Notes: generated by a model not told the origin, from the letters alone. 58,729 nt of DNA from Acidobacteriota bacterium (GCA_037445535.1 JBBIKI010000004.1:1-58729); one strand, 5' to 3'; shown: positions 1 to 58,729, counted from the first letter of the stretch. Program-made: numbers and translations.

Positions 1-418
1 AGAGGCCCACGAAGGGAGCCGTGGCGCCGATGGTGGCCAGGGAGCCCATGCCCTTGCGCATCTCAGAGTTGGTCTTGGCGGTGGCGCGCTCGATGGCCCG
101 CTTGGCCGCCTCGATGATGTTGTAGCTGTTGCCGGATGCATCGGCCTTGAACTCGAGGAGGGCCGCCGAGAACACCTTGGCGAGGTGGCTGTTCTTGTAT
201 TGCTTGGCCAAGTTGATGCACTCGTCAAGCTTGTTCTGCTTGAGCAGGTTGCCTACCTTCGTCACGAACAGGAGGGACTGCTTCTTGGCCGCGCGGAACA
301 GCAGGAAACGGTCGATGAAGACCCAGATCGATAGGAGGGACATGAACATGAGAACGATCGTGACTGCCCGAGCCAAAAAACCCATCGAGCTCCAAAGTCC
401 CTGGATGGAAAGATCCAT
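1..418 (-). CDS. MotA/TolQ/ExbB proton channel family protein (3' end runs off the window)
   Basis: Manual translation from ATG at 418, preceded by an AGGAG SD: MDLSIQGLWSSMGFLARAVTIVLMFMS...MGSLATIGATAPFVGL. LATIGxTAPFxGL is the ExbB/TolQ TM2 motif. Lies directly downstream of TonB. Absent from the ORF track because it is truncated. Confidence 0.92.
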   Translation of the reverse strand, partial: MDLSIQGLWSSMGFLARAVTIVLMFMSLLSIWVFIDRFLLFRAAKKQSLLFVTKVGNLLKQNKLDECINLAKQYKNSHLAKVFSAALLEFKADASGNSYNIIEAAKRAIERATAKTNSEMRKGMGSLATIGATAPFVGL

Positions 419-456
419 TGCTCAACTCCTTTCTGAACGGTTCAGGACCACTTCTG

Positions 457-1179
457 CTAGCGCGTCGCCGTAAAGTTGATGGTAACAATCCAGAATACGG
501 ATACGGTCTGGCCCGCCTCCGTCGTGGGCGGCGAATACTTCCATCGCTTCACGGCGTCAAGGGCCGACTGGTTGAAGATCGGGTTGGCGGACTGGAGGAT
601 GCGGGCATTTTCCACGTTGCCGTTCTCGTTGATGATGATCTCGATGACCACCCGGCCCGAGAGGCCCATGGCCCGGGCTGCTTCCGGGTAGGTTGGGTTC
701 ACTTGATTGATGAGCTTGGGGGCGCGGATGGAGCCCATGGGGAGAATCTTTCTCTCCGCCGTGCCCAGCCCGTTGCCGCCTAGGACGCCGCCTAGGACGC
801 CGCCCTCCACGCCGCCTTCCACGCCACCCTCCACGCCGCCTTCACCGCTGCCCGCGTTGGCGTTGTTCATGGGCACGATCTTGTCGGGGATGACGGTGGG
901 GGCTACGAGCTTGTTAGGATCCATGGGCGCCGGCGCCTGCACCTTCACTGCCGGGGCCGCCTTCGGGGGCGGGGGCGGGGGCGGAGGCGGGGGCGGGGGA
1001 GCCGCCGTGAAGAACGACACGATGATGGGCGGCGCGTCCAGCGTCTCCGTGGCGTAGATGTTGTAGATCACCAGGGTGCCGATCAGAACGACGTGGATCG
1101 CCACCGCGAGTGGGAAGGTAAGCATCTTCCGCAGCGTGGGCTTCTCTGATTTTGTTGCGACGAGCGAGTCTTCAAACAT
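457..1179 (-). CDS. tonB: Energy transducer TonB
   Basis: N-terminal TM anchor, run of 12 Pro, (GGVE)n linker, C-terminal TonB_C domain (YPEAARAMGLSGRVVIEIII...G.V..ARI...ALDAVKRWKY.P). Upstream of the ExbB/TolQ gene. Confidence 0.9.
   Translation of the reverse strand: MFEDSLVATKSEKPTLRKMLTFPLAVAIHVVLIGTLVIYNIYATETLDAPPIIVSFFTAAPPPPPPPPPPPPKAAPAVKVQAPAPMDPNKLVAPTVIPDKIVPMNNANAGSGEGGVEGGVEGGVEGGVLGGVLGGNGLGTAERKILPMGSIRAPKLINQVNPTYPEAARAMGLSGRVVIEIIINENGNVENARILQSANPIFNQSALDAVKRWKYSPPTTEAGQTVSVFWIVTINFTATR
781..845. repeat. 12-bp-period coding repeat encoding (E/L)GGV units in the TonB linker
   Basis: Units such as acgccgcctagg and acgccgccttcc encode EGGVEGGVEGGVEGGVLGGVLGG. Confidence 0.85.
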
Positions 1180-1191
1180 GAGGGCACCCCG

Positions 1192-2109
1192 TTACTTGGA
1201 AGAGCCTGCGGCCGGAGCCCCGGAGGGCTGAGAGGCCTGGGCCTGCTGTTGGGCTTTCCGTATGGCCAGCGCTTTATCTTTTTCCTGGTCCGCCATCTTG
1301 ATGTCATCGTCGGCCTGAGCCAGGAGTTCCTTTGCCTTTCTGCGGTCTTTCTCGTTGGCCGCGGCATTCTTGGCCAACTCCGCCTTCTGGCGGAAAAGGA
1401 GGTTCATGTAGAGGTGCCCGCTGAAGTTGTTGGGATCGAGCCGAAGGGCCGTTTGAAGGGCCTTGAAGCCCTGGTCCACGATCTTGGCCCGGTCCGCGTC
1501 CGAGTCCTGCTTCTGATAGGAGCGGTTCCAGCAGAGGGCGCCGATGCGGAGGAATCCGGCGGGATCGGTGGGTGTGAGGGTGGCCATCTTCTCCGAGTAT
1601 TCGAGAGATTTGTGGAAATCGCCCTTCCTGGCGTACATGAGGGACAGCGTCTGCATCAGCCGAGGGTCGGTCGGGTCATTCCGGAGGGCCGCCTCATAGA
1701 ACTTGATGCCCTTGTCCAGGAGGTTCTGGTTCACGTACAGGTTGATGATGTAGTCCTGGATCTGGTCATCCTTGCCCACGAGGTTCAAGTATTTCTGGAA
1801 GGCGTCCAGCGCGTTGTTGGTGGCCTCCACGTCTTTGGGCTGGTTGGAGCCCGGCTCGATCTGCTGCCAGTAGGAGTACCCGAGGTACTTCCAGTTCTCG
1901 GCCCGAGCCGGGTTGATGGCGAGGGCATGTTTGAAGAATGTGGCCGCCTCCGCGTACCTTCCAGCCTTGTAAGCCTTCGCCGCGTCCTTCATGGCGACGT
2001 GTTCGTTAAGAGACGCGCATCCCGTCGCAAGGACCAGCAAGACCAGGGCCGCGAGCAGCCACCTGAACCCGCTATTCCCAACCCGCCCAGTGCATTGGCC
2101 CGAACGCAT
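1192..2109 (-). CDS. Tetratricopeptide-repeat lipoprotein
   Basis: Probable ATG at 2109, then a hydrophobic stretch ending in lipobox LATG-C, then TPR-like helices (AATFFKHALAINP, GIKFYEAALRNDP, ALQTALRLDP). The track's extra N-terminal ~140 aa is probably not translated. Confidence 0.8.
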   Translation of the reverse strand: MRSGQCTGRVGNSGFRWLLAALVLLVLATGCASLNEHVAMKDAAKAYKAGRYAEAATFFKHALAINPARAENWKYLGYSYWQQIEPGSNQPKDVEATNNALDAFQKYLNLVGKDDQIQDYIINLYVNQNLLDKGIKFYEAALRNDPTDPRLMQTLSLMYARKGDFHKSLEYSEKMATLTPTDPAGFLRIGALCWNRSYQKQDSDADRAKIVDQGFKALQTALRLDPNNFSGHLYMNLLFRQKAELAKNAAANEKDRRKAKELLAQADDDIKMADQEKDKALAIRKAQQQAQASQPSGAPAAGSSK

Positions 2110-2255
2110 CGCTTTGGCCTCCAAGATGGATCCCCGCTCGAGGGATGAGGACCGTGACCCCATGGCTTCTGGTGAATGGGAACCGAACGCCCCGCGAGCC
2201 TGCCGCTGCGTGGGGATTCGGGGCTCAAAAGGCCCGGGACACCGGAAGCTGCCTA

Positions 2256-2440
2256 GTCGCACCAGACCGCGGGGCAGCCGCGGCCGCTGTGTATACTCTT
2301 CCCCTCGGCACGAGGAACGGAACCTGGTACTCGTGCCCAGTGCGACATGAGACCACAACCTGGGGATTTGCGCAAGAGGTTGGGGACATTTGGTCTCGGT
2401 GGGTGCCTTGCCCCAGTCTTCGATCGGGCACCCGCCCTTT
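2256..2440. ncRNA. Candidate structured RNA, family unassigned
   Basis: Six abutting helices: GTCGCAC 2256-62/GTGCGAC 2340-46 enclosing CCGCGG/CCGCGG and GGCACGAG/CTCGTGCC; GAGACCA/TGGTCTC with inner CAACCT/AGGTTG; GGTGGGTGCC/GGCACCCGCC followed by CTTT. Confidence 0.35.
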
Positions 2441-2580
2441 GGTCTGTTCACGGCACCTCCTAAGCTCCTTAGACTGGAGCCGGCCGGAGCGGTTCCCCGG
2501 GAAGGGGGTGTGCTATCTTGGCCCTTCCCGTCGCGCCTCAAATATTGGGCATCGAGGGGACGTTAGACAACACCTGGAGC

Positions 2581-5447
2581 GTGACCATGCCCCGCACAGC
2601 ACCCCCCCAGGGGACCTATACGGAAGATCTGGCCCACAGGGCCGTCTATTCCCGGGCGGCCTGCATCTACGCCCGGTGGCCCCGGGGCGTCTGCTACCCC
2701 AGAGCGGGGGAGGACCTTCTGTGGGCCCTCTCCTACTGCGCCGAGGAGGGCGTTCCTCTCACCCTTCGCGGCGGCGGATCGGGCCTGGCGGGGCAGACCG
2801 TGGGCGAGGGGGTCGTGGCGGACGTCTCCCGCTGGATGGCCCGGATCAAGTCCGTGGACGAAGCCCGCCGGGTGGCCGTGGTGGAGCCCGGGGTGGTGCT
2901 GGCAGATTTGAACCGGCGGCTGGCGCCTATGGGCCTGCGTTTCGCGCCGGACCCGTCTAGCCAGGACTTTTGTACCATCGGGGGCATGCTAGCCAATAAT
3001 TCCAAGGGGGCCCGCTCGGTGAAGTACGGTCCCACGGTGGACCACGTGCTCGCCCTGGACCTCCTTCTCGCGGACGGGTCCAGAGTGCAACTCGATCGCG
3101 GGTTTCGAGCGCCCGAAGCGTACCCTCATCCCGCCCTCCGGGAAGCCGCCGCCCTGATTCTCTCGTGCCGCGAATCCATCCTGGACCGTTGGCCCCGGAG
3201 CCGGGCCAACTCTTCCGGCTACAACCTCCGGGGCTGCCTGGGCGAGGAGCCCGGTGAGGTAGACCTGATCCCGCTGTTCATCGGGTCCGAGGGGACCCTG
3301 GGGATCTTCCTTGAAGCCTCACTGAACCTCCAGCCCGTTCCCAGGTGCCAGAGCCTGACCCTTCTGGGCTTCAGCGACGTGGAGCCAGCAGGAAGGGCGG
3401 TCGTGGACCTCATGCCTCTCAGACCTTCGGCCTGCGAAATCCTCGACAACACCTTCCTGGACATCATCCGAAGAGGAATGGGTTCTTTCCCCCTCCCCGT
3501 GGATGACGCTGTCCGCACCCTCCTCCTCGTGGAGAGCGACGGCGAGGTGAGGGACGAGGCGGAGGCGGCCATGGACCGGCTCCTGAAGGCGGCCTCGGGC
3601 GCGGGCCCCGTGAGCGCGCGCAGGGCCGCCACGGCCGCCGAGCGCGCCGCCATCTGGTCCTTCCGCAAGGCGGCGAGCCCCCTGCTCAACCGAGGGCGGG
3701 GGAGGCTGAAATCGGTGCGCTTCATCGAGGACGGGGCCGTTCCCGGGGAGGCCATTCCCGCCTACCTCAAAGGCATCAGGGACATCGTCGCCGCGCGGGA
3801 TATTGAGGTGGTCATCTTCGGCCATGCCGGAGATGGCCATTTTCACGTGAACCCCTTCATGGATCTGCGAGATCCCGCGCACTTCAACCAGATAACCCCC
3901 ATGGCGCGGGAACAGGCCGAACTCCTGGCGGACCTGGGAGGGACCCTCTCCGGAGAGCACGGGGACGGGCGCCTTCGCACCCCCTTCCTGCCCCTGGTCT
4001 ACGGCGGCCTCGCGGACCTCTTCCGGAAGATCAAACTGATCCTGGACCCGCGGGAGATTCTCAACCCCGGGATCATCGCTCCCGCCCAGGCGGAGCCCAT
4101 GGCCAAGGGCCTCAGGTTCAGCCCCGCCTACTCCCGGGCCGCCCTTCCGGGCCGCCTGGCCGAGGAAGGCTGGGCCTCTGAGGCGGAGCGCTGCCACGGG
4201 TGCGGGACGTGCCGCGATTTCTGCCCCACGGCCCAGGCCAGCGACCACGACCTCCTCTCCAGCCGGGGGCGGGGGCACCTCCTTCAAACCCTTCTCTCGG
4301 GCGAACTGGATTGGGCGCAGGTTCGCCGTCCCGAAATCAGGGCCATCTTCGAGTCATGCCTCGGCTGTTCCATGTGCGCCCTCCACTGTCCCACGGGGGT
4401 GGACATCGCGCCCCTGGCGGCGGCCTTCCGCGAGGCGTTCACGCCGCGGCTCGCGAGGGTGCGGGACACGTTCCTCGCGTCCCTTCCGACCCTGGGCTAC
4501 GTGGCGGGAGCCGGCCCGGGACGGCTCGCGCTTAAGGCCGGAAACCTGGCGCCCTCCCGTGCCCTAGGCGGCGCACTCCTGGGGCTTCGGCGCGACATGG
4601 CCGCTCCCGAGCTGGCTCCCGCCTTCGCGTTCGATCCGGGGCGGCTCTATCACTTCGCGGGGACCGGCGCAGGCAAGGCCCTTTATTTTTATGGCTGCTA
4701 CGGCAACGCGTTTAACCCCGGCGGGGAGGCCCAACTGGCGGTGGCGGTGCTGGGCGCACTCGGCGCCGAGGTGGTGGTGCCTCCGCAGGCCTGCTGCGGC
4801 GTCAGCAAAATGACGCGGGGGCTCATGGACATGGCCGCCCCCGACGTGGCGTACAACCGGCGAAGCCTGTTGCCCTATGTCCGCCAGGGGTTCCAGGTGG
4901 TGGCCTCGGCACCTTCTTGCCTGCTGGCCCTCAAGCGGGAACAGCCCCGTTTCTTCGAGGGCGCGGAGGGGCAGGAATTGGCGGAAGCGTGCACGGGGCT
5001 CTTCGGCTTCGTTCGAGGAGCCATGGACCGCCGGACCGTTCCCCTGGCTCGCGTGGAAGCCAGAGTGGTCTACCAGACGCCCTGTCACGGGGCCGTCCTC
5101 GGGACCTATCGGGATGAGGTGGAGGTGCTGAAGCGGATCCCCGGCCTGGAGGTGGAGGACGTGACGGAGGAGTGCTGCGGGCTTTCCGGTTCCTACGGCG
5201 CCGAGGCTCGGCATGCCGGGATCTCGGACGCCATCGCCGCGCCCCTGATGGACCGGATCCGCAAGGCCAGGCCGGACTTGGTCGTCACCCCGTGCGGCTC
5301 ATGCCGGGCCCAGGATCAATCCAAATTGGGCCTTCCGGTGGTGCACCCGCTCGTGCTCCTGGCGGCGGCCCTGGGTATCGAGGCGGGGCCCGTGGAAGGA
5401 GCCCCGTGCCTTCACGCGCCTCGGACCAAGCCCGAGAGCGCCGCGCC

Positions 5448-5460
<13 letters not shown>
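2581..5460 (+). CDS. FAD-binding and (Fe-S)-binding oxidoreductase (GlcD-GlcF fusion, YdiJ-like)
   Basis: FAD-oxidase motifs RGGGSGLAGQ, PDPSS..CTIGGM.ANN, GSEGTLG, HAGDGHFH and SGEHGDG. Two ferredoxin motifs (CHGCGTCRDFCP, CLGCSMCALHCP) and CCG domains (CCG, PCH, PCGSC). Start GTG 2581 or ATG 2587. Confidence 0.9.
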
Positions 5461-8591
<3,131 letters not shown>

Positions 8592-8592
8592 C

Positions 8593-10860
8593 TCACGCTC
8601 CTTTGAGGACGTTCAGGGCCGACCCGGCCTTGAACCATTCGATCTGCTCGTGGTTCAGGGTGTGCCGGAGCTGGATCTCCTCGCTCGCTCCGTCGGCGTG
8701 GTGCAGGACGCCCCTCACGGGCTTGCCCGGCGCCAGGTCCTTCAGGCCCAGGAGGCTGACGCGGTCCGTTTCCTCCACCTTGTCGTAGTCCGCTGGGGCC
8801 GCGAAGGTGAGGGGCAGGATGCCCTGCTTCTTAAGGTTGCTCTCGTGGATGCGGGCGAAGGACCGGCTGATGACGGCGGCGGCGCCCAGGAACCGGGGCG
8901 ACATGGCCGCGTGCTCGCGGCTGGATCCCTCGCCGTAGTTTTCATCTCCCACGGCCACCCACCGGATGCCCTTGGCCTTGTACTCCCGTGCGATCTTGGA
9001 GAAGGAGAGGCCTCCTTCCCCGGAGATCAGGTTCTTCCCTTTGCCCGCCTCGCCCGTGAAGGCGTTCACGGCGCCGTTGAACATGTTGTCGCTGATCTTG
9101 TCCAGGTGGCCCCTGAACCGCAGCCACGGCCCCGCGGGGGAGATGTGGTCCGTGGTGCACTTGCCCTTGGCCTTGAGAAGGACCGGTAGCTCCACGTAGT
9201 CCTTCCTGTCCCAGGGAGAAAAGGGCGCCAGGACCTGGAGGCGCTCGCTGTCCCGGAGGACCTTCACGGCCACGCCCTCTCCGTTCGCCGCCGGGGGGAC
9301 GTAGCCGTGCTCGTCCTTGATGAAGCCCTTGGGGGGAAGGTCCGGAGCCGGTTTGGGCGGGGAGAACTTGAACACCGTGCCGTTCACGGGAAGGGTGTCC
9401 GTCAAGGGATTGAAGGAGAGCCTTCCCGCGAAGGCATAGGCCACGACCGTCTCGGGGCTTGCCAGGAAGGAGAGGGTCGTGGCGTTGCCGTCGTTCCGCT
9501 TGGGGAAATTCCGGTTGAAAGAGGAGAGGATGGAATTGGATTCGCCGGGCTTGAGGTCGTCGCGCTTCCACTGGCCGATGCATGGCCCGCAGGCATTGGC
9601 CAGGACGGTGGCGCCCACGGCCTGGAGCGAGGCCATCTGCCCGTCCCGCTCGATGGTGGCCCGGACCTGCTCGCTGCCCGGCGTCACCAGAAGCGGCGTA
9701 ACCACCTTGAGGCCCGCGGCCCGGGCCTGATCCGCCAGCTCCGCGGCCCGGCCCATGTCCTCGTAGGAGGAGTTCGTGCAGGACCCCACGAGGGCGTAGG
9801 CGAGGTGGTCGGGGTAGCCCTCCTGCGTGACGGCCTCGCTCATCTGGGACACGGTGCGGGCCAGGTCGGGCGTGTGCGGCCCCACGATGTGGGGTTCGAG
9901 TTTGGAGAGGTCGATCTCCACGATACGGCCGAAGAACGTCTCCGGGGCCTTCTCCACCTCAGGGTCGGATTCGAGCAGGTCGGGATGGCGCCGGGCCAGA
10001 TCGGCGAGAGGCGAGCGGTTCGTGCCGCGCAGGTAGGCGTCCATGCGCTGGTCGAAGGGGAAGATGCTGGTGGTGGCGCCCAGTTCCGCCCCCATGTTGG
10101 TGATGGTTGCCTTGCCGGTGCAGGAGAGGGACTTCACGCCAGGCCCGAAGTACTCCACCACCCGGTTTGTCCCGCCCTTCACCGTGAGGATGCCGCAGAG
10201 CTTGAGGATCACGTCCTTGGGGGAGGCCCAGCCGCTCAGCTCTCCCGTGAGCCTGACCCCGATGAGTTTGGGGTAGAGGACCTCCCAGGGGAATCCCGCC
10301 ATGACGTCCACGGCGTCGGCCCCGCCCACGCCCGAGGCAAACATGCCCAGCCCGCCCGCGTTTGGCGTATGGCTGTCCGTACCAATCATCATGCCGCCCG
10401 GGAAGGCGTAATGTTCCAGGACCACCTGGTGGATGATGCCCGCCCCCGGCTTCCAAAACCCGATGCCGTATTTGGAGGAGGCGGTGGCGAGAAAATCGTA
10501 CACCTCACGGTTCGACTCCAGGGCCGCCGCCATGTCCTTCGAGGCCCCCGCGTGGGCCAGGATGAGGTGGTCGCAGTGCACCGTCGTGGGCACCGCCACG
10601 GCCGGCCGGCCCGCCTGCATGAACTGGAGGATGGCCATCTGGGCTGTGGCGTCCTGCATCGCCACCCTGTCCGGCCGCAGATAGAGATAGCTCTTCCCCG
10701 GCTCCAGTTCGGCCTTTTCCGGGTTGTCCAGGTGGCCTAGGAGGACCTTCTCGGCGTAGGTCATGGGACGGCCGAGGCGCGTGCGGACGATGGCGAGGTT
10801 GGCGGCGATTTTAGCGTAGGCGGCGCTCACGAATTCCGGCGTCGATTCGATGATGGCCAT
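8593..10860 (-). CDS. acnA: Aconitate hydratase (mitochondrial-type)
   Basis: Motifs [65 protein letters not shown] and [17 protein letters not shown] before ATG 10860. Confidence 0.95.
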
Positions 10861-11004
10861 GGGTTCCTCCACGAAAAGCAAGAACAGTATACCCCCCGTG
10901 CGGATTCCGGGGTAAGCCGCAGAAATGGTGGCCTTTCTTGGTATCCCCGGCAGGGCCTCCGGCGCTTCGCGCCTTAACAGGAAGCATAGGGCGTGGCATC
11001 GAAA

Positions 11005-11134
11005 CGCCTGTGCCTGTTACCGCGAGGGTTCCTTCGGAAGGGGTTCCCCGGATGGAGTGCGAGCGCTCTTACGGTTGCAGCGTTCTCTTCCCCGCCCTTC
11101 GCTAGACTTCGCGAGACGTTTCACCCTGCAGGCG
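11005..11134 (+). ncRNA. Candidate rod-shaped structured RNA, family unassigned
   Basis: Five nested helices: CGCCTG/CAGGCG, CGCGAGG/CTTCGCG, GAAGGG/CCCTTC, GGA-GGA/TCT-TCC and GAGCGCT/AGCGTTC. Five G-U wobbles work only on the + strand. Confidence 0.35.
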
Positions 11135-11160
11135 CGAAGGATACGGAGGCAAGCCGGCCA

Positions 11161-11184
11161 CGGGAGGGCCACCGTGCCCTCCCG
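11161..11184. terminator. Strong 9-bp hairpin downstream of larC (possible terminator)
   Basis: CGGGAGGGC/GCCCTCCCG with a 6-nt loop. No clear U-tract. Confidence 0.35.
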
Positions 11185-11208
11185 CCAGCCGTGCCGCCGG
11201 CACGCTCT

Positions 11209-12363
11209 TCAAGAGACCAGGTACGGCCCGATCTCCTCCAACACCTGCTGCGCCGGTATCCCCGCCTTCTCGCTCATCGCCTTCACGTCGTCCCATTCCG
11301 GGTGGAGGCGGCGGCGGCCCGAGGGGGTGATGACGGCCTTGACCCGGAGCGGCCCGCGGGGCGTCTCTACGGTGAGGATGGCGCGCTTCAGTTCACGCCG
11401 CTCCCAGCGGGAGAACCTCGCGCCGATGGTGCTGGTATGCTCCATGAGCATATCCGCGTAGCGGGGTTCGGCGCCGGCGGGGCAGAGGACGGTCACGGCC
11501 CACGCGGGGCGTCCCTTCTTGGCCTGGACCGGTGCGAGGGATACGTCCAGGGCGCCCTGGGATCGCAGCACGTCCACGGCCCCCGCCAACAGTTCGGGGC
11601 TCATGTCGTCCACCTGGGCTTCCACGACGCCCACGAGGCCCTCGGCGGGGCTGTCGGTGATGAGGATGGCCCTGAGCACGTTGGGTGCGCCTTCGGTGTT
11701 TTTGGCCCCCGCGCCGTACCCCACGGCCTTGACGGCGCCTGAAGGCAGCGGGCCGAAGCGGCGGGCGAGGGTGGTGGCGAGGGCGGCGCCCGTGGGGGTG
11801 GTGCGCTCAGTTGGGGGACCGAAGGCGAAGACCGGAAAGCCGGTCACCAGCTCGGCCACGGCGGGCGGAGGCACGGGGAAGGTGCCGTGCTCCATCACGG
11901 TGAAGCCCGATCCCAGGTTCATGGGGCCGCATTCCACCGCGGGGCAGCCCAGCGATGCCCAGGCGGCGCAGGCGCCCACGATGTCGGCGATGGCGTCTGC
12001 GGCGCCCACCTCGTGAAAGTGGACGTCCTCCACGGGGCAGCCGTGGACCTTGGCCTCGGCCTTGGCGAGCCGCGTAAAGACCTTGGCCGCCGTCTCCGAG
12101 ATGGCCGGTTCGAGGCCAGCGCCGGTGATGAGGCGCAGGATGTGGGACAACCCCCGGTGGGTGTTGGCGCCCCTCCAGGTGACGGTGCCGCGTGTGGCCT
12201 GGAGGCCCTGCCGGTGCACCTTGCCGAAGGAAAAGGCGAGCCCTTCCATCCCGAGACGGCTCAAGGCCGCGTTGATGGCCTCCGGGCCGGCCCCGGCGTC
12301 TACGAGGGCTGAGACGGCCATGTCCCCGGCGATGCCCATGAAGGGGTCGAGGTAGAGGATCAT
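11209..12363 (-). CDS. larC: Nickel pincer cofactor biosynthesis protein LarC (nickel insertase)
   Basis: Motifs YLDPFMGIAGDM, HFHEVGAADAIADIVG, HG.FPVP.PA, TPTGAA, GYGAG, PNVLR, KKGRP and TSTIG.R. Confidence 0.92.
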   Translation of the reverse strand: MILYLDPFMGIAGDMAVSALVDAGAGPEAINAALSRLGMEGLAFSFGKVHRQGLQATRGTVTWRGANTHRGLSHILRLITGAGLEPAISETAAKVFTRLAKAEAKVHGCPVEDVHFHEVGAADAIADIVGACAAWASLGCPAVECGPMNLGSGFTVMEHGTFPVPPPAVAELVTGFPVFAFGPPTERTTPTGAALATTLARRFGPLPSGAVKAVGYGAGAKNTEGAPNVLRAILITDSPAEGLVGVVEAQVDDMSPELLAGAVDVLRSQGALDVSLAPVQAKKGRPAWAVTVLCPAGAEPRYADMLMEHTSTIGARFSRWERRELKRAILTVETPRGPLRVKAVITPSGRRRLHPEWDDVKAMSEKAGIPAQQVLEEIGPYLVS

Positions 12364-12380
12364 GGGAGGAACCCCCAGGA

Positions 12381-12475
12381 GGAATTTCGAATTTCGGACT
12401 TGGAATTTTGGAATGATGCAGGACTCTCGTTCATGCCTGGCGCTCCATCATCATCAAGTCCCCAATCCCCAATCA
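12381..12475. repeat. Degenerate intergenic heptamer tandem repeats
   Basis: ATTTCGA-ATTTCGG-ACTTGGA-ATTTTGG at 12384-12411 and CCCCAAT x2 at 12460-12473. Confidence 0.7.
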
Positions 12476-13264
12476 ATGCCCTTTTTCCCTTGGCCCTCTG
12501 AGCAGGGCCTCTTCGACGACGTCCCTGGCCTGGTGGACGAGGGCGTTGCGGTCGACGTAGGTGAGCCCCGCCACGGGGATGGGGTCAAGAAACTCCACGC
12601 GGATGGTTCCCGGGTGTACGAGGTATTCGTGGCGCCCCTGGACCTGCCTTGCGCCATGGATGGCGAAGGGGAGGATGGGAACGCCCACTTCCGTGGCCAC
12701 GATGAAGGGCCCCTTCTTGAAGGGCATGAGCAGATCGGGCGTGTGGTTACGCGTTCCCTCGGGAAAGGCCAGGATGCTCAGCCCCGTTCTCTTCACCCGC
12801 GCGGCGAGCCGTTTCATGGTTCGGCGCGCTTTGGCGTTATCGCTCCGGTCGATGAAGGGAAAGCCTCCCGCCCACAAGGCCCAGCCGAAGATGGGTATGT
12901 ACAGGATTTCGCGCTTGGCCAGGAAACGGTAATAGCGGCCTTTCAAGGCGGGGATCATGACGTAGATGTCGAAGTTGCTCGTGTGGTTGCCTACGAGCAC
13001 GTAAGGCTGGCCCGCGGGGAAACGCTCGGTACCCTCCACCTCCAGGGTGACGCCGGCCACCTTCAGGATGATCACGCCCCACAGGCGGCCGAGCCAGAAC
13101 ACGATCTGGCCACGCGTGAGGGGGCTTAGGAGGATGGCCGTGGTCCCGAAGATGACCACCAGGAACCACACGGTGAGGTGGACCAGGAGGCTTCGCAGGA
13201 CCAGGCTGGCGGAGAGGGATGGCACGGGCATATCGGATGTGGATGTAGTGTCCGCGTCGGCCAC
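12473..13264 (-). CDS. plsC: 1-acyl-sn-glycerol-3-phosphate acyltransferase
   Basis: Motifs NHTSNFD (HX4D), FLAKRE, FIDR and FPEGTR. AGGAGG SD before GTG 13264; TATAAT at 13286-13291. Confidence 0.92.
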   Translation of the reverse strand: MADADTTSTSDMPVPSLSASLVLRSLLVHLTVWFLVVIFGTTAILLSPLTRGQIVFWLGRLWGVIILKVAGVTLEVEGTERFPAGQPYVLVGNHTSNFDIYVMIPALKGRYYRFLAKREILYIPIFGWALWAGGFPFIDRSDNAKARRTMKRLAARVKRTGLSILAFPEGTRNHTPDLLMPFKKGPFIVATEVGVPILPFAIHGARQVQGRHEYLVHPGTIRVEFLDPIPVAGLTYVDRNALVHQARDVVEEALLRGPREKGH

Positions 13265-13297
13265 GCCAGGTGCCCTCCTGCGGCCATTATACGTGTT

Positions 13298-13999
13298 TCA
13301 GCCCAGGAGCGCTCCCAGCAGGTGGAGGGGCAGGAAGATGATGACGCCCGCCAGGACCCTGATGATGGGGGTCAGCACCAGGCCGAGGATGGGGGTCAGG
13401 AACAGGACCAGCAGGAGGATCGGGCCGATACGCCTCATGCCGTCGAAAAAGGGTTCGGCTTGCCGGGGCAGCACCGCCGCGAGGACCCATGAGCCGTCCA
13501 GGGGCGGCACCGGAATGAGGTTGAAGGCCGCCAGGACCAGGTTGATGAAGGCGAGCTGGAGAATCCAGTAGGGTCCCGTACCGGTGGTGCCCAGGTCCGT
13601 GAAAAACTGCGCCGGGCCGATGACCACCAAGAGGACCCCCATGAGGACCGTGGAGAGCATGGCGAGGAGCAGGTTACTCAGGGGGCCGGCAACGCCTACC
13701 AGGGCCGTATCCCGTTTGATGCGTTTAAAGTTGCGGGTGATCATGGGCACGGGCTTGGCCCACCCGAAGATGGGCCCTCCCGCGAGCGACATCACCAGGG
13801 GCAGGAGGATCGTTCCGATGGGATCGATGTGGGGGATGGGGTTCAAGGTGATCCTCCCCAGCATGCGTCCCGTGGAGTCCCCGAGCTTGTCCGCCATCCA
13901 GGCGTGGGCGCTCTCGTGTACAGAAAGCGAAAAGAGAATGATCAGGATGTCCAAGGCTATGGTCAGGAGGCCGAGGGGAGAAAAATCCATGTGGTTCAT
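13298..13999 (-). CDS. Site-2 protease family (M50) membrane zinc metalloprotease
   Basis: HESAH (HExxH), GRITLNPIPHID, GWAKPVP, AGPLSN and FNLIPVPPLDG (NPDG motif). Confidence 0.92.
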   Translation of the reverse strand: MNHMDFSPLGLLTIALDILIILFSLSVHESAHAWMADKLGDSTGRMLGRITLNPIPHIDPIGTILLPLVMSLAGGPIFGWAKPVPMITRNFKRIKRDTALVGVAGPLSNLLLAMLSTVLMGVLLVVIGPAQFFTDLGTTGTGPYWILQLAFINLVLAAFNLIPVPPLDGSWVLAAVLPRQAEPFFDGMRRIGPILLLVLFLTPILGLVLTPIIRVLAGVIIFLPLHLLGALLG

Positions 14000-14030
14000 G
14001 CGCGGGAATCCTCCGATGGGGAGATGTCAT

Positions 14031-14158
14031 CAGTGATCAGCGAGCAGTGAGCAGTGAGGAGTGCGACGCTAAACAAAACGCACCGTGCGCCTTTGGCGCT
14101 TGATCCTGCGTCTCCCGCACCCGTCACTCAAAAATCCCAAATCCCAAATCCGCAATCC
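14031..14158. repeat. Two intergenic heptamer tandem arrays
   Basis: CAGTGAT-CAGCGAG-CAGTGAG-CAGTGAG-GAGTGCG at 14031-14065 and AAAATCC-CAAATCC-CAAATCC-GCAATCC at 14131-14158. Confidence 0.8.
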
Positions 14159-14168
14159 ACCCTTGCCC

Positions 14169-15278
14169 TCAGACCCGCATGGGTCCCAGAACGGCCTCGT
14201 CCCACAAGGGCGTCACCTCGTGGGTGCGCTCGAAGCCCGGCCCGGAGACGCACACCGAGACGCGCTCTCCATGTTTCCCGTCGGTGTAGCGGGCAATGAC
14301 GGCGGCGCAAAAGCGCTCCTCTTCTGGGGAAGGAAGGCTTTCGTCCGTGAGTCCTACGGGTCCGTTCACGTCGGGCGACTCGAACCTCACCCGTCCCGCG
14401 GCGAACCGCTCCAGGAAGGCGTTCTCCTCCTCGTTTCGGCCTACCACGAGCTTGAGCGAGGGCGAGAGGCGGAAGTGGCGCCCGATCTTGAGAAGGGCCA
14501 CGTCGTCCCAGTCCATACGTTCCTGGCCGCGGTGAGCCATCTTGTCGCGAAACTTGCGGGCGTAGGCTTCGTCCGTGAGGAAGCAGCACCCCCCGGCGGG
14601 GAGGGGATAGTCGGTGATGCCTCTCGCCTCGATGAGGTCCATCTGTTTTCGCCGGCCCCGTCCTTGAAGGCCCAGAAGCTTCTCCCGGTCCACCAGGCCC
14701 TCTTGCTCGGGGGCCGTGGGCTTGAGCCGCTTGGCGGAGAGGGGCCTGAGCAGGCGCCCCTCCAGCCCCGAATCCTTCTCCACGATGCGCATGGTGTCCT
14801 TGCGCTGGCTCATGGGACGCTGGCCGAGCACTTCGCCTGTGGCTACAAAGTCCGCCCCTTCCCGCTCCATGATGGCCTTCGCCTTTTTCAGCATGTGGGC
14901 GCGGCAGTCGACGCAGGGGTTCATGTGGGCACCGTAGCCGTGCTTCGGATTAAAGACCACGTCGAGGTAATCCTCGCGCAGGTCCACGATCTCCACCGGA
15001 ACGCCCAGATCGGCGCCCGCACGCAGGCCTTCGTGCCGAAGCTTCTTCGGGTCCGCGCCGGGCTTGGCCGTAGCGCGCTTGTGGTCGGTCGTGCAGAAGC
15101 CCGTGGAGAAATTCACGCCCAGGACCTCCACCCCTTGTTCCTGAAGGAGCTTGGCCGCGAGGGTCGAATCCAGACCGCCCGACATGAGGACGATGGCCTT
15201 GGGGCGCTTGACGGCTTTGGCCGGGCTCCCATTCGAGAGGCTGGACGGTCTCTGGGCGGGGGTCACGTCGTCGGACAT
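14169..15278 (-). CDS. MnmA/ThiI-like PP-loop tRNA thiouridylase with C-terminal DUF814-like domain
   Basis: PP-loop SGGLDS, NPCVDCR, ATGEVLGQRPMSQ, GRLLRPLSAK, PAGGCC and GRHFR...VVGRNEEEN. The target position (s2U34 or s4U8) cannot be determined here. Confidence 0.75.
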   Translation of the reverse strand: MSDDVTPAQRPSSLSNGSPAKAVKRPKAIVLMSGGLDSTLAAKLLQEQGVEVLGVNFSTGFCTTDHKRATAKPGADPKKLRHEGLRAGADLGVPVEIVDLREDYLDVVFNPKHGYGAHMNPCVDCRAHMLKKAKAIMEREGADFVATGEVLGQRPMSQRKDTMRIVEKDSGLEGRLLRPLSAKRLKPTAPEQEGLVDREKLLGLQGRGRRKQMDLIEARGITDYPLPAGGCCFLTDEAYARKFRDKMAHRGQERMDWDDVALLKIGRHFRLSPSLKLVVGRNEEENAFLERFAAGRVRFESPDVNGPVGLTDESLPSPEEERFCAAVIARYTDGKHGERVSVCVSGPGFERTHEVTPLWDEAVLGPMRV

Positions 15279-15382
15279 GCTGCCTCCTTCCTCAGAGTAC
15301 CATACCGCTGGGTCTCAGGCAGGCGTTCCCGGTTGTTCCGAGGGCCGCGGCCCGCTACACTGTGCCTTAGGAGGCTCCGGCC

Positions 15383-15601
15383 ATGGGACTTCAGAGCGAC
15401 AAATTCACGCTGCAGGGCAACGTCCAGCCCTGGCGGTGCGATCTGTGCGAGGCCGCCTTCGAGCCGGACCTCAAGGGAATCTGCGCCGCCTGCGGGCGGA
15501 TCATCTGCCCCGATCACCGCATCTCTCGCGAAAACCGGAGGGCGCTGGGCGGGACCGAGTCGGTTTGTCCGCCGTGCGCGGGTTCCCAGGACGGCCCGTG
15601 A
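15383..15601 (+). CDS. Small Cys/His zinc-finger protein (72 aa)
   Basis: GGAGG SD. Pattern CxxC...CxxC-x4-CxxH...CxxC. Stop overlaps the next start (GTGA). Confidence 0.7.
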   Translation: MGLQSDKFTLQGNVQPWRCDLCEAAFEPDLKGICAACGRIICPDHRISRENRRALGGTESVCPPCAGSQDGP

Positions 15602-16536
15602 GCGCCTCCGGGCCCGGGAAGGCCAGGTGGCTGCTGGCCCTTGGGCTCGCGAGCATCTCCTTCGCCTCCATCCTCGTCCGGTACTCCGCCGCTCCCGCCC
15701 TGGTCATCGGCTTCTACAGGGAACTCATGGCCTCCGCGGTGCTCCTGCCGGTGATTCTGCTGAGACTCAGGCGGGAGCCGTGGGAAGGCGGAGCGCAAAA
15801 GTGCCTGCTTCCCTACACCCTTGGTTCGGGGGCCATCCTCGGGCTCCACTTCGCGTGCTGGATCGGGGCCGTCCAGCTCACCACGGTGGCCTCGGCCCTT
15901 CTGGTCATGTCCATCCAGCCCGTCTGGGCGGCCGTGCTCGGGTACCTCTTCTTGAAGGAGGCCGTACCCCGCAAAGGGATCTTCGCCATCGCCGTGGCGC
16001 TCGCCGGGGTGGCCCTCATCGCATGGGGGGATGGGGGCCGTGGCTCGGCAAACCTCATGGGCGACGGCCTGGCGCTGGTCTCGGGCCTCGCCGCCGCCGC
16101 CTACCTCACAGTGGGTCGCCACCTTCGTGAGCGCCTGCCGCTCCTTCACTACCTGTTCACCGTCTATGCCGCCTCGGCGTTCTTCCTGGGCTTCGCGGCG
16201 GTTTTCGCGGGGGAGCCCATGACGGGGTTCGATGGCCGGACGTGGATGATGTTCGGGCTCTTGGCCCTCTTCCCGTCTGTCTTGGGCCACAGTCTCGTGA
16301 ATTACGCCATCCGGCACATGGAATCCTATCGCGTGAACCTCTCCATCCTGGTGGAGCCCGTTGTCTCCACGATCCTCGCCGCCATGCTCTTCGCCGAAAT
16401 TCCGGGGCCGTGGTTTTACCTTGGTGCCTTGCTCGTGCTCGCGGGGGTGGTCACGGCCCTGTGGCGCAACCAGCCTCCCGCGCCAACCAGCCAAGGAGCC
16501 TTCGAGTGCCCTGAAGTGCCGAGGAGGCGCCGTTAG
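15598..16536 (+). CDS. DMT/EamA family transporter
   Basis: About ten hydrophobic segments in two EamA repeats (FACWIGAVQLTTVASA...IQPVW; FPSVLGHSLVNYAI...LVEPVVS). GTG start coupled to the upstream stop. Confidence 0.9.
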   Translation: MSASGPGKARWLLALGLASISFASILVRYSAAPALVIGFYRELMASAVLLPVILLRLRREPWEGGAQKCLLPYTLGSGAILGLHFACWIGAVQLTTVASALLVMSIQPVWAAVLGYLFLKEAVPRKGIFAIAVALAGVALIAWGDGGRGSANLMGDGLALVSGLAAAAYLTVGRHLRERLPLLHYLFTVYAASAFFLGFAAVFAGEPMTGFDGRTWMMFGLLALFPSVLGHSLVNYAIRHMESYRVNLSILVEPVVSTILAAMLFAEIPGPWFYLGALLVLAGVVTALWRNQPPAPTSQGAFECPEVPRRRR

Positions 16537-17123
16537 GAGGGTGAGCCCTTCAGTGTTTTCACGAAGGCCAGGACCTCGGCCTCGTGGTTGCTCACGTCCA
16601 CGCCGCGCCAGATCTTCCGGATGATCCCGTCGCGGTCGATGACGAAGGTGGACCGGTCGAGGCCCAAGGCCGTTTTGCCGAAGATGCTCCCCTTCTTCCA
16701 CGATCCATATTCGGTGATGATCTTGCCTTCGGGGTCGGGCAGGAGCGGAAAGTTCAGGCGGTATTTCTTGGTGAAGGCGTGGTGGGAATCCAGCGAATCC
16801 TTGCTCACTCCCAGAACCACAGCGCCCATGGCCTGCAACTGAGCTTGGCCGTCCCGGAAGGAGCACGCCTCCTTGGTGCAGTGGGGCGTGTTGTCCTTGG
16901 GGTAGAAATAAAGGACGATGACCTTTCCCTTGAAATCGTGGAGGGAGACGGTTCCCCCTTCGGAGGAAGGGGCGGTGAAATCGGGGGCGGCCATGCCAAC
17001 TTTGAGTTCTGCTTGAGCCACGGGGAACTCCTTGTTGCCGCTTTGAGCCCACGGCCCCGAGAGGGCCGTTAGGGCCAGAAGGGAGACGCCGAGGACCGCT
17101 TCCACGCTCAAGGGAGTTTTCAA
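16533..17123 (-). CDS. bcp: Peroxiredoxin Bcp/PrxQ with predicted signal peptide
   Basis: YFYPKDNTPHCTKEAC (PxxxTxxC plus resolving Cys), LGVSKD and RSTFVID. AAGGAGG SD before TTG 17123. Confidence 0.9.
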   Translation of the reverse strand: MKTPLSVEAVLGVSLLALTALSGPWAQSGNKEFPVAQAELKVGMAAPDFTAPSSEGGTVSLHDFKGKVIVLYFYPKDNTPHCTKEACSFRDGQAQLQAMGAVVLGVSKDSLDSHHAFTKKYRLNFPLLPDPEGKIITEYGSWKKGSIFGKTALGLDRSTFVIDRDGIIRKIWRGVDVSNHEAEVLAFVKTLKGSPS

Positions 17124-17305
17124 GGGGCCCTCCTTACATCTGGCCAAACCACCTGCGTGCCCTACCCATTCCCGTCCGCCGAGGGGAACACCGGGGCTGG
17201 GTGAAAGGGCCCATCCGGTAGAAAGTGGCATGGCGGGCCGGCCTCACCCCTCGGAAGGCTGCTCAATTCGGCGTATACTTCGGCCTGTCTTTTTTAGGAG
17301 GGGTT

Positions 17306-19030
17306 ATGAAAACGTACGCCATGAAAGTCGATCCCCTGACGGGTGAAGACTATTACGAAGTGTATCTCCGCGGCCGGGCGCTCATGAACGACCCCCATCT
17401 CAACAAGGGCTCCGCGTTCGCCGAAGAAGAGCGGCTGAGTCTGGACCTGGACGGCCTCCTTCGCTCGGGGGTCTCCTCCATGGAGTCCCAACTCGAACGA
17501 GGCCTGGAGTCCTACAGGCGCAAGCCCGACGACCTGGAGCGCTACCTCTTCCTCATCGGGCTCCAGGACCGGAGCGAGCCCCTCTTCTACAGGCTTCTCG
17601 TGGATAACCTGCCCGAGATGGTCCCCGTGGTCTACACGCCCACCGTGGGCCAGGCCTGCCTCCAGCTCAGCCACATCCAGAGGCGCTTCAGGGGCATCTA
17701 CATCAGCCCCGACAACATCGCCAACATCGACCACATCCTGCAAAGCGTCTCCTTACCCCAGGTGAATCTCATCGTCGTCACGGACGGCGAACGGATCCTG
17801 GGCCTGGGTGACCTGGGTTCCGACGGCATGGGCATCCCCGTGGGGAAGGTGAGCCTTTACGTGGCTGCGGGAGGGCTCCACCCCGGTGTCTGCCTCCCCA
17901 TGTCCCTGGACGTGGGGACGAACAACGAGCGGCTCCTGAAGGATCCCCTCTATTTGGGCCACCGCCACCCTCGCTTGAGGGGCACCGAATATGAAGCCTT
18001 CATCGAGAAATTCGTGCTAGGCATCCGGAGGAATTTCCCGGACGCCCTCCTGCAGTGGGAGGATTTCGCCAAGCAGACGGCTTTCAAAAACCTGGAGCGC
18101 TACCGGAGCCGCATTCCCTCCTTCAACGACGACATCCAGGGCACGGGCGCCACGGCCCTTAGCGTTCTCATGACGGCCATGCGCATCAAAAGGAGTTCCT
18201 TCAAGGAACAGCGGTACGTCATCGTGGGGCTGGGCCAGGCGGGCACGGGCATCGGGCTGAATATTCGTGCCGCCTTGAAGCAGGAGGGCCTCTCCGAGGA
18301 GGACATCCGGGCGCGCATCTTCGCCGTGGAGCAGCAGGGCCTCCTCATGGAGGACGACCCCAAGATCGAAGGCCCCCAGAGGCCCTTCGCCCAGCACCGG
18401 GCGTCCGTGGAAGGGTGGACCCTCGATGCGCCGGGTGCCATCACTCTCCAGGACGTTGTGCGCAACGCCAAACCGACGGTCCTCATCGGCGTCACGGCCA
18501 AGCGCGGCCTCTTTAGTCCCGCGATTCTCGCCGAGGTGGCCAAGCACACGGAGCGCCCCATCGTCCTGGCCCTGTCCAACCCCACGGCTAAAACCGAGTG
18601 CACTCCCGAGGAGGTCGCCAGAGCCACCAACGGCCGGGGCCTCATGGCCACCGGCAGCCCCTTCGATCCCCTGGACTGGGAGGGCAGGACGCTCTATACC
18701 TCCCAGTGCAACAACATGTACATCTTCCCGGGTGTGGGCCTCGGCGCGCTGGTAGCCAAGGCCACGAAGATCACCGACGCCATGTTTCTGGCCGCGAGCC
18801 GGGCTTTGAGCGCCCTCATCACCCCGGAACAGGAAGCCCAGGGCAAGCTCCTGCCCGACATGAAGGAGATCCGGCACGTCTCTGCCGTGGTCGCCAAGGC
18901 CGTGGCCATCGAAGCGCGCAACTCCGGCCTGGGCCGCCTGGTGGACGACGACACCTACGAGCGGCTCATCGCCCGGGCTCAGTGGGATCCCCAGTACACC
19001 CCTTACCGTCCCGGGCCTTTGGCGCGGTAG
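17306..19030 (+). CDS. maeA: NAD-dependent malic enzyme
   Basis: Motifs VYTPTVG, VTDGERILGLGDLG, GIPVGK, LQWEDF, FNDDIQGTG, ALSNPT and CNNMYIFPG. AGGAGG SD before ATG 17306. Confidence 0.95.
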   Translation: MKTYAMKVDPLTGEDYYEVYLRGRALMNDPHLNKGSAFAEEERLSLDLDGLLRSGVSSMESQLERGLESYRRKPDDLERYLFLIGLQDRSEPLFYRLLVDNLPEMVPVVYTPTVGQACLQLSHIQRRFRGIYISPDNIANIDHILQSVSLPQVNLIVVTDGERILGLGDLGSDGMGIPVGKVSLYVAAGGLHPGVCLPMSLDVGTNNERLLKDPLYLGHRHPRLRGTEYEAFIEKFVLGIRRNFPDALLQWEDFAKQTAFKNLERYRSRIPSFNDDIQGTGATALSVLMTAMRIKRSSFKEQRYVIVGLGQAGTGIGLNIRAALKQEGLSEEDIRARIFAVEQQGLLMEDDPKIEGPQRPFAQHRASVEGWTLDAPGAITLQDVVRNAKPTVLIGVTAKRGLFSPAILAEVAKHTERPIVLALSNPTAKTECTPEEVARATNGRGLMATGSPFDPLDWEGRTLYTSQCNNMYIFPGVGLGALVAKATKITDAMFLAASRALSALITPEQEAQGKLLPDMKEIRHVSAVVAKAVAIEARNSGLGRLVDDDTYERLIARAQWDPQYTPYRPGPLAR

Positions 19031-19153
19031 CCGCGTCACGGGGCAAGGCCCAGGACGGAAAGAAAGAGAAGGGACATCTGGCTCGAAGCCGGCCGATGTT
19101 GCTTCCAAGACTCAACGGGCGCGCCTGTTGAACCAGAGGACGTCCGTGTTCTG

Positions 19154-20209
19154 CTAACGAGCGCAGCCGAGCAGTCCCTTAAGCCGCGGTCCGATGTGTG
19201 CCAGGGGCGCCTGTTCCTTGGCGGCTCCGAGCTGCATGGCTGCTTTGGGCATGCCGTAGACGATGCATGAAGCCTCGCTTTGGACCAGGGTGTACGCGCC
19301 AGCTTGTGCGAGTTCGAGCATGCCTTCCCCGCCGTCGCGTCCCATGCCGGTGAGCAGCACTGCCAATACTTCCCTCCCATAAGGACTTGCGGATTGAAAG
19401 AGGACATCCACGCTTGGCCGGTGGGGGAGGGATTCCGGGTACCGGGTGAGCAAGGCTTGCCAGCGAGCACTTTGTTTGCGGACTCTTAGGTGAGAACCCG
19501 TGGGCGCGATGTACACGGTGCTCTCGTCGAGAAATTCGCCATGAACCGCTTCTCGCACGGGCATGGAGAGATGAGTGTTGAGGCGTTCAGCAAAGGGCTT
19601 GGTGAAACCGGCGGGCATGTGCTGGACCACGACAATGGGAATGCCTAGGCCGTGGCCCAGATCTTCGAGGATTTTCTGGATCGCGGGAGGGCCACCAGTG
19701 GAGGCGCCCATGAGCAGAAGCGTGAAGGCTTGGTCCGGGTCCGCGGGAGAAGTGACGGGCGCCGGAGGAATCCGCTCCAGGCTTTGAGTAGGAGGTGCGG
19801 GAGTAGATCGAGGACATCCCGAGACCTGGATAATTTTGTCCACCAGGACGGTTCGCAGGGCATCGAAATCCACCAAGGAGTACTGCTGCTTATCAATGAC
19901 ATCCACGGCACCCCGGTGGAGAGCCTCGATGGTAAGGGGCGCGTCCTTGCCTGAATGCGTGGAGAGGATGATGACTGGCACGGGTTTCCAGCACCGGATC
20001 AGATCAAGCGCGGCCAATCCGCCCATGCCGGGCATGGACAGATCGAGCGTGATGACGTCGGGCTTCCATGCGCTGATATGAGCCAGGAGTTCTTCCGCGG
20101 AAGAAGCGGTTCCCACAACGACGATGCGGCGCTCTTCTTCGAGGACACGGTTGAGGGCCTTTCGAATGAAGGCCGAGTCGTCCACGATCGCTAGGCGGAT
20201 TTTTCTCAA
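19154..20209 (-). CDS. cheB: Chemotaxis response regulator protein-glutamate methylesterase CheB
   Basis: Receiver domain (IVDDS, TLDLSMP) plus methylesterase (GASTGG, VQHMP, PSVD, LTGMGRDG). TTG start overlaps the cheR stop. Confidence 0.95.
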   Translation of the reverse strand: MRKIRLAIVDDSAFIRKALNRVLEEERRIVVVGTASSAEELLAHISAWKPDVITLDLSMPGMGGLAALDLIRCWKPVPVIILSTHSGKDAPLTIEALHRGAVDVIDKQQYSLVDFDALRTVLVDKIIQVSGCPRSTPAPPTQSLERIPPAPVTSPADPDQAFTLLLMGASTGGPPAIQKILEDLGHGLGIPIVVVQHMPAGFTKPFAERLNTHLSMPVREAVHGEFLDESTVYIAPTGSHLRVRKQSARWQALLTRYPESLPHRPSVDVLFQSASPYGREVLAVLLTGMGRDGGEGMLELAQAGAYTLVQSEASCIVYGMPKAAMQLGAAKEQAPLAHIGPRLKGLLGCAR

Positions 20210-21066
20210 AGGGCCGTCCTCTTGTAGACGATCGTATCTCCCAACCTTACGGGTTCGAAGTACTTCGATACGCCGATGATGGATTCCGAGTGGCCTAGAA
20301 ATAGCAAGCCGCCAGGCCGCAGGCACTGGGCGAAATGCGAGATGGCTTGATGCAAGGCAGGTTCGGCGAAATAAATAAGGACGTTTCTGCAAAAGACCGC
20401 ATCGAAGGGTTGTCCGTGAAAGTAGGTTCCTAACTGCAGGATATTGCCCACCGAGAACTCAATTCCGGTCCTGAACATGGGCTTGAGGGCATAGTGTTGT
20501 GGTGCCGGGGCCGTAAAGTACTTCGCCGTCTGGCTTTCATCCAGGCAGCGCATGGAGGATGGCCCGTACTCAGCCTGCCGGGCCTGTTCGACACGGTCCG
20601 CGTCGAGGTCAAAGGCGATGATTTCCAGGCGGTGGCCCCACATCCTGAACTGGTTTTCCTTGGCGAAGATATTAAGCGTATAAGGTTCTTCTCCCGAAGA
20701 ACACCCGGCCACGAGGACTCTCAGCACCTCGGGCTCAGCGGCGCGGGCTTTCAACTCGTCCAAGGCATGGGAGAACAAAGCGTCGAACTGGTGCGTCTCC
20801 CTGAAGAAATAGGTCTCGTTGTTGGTGACGAGGCGGGCCAGGTTCCTAATCTCCGAAGTTCCGTTGGTACTGTATTGGAGCAGAATGTAGTAGTCCGTGA
20901 AGCGGGTGAGCTTCAGTTCGCGGAGGCGAGGCACAAGCCTCGACTCCAGAATCTCCTTCTTGTGGTCGGGGAAGCTGAGCCCAAAGTGAGCCGAGAGGTA
21001 CTCATTGAGGAGTTCATACTCCTCCGCGCTCATCACCGGACGATCGTTGGCTCCGCTCGGGATCAT
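20206..21066 (-). CDS. cheR: Chemotaxis methyltransferase CheR
   Basis: Motifs TNNETYFFRE, AGCSSGEEPYT, FCRNVLIYF and FLGHSES. Confidence 0.95.
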   Translation of the reverse strand: MIPSGANDRPVMSAEEYELLNEYLSAHFGLSFPDHKKEILESRLVPRLRELKLTRFTDYYILLQYSTNGTSEIRNLARLVTNNETYFFRETHQFDALFSHALDELKARAAEPEVLRVLVAGCSSGEEPYTLNIFAKENQFRMWGHRLEIIAFDLDADRVEQARQAEYGPSSMRCLDESQTAKYFTAPAPQHYALKPMFRTGIEFSVGNILQLGTYFHGQPFDAVFCRNVLIYFAEPALHQAISHFAQCLRPGGLLFLGHSESIIGVSKYFEPVRLGDTIVYKRTAL

Positions 21067-22967
21067 GGGGACTCCAGAACGGCTCTTACCCGCTGGGCTA
21101 CCACGGGCATGGGGTCGCCGGCCAGGGCGGCCACGGCGCCCAGATTGTCCGCGCCGGAGAGGCGGCCGAGCGCTTCGACGGCGGCCAACCGGATGGCCCA
21201 GTCCGCGTGGGTCAAGCAGGCCCTGAACAGGTCCGATTCTACCTCCGTGGCGCAGAGCGATAGGGCCCGGTAGGCGCCTCGTGTCTGGCTCGCGGGGCCG
21301 CGGACAATTTCGGCTTTGAGGAGTGAACGGGCCTCTGGGCCTCCGATCTCTCCAAGGCTCTCAACGATGAGCGCGCGGACCAAGGGCGCCGCCTCCTCCA
21401 AATGAAGGGCCAGAAGGGGTACGCTTGCACTGTCCTTGAGGCGTCCCGCGCATCGGATCAATTCGGCCCGAGGCTCTCTGCCAAGGCTCTGCCGGAGAAG
21501 GGGCAAGAGATCCGTTTGGCCTGAAGCAGCGGCCTCCGTGGCCAGGGGAAGGAAAAGGCCCGGATCCTCCTCTACCCAAGACTCCCACGTTGTACGCGGG
21601 ATAACCCCCTTGCAATCCAAAATTTGGTCTACTACCCGCGCCCTGGGCTCGGGAGGCAGATGGGAAATCTGGCGAAGAGTTTCACCCTGCTTGTTCGCGA
21701 GACGTGCCGATAAGGCGAGTTCGTCCTCCATGTCCAGGTCCCCGCGGAAGCGGAGGGCTTGATGTAGAGGCTTTCTGTACGAAATGAAGAGGGGGTGCAG
21801 CAGCTTGCGGCCCGCGTGGCCGAGTTGGAGATAGAGGGACAGAAGATCGGCGGCAAGTTCCGGCCTCCTGATGCGTTCAAGGGCCTGGACCACCATTTCC
21901 GGATGAAACAGCGCGGCCTCGCTGGACAGCGCGGCCCGAAGATCGTCCGTACCGGGTGAAAGAGGATAACGGGCGGCCAGGCCGAGGCCCCACGCCGCCC
22001 TTAGGTCCGGGCTCCGAAGGAGCTTGGAAATGAGGTCGCTGCGATGCATGAGACAGGCGGGCGGTTCAGGAGCTGCCGTGGGGCTCGCGGCGAGGATATG
22101 CAGCGCAAGGTCATCTTCCGATCCCGGACCTAGGCCGATCAAGCTCGCGGCGGCCATGGCCCGCAGTGCCTCATGGGGCGAACTCAGACGCCGGGCGAGG
22201 GTGGAACGCAGGCTGGGCTGCTCCGTGGGCGCCTTCGGCAGCCCTTCGATCACATGGAGGAGGAGGCCCGCGATGCCGTCCCCCTCGGGAGTGTCCTCAA
22301 TGGCCAGCCAGTGGGCCGAAAGCGCTTTAAAGGCCCGGGCCCCTCCGATGCGGGCGATGGCTTCGGATGCCATGGGTCCGAGAAACGGATCCGGAAGCAG
22401 CTTGTGCAATTGCTTGACGGAAGTGCCGCTTCTGAGGTCGCCCAAGGCGTTCACGGCGGCCATCTGCAGCCAGGGATCGGCCTTCAGGAAGGGAAGAATG
22501 TCGCTAACCGCGCGCGCGTCTCCCAGACGGCCGATGGCTACGAGCGTGTGGTGGAGGAGGTTCGGGTCTGAATGGCGGAGAATGGCTCGCAGGGGTTCCA
22601 GGGCCCGCGGGTCCCTCAAATTGTCAAGCACCGCCACGGCCTGGAGGATCACGTCGGGATCGTCGTCGCCCAGCAAATGTACGGCGAGGCCAAAGGCCTG
22701 AGCGCCGCGGAGCTTGATCATTTCGAGGCCGGCGTTCCGCAGGACGTCGTCGCCTTCCTCACGGAGATATGCCACCAGGAGATCCTCGGGAATGACGGCC
22801 GCTCCAACACTCAGGGCGCGCTGCCTGATGCCGGGGCTAGGGTTGCGAATCATCGTCTCGATGGCCGCCTTCTTTTCCTCCGGGGACATGCCTGGCAGCC
22901 CATGGATGAGCTCCATGCACTCTTCCCACGTGGGCTCTAGCGGAACCTGAGTAGTGCCTTGGCTCAT
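21063..22967 (-). CDS. HEAT/PBS-lyase repeat protein
   Basis: Repeated units such as ALEPLRAILRHSDPNL, AIGRLGDARAV, AAVNALGDL, IVESLGEIG and AAVEALGRL. Probable ATG 22967; stop overlaps the cheR start (ATGA). Confidence 0.85.
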   Translation of the reverse strand: MSQGTTQVPLEPTWEECMELIHGLPGMSPEEKKAAIETMIRNPSPGIRQRALSVGAAVIPEDLLVAYLREEGDDVLRNAGLEMIKLRGAQAFGLAVHLLGDDDPDVILQAVAVLDNLRDPRALEPLRAILRHSDPNLLHHTLVAIGRLGDARAVSDILPFLKADPWLQMAAVNALGDLRSGTSVKQLHKLLPDPFLGPMASEAIARIGGARAFKALSAHWLAIEDTPEGDGIAGLLLHVIEGLPKAPTEQPSLRSTLARRLSSPHEALRAMAAASLIGLGPGSEDDLALHILAASPTAAPEPPACLMHRSDLISKLLRSPDLRAAWGLGLAARYPLSPGTDDLRAALSSEAALFHPEMVVQALERIRRPELAADLLSLYLQLGHAGRKLLHPLFISYRKPLHQALRFRGDLDMEDELALSARLANKQGETLRQISHLPPEPRARVVDQILDCKGVIPRTTWESWVEEDPGLFLPLATEAAASGQTDLLPLLRQSLGREPRAELIRCAGRLKDSASVPLLALHLEEAAPLVRALIVESLGEIGGPEARSLLKAEIVRGPASQTRGAYRALSLCATEVESDLFRACLTHADWAIRLAAVEALGRLSGADNLGAVAALAGDPMPVVAQRVRAVLESP

Positions 22968-22995
22968 AGTCGGTCTCCCGCTGTTGCGACAAAAG

Positions 22996-24924
22996 TTAGA
23001 CCGTGAACTGGTCCGCCAGTTTTTGCAGGCGCTCTGCTTCCTTGGCGAGGTTGACGGTTGCCTTGGACAACTGCTCGGTGGCCGAGAGATTCTGCTGGGA
23101 GACTTGGGCGATGGACTCCACGGCTTTGACAACCATGTCCCCGCCCTTCTTCTGCTCCAACGTGGCGTCCGCTACCTGCTGGGTCATCCGGTTCATGGTT
23201 TCGACGGCCTTCATGATTTCCTTGGCGCCGCCCGCCTGTTCCTTGGCGGCGGCGGCCAGCTCGCGCGTGACGTGTTGCATGTTCGTGGCGGTCTTGAGAA
23301 TTTGGCCGGCCCCCGTATTCTGCTCCTGCGTGGCGGTGAACACCTCGCCGACCAGAGTAGAGCTTTTGCCCACGGAAGAAACGATCTCTTTCAAAACACC
23401 CTCCGTCAGATTCACGGCCTGGCCCACGTCTTTTTGGACCGTCTCCACGAACGCGGAGATTTCCCGGGTCGAATTCATGGAGCGTTCAGCCAGCCGCTTC
23501 ACCTCCTCCGCGACGACGGCGAATCCCTTGCCGGCCTCGCCCGCCCGGGCCGCCTCGATGGCCGCGTTGAGGGCCAAGAGGTTGGTTTGGTCGGCGATTT
23601 CTTCGATGATCTTCACGATCTTCCCGATGTCCTTACTGCTCACACCGATGCCGTTGATGACACGGGAAAGTTCGCCGCCGCCTTCACTGGCGACGCGGGA
23701 GGCCTCGCGGCTCACGTCGTCCACAACTTTCACCTTGCCAGCCACGGAGCGGATGGAGGCCGCCATCTGCTCGATGGTGGCGCTTGTTTCGTCCACGGAG
23801 GAGAGGAGGTTCTCGCCGTTCTTGGCCACTTGTTCGATGGAAGCACCCATCTCCTGGACCGAAGAAGAGGTCTCATCCACGTTGGCAGCCAGAGCCATGG
23901 CCGACTTGGAGACGTTGTCTATTTGCGTGGCCATCTCGACCATCGTTGACGAGGTTTCCTCCGTCGCCGTCGATTGGCTCTCGGCACCTCGGGTGATCTG
24001 AACCGCTGAGGCTGAAATCTCGTCGGCCGAGGAGGCCACTGTTGTGGAGGACTGCTTGATGGCGCTGATCATGTCACGCAAGCTGCGTACGGTGCTGACC
24101 AGGGACTGGCCGAGCTTGCCTATCTCATCGCCGCGGTCCGTATCTAATTTGGGTATGACTAGGCTTCCATGGGAAACCTCGTCCATGGTTCTAAGGAAGG
24201 CAGTGACCGGCCTCGTTATGCCGCGTGAGATAAGCACGCCGGTGACAACGGCGATCAGGAAACCGAGCACCATGACGACGAAGATGGTAATCTTCGCGCT
24301 CGCGGCGGTCGACATGGCGGTCTTCCCTGCCGCCTCGGCGAGGGCACGGTTGGATTCCTCCAGCTTGACCAGCAGGTTGTGGGACTCATACCAGGCGTCG
24401 CGCGTAGTTAGGGAAATCCCAAACGCCTGCTTGTCCAATTCCACAATTCGCGAATCGTCCGGCTTGACACCAAGAGAAATGAGGCGGTCCTTTTGCTCCT
24501 CAAGCTCGCGAACGGCCTGATGAAGCTTTTTCCATTTGTCCCAAGACGTAGTGAACTCCCTCCACTGGGCCATCTCGTCGCTGCTGTGCGGCAGGTTCTC
24601 GTAAGTTCTCCAAGCCTGCTCCGCCTCTTTCCAGTGGTCGTCAATAAAGGTATACTGAGCTTGGCGGATCTTTGAATCAGAGAGCATCCGGTCGCTGACC
24701 TTAAGGTCGGACATGATGAGACCGCGCTCTCCGATCCAGACGGCATTTTGCGCCTGCGTGATGATGAGCAGGGCTTCGATGCTGGGGACCTTGTTCAAAC
24801 AGACGTCATTCAGCTTGGATCCGACGCTGGCGATCCCTCGGTAGCCAACTACACCAATGAGCGCCGCGATGAGGGCAACAAGCAGGAAGCCCCCGATGAG
24901 TTTCGCTGCGATTCCCAGTTTCAT
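22996..24924 (-). CDS. Methyl-accepting chemotaxis protein (2 TM, four-helix sensor, HAMP, long signalling domain)
   Basis: TM1 and TM2, HAMP, and hairpin QTNLLALNAAIEAARAGEAGKGFAVVAEEVKRLAE. GAGGAG SD before ATG 24924. Confidence 0.95.
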   Translation of the reverse strand: MKLGIAAKLIGGFLLVALIAALIGVVGYRGIASVGSKLNDVCLNKVPSIEALLIITQAQNAVWIGERGLIMSDLKVSDRMLSDSKIRQAQYTFIDDHWKEAEQAWRTYENLPHSSDEMAQWREFTTSWDKWKKLHQAVRELEEQKDRLISLGVKPDDSRIVELDKQAFGISLTTRDAWYESHNLLVKLEESNRALAEAAGKTAMSTAASAKITIFVVMVLGFLIAVVTGVLISRGITRPVTAFLRTMDEVSHGSLVIPKLDTDRGDEIGKLGQSLVSTVRSLRDMISAIKQSSTTVASSADEISASAVQITRGAESQSTATEETSSTMVEMATQIDNVSKSAMALAANVDETSSSVQEMGASIEQVAKNGENLLSSVDETSATIEQMAASIRSVAGKVKVVDDVSREASRVASEGGGELSRVINGIGVSSKDIGKIVKIIEEIADQTNLLALNAAIEAARAGEAGKGFAVVAEEVKRLAERSMNSTREISAFVETVQKDVGQAVNLTEGVLKEIVSSVGKSSTLVGEVFTATQEQNTGAGQILKTATNMQHVTRELAAAAKEQAGGAKEIMKAVETMNRMTQQVADATLEQKKGGDMVVKAVESIAQVSQQNLSATEQLSKATVNLAKEAERLQKLADQFTV

Positions 24925-24934
24925 GTGCTCCTCC

Positions 24935-25585
24935 TCAGACTTTCTCTTGGATAGCGGGTTGCAGAGAGTCATGGACCAGCAGAACGCGGTCTACCAGAAG
25001 CATGATGATGAGACTGCCTTGCATGCTGTACACGCCTTTGATGTAGTCGGACTGGGCTGTCATGACGTCGGGCGGCGGCGGTTGGACGGCCTCGGTATCG
25101 ATGCGGGTCACCTGTTGCACGGCGTCCACGAGCAGGCCGATGAGATGGCCCCTCGAAGCGGTAACGAGGATACGGCTGTGGGAGGTGATCTCCGCCTCGG
25201 GCAGCCCAAGGCGGACTCTGAGGTCTACCACGGGCAGGACGCGGCCGCGCATGTTCGTGACGCCTCGCACTGGTTTCGGCGCATGGGGCACTCTCGTGAT
25301 GGTGGCCACCCGAAGGATCTCTTGAACATGGCTGACGGGAAGCCCAAAGGATTCGATGCCCAGGGAGAACGTGACCCACGTCTCCATCCGGGCCTCGCGG
25401 ATTCTGGCATCTTCGTCCCTTTCGGTTCCCGCCAGGCTGTCGGCGAAGGCGTAGATCTGGTCAGGGCCTGTCTTCTGGGGCTCAGCTTGGACGCCGGGGA
25501 GAACGTCCTCGGCCAGGCCCGAGGCCGGGAGTTGGACGGCCCCGTGCAAGTCTTCGGGTTTTTTCGGTCGATTGCTCATCGCCAT
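24935..25585 (-). CDS. cheW: Chemotaxis coupling protein CheW
   Basis: Motifs FGLPVSHVQEI, TRVPHAP..VRGVTNMRGRVLPVVDL and GLLVDAV. About 60 aa N-terminal extension. Confidence 0.93.
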   Translation of the reverse strand: MAMSNRPKKPEDLHGAVQLPASGLAEDVLPGVQAEPQKTGPDQIYAFADSLAGTERDEDARIREARMETWVTFSLGIESFGLPVSHVQEILRVATITRVPHAPKPVRGVTNMRGRVLPVVDLRVRLGLPEAEITSHSRILVTASRGHLIGLLVDAVQQVTRIDTEAVQPPPPDVMTAQSDYIKGVYSMQGSLIIMLLVDRVLLVHDSLQPAIQEKV

Positions 25586-25610
25586 GCCTCTCCTTCGCCA
25601 GCGTTGTCCT

Positions 25611-27179
25611 TCAGGCTGGCTGCTCGATGTTCGGGTCGATCTTCATGAGCCCCCGCGGGTCCAGAATGAGGACCACGCGTCCGTCACCAAGGATGGTGGA
25701 GCCGGACACTCCTGGTGGTGTTCCCACCGCCTCATCCAGCTGCTTGACGACGATGTCCCTGATGCCCGTCAATTCGTCGGCCAGGAGGCCGCGCCGCTTT
25801 CCATCGGCCTCGATGATCACGGCGTATCCGCTGGATCTCATCTGCGCAGTGGTTCCGAAGGTATGTCCAAGATCCAGCAGAGGGAGGACCTCCTCTCGCC
25901 AGGACAACACGCCGGATTGGTTCAAGAGGTGGCCATCACCTGGATGAAAGTGCAGGCTCTCCACAATGGACGAGAGAGGGAGCGCGTACTCTTCCCCGTC
26001 TGCGTGTAGCATGAGCGCCCGGGAGATGGAGACGCTGAGGGGAAGGCGGACCCGGAAGCGGCTCCCAAGGCCCTGCCCCGTGGTGACTTCCAGCCGCCCT
26101 CCCAGCCGCCTGACCGCTTCCACCGCGGCGGACAATCCCATGCCGCGGCCGGCTCCCAAGTCGGCCCCCTCGTGGGTGCTGAAGCCTGGCAGGAAGAGGA
26201 GCTGGAGGATCTCCTCTCCAGGGGGTACGGCGATACCTCGCTCCCTCGCTGCGGCGGCAAGCTCCCCGTGGTCGACGCCAGCGCCGTCATCCTCCACGTC
26301 GACCCAGACCTCGTTGGCGTGAGCTTCAGCGGAGAGCCGGACCAGTCCCATTCGAGGTTTCCCAGCGGCTTCCCGGATTTCGCGGCTCTCGATGCCATGA
26401 ACCACAGCATTGCGCACCATGTGTCCCAGAGCCTCGCTCGCCACCTCCAGGAGCGCCTTGTCGAGCGGGGTGTCGCCGCCAGCAGCCTCAAACTGGACGT
26501 CCTTCCCCGTGCGTTCGCCCTCGTCGTGGACGATTCTGCGAAGGCGCCCGAAGAGGCTCTGGAGAGGTACCATGCGAAGGCGCATGACGTGGTCCTGGAT
26601 GAGCCCCAGGGTTTTTCCGAGGGCTTCCTGCGCTCCCACCACCTCGTCCCAAGCACGGTTTTGGTCCCGCCCAAGGCGGCCCTTAGACACGGCGTCGCTG
26701 AGCCGGTTCTTGAAAATCACCATCTCAGCCAGCAGGTCAACCGTAGCGTCCAGGGCCGTGAAGGGGACCCGCACGCTGCCTCGCATGGCATCGTGGAGGT
26801 CTCTCTTGCGGGATGGTGCAGTGGTGGTCTGCGCTTCGGCCCCGTTGGGAGGAGCACCTTCTGCCGAAGTGGACCTGAGCGCCGAGCGGAGGGCGTCGAG
26901 CCCCGACAAGACCGTCTCCACTCGCGGGTCCCGCGGATCGATCGCCTCAACGTCACTCTCAATCTGGTGGCACAAGCCCTGAATGGGCCGCAGGCCCATC
27001 ATGCCCGAGTTCCCCTTCAGGGTGTGAAGCTCGCGGCGGACCTCGTCCAGAATCGGACGGACATCTTCGGGAGACGCGCCGGAGAGGGAAAGGAGCGCCG
27101 CTTCCACGCATGCAATGCGCTCTTCAGCTTCGAGGAGAAAATCGAAAAGAAGCCCCTCGAAAGGATTGGCCGTCATCAT
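25611..27179 (-). CDS. cheA: Chemotaxis histidine kinase CheA (no P2 domain)
   Basis: HPt ELHTLKGNSGMMG, dimerisation SVRV, HMVRNAVVHGIE, DDGAG, GFST, GRGMGL and C-terminal CheW-like P5. ATG 27179 overlaps the upstream stop. Confidence 0.95.
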   Translation of the reverse strand: MMTANPFEGLLFDFLLEAEERIACVEAALLSLSGASPEDVRPILDEVRRELHTLKGNSGMMGLRPIQGLCHQIESDVEAIDPRDPRVETVLSGLDALRSALRSTSAEGAPPNGAEAQTTTAPSRKRDLHDAMRGSVRVPFTALDATVDLLAEMVIFKNRLSDAVSKGRLGRDQNRAWDEVVGAQEALGKTLGLIQDHVMRLRMVPLQSLFGRLRRIVHDEGERTGKDVQFEAAGGDTPLDKALLEVASEALGHMVRNAVVHGIESREIREAAGKPRMGLVRLSAEAHANEVWVDVEDDGAGVDHGELAAAARERGIAVPPGEEILQLLFLPGFSTHEGADLGAGRGMGLSAAVEAVRRLGGRLEVTTGQGLGSRFRVRLPLSVSISRALMLHADGEEYALPLSSIVESLHFHPGDGHLLNQSGVLSWREEVLPLLDLGHTFGTTAQMRSSGYAVIIEADGKRRGLLADELTGIRDIVVKQLDEAVGTPPGVSGSTILGDGRVVLILDPRGLMKIDPNIEQPA

Positions 27180-27601
27180 CGTCCTCTGGCTTTGGCCACC
27201 GGCCGGGATGGTTCTTCGGCCCGGGAGAAAATTCGGTCGATGAGCTTGTGAAGGTCCGTGGGCTGGAAGGGCTTCGTGAGGTAGGCGCGAGCTCCTGCTT
27301 GGAGGCCCCGGATGGTATCTTCCTCCTTGCCTTCCGTGCTGATGATGATGACCGGGATGCTCTCGAAAACCTTCTCCCGCTTGCAATGCAGGAGAAACTC
27401 AAGGCCGCTCATGACCGGCATGTTGATGTCCAGAACGATGAGGTCCACGTCCGGGTGGTCAGCGAGGCGATGGAGGGCGTCCTGGCCGTCGAAGGCGTGG
27501 ATGATCGTCCCGCCCTGGGCCTTGTACCGCATGAAAATGAGGTCGTACATCCGGTGGAGCAGCTCCGAATCCTCCACCACCAGGATTTTGTTCAACGTCA
27601 T
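27176..27601 (-). CDS. cheY: Single-domain response regulator (CheY-like)
   Basis: VVEDS, VLDINMP.M.G, ISTEG and YLTKPF. Directly upstream of cheA. Confidence 0.85.
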   Translation of the reverse strand: MTLNKILVVEDSELLHRMYDLIFMRYKAQGGTIIHAFDGQDALHRLADHPDVDLIVLDINMPVMSGLEFLLHCKREKVFESIPVIIISTEGKEEDTIRGLQAGARAYLTKPFQPTDLHKLIDRIFSRAEEPSRPVAKARGR

Positions 27602-28431
27602 CGCAGCTCTCCTCCATGGTCTTCCATGCGGCTGGGCTCGTACACTACGGCCACACCGGCCCGGCCGACGGCGGAACGATCTCCTTTAACCCAGTCGCTC
27701 GCGGGACAGGGATACCCCAGCCAGAACCCCTGGGCATAAGGGATGCCCAGGTCGCAGACGGTGTGCCAGTCTTCCGGGCTTTCGACCCCCTCGACGATGC
27801 ACTGCGCGCCCAAGCTCGCGGCCATGTCGCAGAGTGCTCTGAGCAGGCGCTGCTTCCTGGCCGAGGCATGCAAATCTTGGGCAAGGCTCTGGTCCAGCTT
27901 CAGATAATCGGGAGCCAGCCAGAGAAGGTGGTCCAGCCAGGGGAAGGAACTCCCCACGTCGTCCAGGGCGAACTGGATGCCCAACTTCTTGAGTGCGCTT
28001 AGGCTGGAGGCGATATGAACGAGGCTCGCACCCTCGGTAGATTCGGAGATTTCAAGAACGAGGCGGCTTGGGCCGAGGTGGACTTCAGCGAGCAGCGCCA
28101 GGAGGTCGTCTTGGTTGGCCACCAGGTCCAGAAGCGTGGCGCCATGAATATTGATGAAGAGTTTCGCTGCCGAATTGAGAACTCGTCCCGTACGAAGGGC
28201 GGCCCCCAGGCATGCCATGTCCAGGTCGAGAAGGAGATCCGGGTCCATGTAGGAGCGCTCATGGAAAAGCCTCTGAGGATGGGCGAGGGGCGTATCTGCC
28301 GGACCGCGCAGCAAGGCCTCGAACCCGAAAGGACGGGCCGTGTGGGTTTCCCTCACGGGCTGAAAGGCCATGGAGTAGAACCCCCGGTGGAGAAGCTCTC
28401 TGACTTGGTTTCTCTCCGCTTGCTTCAGCAT
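27598..28431 (-). CDS. Stand-alone EAL-domain c-di-GMP phosphodiesterase
   Basis: FQPV...GFEALLRG, FINI, LEISES, FALDDVGS, YLKLD, EGVE and QGF. Catalytic residues appear intact. Confidence 0.9.
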   Translation of the reverse strand: MLKQAERNQVRELLHRGFYSMAFQPVRETHTARPFGFEALLRGPADTPLAHPQRLFHERSYMDPDLLLDLDMACLGAALRTGRVLNSAAKLFINIHGATLLDLVANQDDLLALLAEVHLGPSRLVLEISESTEGASLVHIASSLSALKKLGIQFALDDVGSSFPWLDHLLWLAPDYLKLDQSLAQDLHASARKQRLLRALCDMAASLGAQCIVEGVESPEDWHTVCDLGIPYAQGFWLGYPCPASDWVKGDRSAVGRAGVAVVYEPSRMEDHGGELR

Positions 28432-28808
28432 GGAGCAATCTCCAGGCCCAGGCTCCTGAGCGCTTCTGTCAAAATGCTAGATTTGACTGGCTTTTCAAAA
28501 TAAAACGCCGCGCCTAGTGAGAAGGCGCGCTGCATGATGGCGGGATCTCCGTAGCCAGTGACCAGAATGACGCGTGTCTGCGGACTGTTTTCTCTCACGT
28601 ACTCGATGATCTCCAACCCCTCTTCGCCGAGGATGCCCGTGAGCCTGAGGTCGGCGATGACCACGTCGTATCCTCCGGCCCTGATCTTGGTCTCCGCCTC
28701 CTCCAGGGTCTGGCTGACCTCCACCTCCAACCGCGGGCTGCCAAGGAGCCGCTTGAGCGCAAGTAGCGTGTATTCTTCGTCATCAACAATCAGCAGTCTT
28801 TTCTGCAT
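28425..28808 (-). CDS. Single-domain response regulator receiver protein
   Basis: IVDDE, IADLRL, LVTGY and FEKP. GAGGAG SD. Confidence 0.9.
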   Translation of the reverse strand: MQKRLLIVDDEEYTLLALKRLLGSPRLEVEVSQTLEEAETKIRAGGYDVVIADLRLTGILGEEGLEIIEYVRENSPQTRVILVTGYGDPAIMQRAFSLGAAFYFEKPVKSSILTEALRSLGLEIAPC

Positions 28809-28880
28809 TCATTGGCTCCTCAAAAAAAGCCCGGCGGGACTAGGTGCCGCAAGCGGCCATTCGGACGAAGACACACGAAT

Positions 28881-28896
28881 TGCAACGCGCGTGCCA
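28881..28896 (-). promoter_or_regulatory. Sigma54 (RpoN) -24/-12 promoter
   Basis: Minus strand TGGCAC-GCGCG-TTGCA matches the consensus TGGCAC-N5-TTGC(A/T), about 70 bp upstream of the REC gene start. Confidence 0.9.
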
Positions 28897-28906
28897 TGGC
28901 TGAATT

Positions 28907-28928
28907 AAAGGGACTGATTGAAAATAAA
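28907..28928 (-). promoter_or_regulatory. IHF-like binding site
   Basis: Minus strand TTTATTTT-C-AATCAGTCCCTTT versus consensus A/T tract + WATCARNNNNTTR (one mismatch), between the promoter and the UAS. Confidence 0.5.
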
Positions 28929-28957
28929 GAGGTTACGATGGTGGGTATGACCCGCCG

Positions 28958-29029
28958 GTCTCAGGGGATTCTCAGGGGAAGGGGCGACTCCCGCCACGGG
29001 CCGGTTCTCAACGTGAGAATGGCGAGAAT
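28958..29029. promoter_or_regulatory. Putative upstream activator sequence for the adjacent sigma54 activator
   Basis: Palindrome TTCTCA-ACG-TGAGAA at 29005-29019, plus half-sites GTCTCA 28958, ATTCTCA 28968 and CGAGAAT 29023, about 60-135 bp upstream of -24. Confidence 0.55.
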
Positions 29030-29039
29030 GCCTGCGGGG

Positions 29040-30368
29040 CTAGGGATTGATGCCTTTGATTCGCCGGTAGAGAGTGGCCCGTGAAATCCCCAGGGCCTCG
29101 GCTGCCTTCTTTGTGTCGCCTCCGGCATGGTGGACCGCTTCAAGAATTTCCGTGGGATTGAGAGTCGCGGAAGGACCTGGATGCCGGCCGGCCAAGCCGT
29201 TGAGGCGTGCCGAATCTTTGAGACCGGGGAAATGCTCGATCCCCAAGGGACCTTTTCGGGACAGGAGGATAGACCTTTCGATGACGTTTTTCAGCTCCCT
29301 CACGTTTCCGGGCCAAGGATAGTGCCGGAGAAGGCCGAGGGCCTCGGGGGTGATGGATGGTTGCGCGGCCCCCAGGCTATCCAGGAAGAAATGGACGAGG
29401 GGGGCGATATCATCTGGGCGGTCACGCAGGGGCGGAATCTGAATGGGGAAGACCTGGACGCGGAAGTAGAGGTCCTTGCGGAACCGTCCCTGGCGAACAT
29501 CCTCAAACAGAGTGCGGTTGGTGGCGAAGAGGGGCCTGAAATCGCTGCGGCGCTCGCGGGTTTCCCCCAGGCGCCGGTAGGATTTCTCCTCGAGGACTTT
29601 CAAAAACTGGGACTGGACCGCAAGATCCATATCACCGATCTCATCTAGAAAAAGCGTCCCCCCGTCGGCCACGTCCAGGAGTCCCTCCCGCCCCTCGTTG
29701 GCGCTGGTGAAGGCGCCCCGGGTGTGGCCGAAGAGCTCGCTGGCGAGAAGGTCGCCTCGGAGGATGGAACAGTTGATCTCCACCAAAGGTTCGGTTCGGC
29801 GTGCGCTGTGTTCGTGGATATAACGCGCGATGACTCCCTTCCCAACTCCCGTTTCCCCCTCCAGGACGATGGGCGCGTCGCTTTCCGCGGCCAGGCCGGC
29901 GAGATGCTTGACTTCCGCCATGGATGGGCTCTCACCGAAGAAGATGCCGGAGCGAGGGGAAAGGCGCTGGTGGGCCCTGCGCGAGCGCCTCAGATGGCCC
30001 AGTTCAAGGCCCTTGCGGAGGAATACCTCCAGGTCCGGCATGCTCACGGGTTTGGCGAGAAAGTGGTCCGCTCCCCTCCGCATGGCCTCCACGGCCTGAG
30101 GGATATCTCCCCGTCCCGTGATGACGATAATCGCCACCTGGGGAAAGGATTCGCGCAGTTCGACGATCCAGTCGAGGCCGTTGCCGTCGGGGAGGTTTAC
30201 GTCCAGCAGAATGGCGTCGAAGCGCGTGGCGGAGAGGGCCTCCCGGGCTTCGGCCAAGTCGGCGGCGCTCCGCACCGAGAATCCGCCCCGTTCCAGGTAT
30301 CGTCCAAAGGAGATCCTGATGGCCTCCTCGTCGTCTACCAGCAACAGGGCGGGCTTCATCTCACGCAT
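29040..30368 (-). CDS. Sigma54-dependent response regulator (NtrC/AtoC family bEBP)
   Basis: Receiver domain; Walker A GETGVGK; SELFGH..GAFTSA; LFLDEIGD; FRKDLYFR; WPGNVRELKN; Fis-type HTH (LGISRATLYRRI). Confidence 0.95.
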   Translation of the reverse strand: MREMKPALLLVDDEEAIRISFGRYLERGGFSVRSAADLAEAREALSATRFDAILLDVNLPDGNGLDWIVELRESFPQVAIIVITGRGDIPQAVEAMRRGADHFLAKPVSMPDLEVFLRKGLELGHLRRSRRAHQRLSPRSGIFFGESPSMAEVKHLAGLAAESDAPIVLEGETGVGKGVIARYIHEHSARRTEPLVEINCSILRGDLLASELFGHTRGAFTSANEGREGLLDVADGGTLFLDEIGDMDLAVQSQFLKVLEEKSYRRLGETRERRSDFRPLFATNRTLFEDVRQGRFRKDLYFRVQVFPIQIPPLRDRPDDIAPLVHFFLDSLGAAQPSITPEALGLLRHYPWPGNVRELKNVIERSILLSRKGPLGIEHFPGLKDSARLNGLAGRHPGPSATLNPTEILEAVHHAGGDTKKAAEALGISRATLYRRIKGINP

Positions 30369-33300
30369 CCTCCCTTGCGGCAGGGAGCCTGAGGGTCACG
30401 GTGCACCCCGGCGGCGGATCGTTGTTCTCGATGGACACCGAGCCGCCGTGCGCCTCTACGATTTGCTGCACCAAGCTCAGGCCCAGACCGGTTCCCCCCT
30501 TTCTCTTCGTGAAGAACGGCTGGAACACTTTGGGGATGTCACTTGGGGCAATGCCCTGGCCAGCATCCCTGACTGTGATGACCACTTGGCCCGCCTCAGC
30601 GCGCGCGGACAAAATGATGCGGCGCTTATCTGGGCTATGCTGGGAAGCGTTCTCAAGGAGATTGAGGATTACCTGCTGCAACTTGGGAGCGTCCGCGTCC
30701 AGAAAGAGGCCTCCGGGCTCAGTAAGCTTCACCAGCACGTCGCAGGTGCCCGGCTTCCTGCTCTGGGCCCAAATCCTGCCGGAAGAGGCGAGCAAATCAT
30801 CAACGGACTCGCGGCGAAAGCTCGCGGTGGGAACGGGCTTGCCCAGCTCGAGCAGGTCACTCATGAGAAGGGCAAGGCGGTCCACCTGGGTGTGGATGAT
30901 ATTCAACATGGGGGCCAGGTCCGGGTTGGAGCGTAGATCCTGGTCAAGGACGTCGGCCGTGGCCTGGATGGCGTTCAGGGGGTTGCGCACCTCGTGGGCG
31001 ACGGCCGCCACCAGCCGCCCGAGGATCTCCATTTCCTGCGCTCTGACGAGCTTCTGCCGCAGGGCCACCTCTTCCGTGACGTCCTTTTCAAGGGCGATGA
31101 AGCCTGTAAGGTTGCCGGCAGAGTCCCGGATGGAGGAGATGGTCGCCTCTTGTTCTATGAGCGCGCCATCCTTCCGGCGGTTGATGAAATGGCCAAGCCA
31201 GACGCCGCCCATCGTGATGGTGTCCCAGAGGTCCTTGTAGAAGGCGCCGTCATGCATGCCGCTCTTCAAGAAACTCGGGTTTTTGCCGATCACCTCGGAC
31301 GCCTCGTAGCCCGTCACCTCCGTGAAGCATGGGTTCACGTACTCGATGGTGCCGTCCATGTTGGCCATGATGAGGGAGACTTGGCTCTGCTCAACGGCCA
31401 TGGACAGCTTCTTCAACCTGGCTTCCAGGGCCCGGCGTGCCTCGATGTCCTCGCACAGGGTCACGGTGCCGATACAACGTCCAGCCTCCGTAACGACGGG
31501 GTCCGTAACCAACCGCACGGGAAACGTGCTCCCGTCCTTCCGAATGTTGAGGCTCTCCCTGACCCAGCTCTTTTGTTCCGCGGGAGGGCGTCCCCAGAGA
31601 GTCTTAGGGGAAAGCGCGCGGGCCTCCCTGCCCAGCAGCTCCTCGGCGCTCTCGTATCCGTGCATTTTCGCCTCGGCCTGGTTGGTGTATAGGATGACGC
31701 CTTCGGGGTTCGTGATGGTGACGCCAAGCTGCATGGTTTCGAAGGCTTTGCCCTGTAGCCGCAGGAGGTTCTCGCGCCGCGTTCGCTCGGTGATGTCGCG
31801 GAAGGCTGATTGAATGGCCGGATGCCCCTGGTAAGTCAGCGGGCCAGAGGCCACCTCCACCGGGAAGGAACTTCCATCCATGCGCAAGAACGTCTCCTCC
31901 ATCAGGGGCACCGGCTTGCCATCCCTGAACATGGCGGACACTCGATCCCTCACCGTTCTCCTGAAGTCAGGATGCACAAACTTCATAAGAGGCTTTCCCA
32001 GAAGATCCGCGGCGCTGTCCGCACCTGTTAGCCTAACGCAGGCTGGATTGACAAAAACGATCCGCCCTCCCGAATGCACCACGATGGCGTAGGGTGACAG
32101 CTCGACCAGCAGGCGGTATCGTTCCTCACTCTCACGCAGGGCCTCTTCGGCGCGCTTCCGCTCCGTAATATCCTCCAGGGTTTCGAGCGCGCCCATGGTC
32201 TGGCCGTTGGAATCCCGGATGGCGACGGCGGTGAAGGAGAGCCAGCGGCCATGGCTCCCAAGAGCGGGGAAGAAATCGGTGGCCAGAAAGGCACCCTTTA
32301 GGAGGTTTGAAGGGCCCGCCTTTCCTTCGTACAGGGTTGAGATATCCGGAATGCTATCGCCCACCAGCAGGTCGGCCAAGCAGGGCCGCTCTTCCGGGTA
32401 GAATGCCGTCCAATGGCGGTCGGTACCGACCACATCTTTCGCCATAATTCCGGTGCAAGCCTCGAGTGCACGGTTCCAATAGACGACTCGGCGGTCTCTT
32501 CCGATAAAGAACTGCGGGATGGAGGAGCCTTCGATCACGGCTTTCAATTGCTTCTGCGCCTCAAGAAGCCGGTTCTCAGCTTCCTTGCGGTCCATGATGT
32601 CGGTGACCAGGCCCTCCACCGCCACGATTGTGCCTTCTGCATCGCGGACCGCCCCCAAGCTAAGTGACACCCATACATAGCCGCCATCCTTTCGGCGGAA
32701 CTTGGCCTCGACGCCACGAACGGGGCCCTTCGCCGTGAGCCGCTGAATAAGGGTTTTCCGAAGATCTTCATCGGCGTAGATCTGTTTCCCCACATCCGTG
32801 ACACGGGCCAACAGATCTTGGACGCTGTTGTCTCCAAGCATCCGGGCCATGGCAGGATTGGCATCGAGGATCAATCCCTCGCTGGTGGCCAGCATGATGC
32901 CCTCGTTGGCGTTTTCGAAGATCCCGCGATACCGCCCTTCCGCGTCCCTGCTGTGCGTGATGTCCTCGCAGGCCAGGAGAATGACCGGCGCGCCTTGGGG
33001 AGGGCGGATCGCGCGGGCCGCTGTCTTCACCCAGAGGAGGCTGCCGTCCTTGCGTACCTTACGGCCTTCCCAGTGCGCCACTTCGCCTTCATGCTCCAGC
33101 CTTCCCTCGAGGTGCTCGCGGAGCCCGTTCCGGTCCTCCATGTGGCAAATGCGGTCGAGCGGCCGGCCCACCAATTCGCTGGCGGTATATCCAAGCTGTT
33201 CCGCTCCGGATCTGTTGACGGAGAGAATGATGCCCCGTGGATCCACCATGAAGTAGACGGCCGGATTGTCCTCGTAGAGGACGCGATGGCGCTCGTCACT

Positions 33301-33834
33301 CAGGCGGATCGCCTGCTCATCGCGAAGGCGCACGAGGGCCGGGGCAAGAAGGCCCGCCAAGGTGACCAGAAGATGCTCATCAGCTGTCTTGAAGGCGTTC
33401 AAATCGGGGCTCTCGGCGTTGATGACTCCGAGGACCCGCCCGCCAGCTTTGAGGGGAACGCACAGTTCGGAGCGGGTTAGGGGATTGCCTTCAAGATAAG
33501 CGGGCTCTTTGCTGATGTCGGAAGCCCTGATGGGCAGGCCGCTGGCGGCCACGGTCCCCACGATGCCCTCGCCCAGCCTCAATGAGAGCTCTTTCCCCCC
33601 TTCCTGGTACCGGTAAGACAGGTGATCACGGAGCGTCCCTGTCTCTTCCTCTAGAAGCACGATTCCGAAATTCGAGAGGTGAAAGGCACTGCTGATGGTT
33701 TCCGTGACGCGCTCGATCAGCCGGTCTTCGCTAGGTTCCTCGATGCAGGCCGCGGCCACGGACCGCAGCGCGGAGAGTTCCTCTTCCAAGAAAGCGGGCC
33801 GTGTTTCGCGCGGAGGTGGTCTCTTATGGCTCAT
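30361..33834 (-). CDS. Cytoplasmic sensor histidine kinase (GAF + six PAS/PAC + HisKA + HATPase)
   Basis: GAF (TRSELCVPL...VLGVINAES), six PAS starts, H-box AHEVRNPL, QVILNLLENA, DAGQGI, FFTKRKGGTGLGL. No TM segment. Overlaps the bEBP start. Confidence 0.93.
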   Translation of the reverse strand: MSHKRPPPRETRPAFLEEELSALRSVAAACIEEPSEDRLIERVTETISSAFHLSNFGIVLLEEETGTLRDHLSYRYQEGGKELSLRLGEGIVGTVAASGLPIRASDISKEPAYLEGNPLTRSELCVPLKAGGRVLGVINAESPDLNAFKTADEHLLVTLAGLLAPALVRLRDEQAIRLSDERHRVLYEDNPAVYFMVDPRGIILSVNRSGAEQLGYTASELVGRPLDRICHMEDRNGLREHLEGRLEHEGEVAHWEGRKVRKDGSLLWVKTAARAIRPPQGAPVILLACEDITHSRDAEGRYRGIFENANEGIMLATSEGLILDANPAMARMLGDNSVQDLLARVTDVGKQIYADEDLRKTLIQRLTAKGPVRGVEAKFRRKDGGYVWVSLSLGAVRDAEGTIVAVEGLVTDIMDRKEAENRLLEAQKQLKAVIEGSSIPQFFIGRDRRVVYWNRALEACTGIMAKDVVGTDRHWTAFYPEERPCLADLLVGDSIPDISTLYEGKAGPSNLLKGAFLATDFFPALGSHGRWLSFTAVAIRDSNGQTMGALETLEDITERKRAEEALRESEERYRLLVELSPYAIVVHSGGRIVFVNPACVRLTGADSAADLLGKPLMKFVHPDFRRTVRDRVSAMFRDGKPVPLMEETFLRMDGSSFPVEVASGPLTYQGHPAIQSAFRDITERTRRENLLRLQGKAFETMQLGVTITNPEGVILYTNQAEAKMHGYESAEELLGREARALSPKTLWGRPPAEQKSWVRESLNIRKDGSTFPVRLVTDPVVTEAGRCIGTVTLCEDIEARRALEARLKKLSMAVEQSQVSLIMANMDGTIEYVNPCFTEVTGYEASEVIGKNPSFLKSGMHDGAFYKDLWDTITMGGVWLGHFINRRKDGALIEQEATISSIRDSAGNLTGFIALEKDVTEEVALRQKLVRAQEMEILGRLVAAVAHEVRNPLNAIQATADVLDQDLRSNPDLAPMLNIIHTQVDRLALLMSDLLELGKPVPTASFRRESVDDLLASSGRIWAQSRKPGTCDVLVKLTEPGGLFLDADAPKLQQVILNLLENASQHSPDKRRIILSARAEAGQVVITVRDAGQGIAPSDIPKVFQPFFTKRKGGTGLGLSLVQQIVEAHGGSVSIENNDPPPGCTVTLRLPAAREDA

Positions 33835-34018
33835 GGCCCGCGTCTACGCCAGAAAATGACGGAGCTCAAAGTGCCTCCTCTCTCCGCTCTTTATCATTCT
33901 AGAAGAGAGAGTACCAGAGACGCTGCTGGGAGGCAAGGCACCGCCGGTGCTGTCACCTCGCTGCCACACTTCGGCCAAAGAGGCGTAGCCTGTTTTCCGC
34001 CCGCAACCCTGCCGGCTG

Positions 34019-34048
34019 GAAAAGGTAAGGGGCCCCTGCAGGGCCCCC
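34019..34048 (-). terminator. Probable intrinsic terminator of the Fe-S oxidoreductase gene
   Basis: GGGGCCC/GGGCCCC stem followed on the minus strand by TTACCTTTT. Confidence 0.5.
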
Positions 34049-34081
34049 TAGACGAAAGCATGGAGAACACGGCTTCTGGCT

Positions 34082-36121
34082 TTAGTTCGATAGAGCCTTG
34101 GCCGCGAGTTCAAGCACGTCGGTGGTGGCGAAGCCTTCGTGGCCGGTCTCGCCGGCGGCGTTGTTGAGCATGACGTTGCAGAAGGGGCAGGCCACGGCCA
34201 CGCCTTCGGCCTTGGTTTCCATGGCCTGCTCGAGGCGCAGGTGGTTGATGCGGGAGCCGAGTTTCTCCTCCAGCCACATGCGTCCGCCTCCCGCGCCGCA
34301 GCACATGGCTGCTTCGCCGTGCTGCTTGATCTCCGTAAGCTTCACGCCGGGGATGGCCTTGAGCAGGGTTCGGGGGGCCTCCACCACGCCGTTGTACCGT
34401 GCCAGGTAACAGGGATCGTGGTACGCCAAGCTGGCCTTCACTTCCTGGGTCAGTTTCAGACGTCCGCCGGCTACAAGTTTGGCCACGAGCTCCGTGCCGT
34501 GGACGACCTCGAAATTGCCGCCGAAGGCCGGATATTCGTTCTTGAGGGTGTTGAGGCAGTGCGGGCAGTTGGTGACGATCTTCTTCACTTTGTACCCGTT
34601 GAGGGTCTCGATGTTGGTCTCGGCGAGGGTCTGGAAGAGGTATTCGTTGCCCAGCCGGCGGGCGCTGTCTCCCGTGCAGGTTTCTTCCGGGCCGAGGATG
34701 GCGAACTTGACGCCCGCCGCCTTGAGGAGCTTGGCGAGGGCCGCGGAGACCTTCTGCCCGGCCGCGTCGTAGGCGCCCGCGCAGCCCACCCAGAACAGGT
34801 ATTCCGCCTCGGGTTCCTCGGCCATGACGGGCACATCCAGCCCTTCCGCCCACTTGCCCCGGTCGGCCTGCGGAAGGTTCCACGGGTTGCCCTGGCGCTC
34901 CATGCCCTTGAATCCGATCTGGGCCTCAGCCGGGAAGTCGCTTTCCTCCAGCGTAAGGTAGCGCCGCATCTGGACGAGCTTGTCCACGAAGGTGATGTGG
35001 AGCGGGCAGGCCCACTCGCAGTAGCCGCAGGTGGTGCACGCCCAAATCGTGTCCCGGCTGATCTTGCCGCCCAGCTCCTTCTCGCCCCACGGAGGCTCGT
35101 CGTGGCCGAGTTCCCACTTGGCCCCTTCCGGCACGTGGCCGCCGATGAGGAGCCTATCCTCGGGCACGGGCTTGTCCTGCTTCATCTGCTCCAGCGGCGT
35201 GGCGTAGAGGTAATCCCGCAAATCGTTGCCGTAGTTCTTGGGCCGAAGGGGCTTGCCCGTGAGGGTCGTGGGGCAGACCTCCTTGCACCGTCCGCACTCG
35301 GTGCAGGTGTAGAGGTCTAGCATCTGCTTCCAGGTGTAATCCTGGATACGGTTCGCGCCGAAGTGCTCCACCTCGAGGTCCATTGTCTTGATGTTCTTGT
35401 TCGGCTCCAGCTCCCGGAAGTAAATGTTGAAGAGGGCCGTGAGCACATGGAAGTGCTTGGAGTAGGGGAGAAAATTGAGGAAGCCGAAGAGGATGGCCAA
35501 GTGCAACCACCACATGGTCATGTAGAAGCCGGGCAGCGCCGCCGGCGCCATGCCCGAGAGGAGGCCAGCCATGGCGTCGCCTGCCGGCGACCAGGAGGCC
35601 CATTCGGGCTTGTGCAGGAGGATGTAGGCTCCGTCCGCGAGCAGGTCCGTCACCATGAGGCCGCCGATGAGGCTCAGCGTGGCCCATGCGTCCGGAGAGT
35701 TGTCCAGACGGGCCGGACGGAAAAAGACCCGCCGGAGCATGGCCATGCCGATGCCCACGATGACCAGGATCTCGAAGACGTCCTTCGTGAGCTGGTAGCC
35801 CAGGCCCCAAGGCCCCAGGGCTTCGGTCATGTGGAAGGAGGGGAAGAGGCCCTCGGCCACGAGGCCCAGGGAACGCAGGGCCAGGACGCAGAAGCCCCAG
35901 AAGATGAGCAAGTGAAAGAAACCGGCGTAGCGGTCCCGCACCATGCGCTTTTGGACGAAGGCGTAGAGAAGGAGCCCCTTCAGCCGCTTCCAAGGATGGT
36001 CGAAGCGGTTGTCCGGAAGGCCCGCCAGGAGGGCGCCGATGCGGCGCTGGGCGGTGTTGGCGAACAGAGCCAGCGAGCCGATGACGAAGACCCAGAACAG
36101 GATCGTCTGAACGGAATGCAT
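34082..36121 (-). CDS. fadF: Membrane-bound Fe-S oxidoreductase, FadF/heterodisulfide-reductase-like
   Basis: N-terminal multi-TM region (HLLIFWGF, WWLHL, PYSKHFH), two 4Fe-4S motifs (CTECGRCKEVCP, CTTCGYCEWACP), CCG domains (CTG, CPHC, HDPCY, CCGAGGG, ACPFC). Confidence 0.85.
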   Translation of the reverse strand: MHSVQTILFWVFVIGSLALFANTAQRRIGALLAGLPDNRFDHPWKRLKGLLLYAFVQKRMVRDRYAGFFHLLIFWGFCVLALRSLGLVAEGLFPSFHMTEALGPWGLGYQLTKDVFEILVIVGIGMAMLRRVFFRPARLDNSPDAWATLSLIGGLMVTDLLADGAYILLHKPEWASWSPAGDAMAGLLSGMAPAALPGFYMTMWWLHLAILFGFLNFLPYSKHFHVLTALFNIYFRELEPNKNIKTMDLEVEHFGANRIQDYTWKQMLDLYTCTECGRCKEVCPTTLTGKPLRPKNYGNDLRDYLYATPLEQMKQDKPVPEDRLLIGGHVPEGAKWELGHDEPPWGEKELGGKISRDTIWACTTCGYCEWACPLHITFVDKLVQMRRYLTLEESDFPAEAQIGFKGMERQGNPWNLPQADRGKWAEGLDVPVMAEEPEAEYLFWVGCAGAYDAAGQKVSAALAKLLKAAGVKFAILGPEETCTGDSARRLGNEYLFQTLAETNIETLNGYKVKKIVTNCPHCLNTLKNEYPAFGGNFEVVHGTELVAKLVAGGRLKLTQEVKASLAYHDPCYLARYNGVVEAPRTLLKAIPGVKLTEIKQHGEAAMCCGAGGGRMWLEEKLGSRINHLRLEQAMETKAEGVAVACPFCNVMLNNAAGETGHEGFATTDVLELAAKALSN

Positions 36122-36171
36122 CCCTCTCCTCCCCTCGTTGGTGTGAGTGCGCTCCGGCGCACGACAGGGTC

Positions 36172-36204
36172 AGGATAGGGCGGCGCGGGGGGTGTTGTCA
36201 ACAG
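36172..36204 (-). promoter_or_regulatory. Sigma70-type promoter with 19-bp spacer and a dyad over the -35
   Basis: TTGACA (36197-36202), N19, TATCCT (36172-36177). Dyad TGTTG-T-CAACA at 36194-36204. Confidence 0.45.
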
Positions 36205-36290
36205 GGGTGTGAATACATACTCGCATGAGGCATCCTTGCGAAATTGCTATGGGAGTAAGGACGGAGTGGCCTGTAGAAAGCGCACCTTCG

Positions 36291-37445
36291 CTACCGTTGT
36301 TCGACCGGATGACCCTCGCCTTGGGGAGGAAGAAAGCCGATCAGGCCCTCCTTGGCGAGTTTCTTAAAGATCATCAGCGCCTGGATTTCCTGGATAGGAG
36401 AGATGCGGATGATGGACTGCACGGAGGTCATCCCGTTGATGCGGTTCAGGATGTAGTTCTCCTGGGGTGTGAAGGAGAGTTCGTTCAAATCGCCGAGGGA
36501 CCGGCGGAGGTAGGGCAGGTGTTCGATGGAAAACTCGTCCGTGACGAGGCTCGCCTTAATCTCTTTGTAGGCTTTGGAAATCATGGAGTTGGCCAGAGCG
36601 TGGCGGGGCTGGAGTAGGAGGACCTGCTTGAAGGTCTCGATGGCCTGCTCGAACTCCCCCGCGTTGAACTGCTTCAGCCCGTTGTTGGCCAGACTCCGGC
36701 CTTGTTCCTCCAGGAGAACTTCGGAGGGCCGCGGCGGGGGCGGCACGTCGAGCACCTCCACGATGCCCATCCTGTACATGTCGTAGAGGGTCTTGCTCAC
36801 GGCGAAGTCCGAGGCGTGAAACATGAGGCACAGATCGCTGATGCGTTTAGGGCTTTCGAGGAGTTGAACCATGCGGTTGTAGAGCGGGTCTGAAAGAATG
36901 GACCTCGTGAGGACTTCGGGCAGGATGCGGAGCACCGCTTCGGAGGAGGGGAAGATATTCCTGATGCGCGCCCACTCGTCCGAGCGGCGGGTTCCCTCCA
37001 TCAGAATGGAGGTCACGTCCATCTCGATGGCCACGTGGGTTTCCTGGGCCGGCGCGTCGTTGTAAAACTTGAACGAGCCTTCATCCCAGAGGAAGAGGTC
37101 GTAGATGGTCTCCTCTGCTTTGATGCGGAGGAACCGCTGCACTTCGTCCTCTTGGAGGAGACCGTCCATGACCAGGAGCCGGCCCAACTTGATCCCCGTG
37201 TCTCCCTGTTTCTGGAACGCCCGCATGAGGTCTTCCTCGGCGATCTTGCCGTAGGAGAGGAGAAACTGCCCGAAGTATTCGCGAGGGTCGTTGCTGGCCG
37301 AAGCCACGATCTTGCCCAGGCGGAAGTAAATTTCCTTCACGATATCCCGGCGCTGCAAGAGGAGGATTCCCGTCTTCTGGCTGATGGCCATCCACTGGAG
37401 GAGGTCGGGCAGCGGCATGGTGGCGAAGTCACCGAGCAGGCTCAT
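36291..37445 (-). CDS. DUF4388 domain protein with TPR
   Basis: N-terminal G.F..MPLPDLLQW....KTG.L...KEIYF..G.IV.A (DUF4388 pattern) and TPR-like GLKQFNAGEFEQAIETFKQVLLLQP. Confidence 0.8.
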   Translation of the reverse strand: MSLLGDFATMPLPDLLQWMAISQKTGILLLQRRDIVKEIYFRLGKIVASASNDPREYFGQFLLSYGKIAEEDLMRAFQKQGDTGIKLGRLLVMDGLLQEDEVQRFLRIKAEETIYDLFLWDEGSFKFYNDAPAQETHVAIEMDVTSILMEGTRRSDEWARIRNIFPSSEAVLRILPEVLTRSILSDPLYNRMVQLLESPKRISDLCLMFHASDFAVSKTLYDMYRMGIVEVLDVPPPPRPSEVLLEEQGRSLANNGLKQFNAGEFEQAIETFKQVLLLQPRHALANSMISKAYKEIKASLVTDEFSIEHLPYLRRSLGDLNELSFTPQENYILNRINGMTSVQSIIRISPIQEIQALMIFKKLAKEGLIGFLPPQGEGHPVEQR

Positions 37446-37456
37446 GGCGTTAGTAT

Positions 37457-37505
37457 AAAGGGGAAAAGGGAAAGGCGGAAGGAGGAAAGAAGGGGACAGG
37501 GGACA
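37457..37505. repeat. Purine-rich intergenic heptamer array
   Basis: AAAGGGG-AAAAGGG-AAAGGCG-GAAGGAG-GAAAGAA-GGGGACA-GGGGACA. Confidence 0.55.
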
Positions 37506-37536
37506 GGACGCCGGCAGGGGGGAGTTGTGCGCGGAC

Positions 37537-37575
37537 GCAAAACGGGGTGCCGGGCGGTCTCCCCCTCGGCACCCC
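37537..37575 (-). terminator. Intrinsic terminator after rplT
   Basis: 9-bp stem GGGGTGCCG/CGGCACCCC followed by GTTTT on the minus strand. Confidence 0.6.
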
Positions 37576-37599
37576 TTGGGTTTCGTTCTTCCAACCGGC

Positions 37600-37956
37600 T
37601 TACGCGATGGCCTTCTTGGCGGTTTCGCAAAGCACCGTAAAGGCGGCCGCGTCGGTGCGGGCGATCTCGGCCAGGGACTTCCGGTTGAGCATGATGTCGG
37701 CCTTTTTGAGGCCGTCCATGAACCGGCTGTAGCTCATGCCGTTCTGGCGGCACCCCGCGTTGATGCGGGTGATCCAGAGGCGGCGGAAGTCGATCTTGCG
37801 GACCTTCCGGCCCGCGAAGGCGAAGACCAGCGAGCGCTCCACTTGCTCCTTCACCGTTCTGTAAAGGCGGTGTTTGGAGCCGAAGTATCCCTTGGCAAGC
37901 TTCATCAGTTTCTTGCGGCGCTCCACTTTGTGGTGGCCGCGGCGGACTCTAGGCAT
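37600..37956 (-). CDS. rplT: 50S ribosomal protein L20
   Basis: MPRVRRG...AKGYFG...RKIDFRRLWITRINAG..YSRFM.GLKKA.I.LNRKSLAEIA. Confidence 0.99.
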   Translation of the reverse strand: MPRVRRGHHKVERRKKLMKLAKGYFGSKHRLYRTVKEQVERSLVFAFAGRKVRKIDFRRLWITRINAGCRQNGMSYSRFMDGLKKADIMLNRKSLAEIARTDAAAFTVLCETAKKAIA

Positions 37957-38026
37957 CGGGTCATCTCCTCAGGCGCCTCCAGATGGAGCGCCGGTTTTCT
38001 ACGCGCTTGCGGGCAAGCGCCGGTCC

Positions 38027-38224
38027 TTAAGCGTAGGGAAGGAGCCGTTTCACCTTGGCGTGGTCGGCCGTGTCCACTGTATCGGCCGCCTGGAGGCGGT
38101 TTTTCCGCTTGCGGTCCTTGGAGGTGAGAATGTGGCGGTGGAACGCCTTGAACCGTTTGAATTCGCCCGTGGCCGTCGCTTTGAATCGCTTGGCCGAGGC
38201 TCGGTGGGTCTTCATCTTGGGCAT
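38027..38224 (-). CDS. rpmI: 50S ribosomal protein L35
   Basis: MPKMKTHRASAKRFKAT.TG...HIL..K..KRK.RL. Confidence 0.99.
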   Translation of the reverse strand: MPKMKTHRASAKRFKATATGEFKRFKAFHRHILTSKDRKRKNRLQAADTVDTADHAKVKRLLPYA

Positions 38225-38245
38225 GGCGCGGCTCCTAGATTCTTC

Positions 38246-38773
38246 CTACGATTTCTTGATGGGCGTCAGCAACATGACCATGGTTCTGGCCTCCATGGAC
38301 GGCGCCCGCTCGATTTTTCCCTTCTGGACGACTTCCGTGGCGATACGCTGGAGGAGCTTCTGGGCCATCTCGGGGTGGACGATCTCCCGGCCCCTGAACC
38401 GGACCGTGATCTTGACCTTGTCCCCCTCAGAGAGGAACTCCTCGATGTGCCGCTTCTTGACCTGGAAGTCGTGCTCCTCGATCTTGGGCCGGAGCTTGAT
38501 CTCCTTCACGACGATCTGCTTCTGCTTCTTTCGGGCTTCGGCGGCCTTTTTCTTCTCGTCGTAGAGGAACTTCCCGTAGTCGACGATGCGGCAAACCGGG
38601 GGAACGGCGGTGGGAGCGATCTCCACCAGGTCCAGACCCTTGCCTTCGGCTATCACCATGGCTTCGTCGGGCGTCATGAGCCCCAACTGGCTGCCGTCGT
38701 CGTCGATGACACGGATCTGGCTGATCCGGATCTGGCGGTTGACCCGCGGTCCTTTTGGCGTCGCGTCTCGGAT
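38246..38773 (-). CDS. infC: Translation initiation factor IF-3 (ATC start codon)
   Basis: AAGGAGG SD 5 nt before an in-frame ATC at 38773, giving IRDATPKGPRVNRQIRISQIRVID...GLDLVEI...CRIVDYGKF...KEIKLRP.I..HD...FRGRE. Confidence 0.97.
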   Translation of the reverse strand: MRDATPKGPRVNRQIRISQIRVIDDDGSQLGLMTPDEAMVIAEGKGLDLVEIAPTAVPPVCRIVDYGKFLYDEKKKAAEARKKQKQIVVKEIKLRPKIEEHDFQVKKRHIEEFLSEGDKVKITVRFRGREIVHPEMAQKLLQRIATEVVQKGKIERAPSMEARTMVMLLTPIKKS

Positions 38774-38783
38774 AGCGCCCTCC

Positions 38784-40883
38784 TTATTCCAATTCTAGGG
38801 AGCGCGCCCTGGTTCGTTCCAGGGCGAGCAGTTTAAATGCTTCCACGGGCATCACGCCCTTGTCCCCGCCCGTGCGGGCCCGCAAGGATACGGAGGAACT
38901 CTCCTGCTCCCGGTCACCCGCGACGAGCATGTAGGGGACCTTTTGCAGCTGGGCCTCGCGGATCTTGTAGCCCGTCTTTTCAGTCCGTGCATCCACGCTC
39001 ACGCGCAATCCCGCGGCGCGCAGATCCCCGGCCACAGCTTCGCAGTATGCCACATGTCGGTCCGCGATGGGAAGGAGGCGGACCTGCTCGGGGGCCAGCC
39101 AGAGGGGGAAGGCGCCCTTGAAATGTTCGATGAGAATGCCCACGAACCGCTCCATGGAGCCGAAGGGCGCACGGTGAATCATGACCGGACGGTGCGCCGT
39201 GTTATCGGCGCCGGTGTACGAGAGGTCGAAGCGGATGGGCAGATTGTAATCCACCTGTACGGTGCCGAGCTGCCACTCGCGGCCGATGACGTCCTTGATG
39301 ATGAAATCGATTTTAGGCCCGTAGAAGGCCGCTTCACCCGGCTCCTCGGTAAACGGCACGCCGAGGGACTGGGCCGCGTCCCGGCAGGCGGCCTCGGCTT
39401 TGTCCCAGTTGTCCGCGGTTCCCGTGTACTTCTTCGAGTCGGGGTCGCGCAGGCCCACGCGCACCCGGTAGTCCGTCAGGCCGAGAGTTCCGAAGATGAT
39501 CTTCACGAGGGCCAGGCAGCCGCGGACCTCGGCCCCGACCTGGTCTTCCGTGCAGAAGAGGTGGGCGTCGTCCTGGGTAAAGCCCCGCACGCGCGTCATG
39601 CCGTTGAGTTCCCCGCTCTGCTCCCACCGGTAGACGGTGCCGAATTCCGCGAGGCGCACGGGCAGGTCTCGGTAGCTATGGGGCTGGGACGCGAATATCT
39701 TGATGTGGTGCGGGCAGTTCATGGGTTTGAGCAGGAAGCCGTCGAGGAGCTTGTCGTCGGCCATGATCTGCCCGGCGCCGATGACTTCACGCCCTGCTCG
39801 TTCGTTGACGCTGGCGGCGAGGCGCGCTGAAGCGGCCTCCACCCTGCTCATCAGCTCGGCGCAGGAACAGTTTTCCTCAAGCGCCACATCCATGGACTCG
39901 GGGGCCACGATGGCGGGGAACTGGGAATCTTTATAGTAAGGAAAGTGGCCTGAGGTCTTGTAGAGCGTGAGCTTCCCAATGTGGGGCGTGAAGACCTGGG
40001 CATAGCCCTGCTTCGTCAGCTCCTCGGAGATGAAGGTCTGCAGCTCCTGCCGGATCGTTGCCCCGGCGGGAGTCCAGAGGATGAGCCCTTGGCCCACGTC
40101 TTCATCGATGTGGAAGAGCTTGAGCTCCTTGCCGAGCTTGCGGTGGTCGCGGAGCTTGGCCTCTTCCAGCCTTCGCAGATGCTCCTCCAGGTCCTTCTTG
40201 GAGAGGAACGCCGTGGCGTAGATGCGCTGGAGCATCTTGTTGTGTTCGTCGCCCTTCCAGTAAGCCCCCGCCACGGAAAGGAGCTTGAAGGTCCCTGGCT
40301 TGATCTTGCCCGTGGAGGGCAGGTGCGGCCCCCGGCAGAAATCGTTGAAGGCTCCCTGCCGGTAGATGGAGACGGGTTCGTTCTGGCCTCGCTCAAAGGC
40401 GAGCTCGGATTTAAAGGGTTCTTGTTCAGCGTCGAAAAGGGCCTTGGCCTCTTCCCAAGGCATCTCCTCGCGCCGGATGAGCGTATTTCGGGCGATGATG
40501 TCGTTCATCCGCCCCTCGATGGCTCCCAGCTCCTCGGGCGTGAAGGGGGCGGCCCTGTCAAAGTCGTAGTAGAAGCCGCTTTCGATGACGGGGCCGATGG
40601 CGATCTTGGCTTCAGGATAAAGTTCCTTCACGGCGTTGGCGAGGAGGTGGGCGCACGAGTGGCGGTAAACGGACAGGGCCTCGGCGGACTTGTCCGTCAC
40701 GAGCTCGACCCTCGCGTCGTGGTGGATGGAGGCGTAGACGTCCACCAGCCGCCCGTCGACCTTCGCCGCCAGACACGCCGCGGCAAGGCGGGGCGAAATG
40801 CTCTCACCCACCTGCAAGGGTGTCACGCCCTCCGGATAGGCTCGGATTGTACCGTCGGGAAGGGTCACCTGGACTTGGGGCAC
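38784..40883 (-). CDS. thrS: Threonine--tRNA ligase
   Basis: TGS domain, editing domain (RHSCAH, DFCRGPH), RDHRKLG, LKPMNCPHH, RVRGFTQDDAH, AFYGPKID and MIHRAPFGSMERF. GAGGAG SD before GTG 40883. Confidence 0.98.
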   Translation of the reverse strand: MPQVQVTLPDGTIRAYPEGVTPLQVGESISPRLAAACLAAKVDGRLVDVYASIHHDARVELVTDKSAEALSVYRHSCAHLLANAVKELYPEAKIAIGPVIESGFYYDFDRAAPFTPEELGAIEGRMNDIIARNTLIRREEMPWEEAKALFDAEQEPFKSELAFERGQNEPVSIYRQGAFNDFCRGPHLPSTGKIKPGTFKLLSVAGAYWKGDEHNKMLQRIYATAFLSKKDLEEHLRRLEEAKLRDHRKLGKELKLFHIDEDVGQGLILWTPAGATIRQELQTFISEELTKQGYAQVFTPHIGKLTLYKTSGHFPYYKDSQFPAIVAPESMDVALEENCSCAELMSRVEAASARLAASVNERAGREVIGAGQIMADDKLLDGFLLKPMNCPHHIKIFASQPHSYRDLPVRLAEFGTVYRWEQSGELNGMTRVRGFTQDDAHLFCTEDQVGAEVRGCLALVKIIFGTLGLTDYRVRVGLRDPDSKKYTGTADNWDKAEAACRDAAQSLGVPFTEEPGEAAFYGPKIDFIIKDVIGREWQLGTVQVDYNLPIRFDLSYTGADNTAHRPVMIHRAPFGSMERFVGILIEHFKGAFPLWLAPEQVRLLPIADRHVAYCEAVAGDLRAAGLRVSVDARTEKTGYKIREAQLQKVPYMLVAGDREQESSSVSLRARTGGDKGVMPVEAFKLLALERTRARSLELE

Positions 40884-40985
40884 CGCCAACTCCTCAAACC
40901 ACCACGAGAACCCGGAGGCCGGGAGCCCGGCCCCGGCCATGTCCCGCCGGTCTTGGGCTCCCAGCCCCCGCTTCCCTAAAAAGGG

Positions 40986-41061
40986 TGGTAGGCGCGAGCG
41001 GGATCGAACCGCTGACCTCTACCGTGTCAAGGTAGCGCTCTCCCATCTGAGCTACGCGCCT
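40986..41061 (-). tRNA. tRNA-Val (anticodon GAC), CCA encoded
   Basis: Full cloverleaf: acceptor AGGCGCG/CGCGCCT, D-arm GCTC/GAGC, anticodon arm CTACC-TTGACAC-GGTAG, T-arm AGCGG-TTCGATC-CCGCT, ACCA end. Confidence 0.98.
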
Positions 41062-41074
41062 ACACGAGCTTCAA

Positions 41075-41103
41075 AGTATAGCAGGAGAAGGCGGTTATGT
41101 CAA
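41075..41103 (-). promoter_or_regulatory. Strong sigma70 promoter for tRNA-Val-thrS-infC-rpmI-rplT
   Basis: TTGACA-N17-TATACT with an extended -10 TG. Confidence 0.85.
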
Positions 41104-41116
41104 AGGGGTTCGGGTG

Positions 41117-41172
41117 GAAACGAGGGAAGAAGGAAGCGGGGGAACGAGGGAACGGAAAGATGAGGAGACGAG
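41117..41172. repeat. Intergenic octamer tandem array (consensus GGAACGAG, 7 units)
   Basis: GAAACGAG-GGAAGAAG-GAAGCGGG-GGAACGAG-GGAACGGA-AAGATGAG-GAGACGAG. Confidence 0.65.
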
Positions 41173-41185
41173 AGGGACCACTCCT

Positions 41186-43339
41186 TCAAGGGAGCGCCTG
41201 GGGGGGAGCGAGGGTGGCCATCTGCAAGGCGCCGGGAGCCAGGGGAGCGGGGAACTCCGAGTAGAGACGGCTGTACTCCCAGCAGTTCAGGAGGATGCGC
41301 CGCACGTAGGAGCGCGTCTCCTTGAAAGGGATGGATTCGATGAAAAGGTCCGGATCTTTGGGACATCTGGGACGCGCGAGCCAAGCGTCCACCCGCCCGG
41401 GCCCCGCGTTGTAAGCCGCCAAGGCCAGCTCTAGCCGGCCGTGGTAGCGGTCCAGGAGTTCCCGAAGAAAAGCGCAGCCGGCCCGCGTGTTCCAGGACGG
41501 GTCGGTATAGCAGCCGGGCGGGTCGAATCCCAGTTTGTACCGGCGGGCCAAGATCGAGGCGGTGCCGGGCATGAGCTGCATGAGCCCCCGGGCCCCGGAG
41601 CGGGAAAGGGCGGCGGGATCCCACAGGCTCTCCTGGCGGATGAGGGAGCAGACGAGCAAGTAGGGCAGGGCGCGGGAGTCCGCCGACTGCGCGACGGCCT
41701 CACGAAAAGGCGCCGGATAGAGGACGCGCCACGCGGACCGCGGAAGAGCGTCACCGTTTTCGTTGAAGACCCTCGGGTAAAGGACCCGCGCGGTGCGGAT
41801 GGCTCCCGAATAGTCTCTGGCCGAGGTCTTGGCCAGGGCGAGCGTCCAAAGCAGGGCCGAACGGGCGGCAGGGTCGGTCTCTTCATCGAGGGCCAGTTGC
41901 ACCTCCCTGGGTGCGTCTCCCGAGAGGCCAAGATCCATCAGCAGCCTGCCCTTGGCCAGGTGGCTGCCCGGCGGGGCCGGAGGTTCGGCCGGGGAAAGAA
42001 CTCCAGCCTTTCCAGGTGGCGGCGGCGCTCCCCTGAGGCGGTAGCCGAAGTAGCCGTATCGGTCCTCGCGAAGGGTGAGATCCTTGAACTCCTTCGCCTG
42101 CGATGGCCGCATGAGCCCGCGGCGGTATAGGCTGTAGGCCGCCGCATGCCGGTAATCGCTGTCCGTCTGAAGGTGCTGGACGAGGATGCGCCAGACTCCC
42201 TGGGCGCCCTTGAGGTCACCCGCGAGGGCCCTGTCCCAGCCCTTGTCGTAGAGGTACTCGCACGCCTCGGGCTGGGCTTGGCCAAAGGCGATGAGGGCCT
42301 CGGCGAGCACCGTGGCCCGCCGTTCCGAGGGCTGCCGGATGCGCCATTTCAGGAGGTTGACGAGGGCCTTCTGCCGTCCCTCCGCCGCTTCCGGCAGGCC
42401 CATGACCAAGGTTTCCACTGCCTCGGCGGCTTTCTCCGTAGCCCCCGCCTTGGGCAGGGCAAAGCCCGTCCTTGTTATGGCAGCGATCCGCGCTTCCTGA
42501 GGAGATCCCACGGCCTCGTATGACTTCAGGGCTTCCGCCGCCCGGCCCTGTCCCTCCTGGAGGCGGCCCTTGAGGAAGACTGCCCAGCCCGCTTCGCCGG
42601 CGCAGGAAGGCACGAAATAGGGTAGTTCCGTGCCGAGCGAGGCCATGTCTCCCTCTGAAGCGAGGGAACGAAGGTGTTCAAGTTGAATGGCCGAGGGGAG
42701 GCCGCCGAATGCCTTCTTCCAATGGGGCCGCGCCTTGAAGAAGGCCTCTGAAGGGGAGAGGGCGGGCGCCCTCGTCCAGAGCCAGAGGGCCAAGACTTTG
42801 GCCTCCTCGGTTCCTCCCGTATCCTCCAGGAGCCCCCCGAGGCGGGCGTGGAGGGCCGGGTCCTGTGGCGCGGCGGCCAAGAGGGCGCGCACGTAGGGGA
42901 TGGCCCCCGCCTTGTCTCCAGCGGCCTCCGCCTGCTCCGCTAAAAAAGCGGCCGCTTCTAGCTTGTAGGAAGGGTGGGGCTGGGCGGAGAAGAGGCTCTC
43001 GTAAAGCACCTTCGCCTCTGCCAGCCTTCCCGCCTGCACCAGAAGCGCCGCCCGCCAGGCGGCTCCGCATTCCCACAGGGGGCATTGCATGACCGAGGGC
43101 TGGCCGTACTCGGCGAGGGCTTCTTGCGGCTTGTTCTGCAGATCGAGAATCCGGCCCGCCGCGAGGTGGTCCAGCCCCTGACGCGCCGAACCTTCCACAT
43201 GCTCCGGGGGGGCAAGAGCCTGGGACGGAACCGCGGGGATGGTCCCGGCCAGCGCGACAAGAGCCCCGGCCAGGAAGAGCCTACATGCCCAGGAGCGAGG
43301 TATCGCCGTCCGCGAGGTACTTGGCGAGTGCTTTGTCAA
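41186..43339 (-). CDS. Soluble lytic transglycosylase (Slt70-like, TPR-like N-term + SLT domain); start uncertain
   Basis: C-terminal LIRQES.WDP.A.S..GA.GLMQLMP.TA, ALAAYNAGPGRV and IESIPFKETR.YV. Signal-like RLFLAGALVALAG. Nearest in-frame start is TTG 43339. Confidence 0.85.
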   Translation of the reverse strand: MTKHSPSTSRTAIPRSWACRLFLAGALVALAGTIPAVPSQALAPPEHVEGSARQGLDHLAAGRILDLQNKPQEALAEYGQPSVMQCPLWECGAAWRAALLVQAGRLAEAKVLYESLFSAQPHPSYKLEAAAFLAEQAEAAGDKAGAIPYVRALLAAAPQDPALHARLGGLLEDTGGTEEAKVLALWLWTRAPALSPSEAFFKARPHWKKAFGGLPSAIQLEHLRSLASEGDMASLGTELPYFVPSCAGEAGWAVFLKGRLQEGQGRAAEALKSYEAVGSPQEARIAAITRTGFALPKAGATEKAAEAVETLVMGLPEAAEGRQKALVNLLKWRIRQPSERRATVLAEALIAFGQAQPEACEYLYDKGWDRALAGDLKGAQGVWRILVQHLQTDSDYRHAAAYSLYRRGLMRPSQAKEFKDLTLREDRYGYFGYRLRGAPPPPGKAGVLSPAEPPAPPGSHLAKGRLLMDLGLSGDAPREVQLALDEETDPAARSALLWTLALAKTSARDYSGAIRTARVLYPRVFNENGDALPRSAWRVLYPAPFREAVAQSADSRALPYLLVCSLIRQESLWDPAALSRSGARGLMQLMPGTASILARRYKLGFDPPGCYTDPSWNTRAGCAFLRELLDRYHGRLELALAAYNAGPGRVDAWLARPRCPKDPDLFIESIPFKETRSYVRRILLNCWEYSRLYSEFPAPLAPGALQMATLAPPQALP

Positions 43340-44543
43340 AGTATGCCCGGCTCTGGATCGAGGGCCTCGGGAATCGATGCTCATAGGCCTCCCGGCTTCG
43401 GTCAATGTCATCCCGCAGGAGCGCGTAGAGGTTCTTGCTCCGCTTCCCCTGTTCTACTTCTCGCGGGTGGTAGAGGGCGATTTCCTGGACCAGGAGGCGG
43501 GCGAAGCGCTGAGCGTCCTCGTGAAGTTTCTCCTCGCCGGGCGGAACGGCTTCTTCTGCGGGCTTGGAGGGGGCCGTCGCCTCCACTACTGAAGGCGGCT
43601 CCACGACTTCCTCAAGCTGGGGGGGTGGTGCGGGAACCTCCTCCACCACCTCGGCCACGTCGTACGTGTCCGCGGGATGGGACGGATAGGCCGTCTCCTT
43701 AGGGATGTCGGCCACGATAGTCTGGTTGGAGGGGACGTCCTCCGGTTCGGGGGCCTCGGCCAGGGTGCCGCTGTCCTCGAAGAGGAGGCTCTCATCGGCA
43801 TCGGCCGCGAGCGCCTCGGAAGTCTTGGGGATGACGATGCCTTGGTTTTCCAGGGCCGGCGGAAGAGGGTCGCGCTTTGGCCGGAGGGGGAAGATATCAA
43901 TGACGAGCGATGCCATCCTCACGAGGATATCCACGCTGTAGTGGTCCAGCTTTCCACCCTCGCCCGAGTCGGCATAGACGAGGGCCGAAACCTTGCCCTT
44001 CAAAAGCAGGGGCGAGATGAGGCTCCGCCGGACAGGGGGACCGGGAGGGATGAAGGCGGGCACGGCGCCGTCAAGGAGCATGCGGGTGCGGGAGCTGGCC
44101 ACGGTGCGGAGGATGGGATCGTCACCGAGGTTGGCGCGCCAACCCTTGACCCCGCCGTCGAATCCGAAACCGTTCCAGCCCTGCACCGCTTCGTCCCGGA
44201 GCACGAGCACGGCTGCACGATGGGCGAACTCTTGAAGTCCCTGAAGGAGGGCCTCAAGGATCTCTGTCTGGCTCTTGGCGAATTCGATGGATTCGAGCCT
44301 GTACAGGAGGACGTTGTTGAGCGCCGCCGGGGCGGACGCGGGCGCGGCGGCCGGCTCGGAGGGAGCAGGGGGTTCGGGAGCCGGAAGCGCTCCGCCGATG
44401 CTCCTGGCCAGATCGCCAGCCTCCGGGAGGACCGGCATGGCGGCTAGGGCGTTCTTGAGCTGCAGGCCCACCGCATCCAGGGCCGCGCGCATCTCGTTCA
44501 GGTGTTCAGCGAGCTTGTCGGCGATCAGTTCTTCGTGGCTCAT
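43281..44543 (-). CDS. Hypothetical protein with GAF-like domain, acidic Pro-rich linker and helical C-terminal domain
   Basis: Long ORF with SD and its own promoter. GAF-like part (RAAVLVLR...GW.G.G; LISPLLLKGKVSALVYAD). C-term HEDAQRFARLLVQEIALY...LRDDIDRSR..Y. Confidence 0.7.
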   Translation of the reverse strand: MSHEELIADKLAEHLNEMRAALDAVGLQLKNALAAMPVLPEAGDLARSIGGALPAPEPPAPSEPAAAPASAPAALNNVLLYRLESIEFAKSQTEILEALLQGLQEFAHRAAVLVLRDEAVQGWNGFGFDGGVKGWRANLGDDPILRTVASSRTRMLLDGAVPAFIPPGPPVRRSLISPLLLKGKVSALVYADSGEGGKLDHYSVDILVRMASLVIDIFPLRPKRDPLPPALENQGIVIPKTSEALAADADESLLFEDSGTLAEAPEPEDVPSNQTIVADIPKETAYPSHPADTYDVAEVVEEVPAPPPQLEEVVEPPSVVEATAPSKPAEEAVPPGEEKLHEDAQRFARLLVQEIALYHPREVEQGKRSKNLYALLRDDIDRSREAYEHRFPRPSIQSRAYFDKALAKYLADGDTSLLGM

Positions 44544-44582
44544 GGGATCCCCTTCTCGAATGCGCGTTCCGCCCGATTTCAA

Positions 44583-44612
44583 ATTGTAGGGACGGGTCCC
44601 GGCGCCTGTCAA
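44583..44612 (-). promoter_or_regulatory. Sigma70 promoter
   Basis: TTGACA-N18-TACAAT, about 40 bp upstream of ATG 44543. Confidence 0.7.
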
Positions 44613-44652
44613 GGCGCGAGCGCGCGGCCCGGGCGAGCTTACCGGTGATGCG

Positions 44653-45690
44653 CTAAGGTGACCCCGAGCCAAAAAGGTTGGGGCCCGCGGTTCCGGGGAG
44701 AGGAAGGCCCAGGTGCTCGCAGGCCCGGGCCGTGATGCGCCGTCCCCGGGGCGTACGCTCCAGGAAGCCGATCTGCATGAGGTACGGCTCGTAGATCTCC
44801 TCCACCGAATCCTTCTCCTCGCCGATGGAGGCGGCGATAGTGTTCAGCCCCACGGGGCCACCGGCGAACTTCTCCAAAATGGTGAGGAGGATGCGGCGGT
44901 CCACGTCGTCCAGGCCGAACCGGTCCACCTCCATGCGCTCCAGACTGTCCCTGGCCATGGCCAGGTCGATGGCGCCGTCGCCGAGGATCTGGGCGTAGTC
45001 GCGCACGCGCCTCAGGAGGCGGTTGGCGATGCGGGGCGTCCCCCGGGACCGCCGGGCCAGCTCCGTGGCGGCCTCAGTTTCCAAAGGCACCACCAGGAGC
45101 TTGGCGGAGCGCTCGGCGATGATTTGGAGGTCCGGCACGGGGTAGAAGTCCATGTGGAAGGTGATGCCGAAGCGGTTGCGCAGGGGCGAGGAAAGGAGTC
45201 CCATCCGGGTCGTGGCCCCGATGAGGGTGAAGGGCTGGAGGGGGAGGGTGATGGTCCTGGCCCCTGGCCCTTGGCCCACGAGGAGGTCGAGCTTGAAGTC
45301 CTCCATGGCGGGGTAGAGGATCTCCTCCACGGCGGGGGACAAGCGGTGAATCTCATCGATGAACAGGATGTCCTGGGGCTCGAGGTTGGTGAGGAGGGCC
45401 GCGAGGTCGCCCGCCTTCTCGATGAGGGGGCCCGAGGTCACCCGGATGCGCACCCCCATCTCCGCGGCGATGATGTGGGCCAGGGTGGTTTTGCCCAGGC
45501 CGGGAGGGCCGCAGAAGAGGACATGGTCGAGGGCGTCTCCCCGGCGGGCCGCCGCCTGGAGGTAGATGTGGAGGTTTTCCTTTATTTTTGGCTGCCCCAC
45601 GTATTCGGCTAGGCGACGGGGCCTGAGGGCCGCTTCCCACTGTCTTTCGGAGGCGTCCCCGGAGCCCTCCAACACGCGGTCATCCGTCAT
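44653..45690 (-). CDS. ruvB: Holliday junction branch migration helicase RuvB
   Basis: [62 protein letters not shown] and EPYLMQ.GF..RTPRGR. Confidence 0.98.
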
Positions 45691-46850
45691 GCGGCCCCCG
45701 TGAGGACCTTCACGAGCCGGTCGAAGTCCTCGGGTCCATTGTACACGTGCGGGCTCACGCGGACCCGCCCCATGCGGAAGGCCGTCAGGACGCCCGCGTC
45801 TCTCAGGCGCCGCTGGGCCTCCGCCGCGTCGGGAAGGTCCAGGAAGACGACGGAGGAGCGCTTGGACGAGGAGAGCGACACCACCGTGGGAATACCCGTA
45901 CTTTCGAGGCGGGAGCGGAGGTCGTCCAGGAGGTGGCCGAGCCTCACCGCTACTCCCTCGGGGCCAGCGGGTTCGAGGAGGTCCAGGTAGGTTTGGGCTC
46001 CCACCATGGAGATCCACGGGGGCGTACCGCCGTCCCAGCGCCGGGCGGAGGCGTAGGGCTCCAAGTCCGTGTCGGTGAGGAGGGTCAGATCCTCACAGCA
46101 GGGGACCGAATACCATGAAAGGCAGGGGTTGCGCAGGCGGTCCAGAAGCCCCGGCCTCACGTAGAGGGCACCGATGCCGCTGGGTGCGGCGATCCACTTG
46201 ACCACCTGGAAGGCGAAGAAATCCACGTCCGTGTCACGGAGATCCGGAGGCCATGCGCCCACTCCCTGCATGCCGTCCACGAACACGAACTCCACGCCCC
46301 GGCCCTTGAGATCGCGGCTCAAGGCGGCCAAGTCCATCTTGTATCCGGTGCAGAAGGAAACCCAGGAGAAGGCCACGGCTCGGGTCCCGGGGGTGACGGA
46401 GGCGAGGATCTCCTCCTCCGTCACGGGGGCCCCGGGGCGCCCCGCGAAGATCAGGCGGGCTCCGTCCTGCTGGGCCATCTTGAAGGGATAGGAGACGGAG
46501 GGAAATTCATTCATGGGGATGACGATGTCGTCTCCCTTGCGCCACGCCACGGCGTTGACCGCCTTGATGAGGCCGTCGGAAGTGGAGGAACAGAAGGCCA
46601 GATCGTCCTCCGAGCATCCGAGCCACCGGGCGAAGGTCCGGCGCAGGCGCCGGGGGACCTCGGGAGTGTACAAGTCTTCGGGATTACCTTCGCAGGAGGT
46701 CTCCACGAAGTTGTGGAGGGCCTGGGCGACGGGTCTCGGATAGGGCTGGTCGGAGGCATTGTTCAAGTAGACAAAGCGCTCCGCCGCTGGATAAAGGGTT
46801 CGAAAATCATCCCAGAAAGGAGCGTCACCCGGCAAGGTTCCTGGACCCAT
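45687..46850 (-). CDS. PLP-dependent aminotransferase class V (cysteine desulfurase/C-S lyase-like)
   Basis: [26 protein letters not shown] (PLP Lys) ..APSGIG.LYV and RVSPHVYN...D. Substrate unknown. Confidence 0.85.
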
Positions 46851-46884
46851 GCTTGTCTCCGTCGAAGGCCCTCAAGGAGGTACC

Positions 46885-47649
46885 CTAGTGGAAGAGAATC
46901 CCGAGGAGGCCCTTTTCTCTGGTGACGGGCAACGTAGTGAAGTCGCTCTTGGCCCCCGCGCTTCCGAACTCCCGCAAGGTTACGGTGATGCTTCGGCGGC
47001 GCTCATCCTTGCCCGACTGCACTTGGACGCGTTCGAACTCGGCCTTGACCAACTGGAAGGGCGACTGGCCGGAAAACCAGTACACCCCCGATTCCGTCAC
47101 CTTCACCTTGCGCCCGAAGAGCGATGATTCTGTGGTGGTCGAGAGCCGCAGGCGCGTGCAGGGGATGACGCGGCCCTTGGTGGTGGTGGCTTCCTCCGGG
47201 GAAAGCTCTTCCTTCTGCTGATGGATCTTGATCTTGCGCGCCTGGCCGTGCATGAATTCCAAGGCCCCGGTGGTGAGCTTGAAGGGATCGCGGTTCGGTT
47301 CCTGAAACTCCAGCTCTAGAGCTTCTAGGAAGGGGTTGAGGGCCTCATCTTGGGCAGGTTTAGCCTTCAGAAGAAGGCGCATGGTGCCGTCCTTGAAGCC
47401 CGCGAAGTCGGTGGGGCCGGCCTCCAGCCAGATGTAGTCCACACCATCCCGGGTTTCGGAACCCGTGACGGCGAGGTTGAACCGCTCGGTCTTGAGCCCG
47501 CCCGGCCAGCGAGTCTCGATTCGGTAGGAGGCCCAAGCTCCGGGAGCCGGGGGCAGGGACAGAAATGTGGAGAGATCCTGCCCGGACGCCAGCGCGCACG
47601 CGCCGAGCGTGAGGATCGTGAGCAGGACTTGGCGGAGAGTTCTTCTCAT
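46885..47649 (-). CDS. Hypothetical secreted protein
   Basis: Signal peptide MRRTLRQVLLTILTLGACALA followed by beta-rich sequence. No family recognised. Confidence 0.65.
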   Translation of the reverse strand: MRRTLRQVLLTILTLGACALASGQDLSTFLSLPPAPGAWASYRIETRWPGGLKTERFNLAVTGSETRDGVDYIWLEAGPTDFAGFKDGTMRLLLKAKPAQDEALNPFLEALELEFQEPNRDPFKLTTGALEFMHGQARKIKIHQQKEELSPEEATTTKGRVIPCTRLRLSTTTESSLFGRKVKVTESGVYWFSGQSPFQLVKAEFERVQVQSGKDERRRSITVTLREFGSAGAKSDFTTLPVTREKGLLGILFH

Positions 47650-47773
47650 GGTTGCGTCGCTCCAGGGCCAAGGATACCTGCTCGGGGCGCGGTGGTCAAA
47701 GACAAAGGGGGGATGAGGAGGCGAGGGGGAAGGGGAGAGGAAGGTTAAGGCACTGGTCACCCCCAGCGGCGGC

Positions 47774-47802
47774 TTGATTCGACGGAGGTCCAGTGCTATA
47801 AA
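47774..47802 (+). promoter_or_regulatory. Sigma70 promoter of the hrcA-grpE-dnaK-dnaJ operon
   Basis: TTGATT-N17-TATAAA with an extended -10 TG. Confidence 0.75.
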
Positions 47803-47828
47803 TAACCGGTCAAGGAGGTTCTCCAAGG

Positions 47829-48869
47829 ATGGGGGATCAACTGCGCGCCCGCGAGGAGGCTATCCTCCTGGGGCTTCTTATGAATTTTCTGGAGACGCGG
47901 GAGCCGGTAGCCTCCAAGCGGCTCGCGGCCCAGTGCTCCGAAGGCCTCTCCCCTGCCACCGTGAGGAACATCCTCGCGGGGCTTGAGGAGAAGGGCTACC
48001 TCATTCAGCCCCACCCGAGCGCGGGCCGCGTGCCTACGGATCGGGCCTACCGCTACTTGGCGGAGCACGTGGCCATGGAGGCCGAGGGCGAGGAAGATCC
48101 GGACTGGTCCGAAGTGGAGACCCTCGCCGCCGACGGCAGCCTCAACGCTCTCGCCCGCGCCGCGAGCAACGCGCTCGCCCAGCGCGTTCATTGTTTTGCC
48201 TTCGCCGTCACTCCCGCCGCCAGAGAACTGCGCCTCAGGAGCTGCGAACTCGTGCCCCTTTCGGCGGGCCGGGTGCTCTGGGTGGTGGTATCCCAGGCGG
48301 GGCAGGTTCTGGAGGCCGTCCTTCGGTCTCCAGAAGCATACAGCCATGAAGAGCTGCGCTGGTTCAGCAACTATTTGAGCGAAACCTATGCCGGGTGGTC
48401 CCTGGGCGAGATCCGGAACCACCTGCAGGGCCAGGTGGAGGGCGAACGAGCCGAATGCCGGCGGGAAATCCGCCAGGCACTCGCCCTGGTGGCCCCCTAC
48501 CTCCTCGCCGTCCCGGGAGAGAGGGAACTCTTTTGGGACGGGGCTTCGTGGCTTTTAGACGCCCCCGGAGCAGAGGGGGACTTGGGGACCGTAAGGGCCC
48601 TGCTGGAATCGCTCCAGCGGAAGTCCCAACTCCTGGATCTTCTGGATGCCCTGGGCCGGGAGAAACCGGGCCTCCGGGTGGTCCTCGGGGCGGACTGGCC
48701 CGATCCGGCCTCCAGAGGACTGGCCATGGTCGCCGCGCCCTTCGGGGGTGACGCGGCGGGCTACGGCCTGCTGGGGGTGATCGGCCCCGTAGCTCTGCGG
48801 TATGACACGACCATACCCCTCGTCCGGCGGGTGGCGCGCCTGGCATCGCTCGCCAGCACGAGGCTCTGA
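47829..48869 (+). CDS. hrcA: Heat-inducible transcriptional repressor HrcA
   Basis: EPVAS..L...LSPATVRN...LEE.GYL.QPH.SAGRVPTDRAYR and C-terminal G.LGVIGP..LRY. First gene of the chaperone operon. Confidence 0.92.
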   Translation: MGDQLRAREEAILLGLLMNFLETREPVASKRLAAQCSEGLSPATVRNILAGLEEKGYLIQPHPSAGRVPTDRAYRYLAEHVAMEAEGEEDPDWSEVETLAADGSLNALARAASNALAQRVHCFAFAVTPAARELRLRSCELVPLSAGRVLWVVVSQAGQVLEAVLRSPEAYSHEELRWFSNYLSETYAGWSLGEIRNHLQGQVEGERAECRREIRQALALVAPYLLAVPGERELFWDGASWLLDAPGAEGDLGTVRALLESLQRKSQLLDLLDALGREKPGLRVVLGADWPDPASRGLAMVAAPFGGDAAGYGLLGVIGPVALRYDTTIPLVRRVARLASLASTRL

Positions 48870-48892
48870 GGCTCTTGACGGAGGACGGCCCC

Positions 48893-49552
48893 ATGCCAGA
48901 CGACCAGAAAGTGGTCCCAGGCGGCCCGCTGGAGCCGCCCAGCGAAGACGATGACATCTCCATCGAGTTCGTAGACCACGAGGAGGCCCCCCCTGCGGAA
49001 GGCTCGTCTCTGCCCACCGGCAACGAGAAGGAAACGGGCATTGCAGAAGCCCAGGGGAGCGGCGCGGAGTCCTCTTCCACCGTCGGCGAGCTGGAGCAGA
49101 AGATTGTCCTTCTGGAGGAGCGAATCCTGAGGCGCCAGGCTGATTTCGAGAACTACCGCAGGCGCCAGGAGAGAGAGCAGGACCAGCTGCGCAGGCAGGC
49201 CATGGCTTCCGCGGTCGAAGGCCTCCTGCCCGCGCTGGACGACCTGGACAGAGCCCTGGACGCCGTGAGGGGAGAGGTGTCCTCGGACCACATGCAGGGT
49301 CTCGCGCTTGTGAGGCAGCGCATCATGGATACCCTCGGGAAGATGGGGCTCGAAGAGATCGTGGCTCAGGGCCTCCCCTTCGACCCGGCCCTCCATGAGG
49401 CCGTGGCCATAGCCCGCCAGCCTGCCCTGCCACCCATGACGGTAACTGCGGTCTTCCAGAAGGGGTATACCCTCGGGGGTAAGCTGCTCAAGCCGGCGCG
49501 CGTCGAGGTGAACGGACCAGCGGAGGAAGCTCAAGGAGGGGCGGATGCCTAA
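48893..49552 (+). CDS. grpE: Nucleotide exchange factor GrpE
   Basis: RQADFENYRRR, LLPALDDLDRAL, FDPALHEAV and FQKGY.LG.KLLKPARV.V. Confidence 0.95.
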   Translation: MPDDQKVVPGGPLEPPSEDDDISIEFVDHEEAPPAEGSSLPTGNEKETGIAEAQGSGAESSSTVGELEQKIVLLEERILRRQADFENYRRRQEREQDQLRRQAMASAVEGLLPALDDLDRALDAVRGEVSSDHMQGLALVRQRIMDTLGKMGLEEIVAQGLPFDPALHEAVAIARQPALPPMTVTAVFQKGYTLGGKLLKPARVEVNGPAEEAQGGADA

Positions 49553-51380
49553 GGTCATCGGGATCGACCTCGGAACTACGAATAGCTGCTTGGCCTTCAT
49601 CGAGGGCGGACAGCCCGTGATCATTCCCAACCGGGAGGGCGGAAGAACCACTCCGTCCATCGTGGCCTTCACGGACCAGGGGGACCGGCTCGTTGGCAAC
49701 CTGGCCAAGCGCCAGGCCGTGACCAATCCCGCCAATACGGTCTTCGCGGTCAAGCGCCTTATGGGCAAGAAATTCAACGAGGACGTGGTTGTGGAGGCGC
49801 GCAAGCTCCTGCCTTACACCATGACCGAGGCCCCCAACGGCGACGTGCGGATGAAGGTTCGGGACAGGGAGTACTCGCCCCAGGAAGTCTCAGCCTACAT
49901 TCTGGCCGACTTGAAAAAGAGCGCGGAAGAGTACTTCGGCGAAGAGGTGAAAGAGGCCATCATCACGGTCCCGGCCTACTTCTCCGATCCGCAGCGGCAG
50001 GCCACCAAGGACGCAGGGCGCATCGCGGGCCTTGAGGTGCTCCGGATCCTCAACGAGCCCACGGCCGCCTGCATCGCCTTCAACCTCGACGAGAATGCCA
50101 GCAAGACGGTGGCCGTGTACGACCTGGGCGGCGGCACGTTCGACATCAGCATCCTCAAGGTGGGCCAGGGCCTCTTCGAGGTGGTCGCCACGGCGGGCGA
50201 CACCTACCTCGGGGGCGAGGACATGGACCGTGCCATCATGCTCGAGCTGGTGAGGCGGTTCGAGAAGGAGACGGGCATCAACCTCACGGCGGACCGGCTG
50301 GCCCTTCAGCGTCTCAAGGAGGCGGCCGAGAAGGCCAAGTGCGAGCTTTCGGCCATGACCTCCACGGAGATCAACCTCCCCTTCATCGCAGCGGACCCCA
50401 CGGGGCCGAAACACCTCGTGACGGTCCTCTCCCGGCCCGAGCTGGAATCCATCATTGCCGACATTATCACCAGGACCCGAAAGCCCTGCGAGGACGCCAT
50501 GAAGATCGCGGGGCTCACCCCGGCGGGGATCGACGAGATCCTGCTGGTGGGGGGCCAGAGCCGGACTCCCCTGGTAATCCAGACGGTGCGGGAGATTTTC
50601 AACAAGGAGCCCCGCCGGGACAAAAACCCCGATGAGGTGGTGGCGCTGGGTGCCGCCCTGCAGGCCGGCATCATGACGGGAGACGTGAAGGAGATCGTGC
50701 TACTGGACGCCATTCCCTTGAGTCTGGGCGTGGCCACCAAGGGGAACATGTTCGTGAAGCTCATCGACCGGGGCTCCGCCATTCCCACCAAGAAATCGCG
50801 CATCTTCACCACGGTCGTGGACAACCAGGACTCGGTGGAGATCCACGTCCTCCAGGGCGAGCGGGAGGTGGCTGGCGAGAACATCAGCTTGGGCAAATTC
50901 CAGCTCGTGGGCATCCCCCCCGCGCCCAAGGGCCTGCCCCAGATCGAAGTGACGTTCGACATCAACGCCAACGGCATCGTGTCCGTCTACGCCAAGGACA
51001 TCATCACGGGCAACGAGCAGAAGATCGTAGTGAACCCCTCCTCGGGCCTTACGGAGGAAGAGATCTCGCGCATCGTGTCCGAAGCCCACGTGAAGGAAGA
51101 AGAAGACCGGCGGGCGGTGGAGATCCAGAAACTCAAGCTCAAGCTGGAACGGCTGCTGGAGAACAACCGGAAGGCGTTCAAGGAGTTCGGCGCCCTCCTG
51201 GACGCGGAACGGCAGACGGCCATCGAGGGAGCGCTCAAGGAGGCCCAGCGCAATCTTGCCGCCGACAATCTCACCCGGATGCAGGAATCCTTGGAGGAAC
51301 TCTCGCGGGCCTCCAGGACCCTCTCCGAAGTCATCCTCTACGATCCGAATGCCATGGGAGGCGGGAGCCAGAAGACATGA
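49545..51380 (+). CDS. dnaK: Molecular chaperone DnaK (Hsp70)
   Basis: GIDLGTTNS, GRTTPS, TVPAYF, NEPTAA, DLGGGTFDIS, LGGED, NPDEVVA.GAA.Q and PQIEVTFDINANGI. Confidence 0.97.
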   Translation: MPKVIGIDLGTTNSCLAFIEGGQPVIIPNREGGRTTPSIVAFTDQGDRLVGNLAKRQAVTNPANTVFAVKRLMGKKFNEDVVVEARKLLPYTMTEAPNGDVRMKVRDREYSPQEVSAYILADLKKSAEEYFGEEVKEAIITVPAYFSDPQRQATKDAGRIAGLEVLRILNEPTAACIAFNLDENASKTVAVYDLGGGTFDISILKVGQGLFEVVATAGDTYLGGEDMDRAIMLELVRRFEKETGINLTADRLALQRLKEAAEKAKCELSAMTSTEINLPFIAADPTGPKHLVTVLSRPELESIIADIITRTRKPCEDAMKIAGLTPAGIDEILLVGGQSRTPLVIQTVREIFNKEPRRDKNPDEVVALGAALQAGIMTGDVKEIVLLDAIPLSLGVATKGNMFVKLIDRGSAIPTKKSRIFTTVVDNQDSVEIHVLQGEREVAGENISLGKFQLVGIPPAPKGLPQIEVTFDINANGIVSVYAKDIITGNEQKIVVNPSSGLTEEEISRIVSEAHVKEEEDRRAVEIQKLKLKLERLLENNRKAFKEFGALLDAERQTAIEGALKEAQRNLAADNLTRMQESLEELSRASRTLSEVILYDPNAMGGGSQKT

Positions 51381-52495
51381 CACCATCGGGAGACTACTAC
51401 GAAATCCTCGGCGTTCCTAAGGACGCCAGCCAGGAGCAAATCAAAGCGGCCTACAGGAAAGCGGCCCTCAAATTCCACCCCGACCGAAATCCAGGGGACA
51501 AGGCCTCGGAGGAGCACTTCAAGAAGGCCTCGGAGGCGTACTCGGTTCTGGGTGACCCTCAGAAGCGGGCCCATTACGACCGGTTCGGCACGGCGGGGGG
51601 AGGCATGCCTCCGGGTGGGGGCGTCCCCTGGGACTCGGATGTCTTCACGGACTTCTCCGACCTCCTGGGCGGCCTCTTCGGGTTCTCCGATCTCTTCGGC
51701 GGCGGCCGGCGCAACCCGCACCGGCCTCAGCGGGGCGCCGACCTCAGGTTCGACATCCGCCTGACCCTGGAGGAGGCCTTCCTGGGCAAGGAGGAAAACG
51801 TCGAGATCCCCCGGGAGGATCCCTGCGCCGAGTGCAAGGGCTCGGGATCCAAGACGGGCCGCCGCTTGACGTGCCAGACGTGCCGCGGACAGGGGACCGT
51901 GGCCTACCGGCAAGGCTTTTTTACCGTGAGCCGCACCTGTTCTCACTGCGGAGGCACTGGCGAAGTGGTGCAGGACCCGTGTGGAACGTGCCGGGGGCGG
52001 GGCCGGATCAGAGCCAAAAAGTCCATCAAAGTGCGGATTCCCGCTGGAGTGGATGACGGCTCGCGGCTTCGCGTATCGGGCGAAGGCGAAGCGGGGGAGC
52101 GCGGAGGGCCGCAGGGTGACCTTTACCTGTTCATTTCCGTGGAGGAGCACGCCTTTTTCAAGCGCGAGGGGGCGGATCTTTTTTGCACCGTGCCTCTCAG
52201 CTTCCCTCAGGCGGCCCTGGGGACACAGCTTCTCATCGCCACCCTCGAGGGTGAGGTGGAGTTGGCCGTCCCCGCGGGGGCCCAGCCTGGCCAGCAATTC
52301 AAGGTCGCCGGGAAGGGCATGCCCCGCATCGGCAGGTCCGGGAGGGGCGATCTGATCGTGGAGGCGGAGGTTCAAAGCCCTAAGCGGCTCCACAAGGAAG
52401 AGAAAAGGCTCTATGAAGAGCTCCTCAAGCTCGAGAAGGACCGCGAGGAGCACGGCGGAGGATTTTTCAAAAAAGTCTTCGGCCGAATGGCTTAA
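51377..52495 (+). CDS. dnaJ: Molecular chaperone DnaJ
   Basis: J-domain with HPD, G/F region, four CxxCxGxG repeats and C-terminal domain. Confidence 0.97.
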   Translation: MTPSGDYYEILGVPKDASQEQIKAAYRKAALKFHPDRNPGDKASEEHFKKASEAYSVLGDPQKRAHYDRFGTAGGGMPPGGGVPWDSDVFTDFSDLLGGLFGFSDLFGGGRRNPHRPQRGADLRFDIRLTLEEAFLGKEENVEIPREDPCAECKGSGSKTGRRLTCQTCRGQGTVAYRQGFFTVSRTCSHCGGTGEVVQDPCGTCRGRGRIRAKKSIKVRIPAGVDDGSRLRVSGEGEAGERGGPQGDLYLFISVEEHAFFKREGADLFCTVPLSFPQAALGTQLLIATLEGEVELAVPAGAQPGQQFKVAGKGMPRIGRSGRGDLIVEAEVQSPKRLHKEEKRLYEELLKLEKDREEHGGGFFKKVFGRMA

Positions 52496-52516
52496 GACAT
52501 CGATAGGGGGTTACCA

Positions 52517-53206
52517 ATGCGGTTCATGGGGGCCATCCTCGGGCTTTCCTCCCTCGCTCTTTTGGCGTCCTGCTCGTCCCTGACGGGCTCCAACGACGAA
52601 CTGACCCGGCGAGTCGATTATCTGCGCCAGGACGTGGAGGACCTCACCAAGCAGCAAAAGTCCCTCACGAATGAGATTCAGAAGCTTCAATCCGCGGTGC
52701 AGGCCATGCCAGCCATTTCTTCGGCCCCCGCGGTTCCGGCCGCCCCTCCGGCGGGGGGCTCGCCGGTGACCGAGCCCGCGCCCGCCCTTGTGCCTGCGCC
52801 CGCCATCGAACCAGCGCCCGCCGCGGAGGCACAGAACCTGGCGGCGGACCCCTCAGCCCTCTACAAACGAGCCCTGGATCTCATGGAGCGAGGGCAGTAC
52901 ACGGAGGCCCAGGCCGGCTTCGCCAGCTTCATCCGCCAGTTCCCCCAATCGGACTTGGCCGATAACGCTCAATACTGGATAGGGGAATGCTTTTACTCCC
53001 AGAAGAACTACAAGGAAGCGGAGACGGCCTTCAAGGCCGTCCGCGACCACTTCCCTTTCGGCAACAAGGTGCCCGACGCCCTCTTCAAGCAGGCCCTCTG
53101 CGAGCGCCAGCTCGGCCAGGAGGACCAAGCCAAGGCTACCCTCAAGTCCCTGATAGAGGATTATCCCGACTCGGAGGCGGCGGGGAAGGCGAAAGGCAAG
53201 GACTGA
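52517..53206 (+). CDS. cpoB: Tol-Pal system protein CpoB/YbgF (lipoprotein, coiled coil + TPR)
   Basis: Lipobox LLAS-C, coiled coil, and F..FIRQFPQSDLADNAQYWIGE...FP.GNKVPDALFK...LI..YP.SEAA. Confidence 0.85.
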   Translation: MRFMGAILGLSSLALLASCSSLTGSNDELTRRVDYLRQDVEDLTKQQKSLTNEIQKLQSAVQAMPAISSAPAVPAAPPAGGSPVTEPAPALVPAPAIEPAPAAEAQNLAADPSALYKRALDLMERGQYTEAQAGFASFIRQFPQSDLADNAQYWIGECFYSQKNYKEAETAFKAVRDHFPFGNKVPDALFKQALCERQLGQEDQAKATLKSLIEDYPDSEAAGKAKGKD

Positions 53207-53235
53207 GTGACCCTCGCACTCACCGGCCCCTCGCC

Positions 53236-54120
53236 GTGACCTACCCTCCGGGCGAGTGGACTCCCCTGGCCGCGGACGCCTCGGCCCGGCGCTATTTCGT
53301 GGGACGGGTAGAGGGCCGCGAGGTTCTGTTGGCGGATTTCGGTGGCGACGCCGATGGCCTCGAGCGATTCGTGTACGTCAGGGCCCTCCTGGAGGGTTGC
53401 GGCGTTCCGGTCCCCGAAATCTATGAGGCCCGCTCCGAAGAAGGCTGGATTCTTCAGGAATTCGTTCGCGGCCGGCCCTTGTCCAGGGCGCGCTGGACCG
53501 AGGATCTCCAGCGAGCCGTCCTGAACCTGGCCCGCGGGATAGGCTCCATGGAAGGCTGGTCCGACGGTCCGGAGCTCCTTCAACTGGACGGCGCGCGCCT
53601 GCGGTTCGAGCTGGCCTTTTTCAAAGTCCATTTTGTCGAGGGATTCCTCAACTGCCCCGCGCCGGGAGGCCTGGCGCCCGCTCTCGATGCGCTCGCCGAG
53701 GAGGTGGCGTCCTATCCCCAGGTCATGGCGCACCGCGATTTCCATTCGGAGAACCTCCTTGAGCGCAAAGGAGGAGGGCTCGTGGTGGTTGACTTCCAGG
53801 ACGCCCTTCTGGCGCCTAGAGCCTACGATGCCGCCTCCCTCGCCGTGGACCCCTACCGAAAGCAGGGACGCCGCTTGGACGAAACCTTCAAGTCGCTCTG
53901 GCTCGCCGGGAGCGCCACCCGGTCCGAAGAGTTTGACAGGACCGCCCTCCAGCGGTCCCTGAAAGCCCTGGGCACCTTCGGCTACCAGATCACCCGCCGG
54001 AAGCGAGCCCGCTACATGCGCTTCGTGGGCCCCCAGGCCCTCCGGACGTTGGATCTGCTCTCCTCCTCCCCCGTCTCGCTCGCCTGCTTGGGGCCGCTGC
54101 TGGAAGGCCTGCCCGTCTAG
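53236..54120 (+). CDS. Aminoglycoside-phosphotransferase-family kinase, AmgK-like (MurNAc/GlcNAc kinase)
   Basis: ADASARRYF, HRDFHSENL, DFQDA...P.AYD.ASL, QR.LKALG.F. Start GTG 53236 is tentative. Confidence 0.75.
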   Translation: MTYPPGEWTPLAADASARRYFVGRVEGREVLLADFGGDADGLERFVYVRALLEGCGVPVPEIYEARSEEGWILQEFVRGRPLSRARWTEDLQRAVLNLARGIGSMEGWSDGPELLQLDGARLRFELAFFKVHFVEGFLNCPAPGGLAPALDALAEEVASYPQVMAHRDFHSENLLERKGGGLVVVDFQDALLAPRAYDAASLAVDPYRKQGRRLDETFKSLWLAGSATRSEEFDRTALQRSLKALGTFGYQITRRKRARYMRFVGPQALRTLDLLSSSPVSLACLGPLLEGLPV

Positions 54121-54186
54121 GAGGCCGCCGGGTGCGTGCTAAAATGCAACCGGGAGTGCAGCGCATCCGCGTGCGGGAGGGCCCTC

Positions 54187-55845
54187 ATGTCTGAACCCGA
54201 TTTCACCCATACCTTGGCCGAATGCCTCGGCCGCTACCTGGAAACCGTCCGGCCCCAGCTCCAAAGGGCAGGACGGGCGGTGGTGGAGAAGGGTTCGGGG
54301 ATACCCGTAGAGCCGCTCTTCACGCCTCTCCAGTTCCATGAGCCGGAGTACATGGACAAACTCGGGCTTCCCGGTGAGGCGCCCTTTACCCGGGGTATTC
54401 AGCCGACCATGTACCGGGGCCGGCCGTGGACCATGCGCCAATACGCGGGCTTCGGCTCCGCGGCCGAATCCAACGCCCGCTACCGCTACCTGCTGGAGCA
54501 AGGACAGACGGGGCTTTCGGTGGCTTTCGACCTGCCCACCCAGATGGGCCTGGACGCCGACCATCCCCTCTCCGAGGGCGAGGTGGGCAAGGTGGGGGTC
54601 TCCATCTGCTCCCTGGAGGACATGGACGTCCTCCTCGACCGCATTCCGCTGGATAAGGTGTCCACCTCCATGACCATCAACGCCACGGCGTTCATCCTCC
54701 TGGCTATGTACCAAGCCGTGGGGGAAGGCCAGGGCACGGGGCCCGAAACGCTGACGGGTACCGTGCAGAACGACGTGCTCAAGGAGTACATCGCCCGGGG
54801 GACATATATTTTCCCCGCGGAGCCCTCCCTGCGCATCATCACGGACATCTTTGAATACGGAACGAACGTCATGCCCCGATTCAATACCATCTCCATCTCC
54901 GGGTATCACATCCGCGAAGCGGGGAGCACGGCGGCCCAGGAGATCGCCTTCACCCTCATGAACGGGCTCACCTACGTGCAGGCGGCGGTGGAGCGAGGGC
55001 TGGAGGTCAATGAGTTCGGCGCGCGCTTATCCTTCTTTTTCAATGCTCACAACGACTTCCTGGAGGAGGTGGCCAAGTACCGCGCGGCGCGCCGCCTCTG
55101 GGGCCGCCTCATGAAGGACAGGTTCGGTGCCACCAACCCCAAGGCGCGCATGCTGCGCTTCCACACGCAGACCGCGGGCTCGACCCTCACGGCTCAGCAG
55201 CCCGAGGTGAACGTGGTCCGCGTGGCTCTTCAGGCGCTGGCGGCCGTCATGGGCGGAACCCAGTCGCTTCACACCAACTCCATGGACGAGGCCCTCGGCC
55301 TGCCAACCCAGACGGCGGCGACCCTCGCCCTGCGCACACAGCAGGTCATCCGCCATGAGAGCGGCGTGGTGGACACCATCGATCCCCTGGGGGGTTCCTA
55401 CGCGGTGGAGTACCTCACCGACGCTCTGGAAGCGAAGGCCCTGGAGATCATGGCCAAGGTGGAAGAGCGCGGAGGCATGGTGGCGGGCATCGAGTCGGGC
55501 TGGGTCCAAAGCCAGATCTCGGACGCCGCCTATCTCTACCAGCAGGCCATCGAGAGCGGAGAACGGGTGGTGGTGGGCGTGAACGCCTTCGCCGGAAGCG
55601 CCGTATCCCCTCCCATCCTCAAACTCGACCCCGGTATCGAGCGACAGCAGCGCGACCGGCTGGGCGCGCTCAGGACAAGGCGCGATCCCGCCGCCTGCCG
55701 GCGTGCCCTGACGGGGCTGGCCGAAGCGGCCAGGGGAGGAACCAACCTCATGGGGCCTACCCTGCAGGCCGTCAAGGCCTACGCCACGGTGGGCGAGATC
55801 ATCGGAGCGCTGAAGGACACCTTCGGTACCTTTGAACCCCGTTAG
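54187..55845 (+). CDS. Methylmalonyl-CoA mutase, catalytic subunit without fused B12-binding domain
   Basis: [17 protein letters not shown] (Tyr, MCM-type), [39 protein letters not shown] and [11 protein letters not shown]. Ends with no DxHxxG domain. Confidence 0.93.
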
Positions 55846-55926
55846 GGTCCAGGAATAGCACGCCAGCGTCTGGAGTTCACATGTCTTAGCGGCGTCCTTT
55901 CGGACGCCAAGCTTTAAGGAGGATTC

Positions 55927-56307
55927 ATGTCGAAGAAACTTATCGTGATGGCCCTTGTCGCCTCGGTCCTTTCGCTCTTCACGGCCACGGCCGCCGTGGC
56001 GGCTTGCGCTCATAAGGGCTGTCCCGCCAAAGTGGCCAACAAGCAGGGATGCATGATGCAGGGCAAGGCCTGCCCCCACCAGGCGGACATGCAAGCCGCC
56101 TTCGCCGCTTTGGAAAAGGATCTCGCGGTCATGGAAAAGGGCATTCCCGCGGCCGGTCAGGCGGCCTTCATGAAGGAGCACCAGGCCAACCTCAAGAAGC
56201 TCCTGGACGCGCGCGCGGCCTGCATGAAGGACTGCAAGATGATGCAGGGCGGCCCCAAGCCGGGCATGAAGCCCATGACCCCCGCCTCTCAAGTTCCCAA
56301 GACCTGA
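55927..56307 (+). CDS. Small secreted Met/Cys/His-rich protein (possible metal-binding)
   Basis: TAAGGAGG SD, signal peptide, CAHKGC, GCMMQGKACPH, FMKEH and CMKDCKMM. Has its own terminator. Confidence 0.75.
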   Translation: MSKKLIVMALVASVLSLFTATAAVAACAHKGCPAKVANKQGCMMQGKACPHQADMQAAFAALEKDLAVMEKGIPAAGQAAFMKEHQANLKKLLDARAACMKDCKMMQGGPKPGMKPMTPASQVPKT

Positions 56308-56334
56308 TCCGGTCCGAAAGGGATGAGGCAAGCA

Positions 56335-56367
56335 CGGGAGCGGGGAGACATCTCCCCGCTTTTCCCG
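56335..56367 (+). terminator. Intrinsic terminator
   Basis: GCGGGGAGA/TCTCCCCGC stem followed by TTTT. Confidence 0.75.
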
Positions 56368-56444
56368 TGACGGGGCGTTCGCCGCATTGCAGGCGTTCAG
56401 GGCGAAGCTATATACTATCAGCCGGATAGGGAGGAGGTTCCGCC

Positions 56445-57716
56445 ATGCGCGCCCGATGGCTTGTCCTTGGGATGTTGGTGATCTTCCCGCTGCTGGCCCA
56501 GGCTACGCCCACGGCGATCCTCGTGGACACGAGCCGGTCCATTCCTCCGGCCCAGTTTGAATCCCTCAAGGGGTCCCTGGAGGCGGCGTTGCCTGATCTT
56601 GTCTCCAAGGGCCCCGTGGCTCTTTATGCCTTCAACGACGAACCCGTTAAACTGGTGGACTACACCACGGACCAAGGGGCCCTGCGCGGGGGAATCCAAA
56701 AGCTCGCCGAGGGCGGGCGCTTCACCCTCCTATACGACTGCCTCTTCACGGCCGAGAAGGACATGGCCGCCCAGGGACCCTCCGGGGTCATCCTCCTCTT
56801 GACTGACGGGCGGGACGAAAACTCGGCTGTTACCCTGGAAGACTTCGCCGCCAGGGCGAGCGAGGCTCACGTGGCGGTGGTATCTGTGGGCCTGGGGGCC
56901 ACCGAGGAGAAGACCTTGCGGCGCTTGGCCGTCCTCACGGGCGGACGCTACGCGGGCATCCTGGGCAAGGGAGACGCCGCGAGCTTCGTGAGCGCGTGGC
57001 GGGAAACGGAGGCCGCGCTTCCGCCCCCGCCTCCTCCCAAGGCCGAGGTGATCCAAAAGTCCCAACCTGCGGTTGCCGCCGCCCCGGTTCCACCGCCTCC
57101 CGCCGACCATTCGGGACTGTGGATTCTCGCGGTGGTGTTCCTTGCCGGGTTCGCCATCGTAGTGGTGGTCCTGGTGGTTCTTCTGAGACGGACCAAGCCT
57201 CCCGAGGCCCGCGTGTGCGAGACCTGCGGGCGAGCCCTCCAGGCCTGGGAGGCCCAGTGTCCCGATTGCCTCGCCAGCGAGCTCGCCATCACGAAGCCGG
57301 GCGTGGACCCTCAGACCCCGGCGGCACCGCCGCTGCCCGAGATTGACCCCGCTCTCCTGCGGAAGGGCCCGCCCTCGGAGGCTCTTGAGCACACGCTCGT
57401 GCTGGACGAAGTGCCCGTTCTGGTGCTCCGGCGGGGGAACAACCCTCCCCGCATGTTCCAGCTCCCTCCGGGGCAGGTCGTCTCCATCGGCCGCGACAAG
57501 GTGAACACCATCTCCGTGGCCGACCAGACCCTCTCCGCGCAGCACTTCCGGATCGTACAAAAGGAAGGGAAGTTCTACTTGGTGGACCTCCAATCCACCA
57601 ACGGGACGTATCTAGACAACGCCCGGGTGACCCTGGCCGAGCTGGGCAGCGGCGCCGTCATACGGGCCGGCCAATGCGAATTCACTTTCCGCCTGGAGAT
57701 GAAAAAGCTCAGCTGA
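56445..57716 (+). CDS. VWA - TM - zinc ribbon - FHA domain protein
   Basis: Signal peptide; MIDAS DTSRS...T...TDG; Pro-rich linker; TM helix; CETC...CPDC; FHA GRDK...SAQH...STNG. GGAGG SD. Confidence 0.85.
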   Translation: MRARWLVLGMLVIFPLLAQATPTAILVDTSRSIPPAQFESLKGSLEAALPDLVSKGPVALYAFNDEPVKLVDYTTDQGALRGGIQKLAEGGRFTLLYDCLFTAEKDMAAQGPSGVILLLTDGRDENSAVTLEDFAARASEAHVAVVSVGLGATEEKTLRRLAVLTGGRYAGILGKGDAASFVSAWRETEAALPPPPPPKAEVIQKSQPAVAAAPVPPPPADHSGLWILAVVFLAGFAIVVVVLVVLLRRTKPPEARVCETCGRALQAWEAQCPDCLASELAITKPGVDPQTPAAPPLPEIDPALLRKGPPSEALEHTLVLDEVPVLVLRRGNNPPRMFQLPPGQVVSIGRDKVNTISVADQTLSAQHFRIVQKEGKFYLVDLQSTNGTYLDNARVTLAELGSGAVIRAGQCEFTFRLEMKKLS

Positions 57717-57828
57717 CGCCTCGGCGGCGCGGCGTTCCGCCCGGCCCGCCACCGGGCGAGAGCAACCCGGCCGGCCGAACGCCCCGTAGGCGGAGCAGGC
57801 CGTGCTCCGCCCGCTCTCCGGCGCGGTG

Positions 57829-58587
57829 CTATTCGGTGGGCGGAGGCGGGGGTTCGATCTCCTCGATGTGTTTTCGGAGGAGGTGGACCTCCCGGCGGAG
57901 GAGCTCGACTTCCCGTTCCTCGTCTTGCAGGATGGACCGCATGAACCAACTCGACAGGAGCCCGGCCAGGGTTCCAAATAGGGTGATCCCCGCGGCCATG
58001 AGGACGGCGGCCACCAAGCGGCCGGAGAGGGTCACGGGGTATTTGTCTCCGTAGCCAACGGTGCACACGGTCACCCAGGCCCACCACACGGCGTCCTGGG
58101 GTGTGCGGATATTGGCGTTCGGCGCTCCCGCTTCAGCCTCCAGGATGAAAATGGCCGCGAAGCCCGCCACCATCATCGTGGCGAGAAGGGCCGTGGCGAA
58201 GACCGCGCGGGCCTTTCTCTTGTAAAGGTGGGACAGGAGGGCGCCGGCGGAGGGGAAGGCCCACATCTGCCGGGCGACCCAGCCGATGTATACGAGCCGC
58301 CCCACTCGCAGCAGGTTGTACTGGGGGAGGCTGGCGACCAGATCGATCCATCCCCATCGCAGGAAGGCTTTCTTGGACGGGGCGATCCACAGGCGCACGA
58401 AGAAGTCCGCGATGAACAGGTAGCAGATGGCGTCGTCGTACGTGTCCAGCAGGGCGCGGGCCGGCTCCGGCAGGGGAAGGAAGTAGTAGGCCAGCAGGGC
58501 CGCCATGCCGTAGAGGGAGAGCAGTCCAAGGCCCACGTGGACCAGGGTCAGTTCCTGCGGGTGGCGGCTTATACGGTCTCGTGGCAT
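57829..58587 (-). CDS. Potassium channel (6-TM Kv-like ion transporter)
   Basis: S1-S4 segments (F.ADF.VRL, WIDLVAS.P, LRVGRL), pore helix DAVWWAWVT and filter TVGYGD, inner helix GRLVA..LM..G..LFG. Confidence 0.92.
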   Translation of the reverse strand: MPRDRISRHPQELTLVHVGLGLLSLYGMAALLAYYFLPLPEPARALLDTYDDAICYLFIADFFVRLWIAPSKKAFLRWGWIDLVASLPQYNLLRVGRLVYIGWVARQMWAFPSAGALLSHLYKRKARAVFATALLATMMVAGFAAIFILEAEAGAPNANIRTPQDAVWWAWVTVCTVGYGDKYPVTLSGRLVAAVLMAAGITLFGTLAGLLSSWFMRSILQDEEREVELLRREVHLLRKHIEEIEPPPPPTE

Positions 58588-58627
58588 CGGAACCCCAAGC
58601 CGAGGTTAGACCAGGACCAATGATCCG

Positions 58628-58648
58628 GCAAGAGGCGAGAGGCGCGAG
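58628..58648. repeat. Short intergenic heptamer array
   Basis: GCAAGAG-GCGAGAG-GCGCGAG. Confidence 0.45.
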
Positions 58649-58729
58649 GGGCGCCCAAGGCTCCGCGTCCCCGGGGGGCCGCCTCCGAGCCTGGCGAGGA
58701 GGCTCCAAGGGTGGGGTGGGGTCCCCTGC

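Follow-up and report, generated by a model that had tools for sequence, protein, structure and literature searches.

The window, meaning the whole 58,729-nucleotide stretch of acidobacterial DNA analysed here, contains one minus-strand operon in which Pfam domain assignment and reading of the sequence place the genes in the order REC-EAL-cheY-cheA-cheW-mcp-HEAT-cheR-cheB. It is adjoined by the genes of a GAF/PAS histidine kinase and an NtrC-type sigma-54 activator (bEBP). The features are as follows, with protein domains taken from Pfam, the palindrome from sequence reading and the promoter from a consensus match:

36291..37445, minus strand: DUF4388 (PATAN-like) + TPR protein, encoded 2.5 kb upstream of the kinase
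30361..33834, minus strand: sensor histidine kinase, 1157 aa, GAF, about five PAS, HisKA and HATPase_c
29040..30368, minus strand: NtrC-type sigma-54 activator (bEBP), 442 aa, REC, Sigma54_activat, AAA lid and HTH_8
29005..29019, minus strand: candidate UAS palindrome TTCTCA-N3-TGAGAA
28881..28896, minus strand: predicted sigma-54 promoter TGGCAC-N5-TTGCA
28425..28808, minus strand: REC1, single-domain response regulator, 127 aa
27598..28431, minus strand: stand-alone EAL protein, 277 aa (Pfam EAL 1.2e-42)
27176..27601, minus strand: CheY-type single-domain response regulator, 141 aa (Pfam REC)
25611..27182, minus strand: CheA, 523 aa, P1 (Hpt), P3, P4 and P5
24935..25585, minus strand: CheW, 216 aa, about 65 of which form an N-terminal extension
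22996..24924, minus strand: MCP, 642 aa, 4HB_MCP_1, HAMP and MCPsignal
21063..22970, minus strand: HEAT-repeat solenoid protein, 635 aa, four HEAT_2 matches
20206..21066, minus strand: CheR methyltransferase, 286 aa
19154..20209, minus strand: CheB, 351 aa if started at the TTG at 20209, REC and CheB_methylest

The genes of the operon are tightly coupled. Specifically, overlaps of ATGCTGA, ATGA and ATGATGA join REC1 to EAL, EAL to cheY and cheY to cheA, an ATGA overlap couples HEAT translationally to cheR, and a TTGA joins cheR to cheB; the remaining junctions are spacers of 10-25 nt with GGAG-type ribosome-binding sites. The cheB reading frame as listed begins at 20392, and the alternative TTG start at 20209 is the one that overlaps the cheR stop codon. 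Measured from the predicted promoter, the operon spans 9.7 kb, and the gene that follows cheB encodes a convergent malic enzyme. These readings bear out the preliminary description, which had proposed a tightly coupled cheY-cheA-cheW-mcp-HEAT-cheR-cheB series headed by REC and EAL genes (REC at 28808-28425 and EAL at 28431-27598, both upstream of cheY) and free of cheZ, cheC, cheX and cheD, none of which is found among the operon's genes.

The Pfam boundaries in CheA (Hpt 11-100, H-kinase_dim 136-201, then HATPase_c and CheW) leave only about 35 residues between P1 and P3, so that the kinase lacks P2, as had been claimed at the outset; it also lacks a receiver domain. The receptor, likewise described from the start as transmembrane, has hydrophobic segments at residues 1-35 and 207-236, a 4HB sensor and a HAMP domain, and its signalling bundle is long, each of the two arms having about 179 residues. 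The host is an uncultured acidobacterium without flagella. FliG_C finds no match in the whole 98.7%-complete genome and does find matches in control genomes, and the five PilT-family ATPase genes of the genome lie on contigs other than that of the operon, in agreement with the original statement that the window has no flagellar or pilus genes.

The predicted sigma-54 promoter is located directly 3' of the bEBP gene, 73 nt ahead of the start codon of REC1; it has the GG-N10-GC form, with an upstream dyad, and the same element occurs 5' of REC1 in the related loci L003, L040 (Nitrospirota) and L059. Judged by its sequence, the palindrome about 110 nt further upstream is a candidate bEBP binding site (UAS), and palindromes of a similar kind (GAGAC/GTCTC) are present in L059 and on contig C56 of the same genome. 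The GAF/PAS histidine kinase probably pairs with the neighbouring bEBP, and the two genes are co-located in L003, L059, L040, L049 and L045. In L003, L059, L040 and L049, orthologues of REC1 (52-91% identity) are encoded upstream of cheY; the first two loci share the complete REC1-EAL-cheY head, and the other two keep REC1 without EAL. The EAL protein has no sensor domain of its own and is probably an active c-di-GMP phosphodiesterase, to judge from an alignment with the EAL domains of BlrP1 and MorA in which the catalytic and metal-binding residues (EAL Glu, Asn, ExxE, DD, Lys, EGVE Glu and Gln) are all kept. Contig C56 carries a paralogous module of kinase, bEBP, promoter, REC and EAL (bEBP 49%, REC1 50% and EAL 46% identity) without any che gene, and the module is therefore autonomous.

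The HEAT protein is matched along its full length by more than 350 homologues, at about 45% identity. Its AlphaFold model (pLDDT 93.5) is all-alpha with about 41 helices and matches only generic solenoids in the PDB, with no enzyme fold among the listed hits. The operon of the window belongs to a family whose members encode, between cheA-cheW-(mcp) and cheR-cheB, a HEAT protein of about 633 aa with a full-length identity of at least 36%. This family comprises 65 loci, mostly from Acidobacteriota/Thermoanaerobaculia, plus scattered members from Nitrospirota, Gemmatimonadota, Myxococcota and Geobacter bins, and the system is thus not a one-off repurposing. Synteny was counted over 46 informative loci for the operon head, cheA-cheW and mcp, and over 49 for HEAT-cheR-cheB. 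All 46 loci have the cheA-cheW pair upstream, 38 of the 46 have mcp before HEAT, and in 47 of 49 cheR-cheB directly follows the HEAT gene; the HEAT gene is a conserved part of the cluster, and the objection to the Che7-like reading that its lack of conservation might have raised therefore does not arise. The position of cheY varies, with 25 loci in which the gene is divergent, 7 in which it is codirectional and 8 in which it is remote, and in about 27 related loci it is co-transcribed with genes for a GAF protein and a DUF4388 protein. As such, cheA-cheW and HEAT-cheR-cheB are the nearly invariant parts, and the cheY position, the GAF/DUF4388 partners and the REC-EAL head are accessory. In the CheA tree, the CheA of the window falls inside the clade of HEAT-linked family CheAs with 100/99 support. 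Taken together, the HEAT-linked che family is distinct, conserved and unstudied. The DUF4388 + TPR gene of the window is possibly tied to the che system, and it could also be a chance neighbour, because the genome holds at least ten DUF4388 paralogues.

According to Darnell 2014, as cited in PMC9040617, the M. xanthus Che7 cluster reads CheY7-CheA7-CheW7-Mcp7-Cpc7-CheR7-CheB7-Des7, and CheY7 is linked to the HEAT protein Cpc7. The available data are compatible with a model, to which we give an even chance of being right, in which two modules have been fused into one sigma-54-dependent operon and the HEAT protein acts as partner of CheY-P and/or as an output scaffold. In the first module, the GAF/PAS kinase and the NtrC-type activator would drive the consensus sigma-54 promoter, the original cargo of which would have been REC1 and the stand-alone, catalytically intact EAL phosphodiesterase. 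For the second, a complete non-flagellar chemosensory pathway, we infer signalling from the transmembrane 4HB receptor via CheW to the P2-less CheA, which would phosphorylate CheY and CheB, with CheR and CheB adapting the receptor. The HEAT solenoid, encoded before cheR-cheB, would be a protein-binding platform and, by analogy with CheY7-Cpc7, most likely a docking partner of CheY-P, an output scaffold, or both. Firing of the kinase/bEBP switch would then lower c-di-GMP while the Che pathway is being built, resulting in a coordinated shift, plausibly to type IV pilus surface motility or another non-flagellar behaviour. Two observations count against this model: the HEAT protein is no more similar to Cpc7 than HEAT proteins in general are, and in most relatives cheY does not adjoin the HEAT gene and is divergent, together with genes for GAF and DUF4388 proteins, which are alternative candidate targets of CheY.

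The preliminary description had also held that the pathway was repurposed to c-di-GMP control. The EAL protein does look catalytically intact and does head the operon; control by the Che pathway is read from adjacency, because no more than 3 of the 46 informative family loci have REC-EAL at the head of the che genes and the C56 module has no che genes at all. The idea is still alive because a Gemmatimonadales relative has a non-orthologous EAL gene (29% identity), followed by one for a stand-alone Hpt protein, upstream of cheY, which in sequence terms looks like an independent recruitment. The best reading is that c-di-GMP breakdown and a non-flagellar Che pathway are regulated together, and a direct Che-to-EAL output is possible in view of the overlap between EAL and cheY and of the Gemmatimonadales arrangement.

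In the Wsp system of Pseudomonas, a Che-type pathway controls a response regulator, WspR, that makes c-di-GMP. The present operon might be its degradative counterpart, with CheA phosphorylating REC1 and/or CheY, which would then dock on the EAL protein and switch its c-di-GMP hydrolysis, and with the c-di-GMP level as the real output, but this is doubtful. In both systems a Che-like pathway is physically tied to an enzyme of c-di-GMP turnover and associated with non-flagellar behaviour; here, however, the enzyme is a hydrolase instead of a cyclase, receiver and enzyme are separate proteins, and the link occurs in few family members as part of a separable module. The translational coupling of REC1, EAL and cheY, the intact active site of a sensorless enzyme, the recurrence of the whole head in L003 and L059, the Gemmatimonadales EAL and Hpt genes, and a PilZ-domain gene two genes after cheB7 in M. 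faecalis all argue for such a counterpart. Against it, the c-di-GMP enzyme is not conserved in the che cluster, REC1 occurs in only 4 of the 46 informative loci, L040 and L049 retain REC1 without EAL, and the C56 REC-EAL pair has the same kind of kinase and bEBP and no che gene, which makes the GAF/PAS kinase the more probable cognate kinase of REC-EAL. In RocR/VieA-type response regulators, too, a two-component kinase governs a receiver paired with an EAL phosphodiesterase, and RocR (PDB 3sy8) is among the EAL domain hits. The same pairing is divided here between two overlapping genes instead of one polypeptide, and it lies behind a predicted sigma-54 promoter controlled by the neighbouring kinase and bEBP.

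The near-invariance of HEAT-cheR-cheB, the overlap of the HEAT and cheR genes and the wandering position of cheY, with its frequent GAF and DUF4388 partners, are also what one would expect if the HEAT protein served as a receptor or adaptation platform, either keeping CheR and CheB at the receptor array or being modified in its own right, and CheY-P acted elsewhere, for example on GAF or DUF4388/PATAN-type proteins or on the type IV pilus machinery. A database protein in which an MCP signalling domain is fused to HEAT repeats (P0325) points the same way, although this single case may be an artefact of gene calling or assembly. We consider such a platform rather unlikely, since in the sole experimental precedent, Che7, CheY7 binds the HEAT protein, and CheR and CheB function without a platform of this kind in all studied systems.

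The operon can be compared with Che7 gene by gene. The original claim of Che7 gene order is confirmed by an exact match to a genuine Myxococcus cluster, L143 of M. faecalis (REC125-CheA681-CheW148-Mcp846-HEAT791-CheR275-CheB347-desaturase), whose protein sizes agree with those published for M. xanthus Che7 (PMC3945109). The cheY-cheA-cheW-mcp-HEAT-cheR-cheB order is identical, a large PBS-lyase-type HEAT solenoid is encoded between mcp and cheR in a non-flagellar context, and CheA7, like the CheA here, has neither P2 nor a receiver; Mcp7 has MCPsignal only and is cytoplasmic (component table of PMC3945109). In these respects the proposed likeness holds; in others it is weaker or lacking. Identity to L143 is only 37% for CheY, 34% for CheA, 36% for CheW, 32% for MCP, 28% for CheR and 37% for CheB, and the CheR and CheB of an unrelated HEAT-less che cluster on contig C14 of the same genome are as close as those of Che7. 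The HEAT protein has 635 aa versus about 780-790 aa in Cpc7. It aligns with a Cpc7 orthologue in hhalign at E 9e-11 (22% identity, 538 columns) and with the Cpc7-family alignment at E 3.5e-14, and a control HEAT protein unlinked to che genes reaches E 4e-11; BLASTP aligns only 112 residues. By these sequence comparisons, its likeness to Cpc7 does not rise above the background of HEAT proteins in general. The receptor, with its 4HB and HAMP domains, is transmembrane, whereas that of Che7 is cytoplasmic, with 820-846 aa and no HAMP. The desaturase gene des7, found after cheB in Che7 (FA_desaturase in L143), is absent here, as had been claimed earlier, and cheB is followed by the malic enzyme gene; the REC-EAL head, the predicted sigma-54 promoter and the dedicated kinase and bEBP also set the present operon apart. 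In the CheA tree, the family and the Myxococcota HEAT-linked CheAs share the same half with only 50/90 support, and a joint clade is not rejected by the AU test (p-AU 0.35). That the operon is a plain Che7 orthologue, acquired by lateral transfer and doing the same stress or development job via a Cpc7 orthologue, is very improbable: gene order, the P2-less CheA and the tree are in its favour, but low identity, the background-level HEAT match, the transmembrane receptor, the missing desaturase and a clearly closer lineage (L101, below) disfavour it.

To our knowledge, Myxococcus Che7 is the only HEAT-linked Che cluster to have been studied, and the present findings describe a separate, much more uniform family of the same layout that is spread through Acidobacteriota, in organisms without flagella. 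With invariant and accessory parts defined, fewer experiments are needed to learn the role of the solenoid, and the fusion to the sigma-54 REC-EAL module provides a concrete and testable example in which the lowering of c-di-GMP would be coordinated with chemosensory signalling. A bolder combination, which we regard as quite unlikely, would make HEAT-cheR-cheB, and not CheY-HEAT, the invariant unit of the family. In that case the solenoid would belong to the core of a class of chemosensory arrays, as a component not described before that might tether the adaptation enzymes or be modified by them, and EAL would have been recruited at least twice independently, so that the pathway sets c-di-GMP in some lineages as a degradative mirror of Wsp.

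The nearest lineage outside the family is the L101 type (Myxococcota, Anaeromyxobacter, Gemmatimonadales; HEAT proteins of 630-690 aa), which is uncharacterised experimentally. Its proteins are 56% (CheY), 50% (MCP), 43% (CheB), 39% (CheR) and 38% (CheA) identical to those of the window, and its HEAT profile matches at E 6e-24 over 566 columns. The cheA-cheW-HEAT-cheR-cheB core is common to both, whereas in the L101 type mcp follows cheB and the REC-EAL head is absent.

The new analysis indicates that the chemosensory operon of this genome belongs to a distinct, Acidobacteriota-centred family of HEAT-linked che loci, and that its che genes appear to be fused to a separable sigma-54/REC-EAL module. 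HEAT-linked, non-flagellar Che clusters as a kind were already known from one Myxococcus study; what is added here, besides this fusion, is the delimitation of the family into invariant and variable parts and the finding that orthology of its HEAT protein to Cpc7, the HEAT protein of the Myxococcus xanthus Che7 system, is unsupported. Every gene of the chemosensory string named in the preliminary description is present on one strand, with Pfam support, as are the upstream genes:

33834-30361, minus strand: GAF/PAS histidine kinase (Pfam)
30368-29040, minus strand: NtrC-type sigma-54 activator, bEBP (Pfam)
28808-28425, minus strand: REC1, single-domain receiver (Pfam)
28431-27598, minus strand: stand-alone EAL protein (Pfam)
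27601-27176, minus strand: CheY (Pfam)
27182-25611, minus strand: CheA; Hpt domain at residues 11-100, dimerisation domain at 136-201 (Pfam)
25585-24935, minus strand: CheW (Pfam)
24924-22996, minus strand: MCP with 4HB sensor, HAMP and signalling domain (Pfam)
22970-21063, minus strand: HEAT-repeat protein, 635 residues (Pfam)
21066-20206, minus strand: CheR (Pfam)
20209-19154, minus strand: CheB, TTG start (Pfam)

The tight coupling described earlier can be read directly from the sequence as overlapping starts and stops, namely ATGCTGA between REC1 and EAL, ATGA between EAL and cheY, ATGATGA between cheY and cheA, ATGA between HEAT and cheR, and TTGA between cheR and cheB. The last overlap puts the true CheB start at 20209, a TTG, in place of the ORF start at 20392. 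The remaining junctions are short spacers with GGAG-type ribosome-binding sites, and a malic enzyme gene is convergent with the 3' end of cheB. CheA was also correctly said to lack P2, as the spacing between its Hpt and dimerisation domains leaves no room for it. The MCP signalling bundle (22996-24924, minus strand) is symmetric, with one arm of about 179 residues leading from the end of HAMP to the hairpin tip and another of the same length returning to the C-terminus; at about 50 heptads overall, it exceeds the 40H class given for Mcp7.

The HEAT protein defines the family. It aligns over its full length, at about 45% identity, with more than 350 database clusters of nearly the same size (about 633 aa), and their named sources are Acidobacteriota or Thermoanaerobaculia. 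With one genome scanned per species, 67 loci emerged, 65 of them carrying the family HEAT gene either complete or cut by a contig end. These are mainly from Acidobacteriota/Thermoanaerobaculia, with single members labelled Nitrospirota, Candidatus Fischerbacteria, Gemmatimonadales, Myxococcota and Geobacter. Specifically, cheA-cheW lies upstream of HEAT in all 46 family loci with enough sequence, and HEAT-cheR-cheB is found in 47 of 49, the exceptions being one tandem duplication and one split cheR. The gene immediately 5' of HEAT varies (mcp in 38 of 46 loci, cheW in 8), as does the position of cheY, which is divergent upstream of cheA (n=25), codirectional as in the window (n=7) or elsewhere in the locus (n=8). 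In about 27 loci, a divergent or remote cheY is followed by genes for a GAF protein (about 260 aa) and a DUF4388 (PATAN-like) protein (about 530 aa). The latter also carries a GAF domain, for instance in the trio at L005:1310-3768 and in L004, and the trio, present in most Thermoanaerobaculia members, is kept together even 4-10 kb from the che core. A small gene resembling a periplasmic binding protein fragment (158-175 aa; for example L004:5488-5964) separates cheW from mcp in 25 loci and is missing from the window. One Acidobacteriota genome (L009, G581:C1:820543-827468) has two full HEAT copies 5 kb apart together with duplicated cheW, cheR and cheB, an arrangement that reads as a tandem duplication of the cluster. 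The family occurs in 10 of 301 sampled genomes of the window's phylum and in two of four from the same genus, a patchy pattern that fits an accessory system prone to lateral transfer.

The gene order of the window, cheY-cheA-cheW-mcp-HEAT-cheR-cheB, is that of Che7, as had been proposed. The published M. xanthus components are CheY7 (125 aa), CheA7 (683 aa, without P2), CheW7 (148 aa), Mcp7 (821 aa, cytoplasmic, without HAMP), CheR7 (273 aa) and CheB7 (348 aa), and one locus tag (6961) between mcp7 and cheR7 is missing from the component list (Moine et al., PMC3945109). Three 400-genome Myxococcota samples, with no Myxococcus or Corallococcus genome among them, gave the Che7-type clusters L110-L112. 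The Myxococcus faecalis locus L143 reads REC125-CheA681-CheW148-Mcp846-HEAT791-CheR275-CheB347-FA_desaturase321, gene sizes that agree with the published system; it is a genuine Che7 locus. In contrast to Che7, the window has a transmembrane receptor and no des7, both as first described; the receptor also contains HAMP. Identities to L143 are low throughout: 37% for CheY, 34% for CheA, 36% for CheW, 32% for MCP, 28% for CheR and 37% for CheB. Further along L143 (14380-17045, 3' of cheB7), the desaturase gene is followed by genes for a protein of 373 aa that ends in a PilZ domain (29 bits, above cut-off) and for another single-domain receiver; this may connect the true Che7 locus with c-di-GMP.

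The HEAT protein itself lends Cpc7 orthology no specific support. The Cpc7-type family is about 780-790 aa long, with named members from Sorangium, Polyangium, Corallococcus, Hyalangium and Myxococcus, and the BLASTP alignment between the window and L143 proteins covers just 112 residues. Profile comparison gives E values of 9e-11 against the Myxococcus Cpc7 orthologue and 3.5e-14 against the Cpc7-family alignment, but a control HEAT protein without che neighbours, from a Myxococcota genome of 9.07 Mb (G244) that has two CheAs only, scores equally (4e-11). The similarity is therefore not specific, and the profile match was rejected as proof of orthology. CheR and CheB of a HEAT-less che cluster on contig C14 of the window's own genome resemble those of the window (35.5% and 39.5%) as closely as their Che7 counterparts do. 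In a tree of CheA P3-P5 domains from the family and 19 other CheAs, the family forms a clade (support 100/99) with the Myxococcota HEAT-linked CheAs on its side at weak support (50/90), and a joint clade of the two is not rejected by the AU test (p 0.35). As such, the label 'Che7-like' holds for gene order and the P2-less CheA and is unsupported for orthology: the architecture is the same, and the kinship is possibly a distant one. A plain Che7 orthologue is made very unlikely by the 28-37% identities, the non-specific HEAT match, the receptor type and the missing des7.

An uncharacterised HEAT-linked lineage outside the family, represented by L101, is clearly closer to the window than Che7 is, with identities of 56% for CheY, 50% for MCP, 43% for CheB, 39% for CheR and 38% for CheA and a HEAT profile match of E 6e-24 over 566 columns. 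Its named relatives are Anaeromyxobacter, Myxococcales and Gemmatimonadales. In one metagenomic protein (P0325, 818 aa), L101-type HEAT repeats are combined with an MCP signalling domain (residues 75-209); this may be a true fusion of receptor and solenoid, or else an artefact of gene calling or assembly.

At the start of the operon, a consensus sigma-54 promoter, TGGCAC-GCGCG-TTGCA, lies at 28896-28881 between the bEBP stop and REC1, with a TTCTCA-N3-TGAGAA palindrome about 110 nt further upstream, and the same promoter element stands 5' of REC1 in three relatives (L003, 88% identical; the acidobacterial L059; and L040 from Nitrospirota). Given this shared promoter beside the bEBP gene, REC1 to cheB is most probably a single sigma-54 operon switched by the adjoining kinase and bEBP. 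An alignment with BlrP1 and MorA shows all catalytic residues of the EAL protein in place, so the protein is probably an active phosphodiesterase. The suggestion that the system had been repurposed to c-di-GMP control draws on the leading position of REC-EAL, and a direct output of the Che pathway through EAL would fit its tight translational coupling to the che genes and the PilZ gene just past des7 in Myxococcus. A Gemmatimonadales member (L053:3648-5107), moreover, has a stand-alone EAL gene and one for a 106-aa single-domain Hpt protein directly 5' of cheY-cheA; its EAL is non-orthologous to that of the window (29% identity) and apparently an independent recruitment. Against such an output, EAL occurs in just 3 and REC1 in just 4 of 46 informative family loci, L040 and L049 have REC1 with its kinase and bEBP but no EAL, and a paralogous module without any che gene, elsewhere in the window's own genome (C56:5688-9954), comprises a kinase, a bEBP (49% identity), a sigma-54-like GG-N10-GC promoter with a dyad, a REC (50%) and an EAL (46%). 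All three speak against REC1-EAL being an intrinsic Che output, and we consider the direct route unlikely. Judged by these comparisons, the operon head is an autonomous sigma-54-driven REC-EAL unit to which che genes were added.

The AlphaFold model of the HEAT protein (pLDDT 93.5) is an unbroken alpha-solenoid of about 41 helices, whose fold matches in the PDB are generic solenoids (alphaRep, karyopherin-beta2, SF3B1) that give no functional clue and no sign of an enzyme; the protein is thus predicted to be a binding platform. Literature searches for HEAT proteins in che clusters, of Geobacter or otherwise, turned up nothing specific, apart from an archaeal HEAT_PBS protein reported in PMC2666748 to interact with Che proteins. 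The most probable mechanism is a composite model, to which we give an even chance, in which a signal would act through the GAF/PAS kinase to activate the bEBP and fire the sigma-54 promoter. This would produce REC1 and EAL, lowering c-di-GMP, and at the same time a complete Che pathway, in which the membrane receptor would control CheA through CheW, phosphorylated CheA would pass phosphate to CheY and CheB, and CheR and CheB would adapt the receptor. By analogy with the CheY7-Cpc7 interaction in Myxococcus, as cited in PMC9040617, the HEAT solenoid would most probably receive phosphorylated CheY or scaffold the output, and the end response could be type IV pilus-based motility or a developmental or physiological one. 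The invariance of HEAT-cheR-cheB and the wandering of cheY along with its GAF/DUF4388 partners would also suit a solenoid that is part of the adaptation or array machinery and not a CheY target, a reading we consider unlikely.

The host genome (3.2 Mb, 98.7% complete; closest relative an 'Acidobacteria bacterium' bin) lacks FliG and encodes five PilT-family ATPases, all on contigs other than that of the window (C4), which points to type IV pili and no flagellum. The family HEAT gene is single-copy; two more CheA-like genes and other che genes lie on contigs C52, C19, C13 and C14. The second che cluster, at C14:12161-18550 (cheW, cheR, cheB), is followed by a gene whose GAF product shares 31% identity with the GAF proteins linked to cheY in the Thermoanaerobaculia loci. 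DUF4388 recurs in the genome as well: a DUF4388-TPR protein is encoded upstream of the kinase (36291-37445, minus strand), the C56 module is convergent with a DUF4388 gene (C56:4332-5669), and tblastn finds at least 10 paralogues, a marked expansion for a genome of this size.
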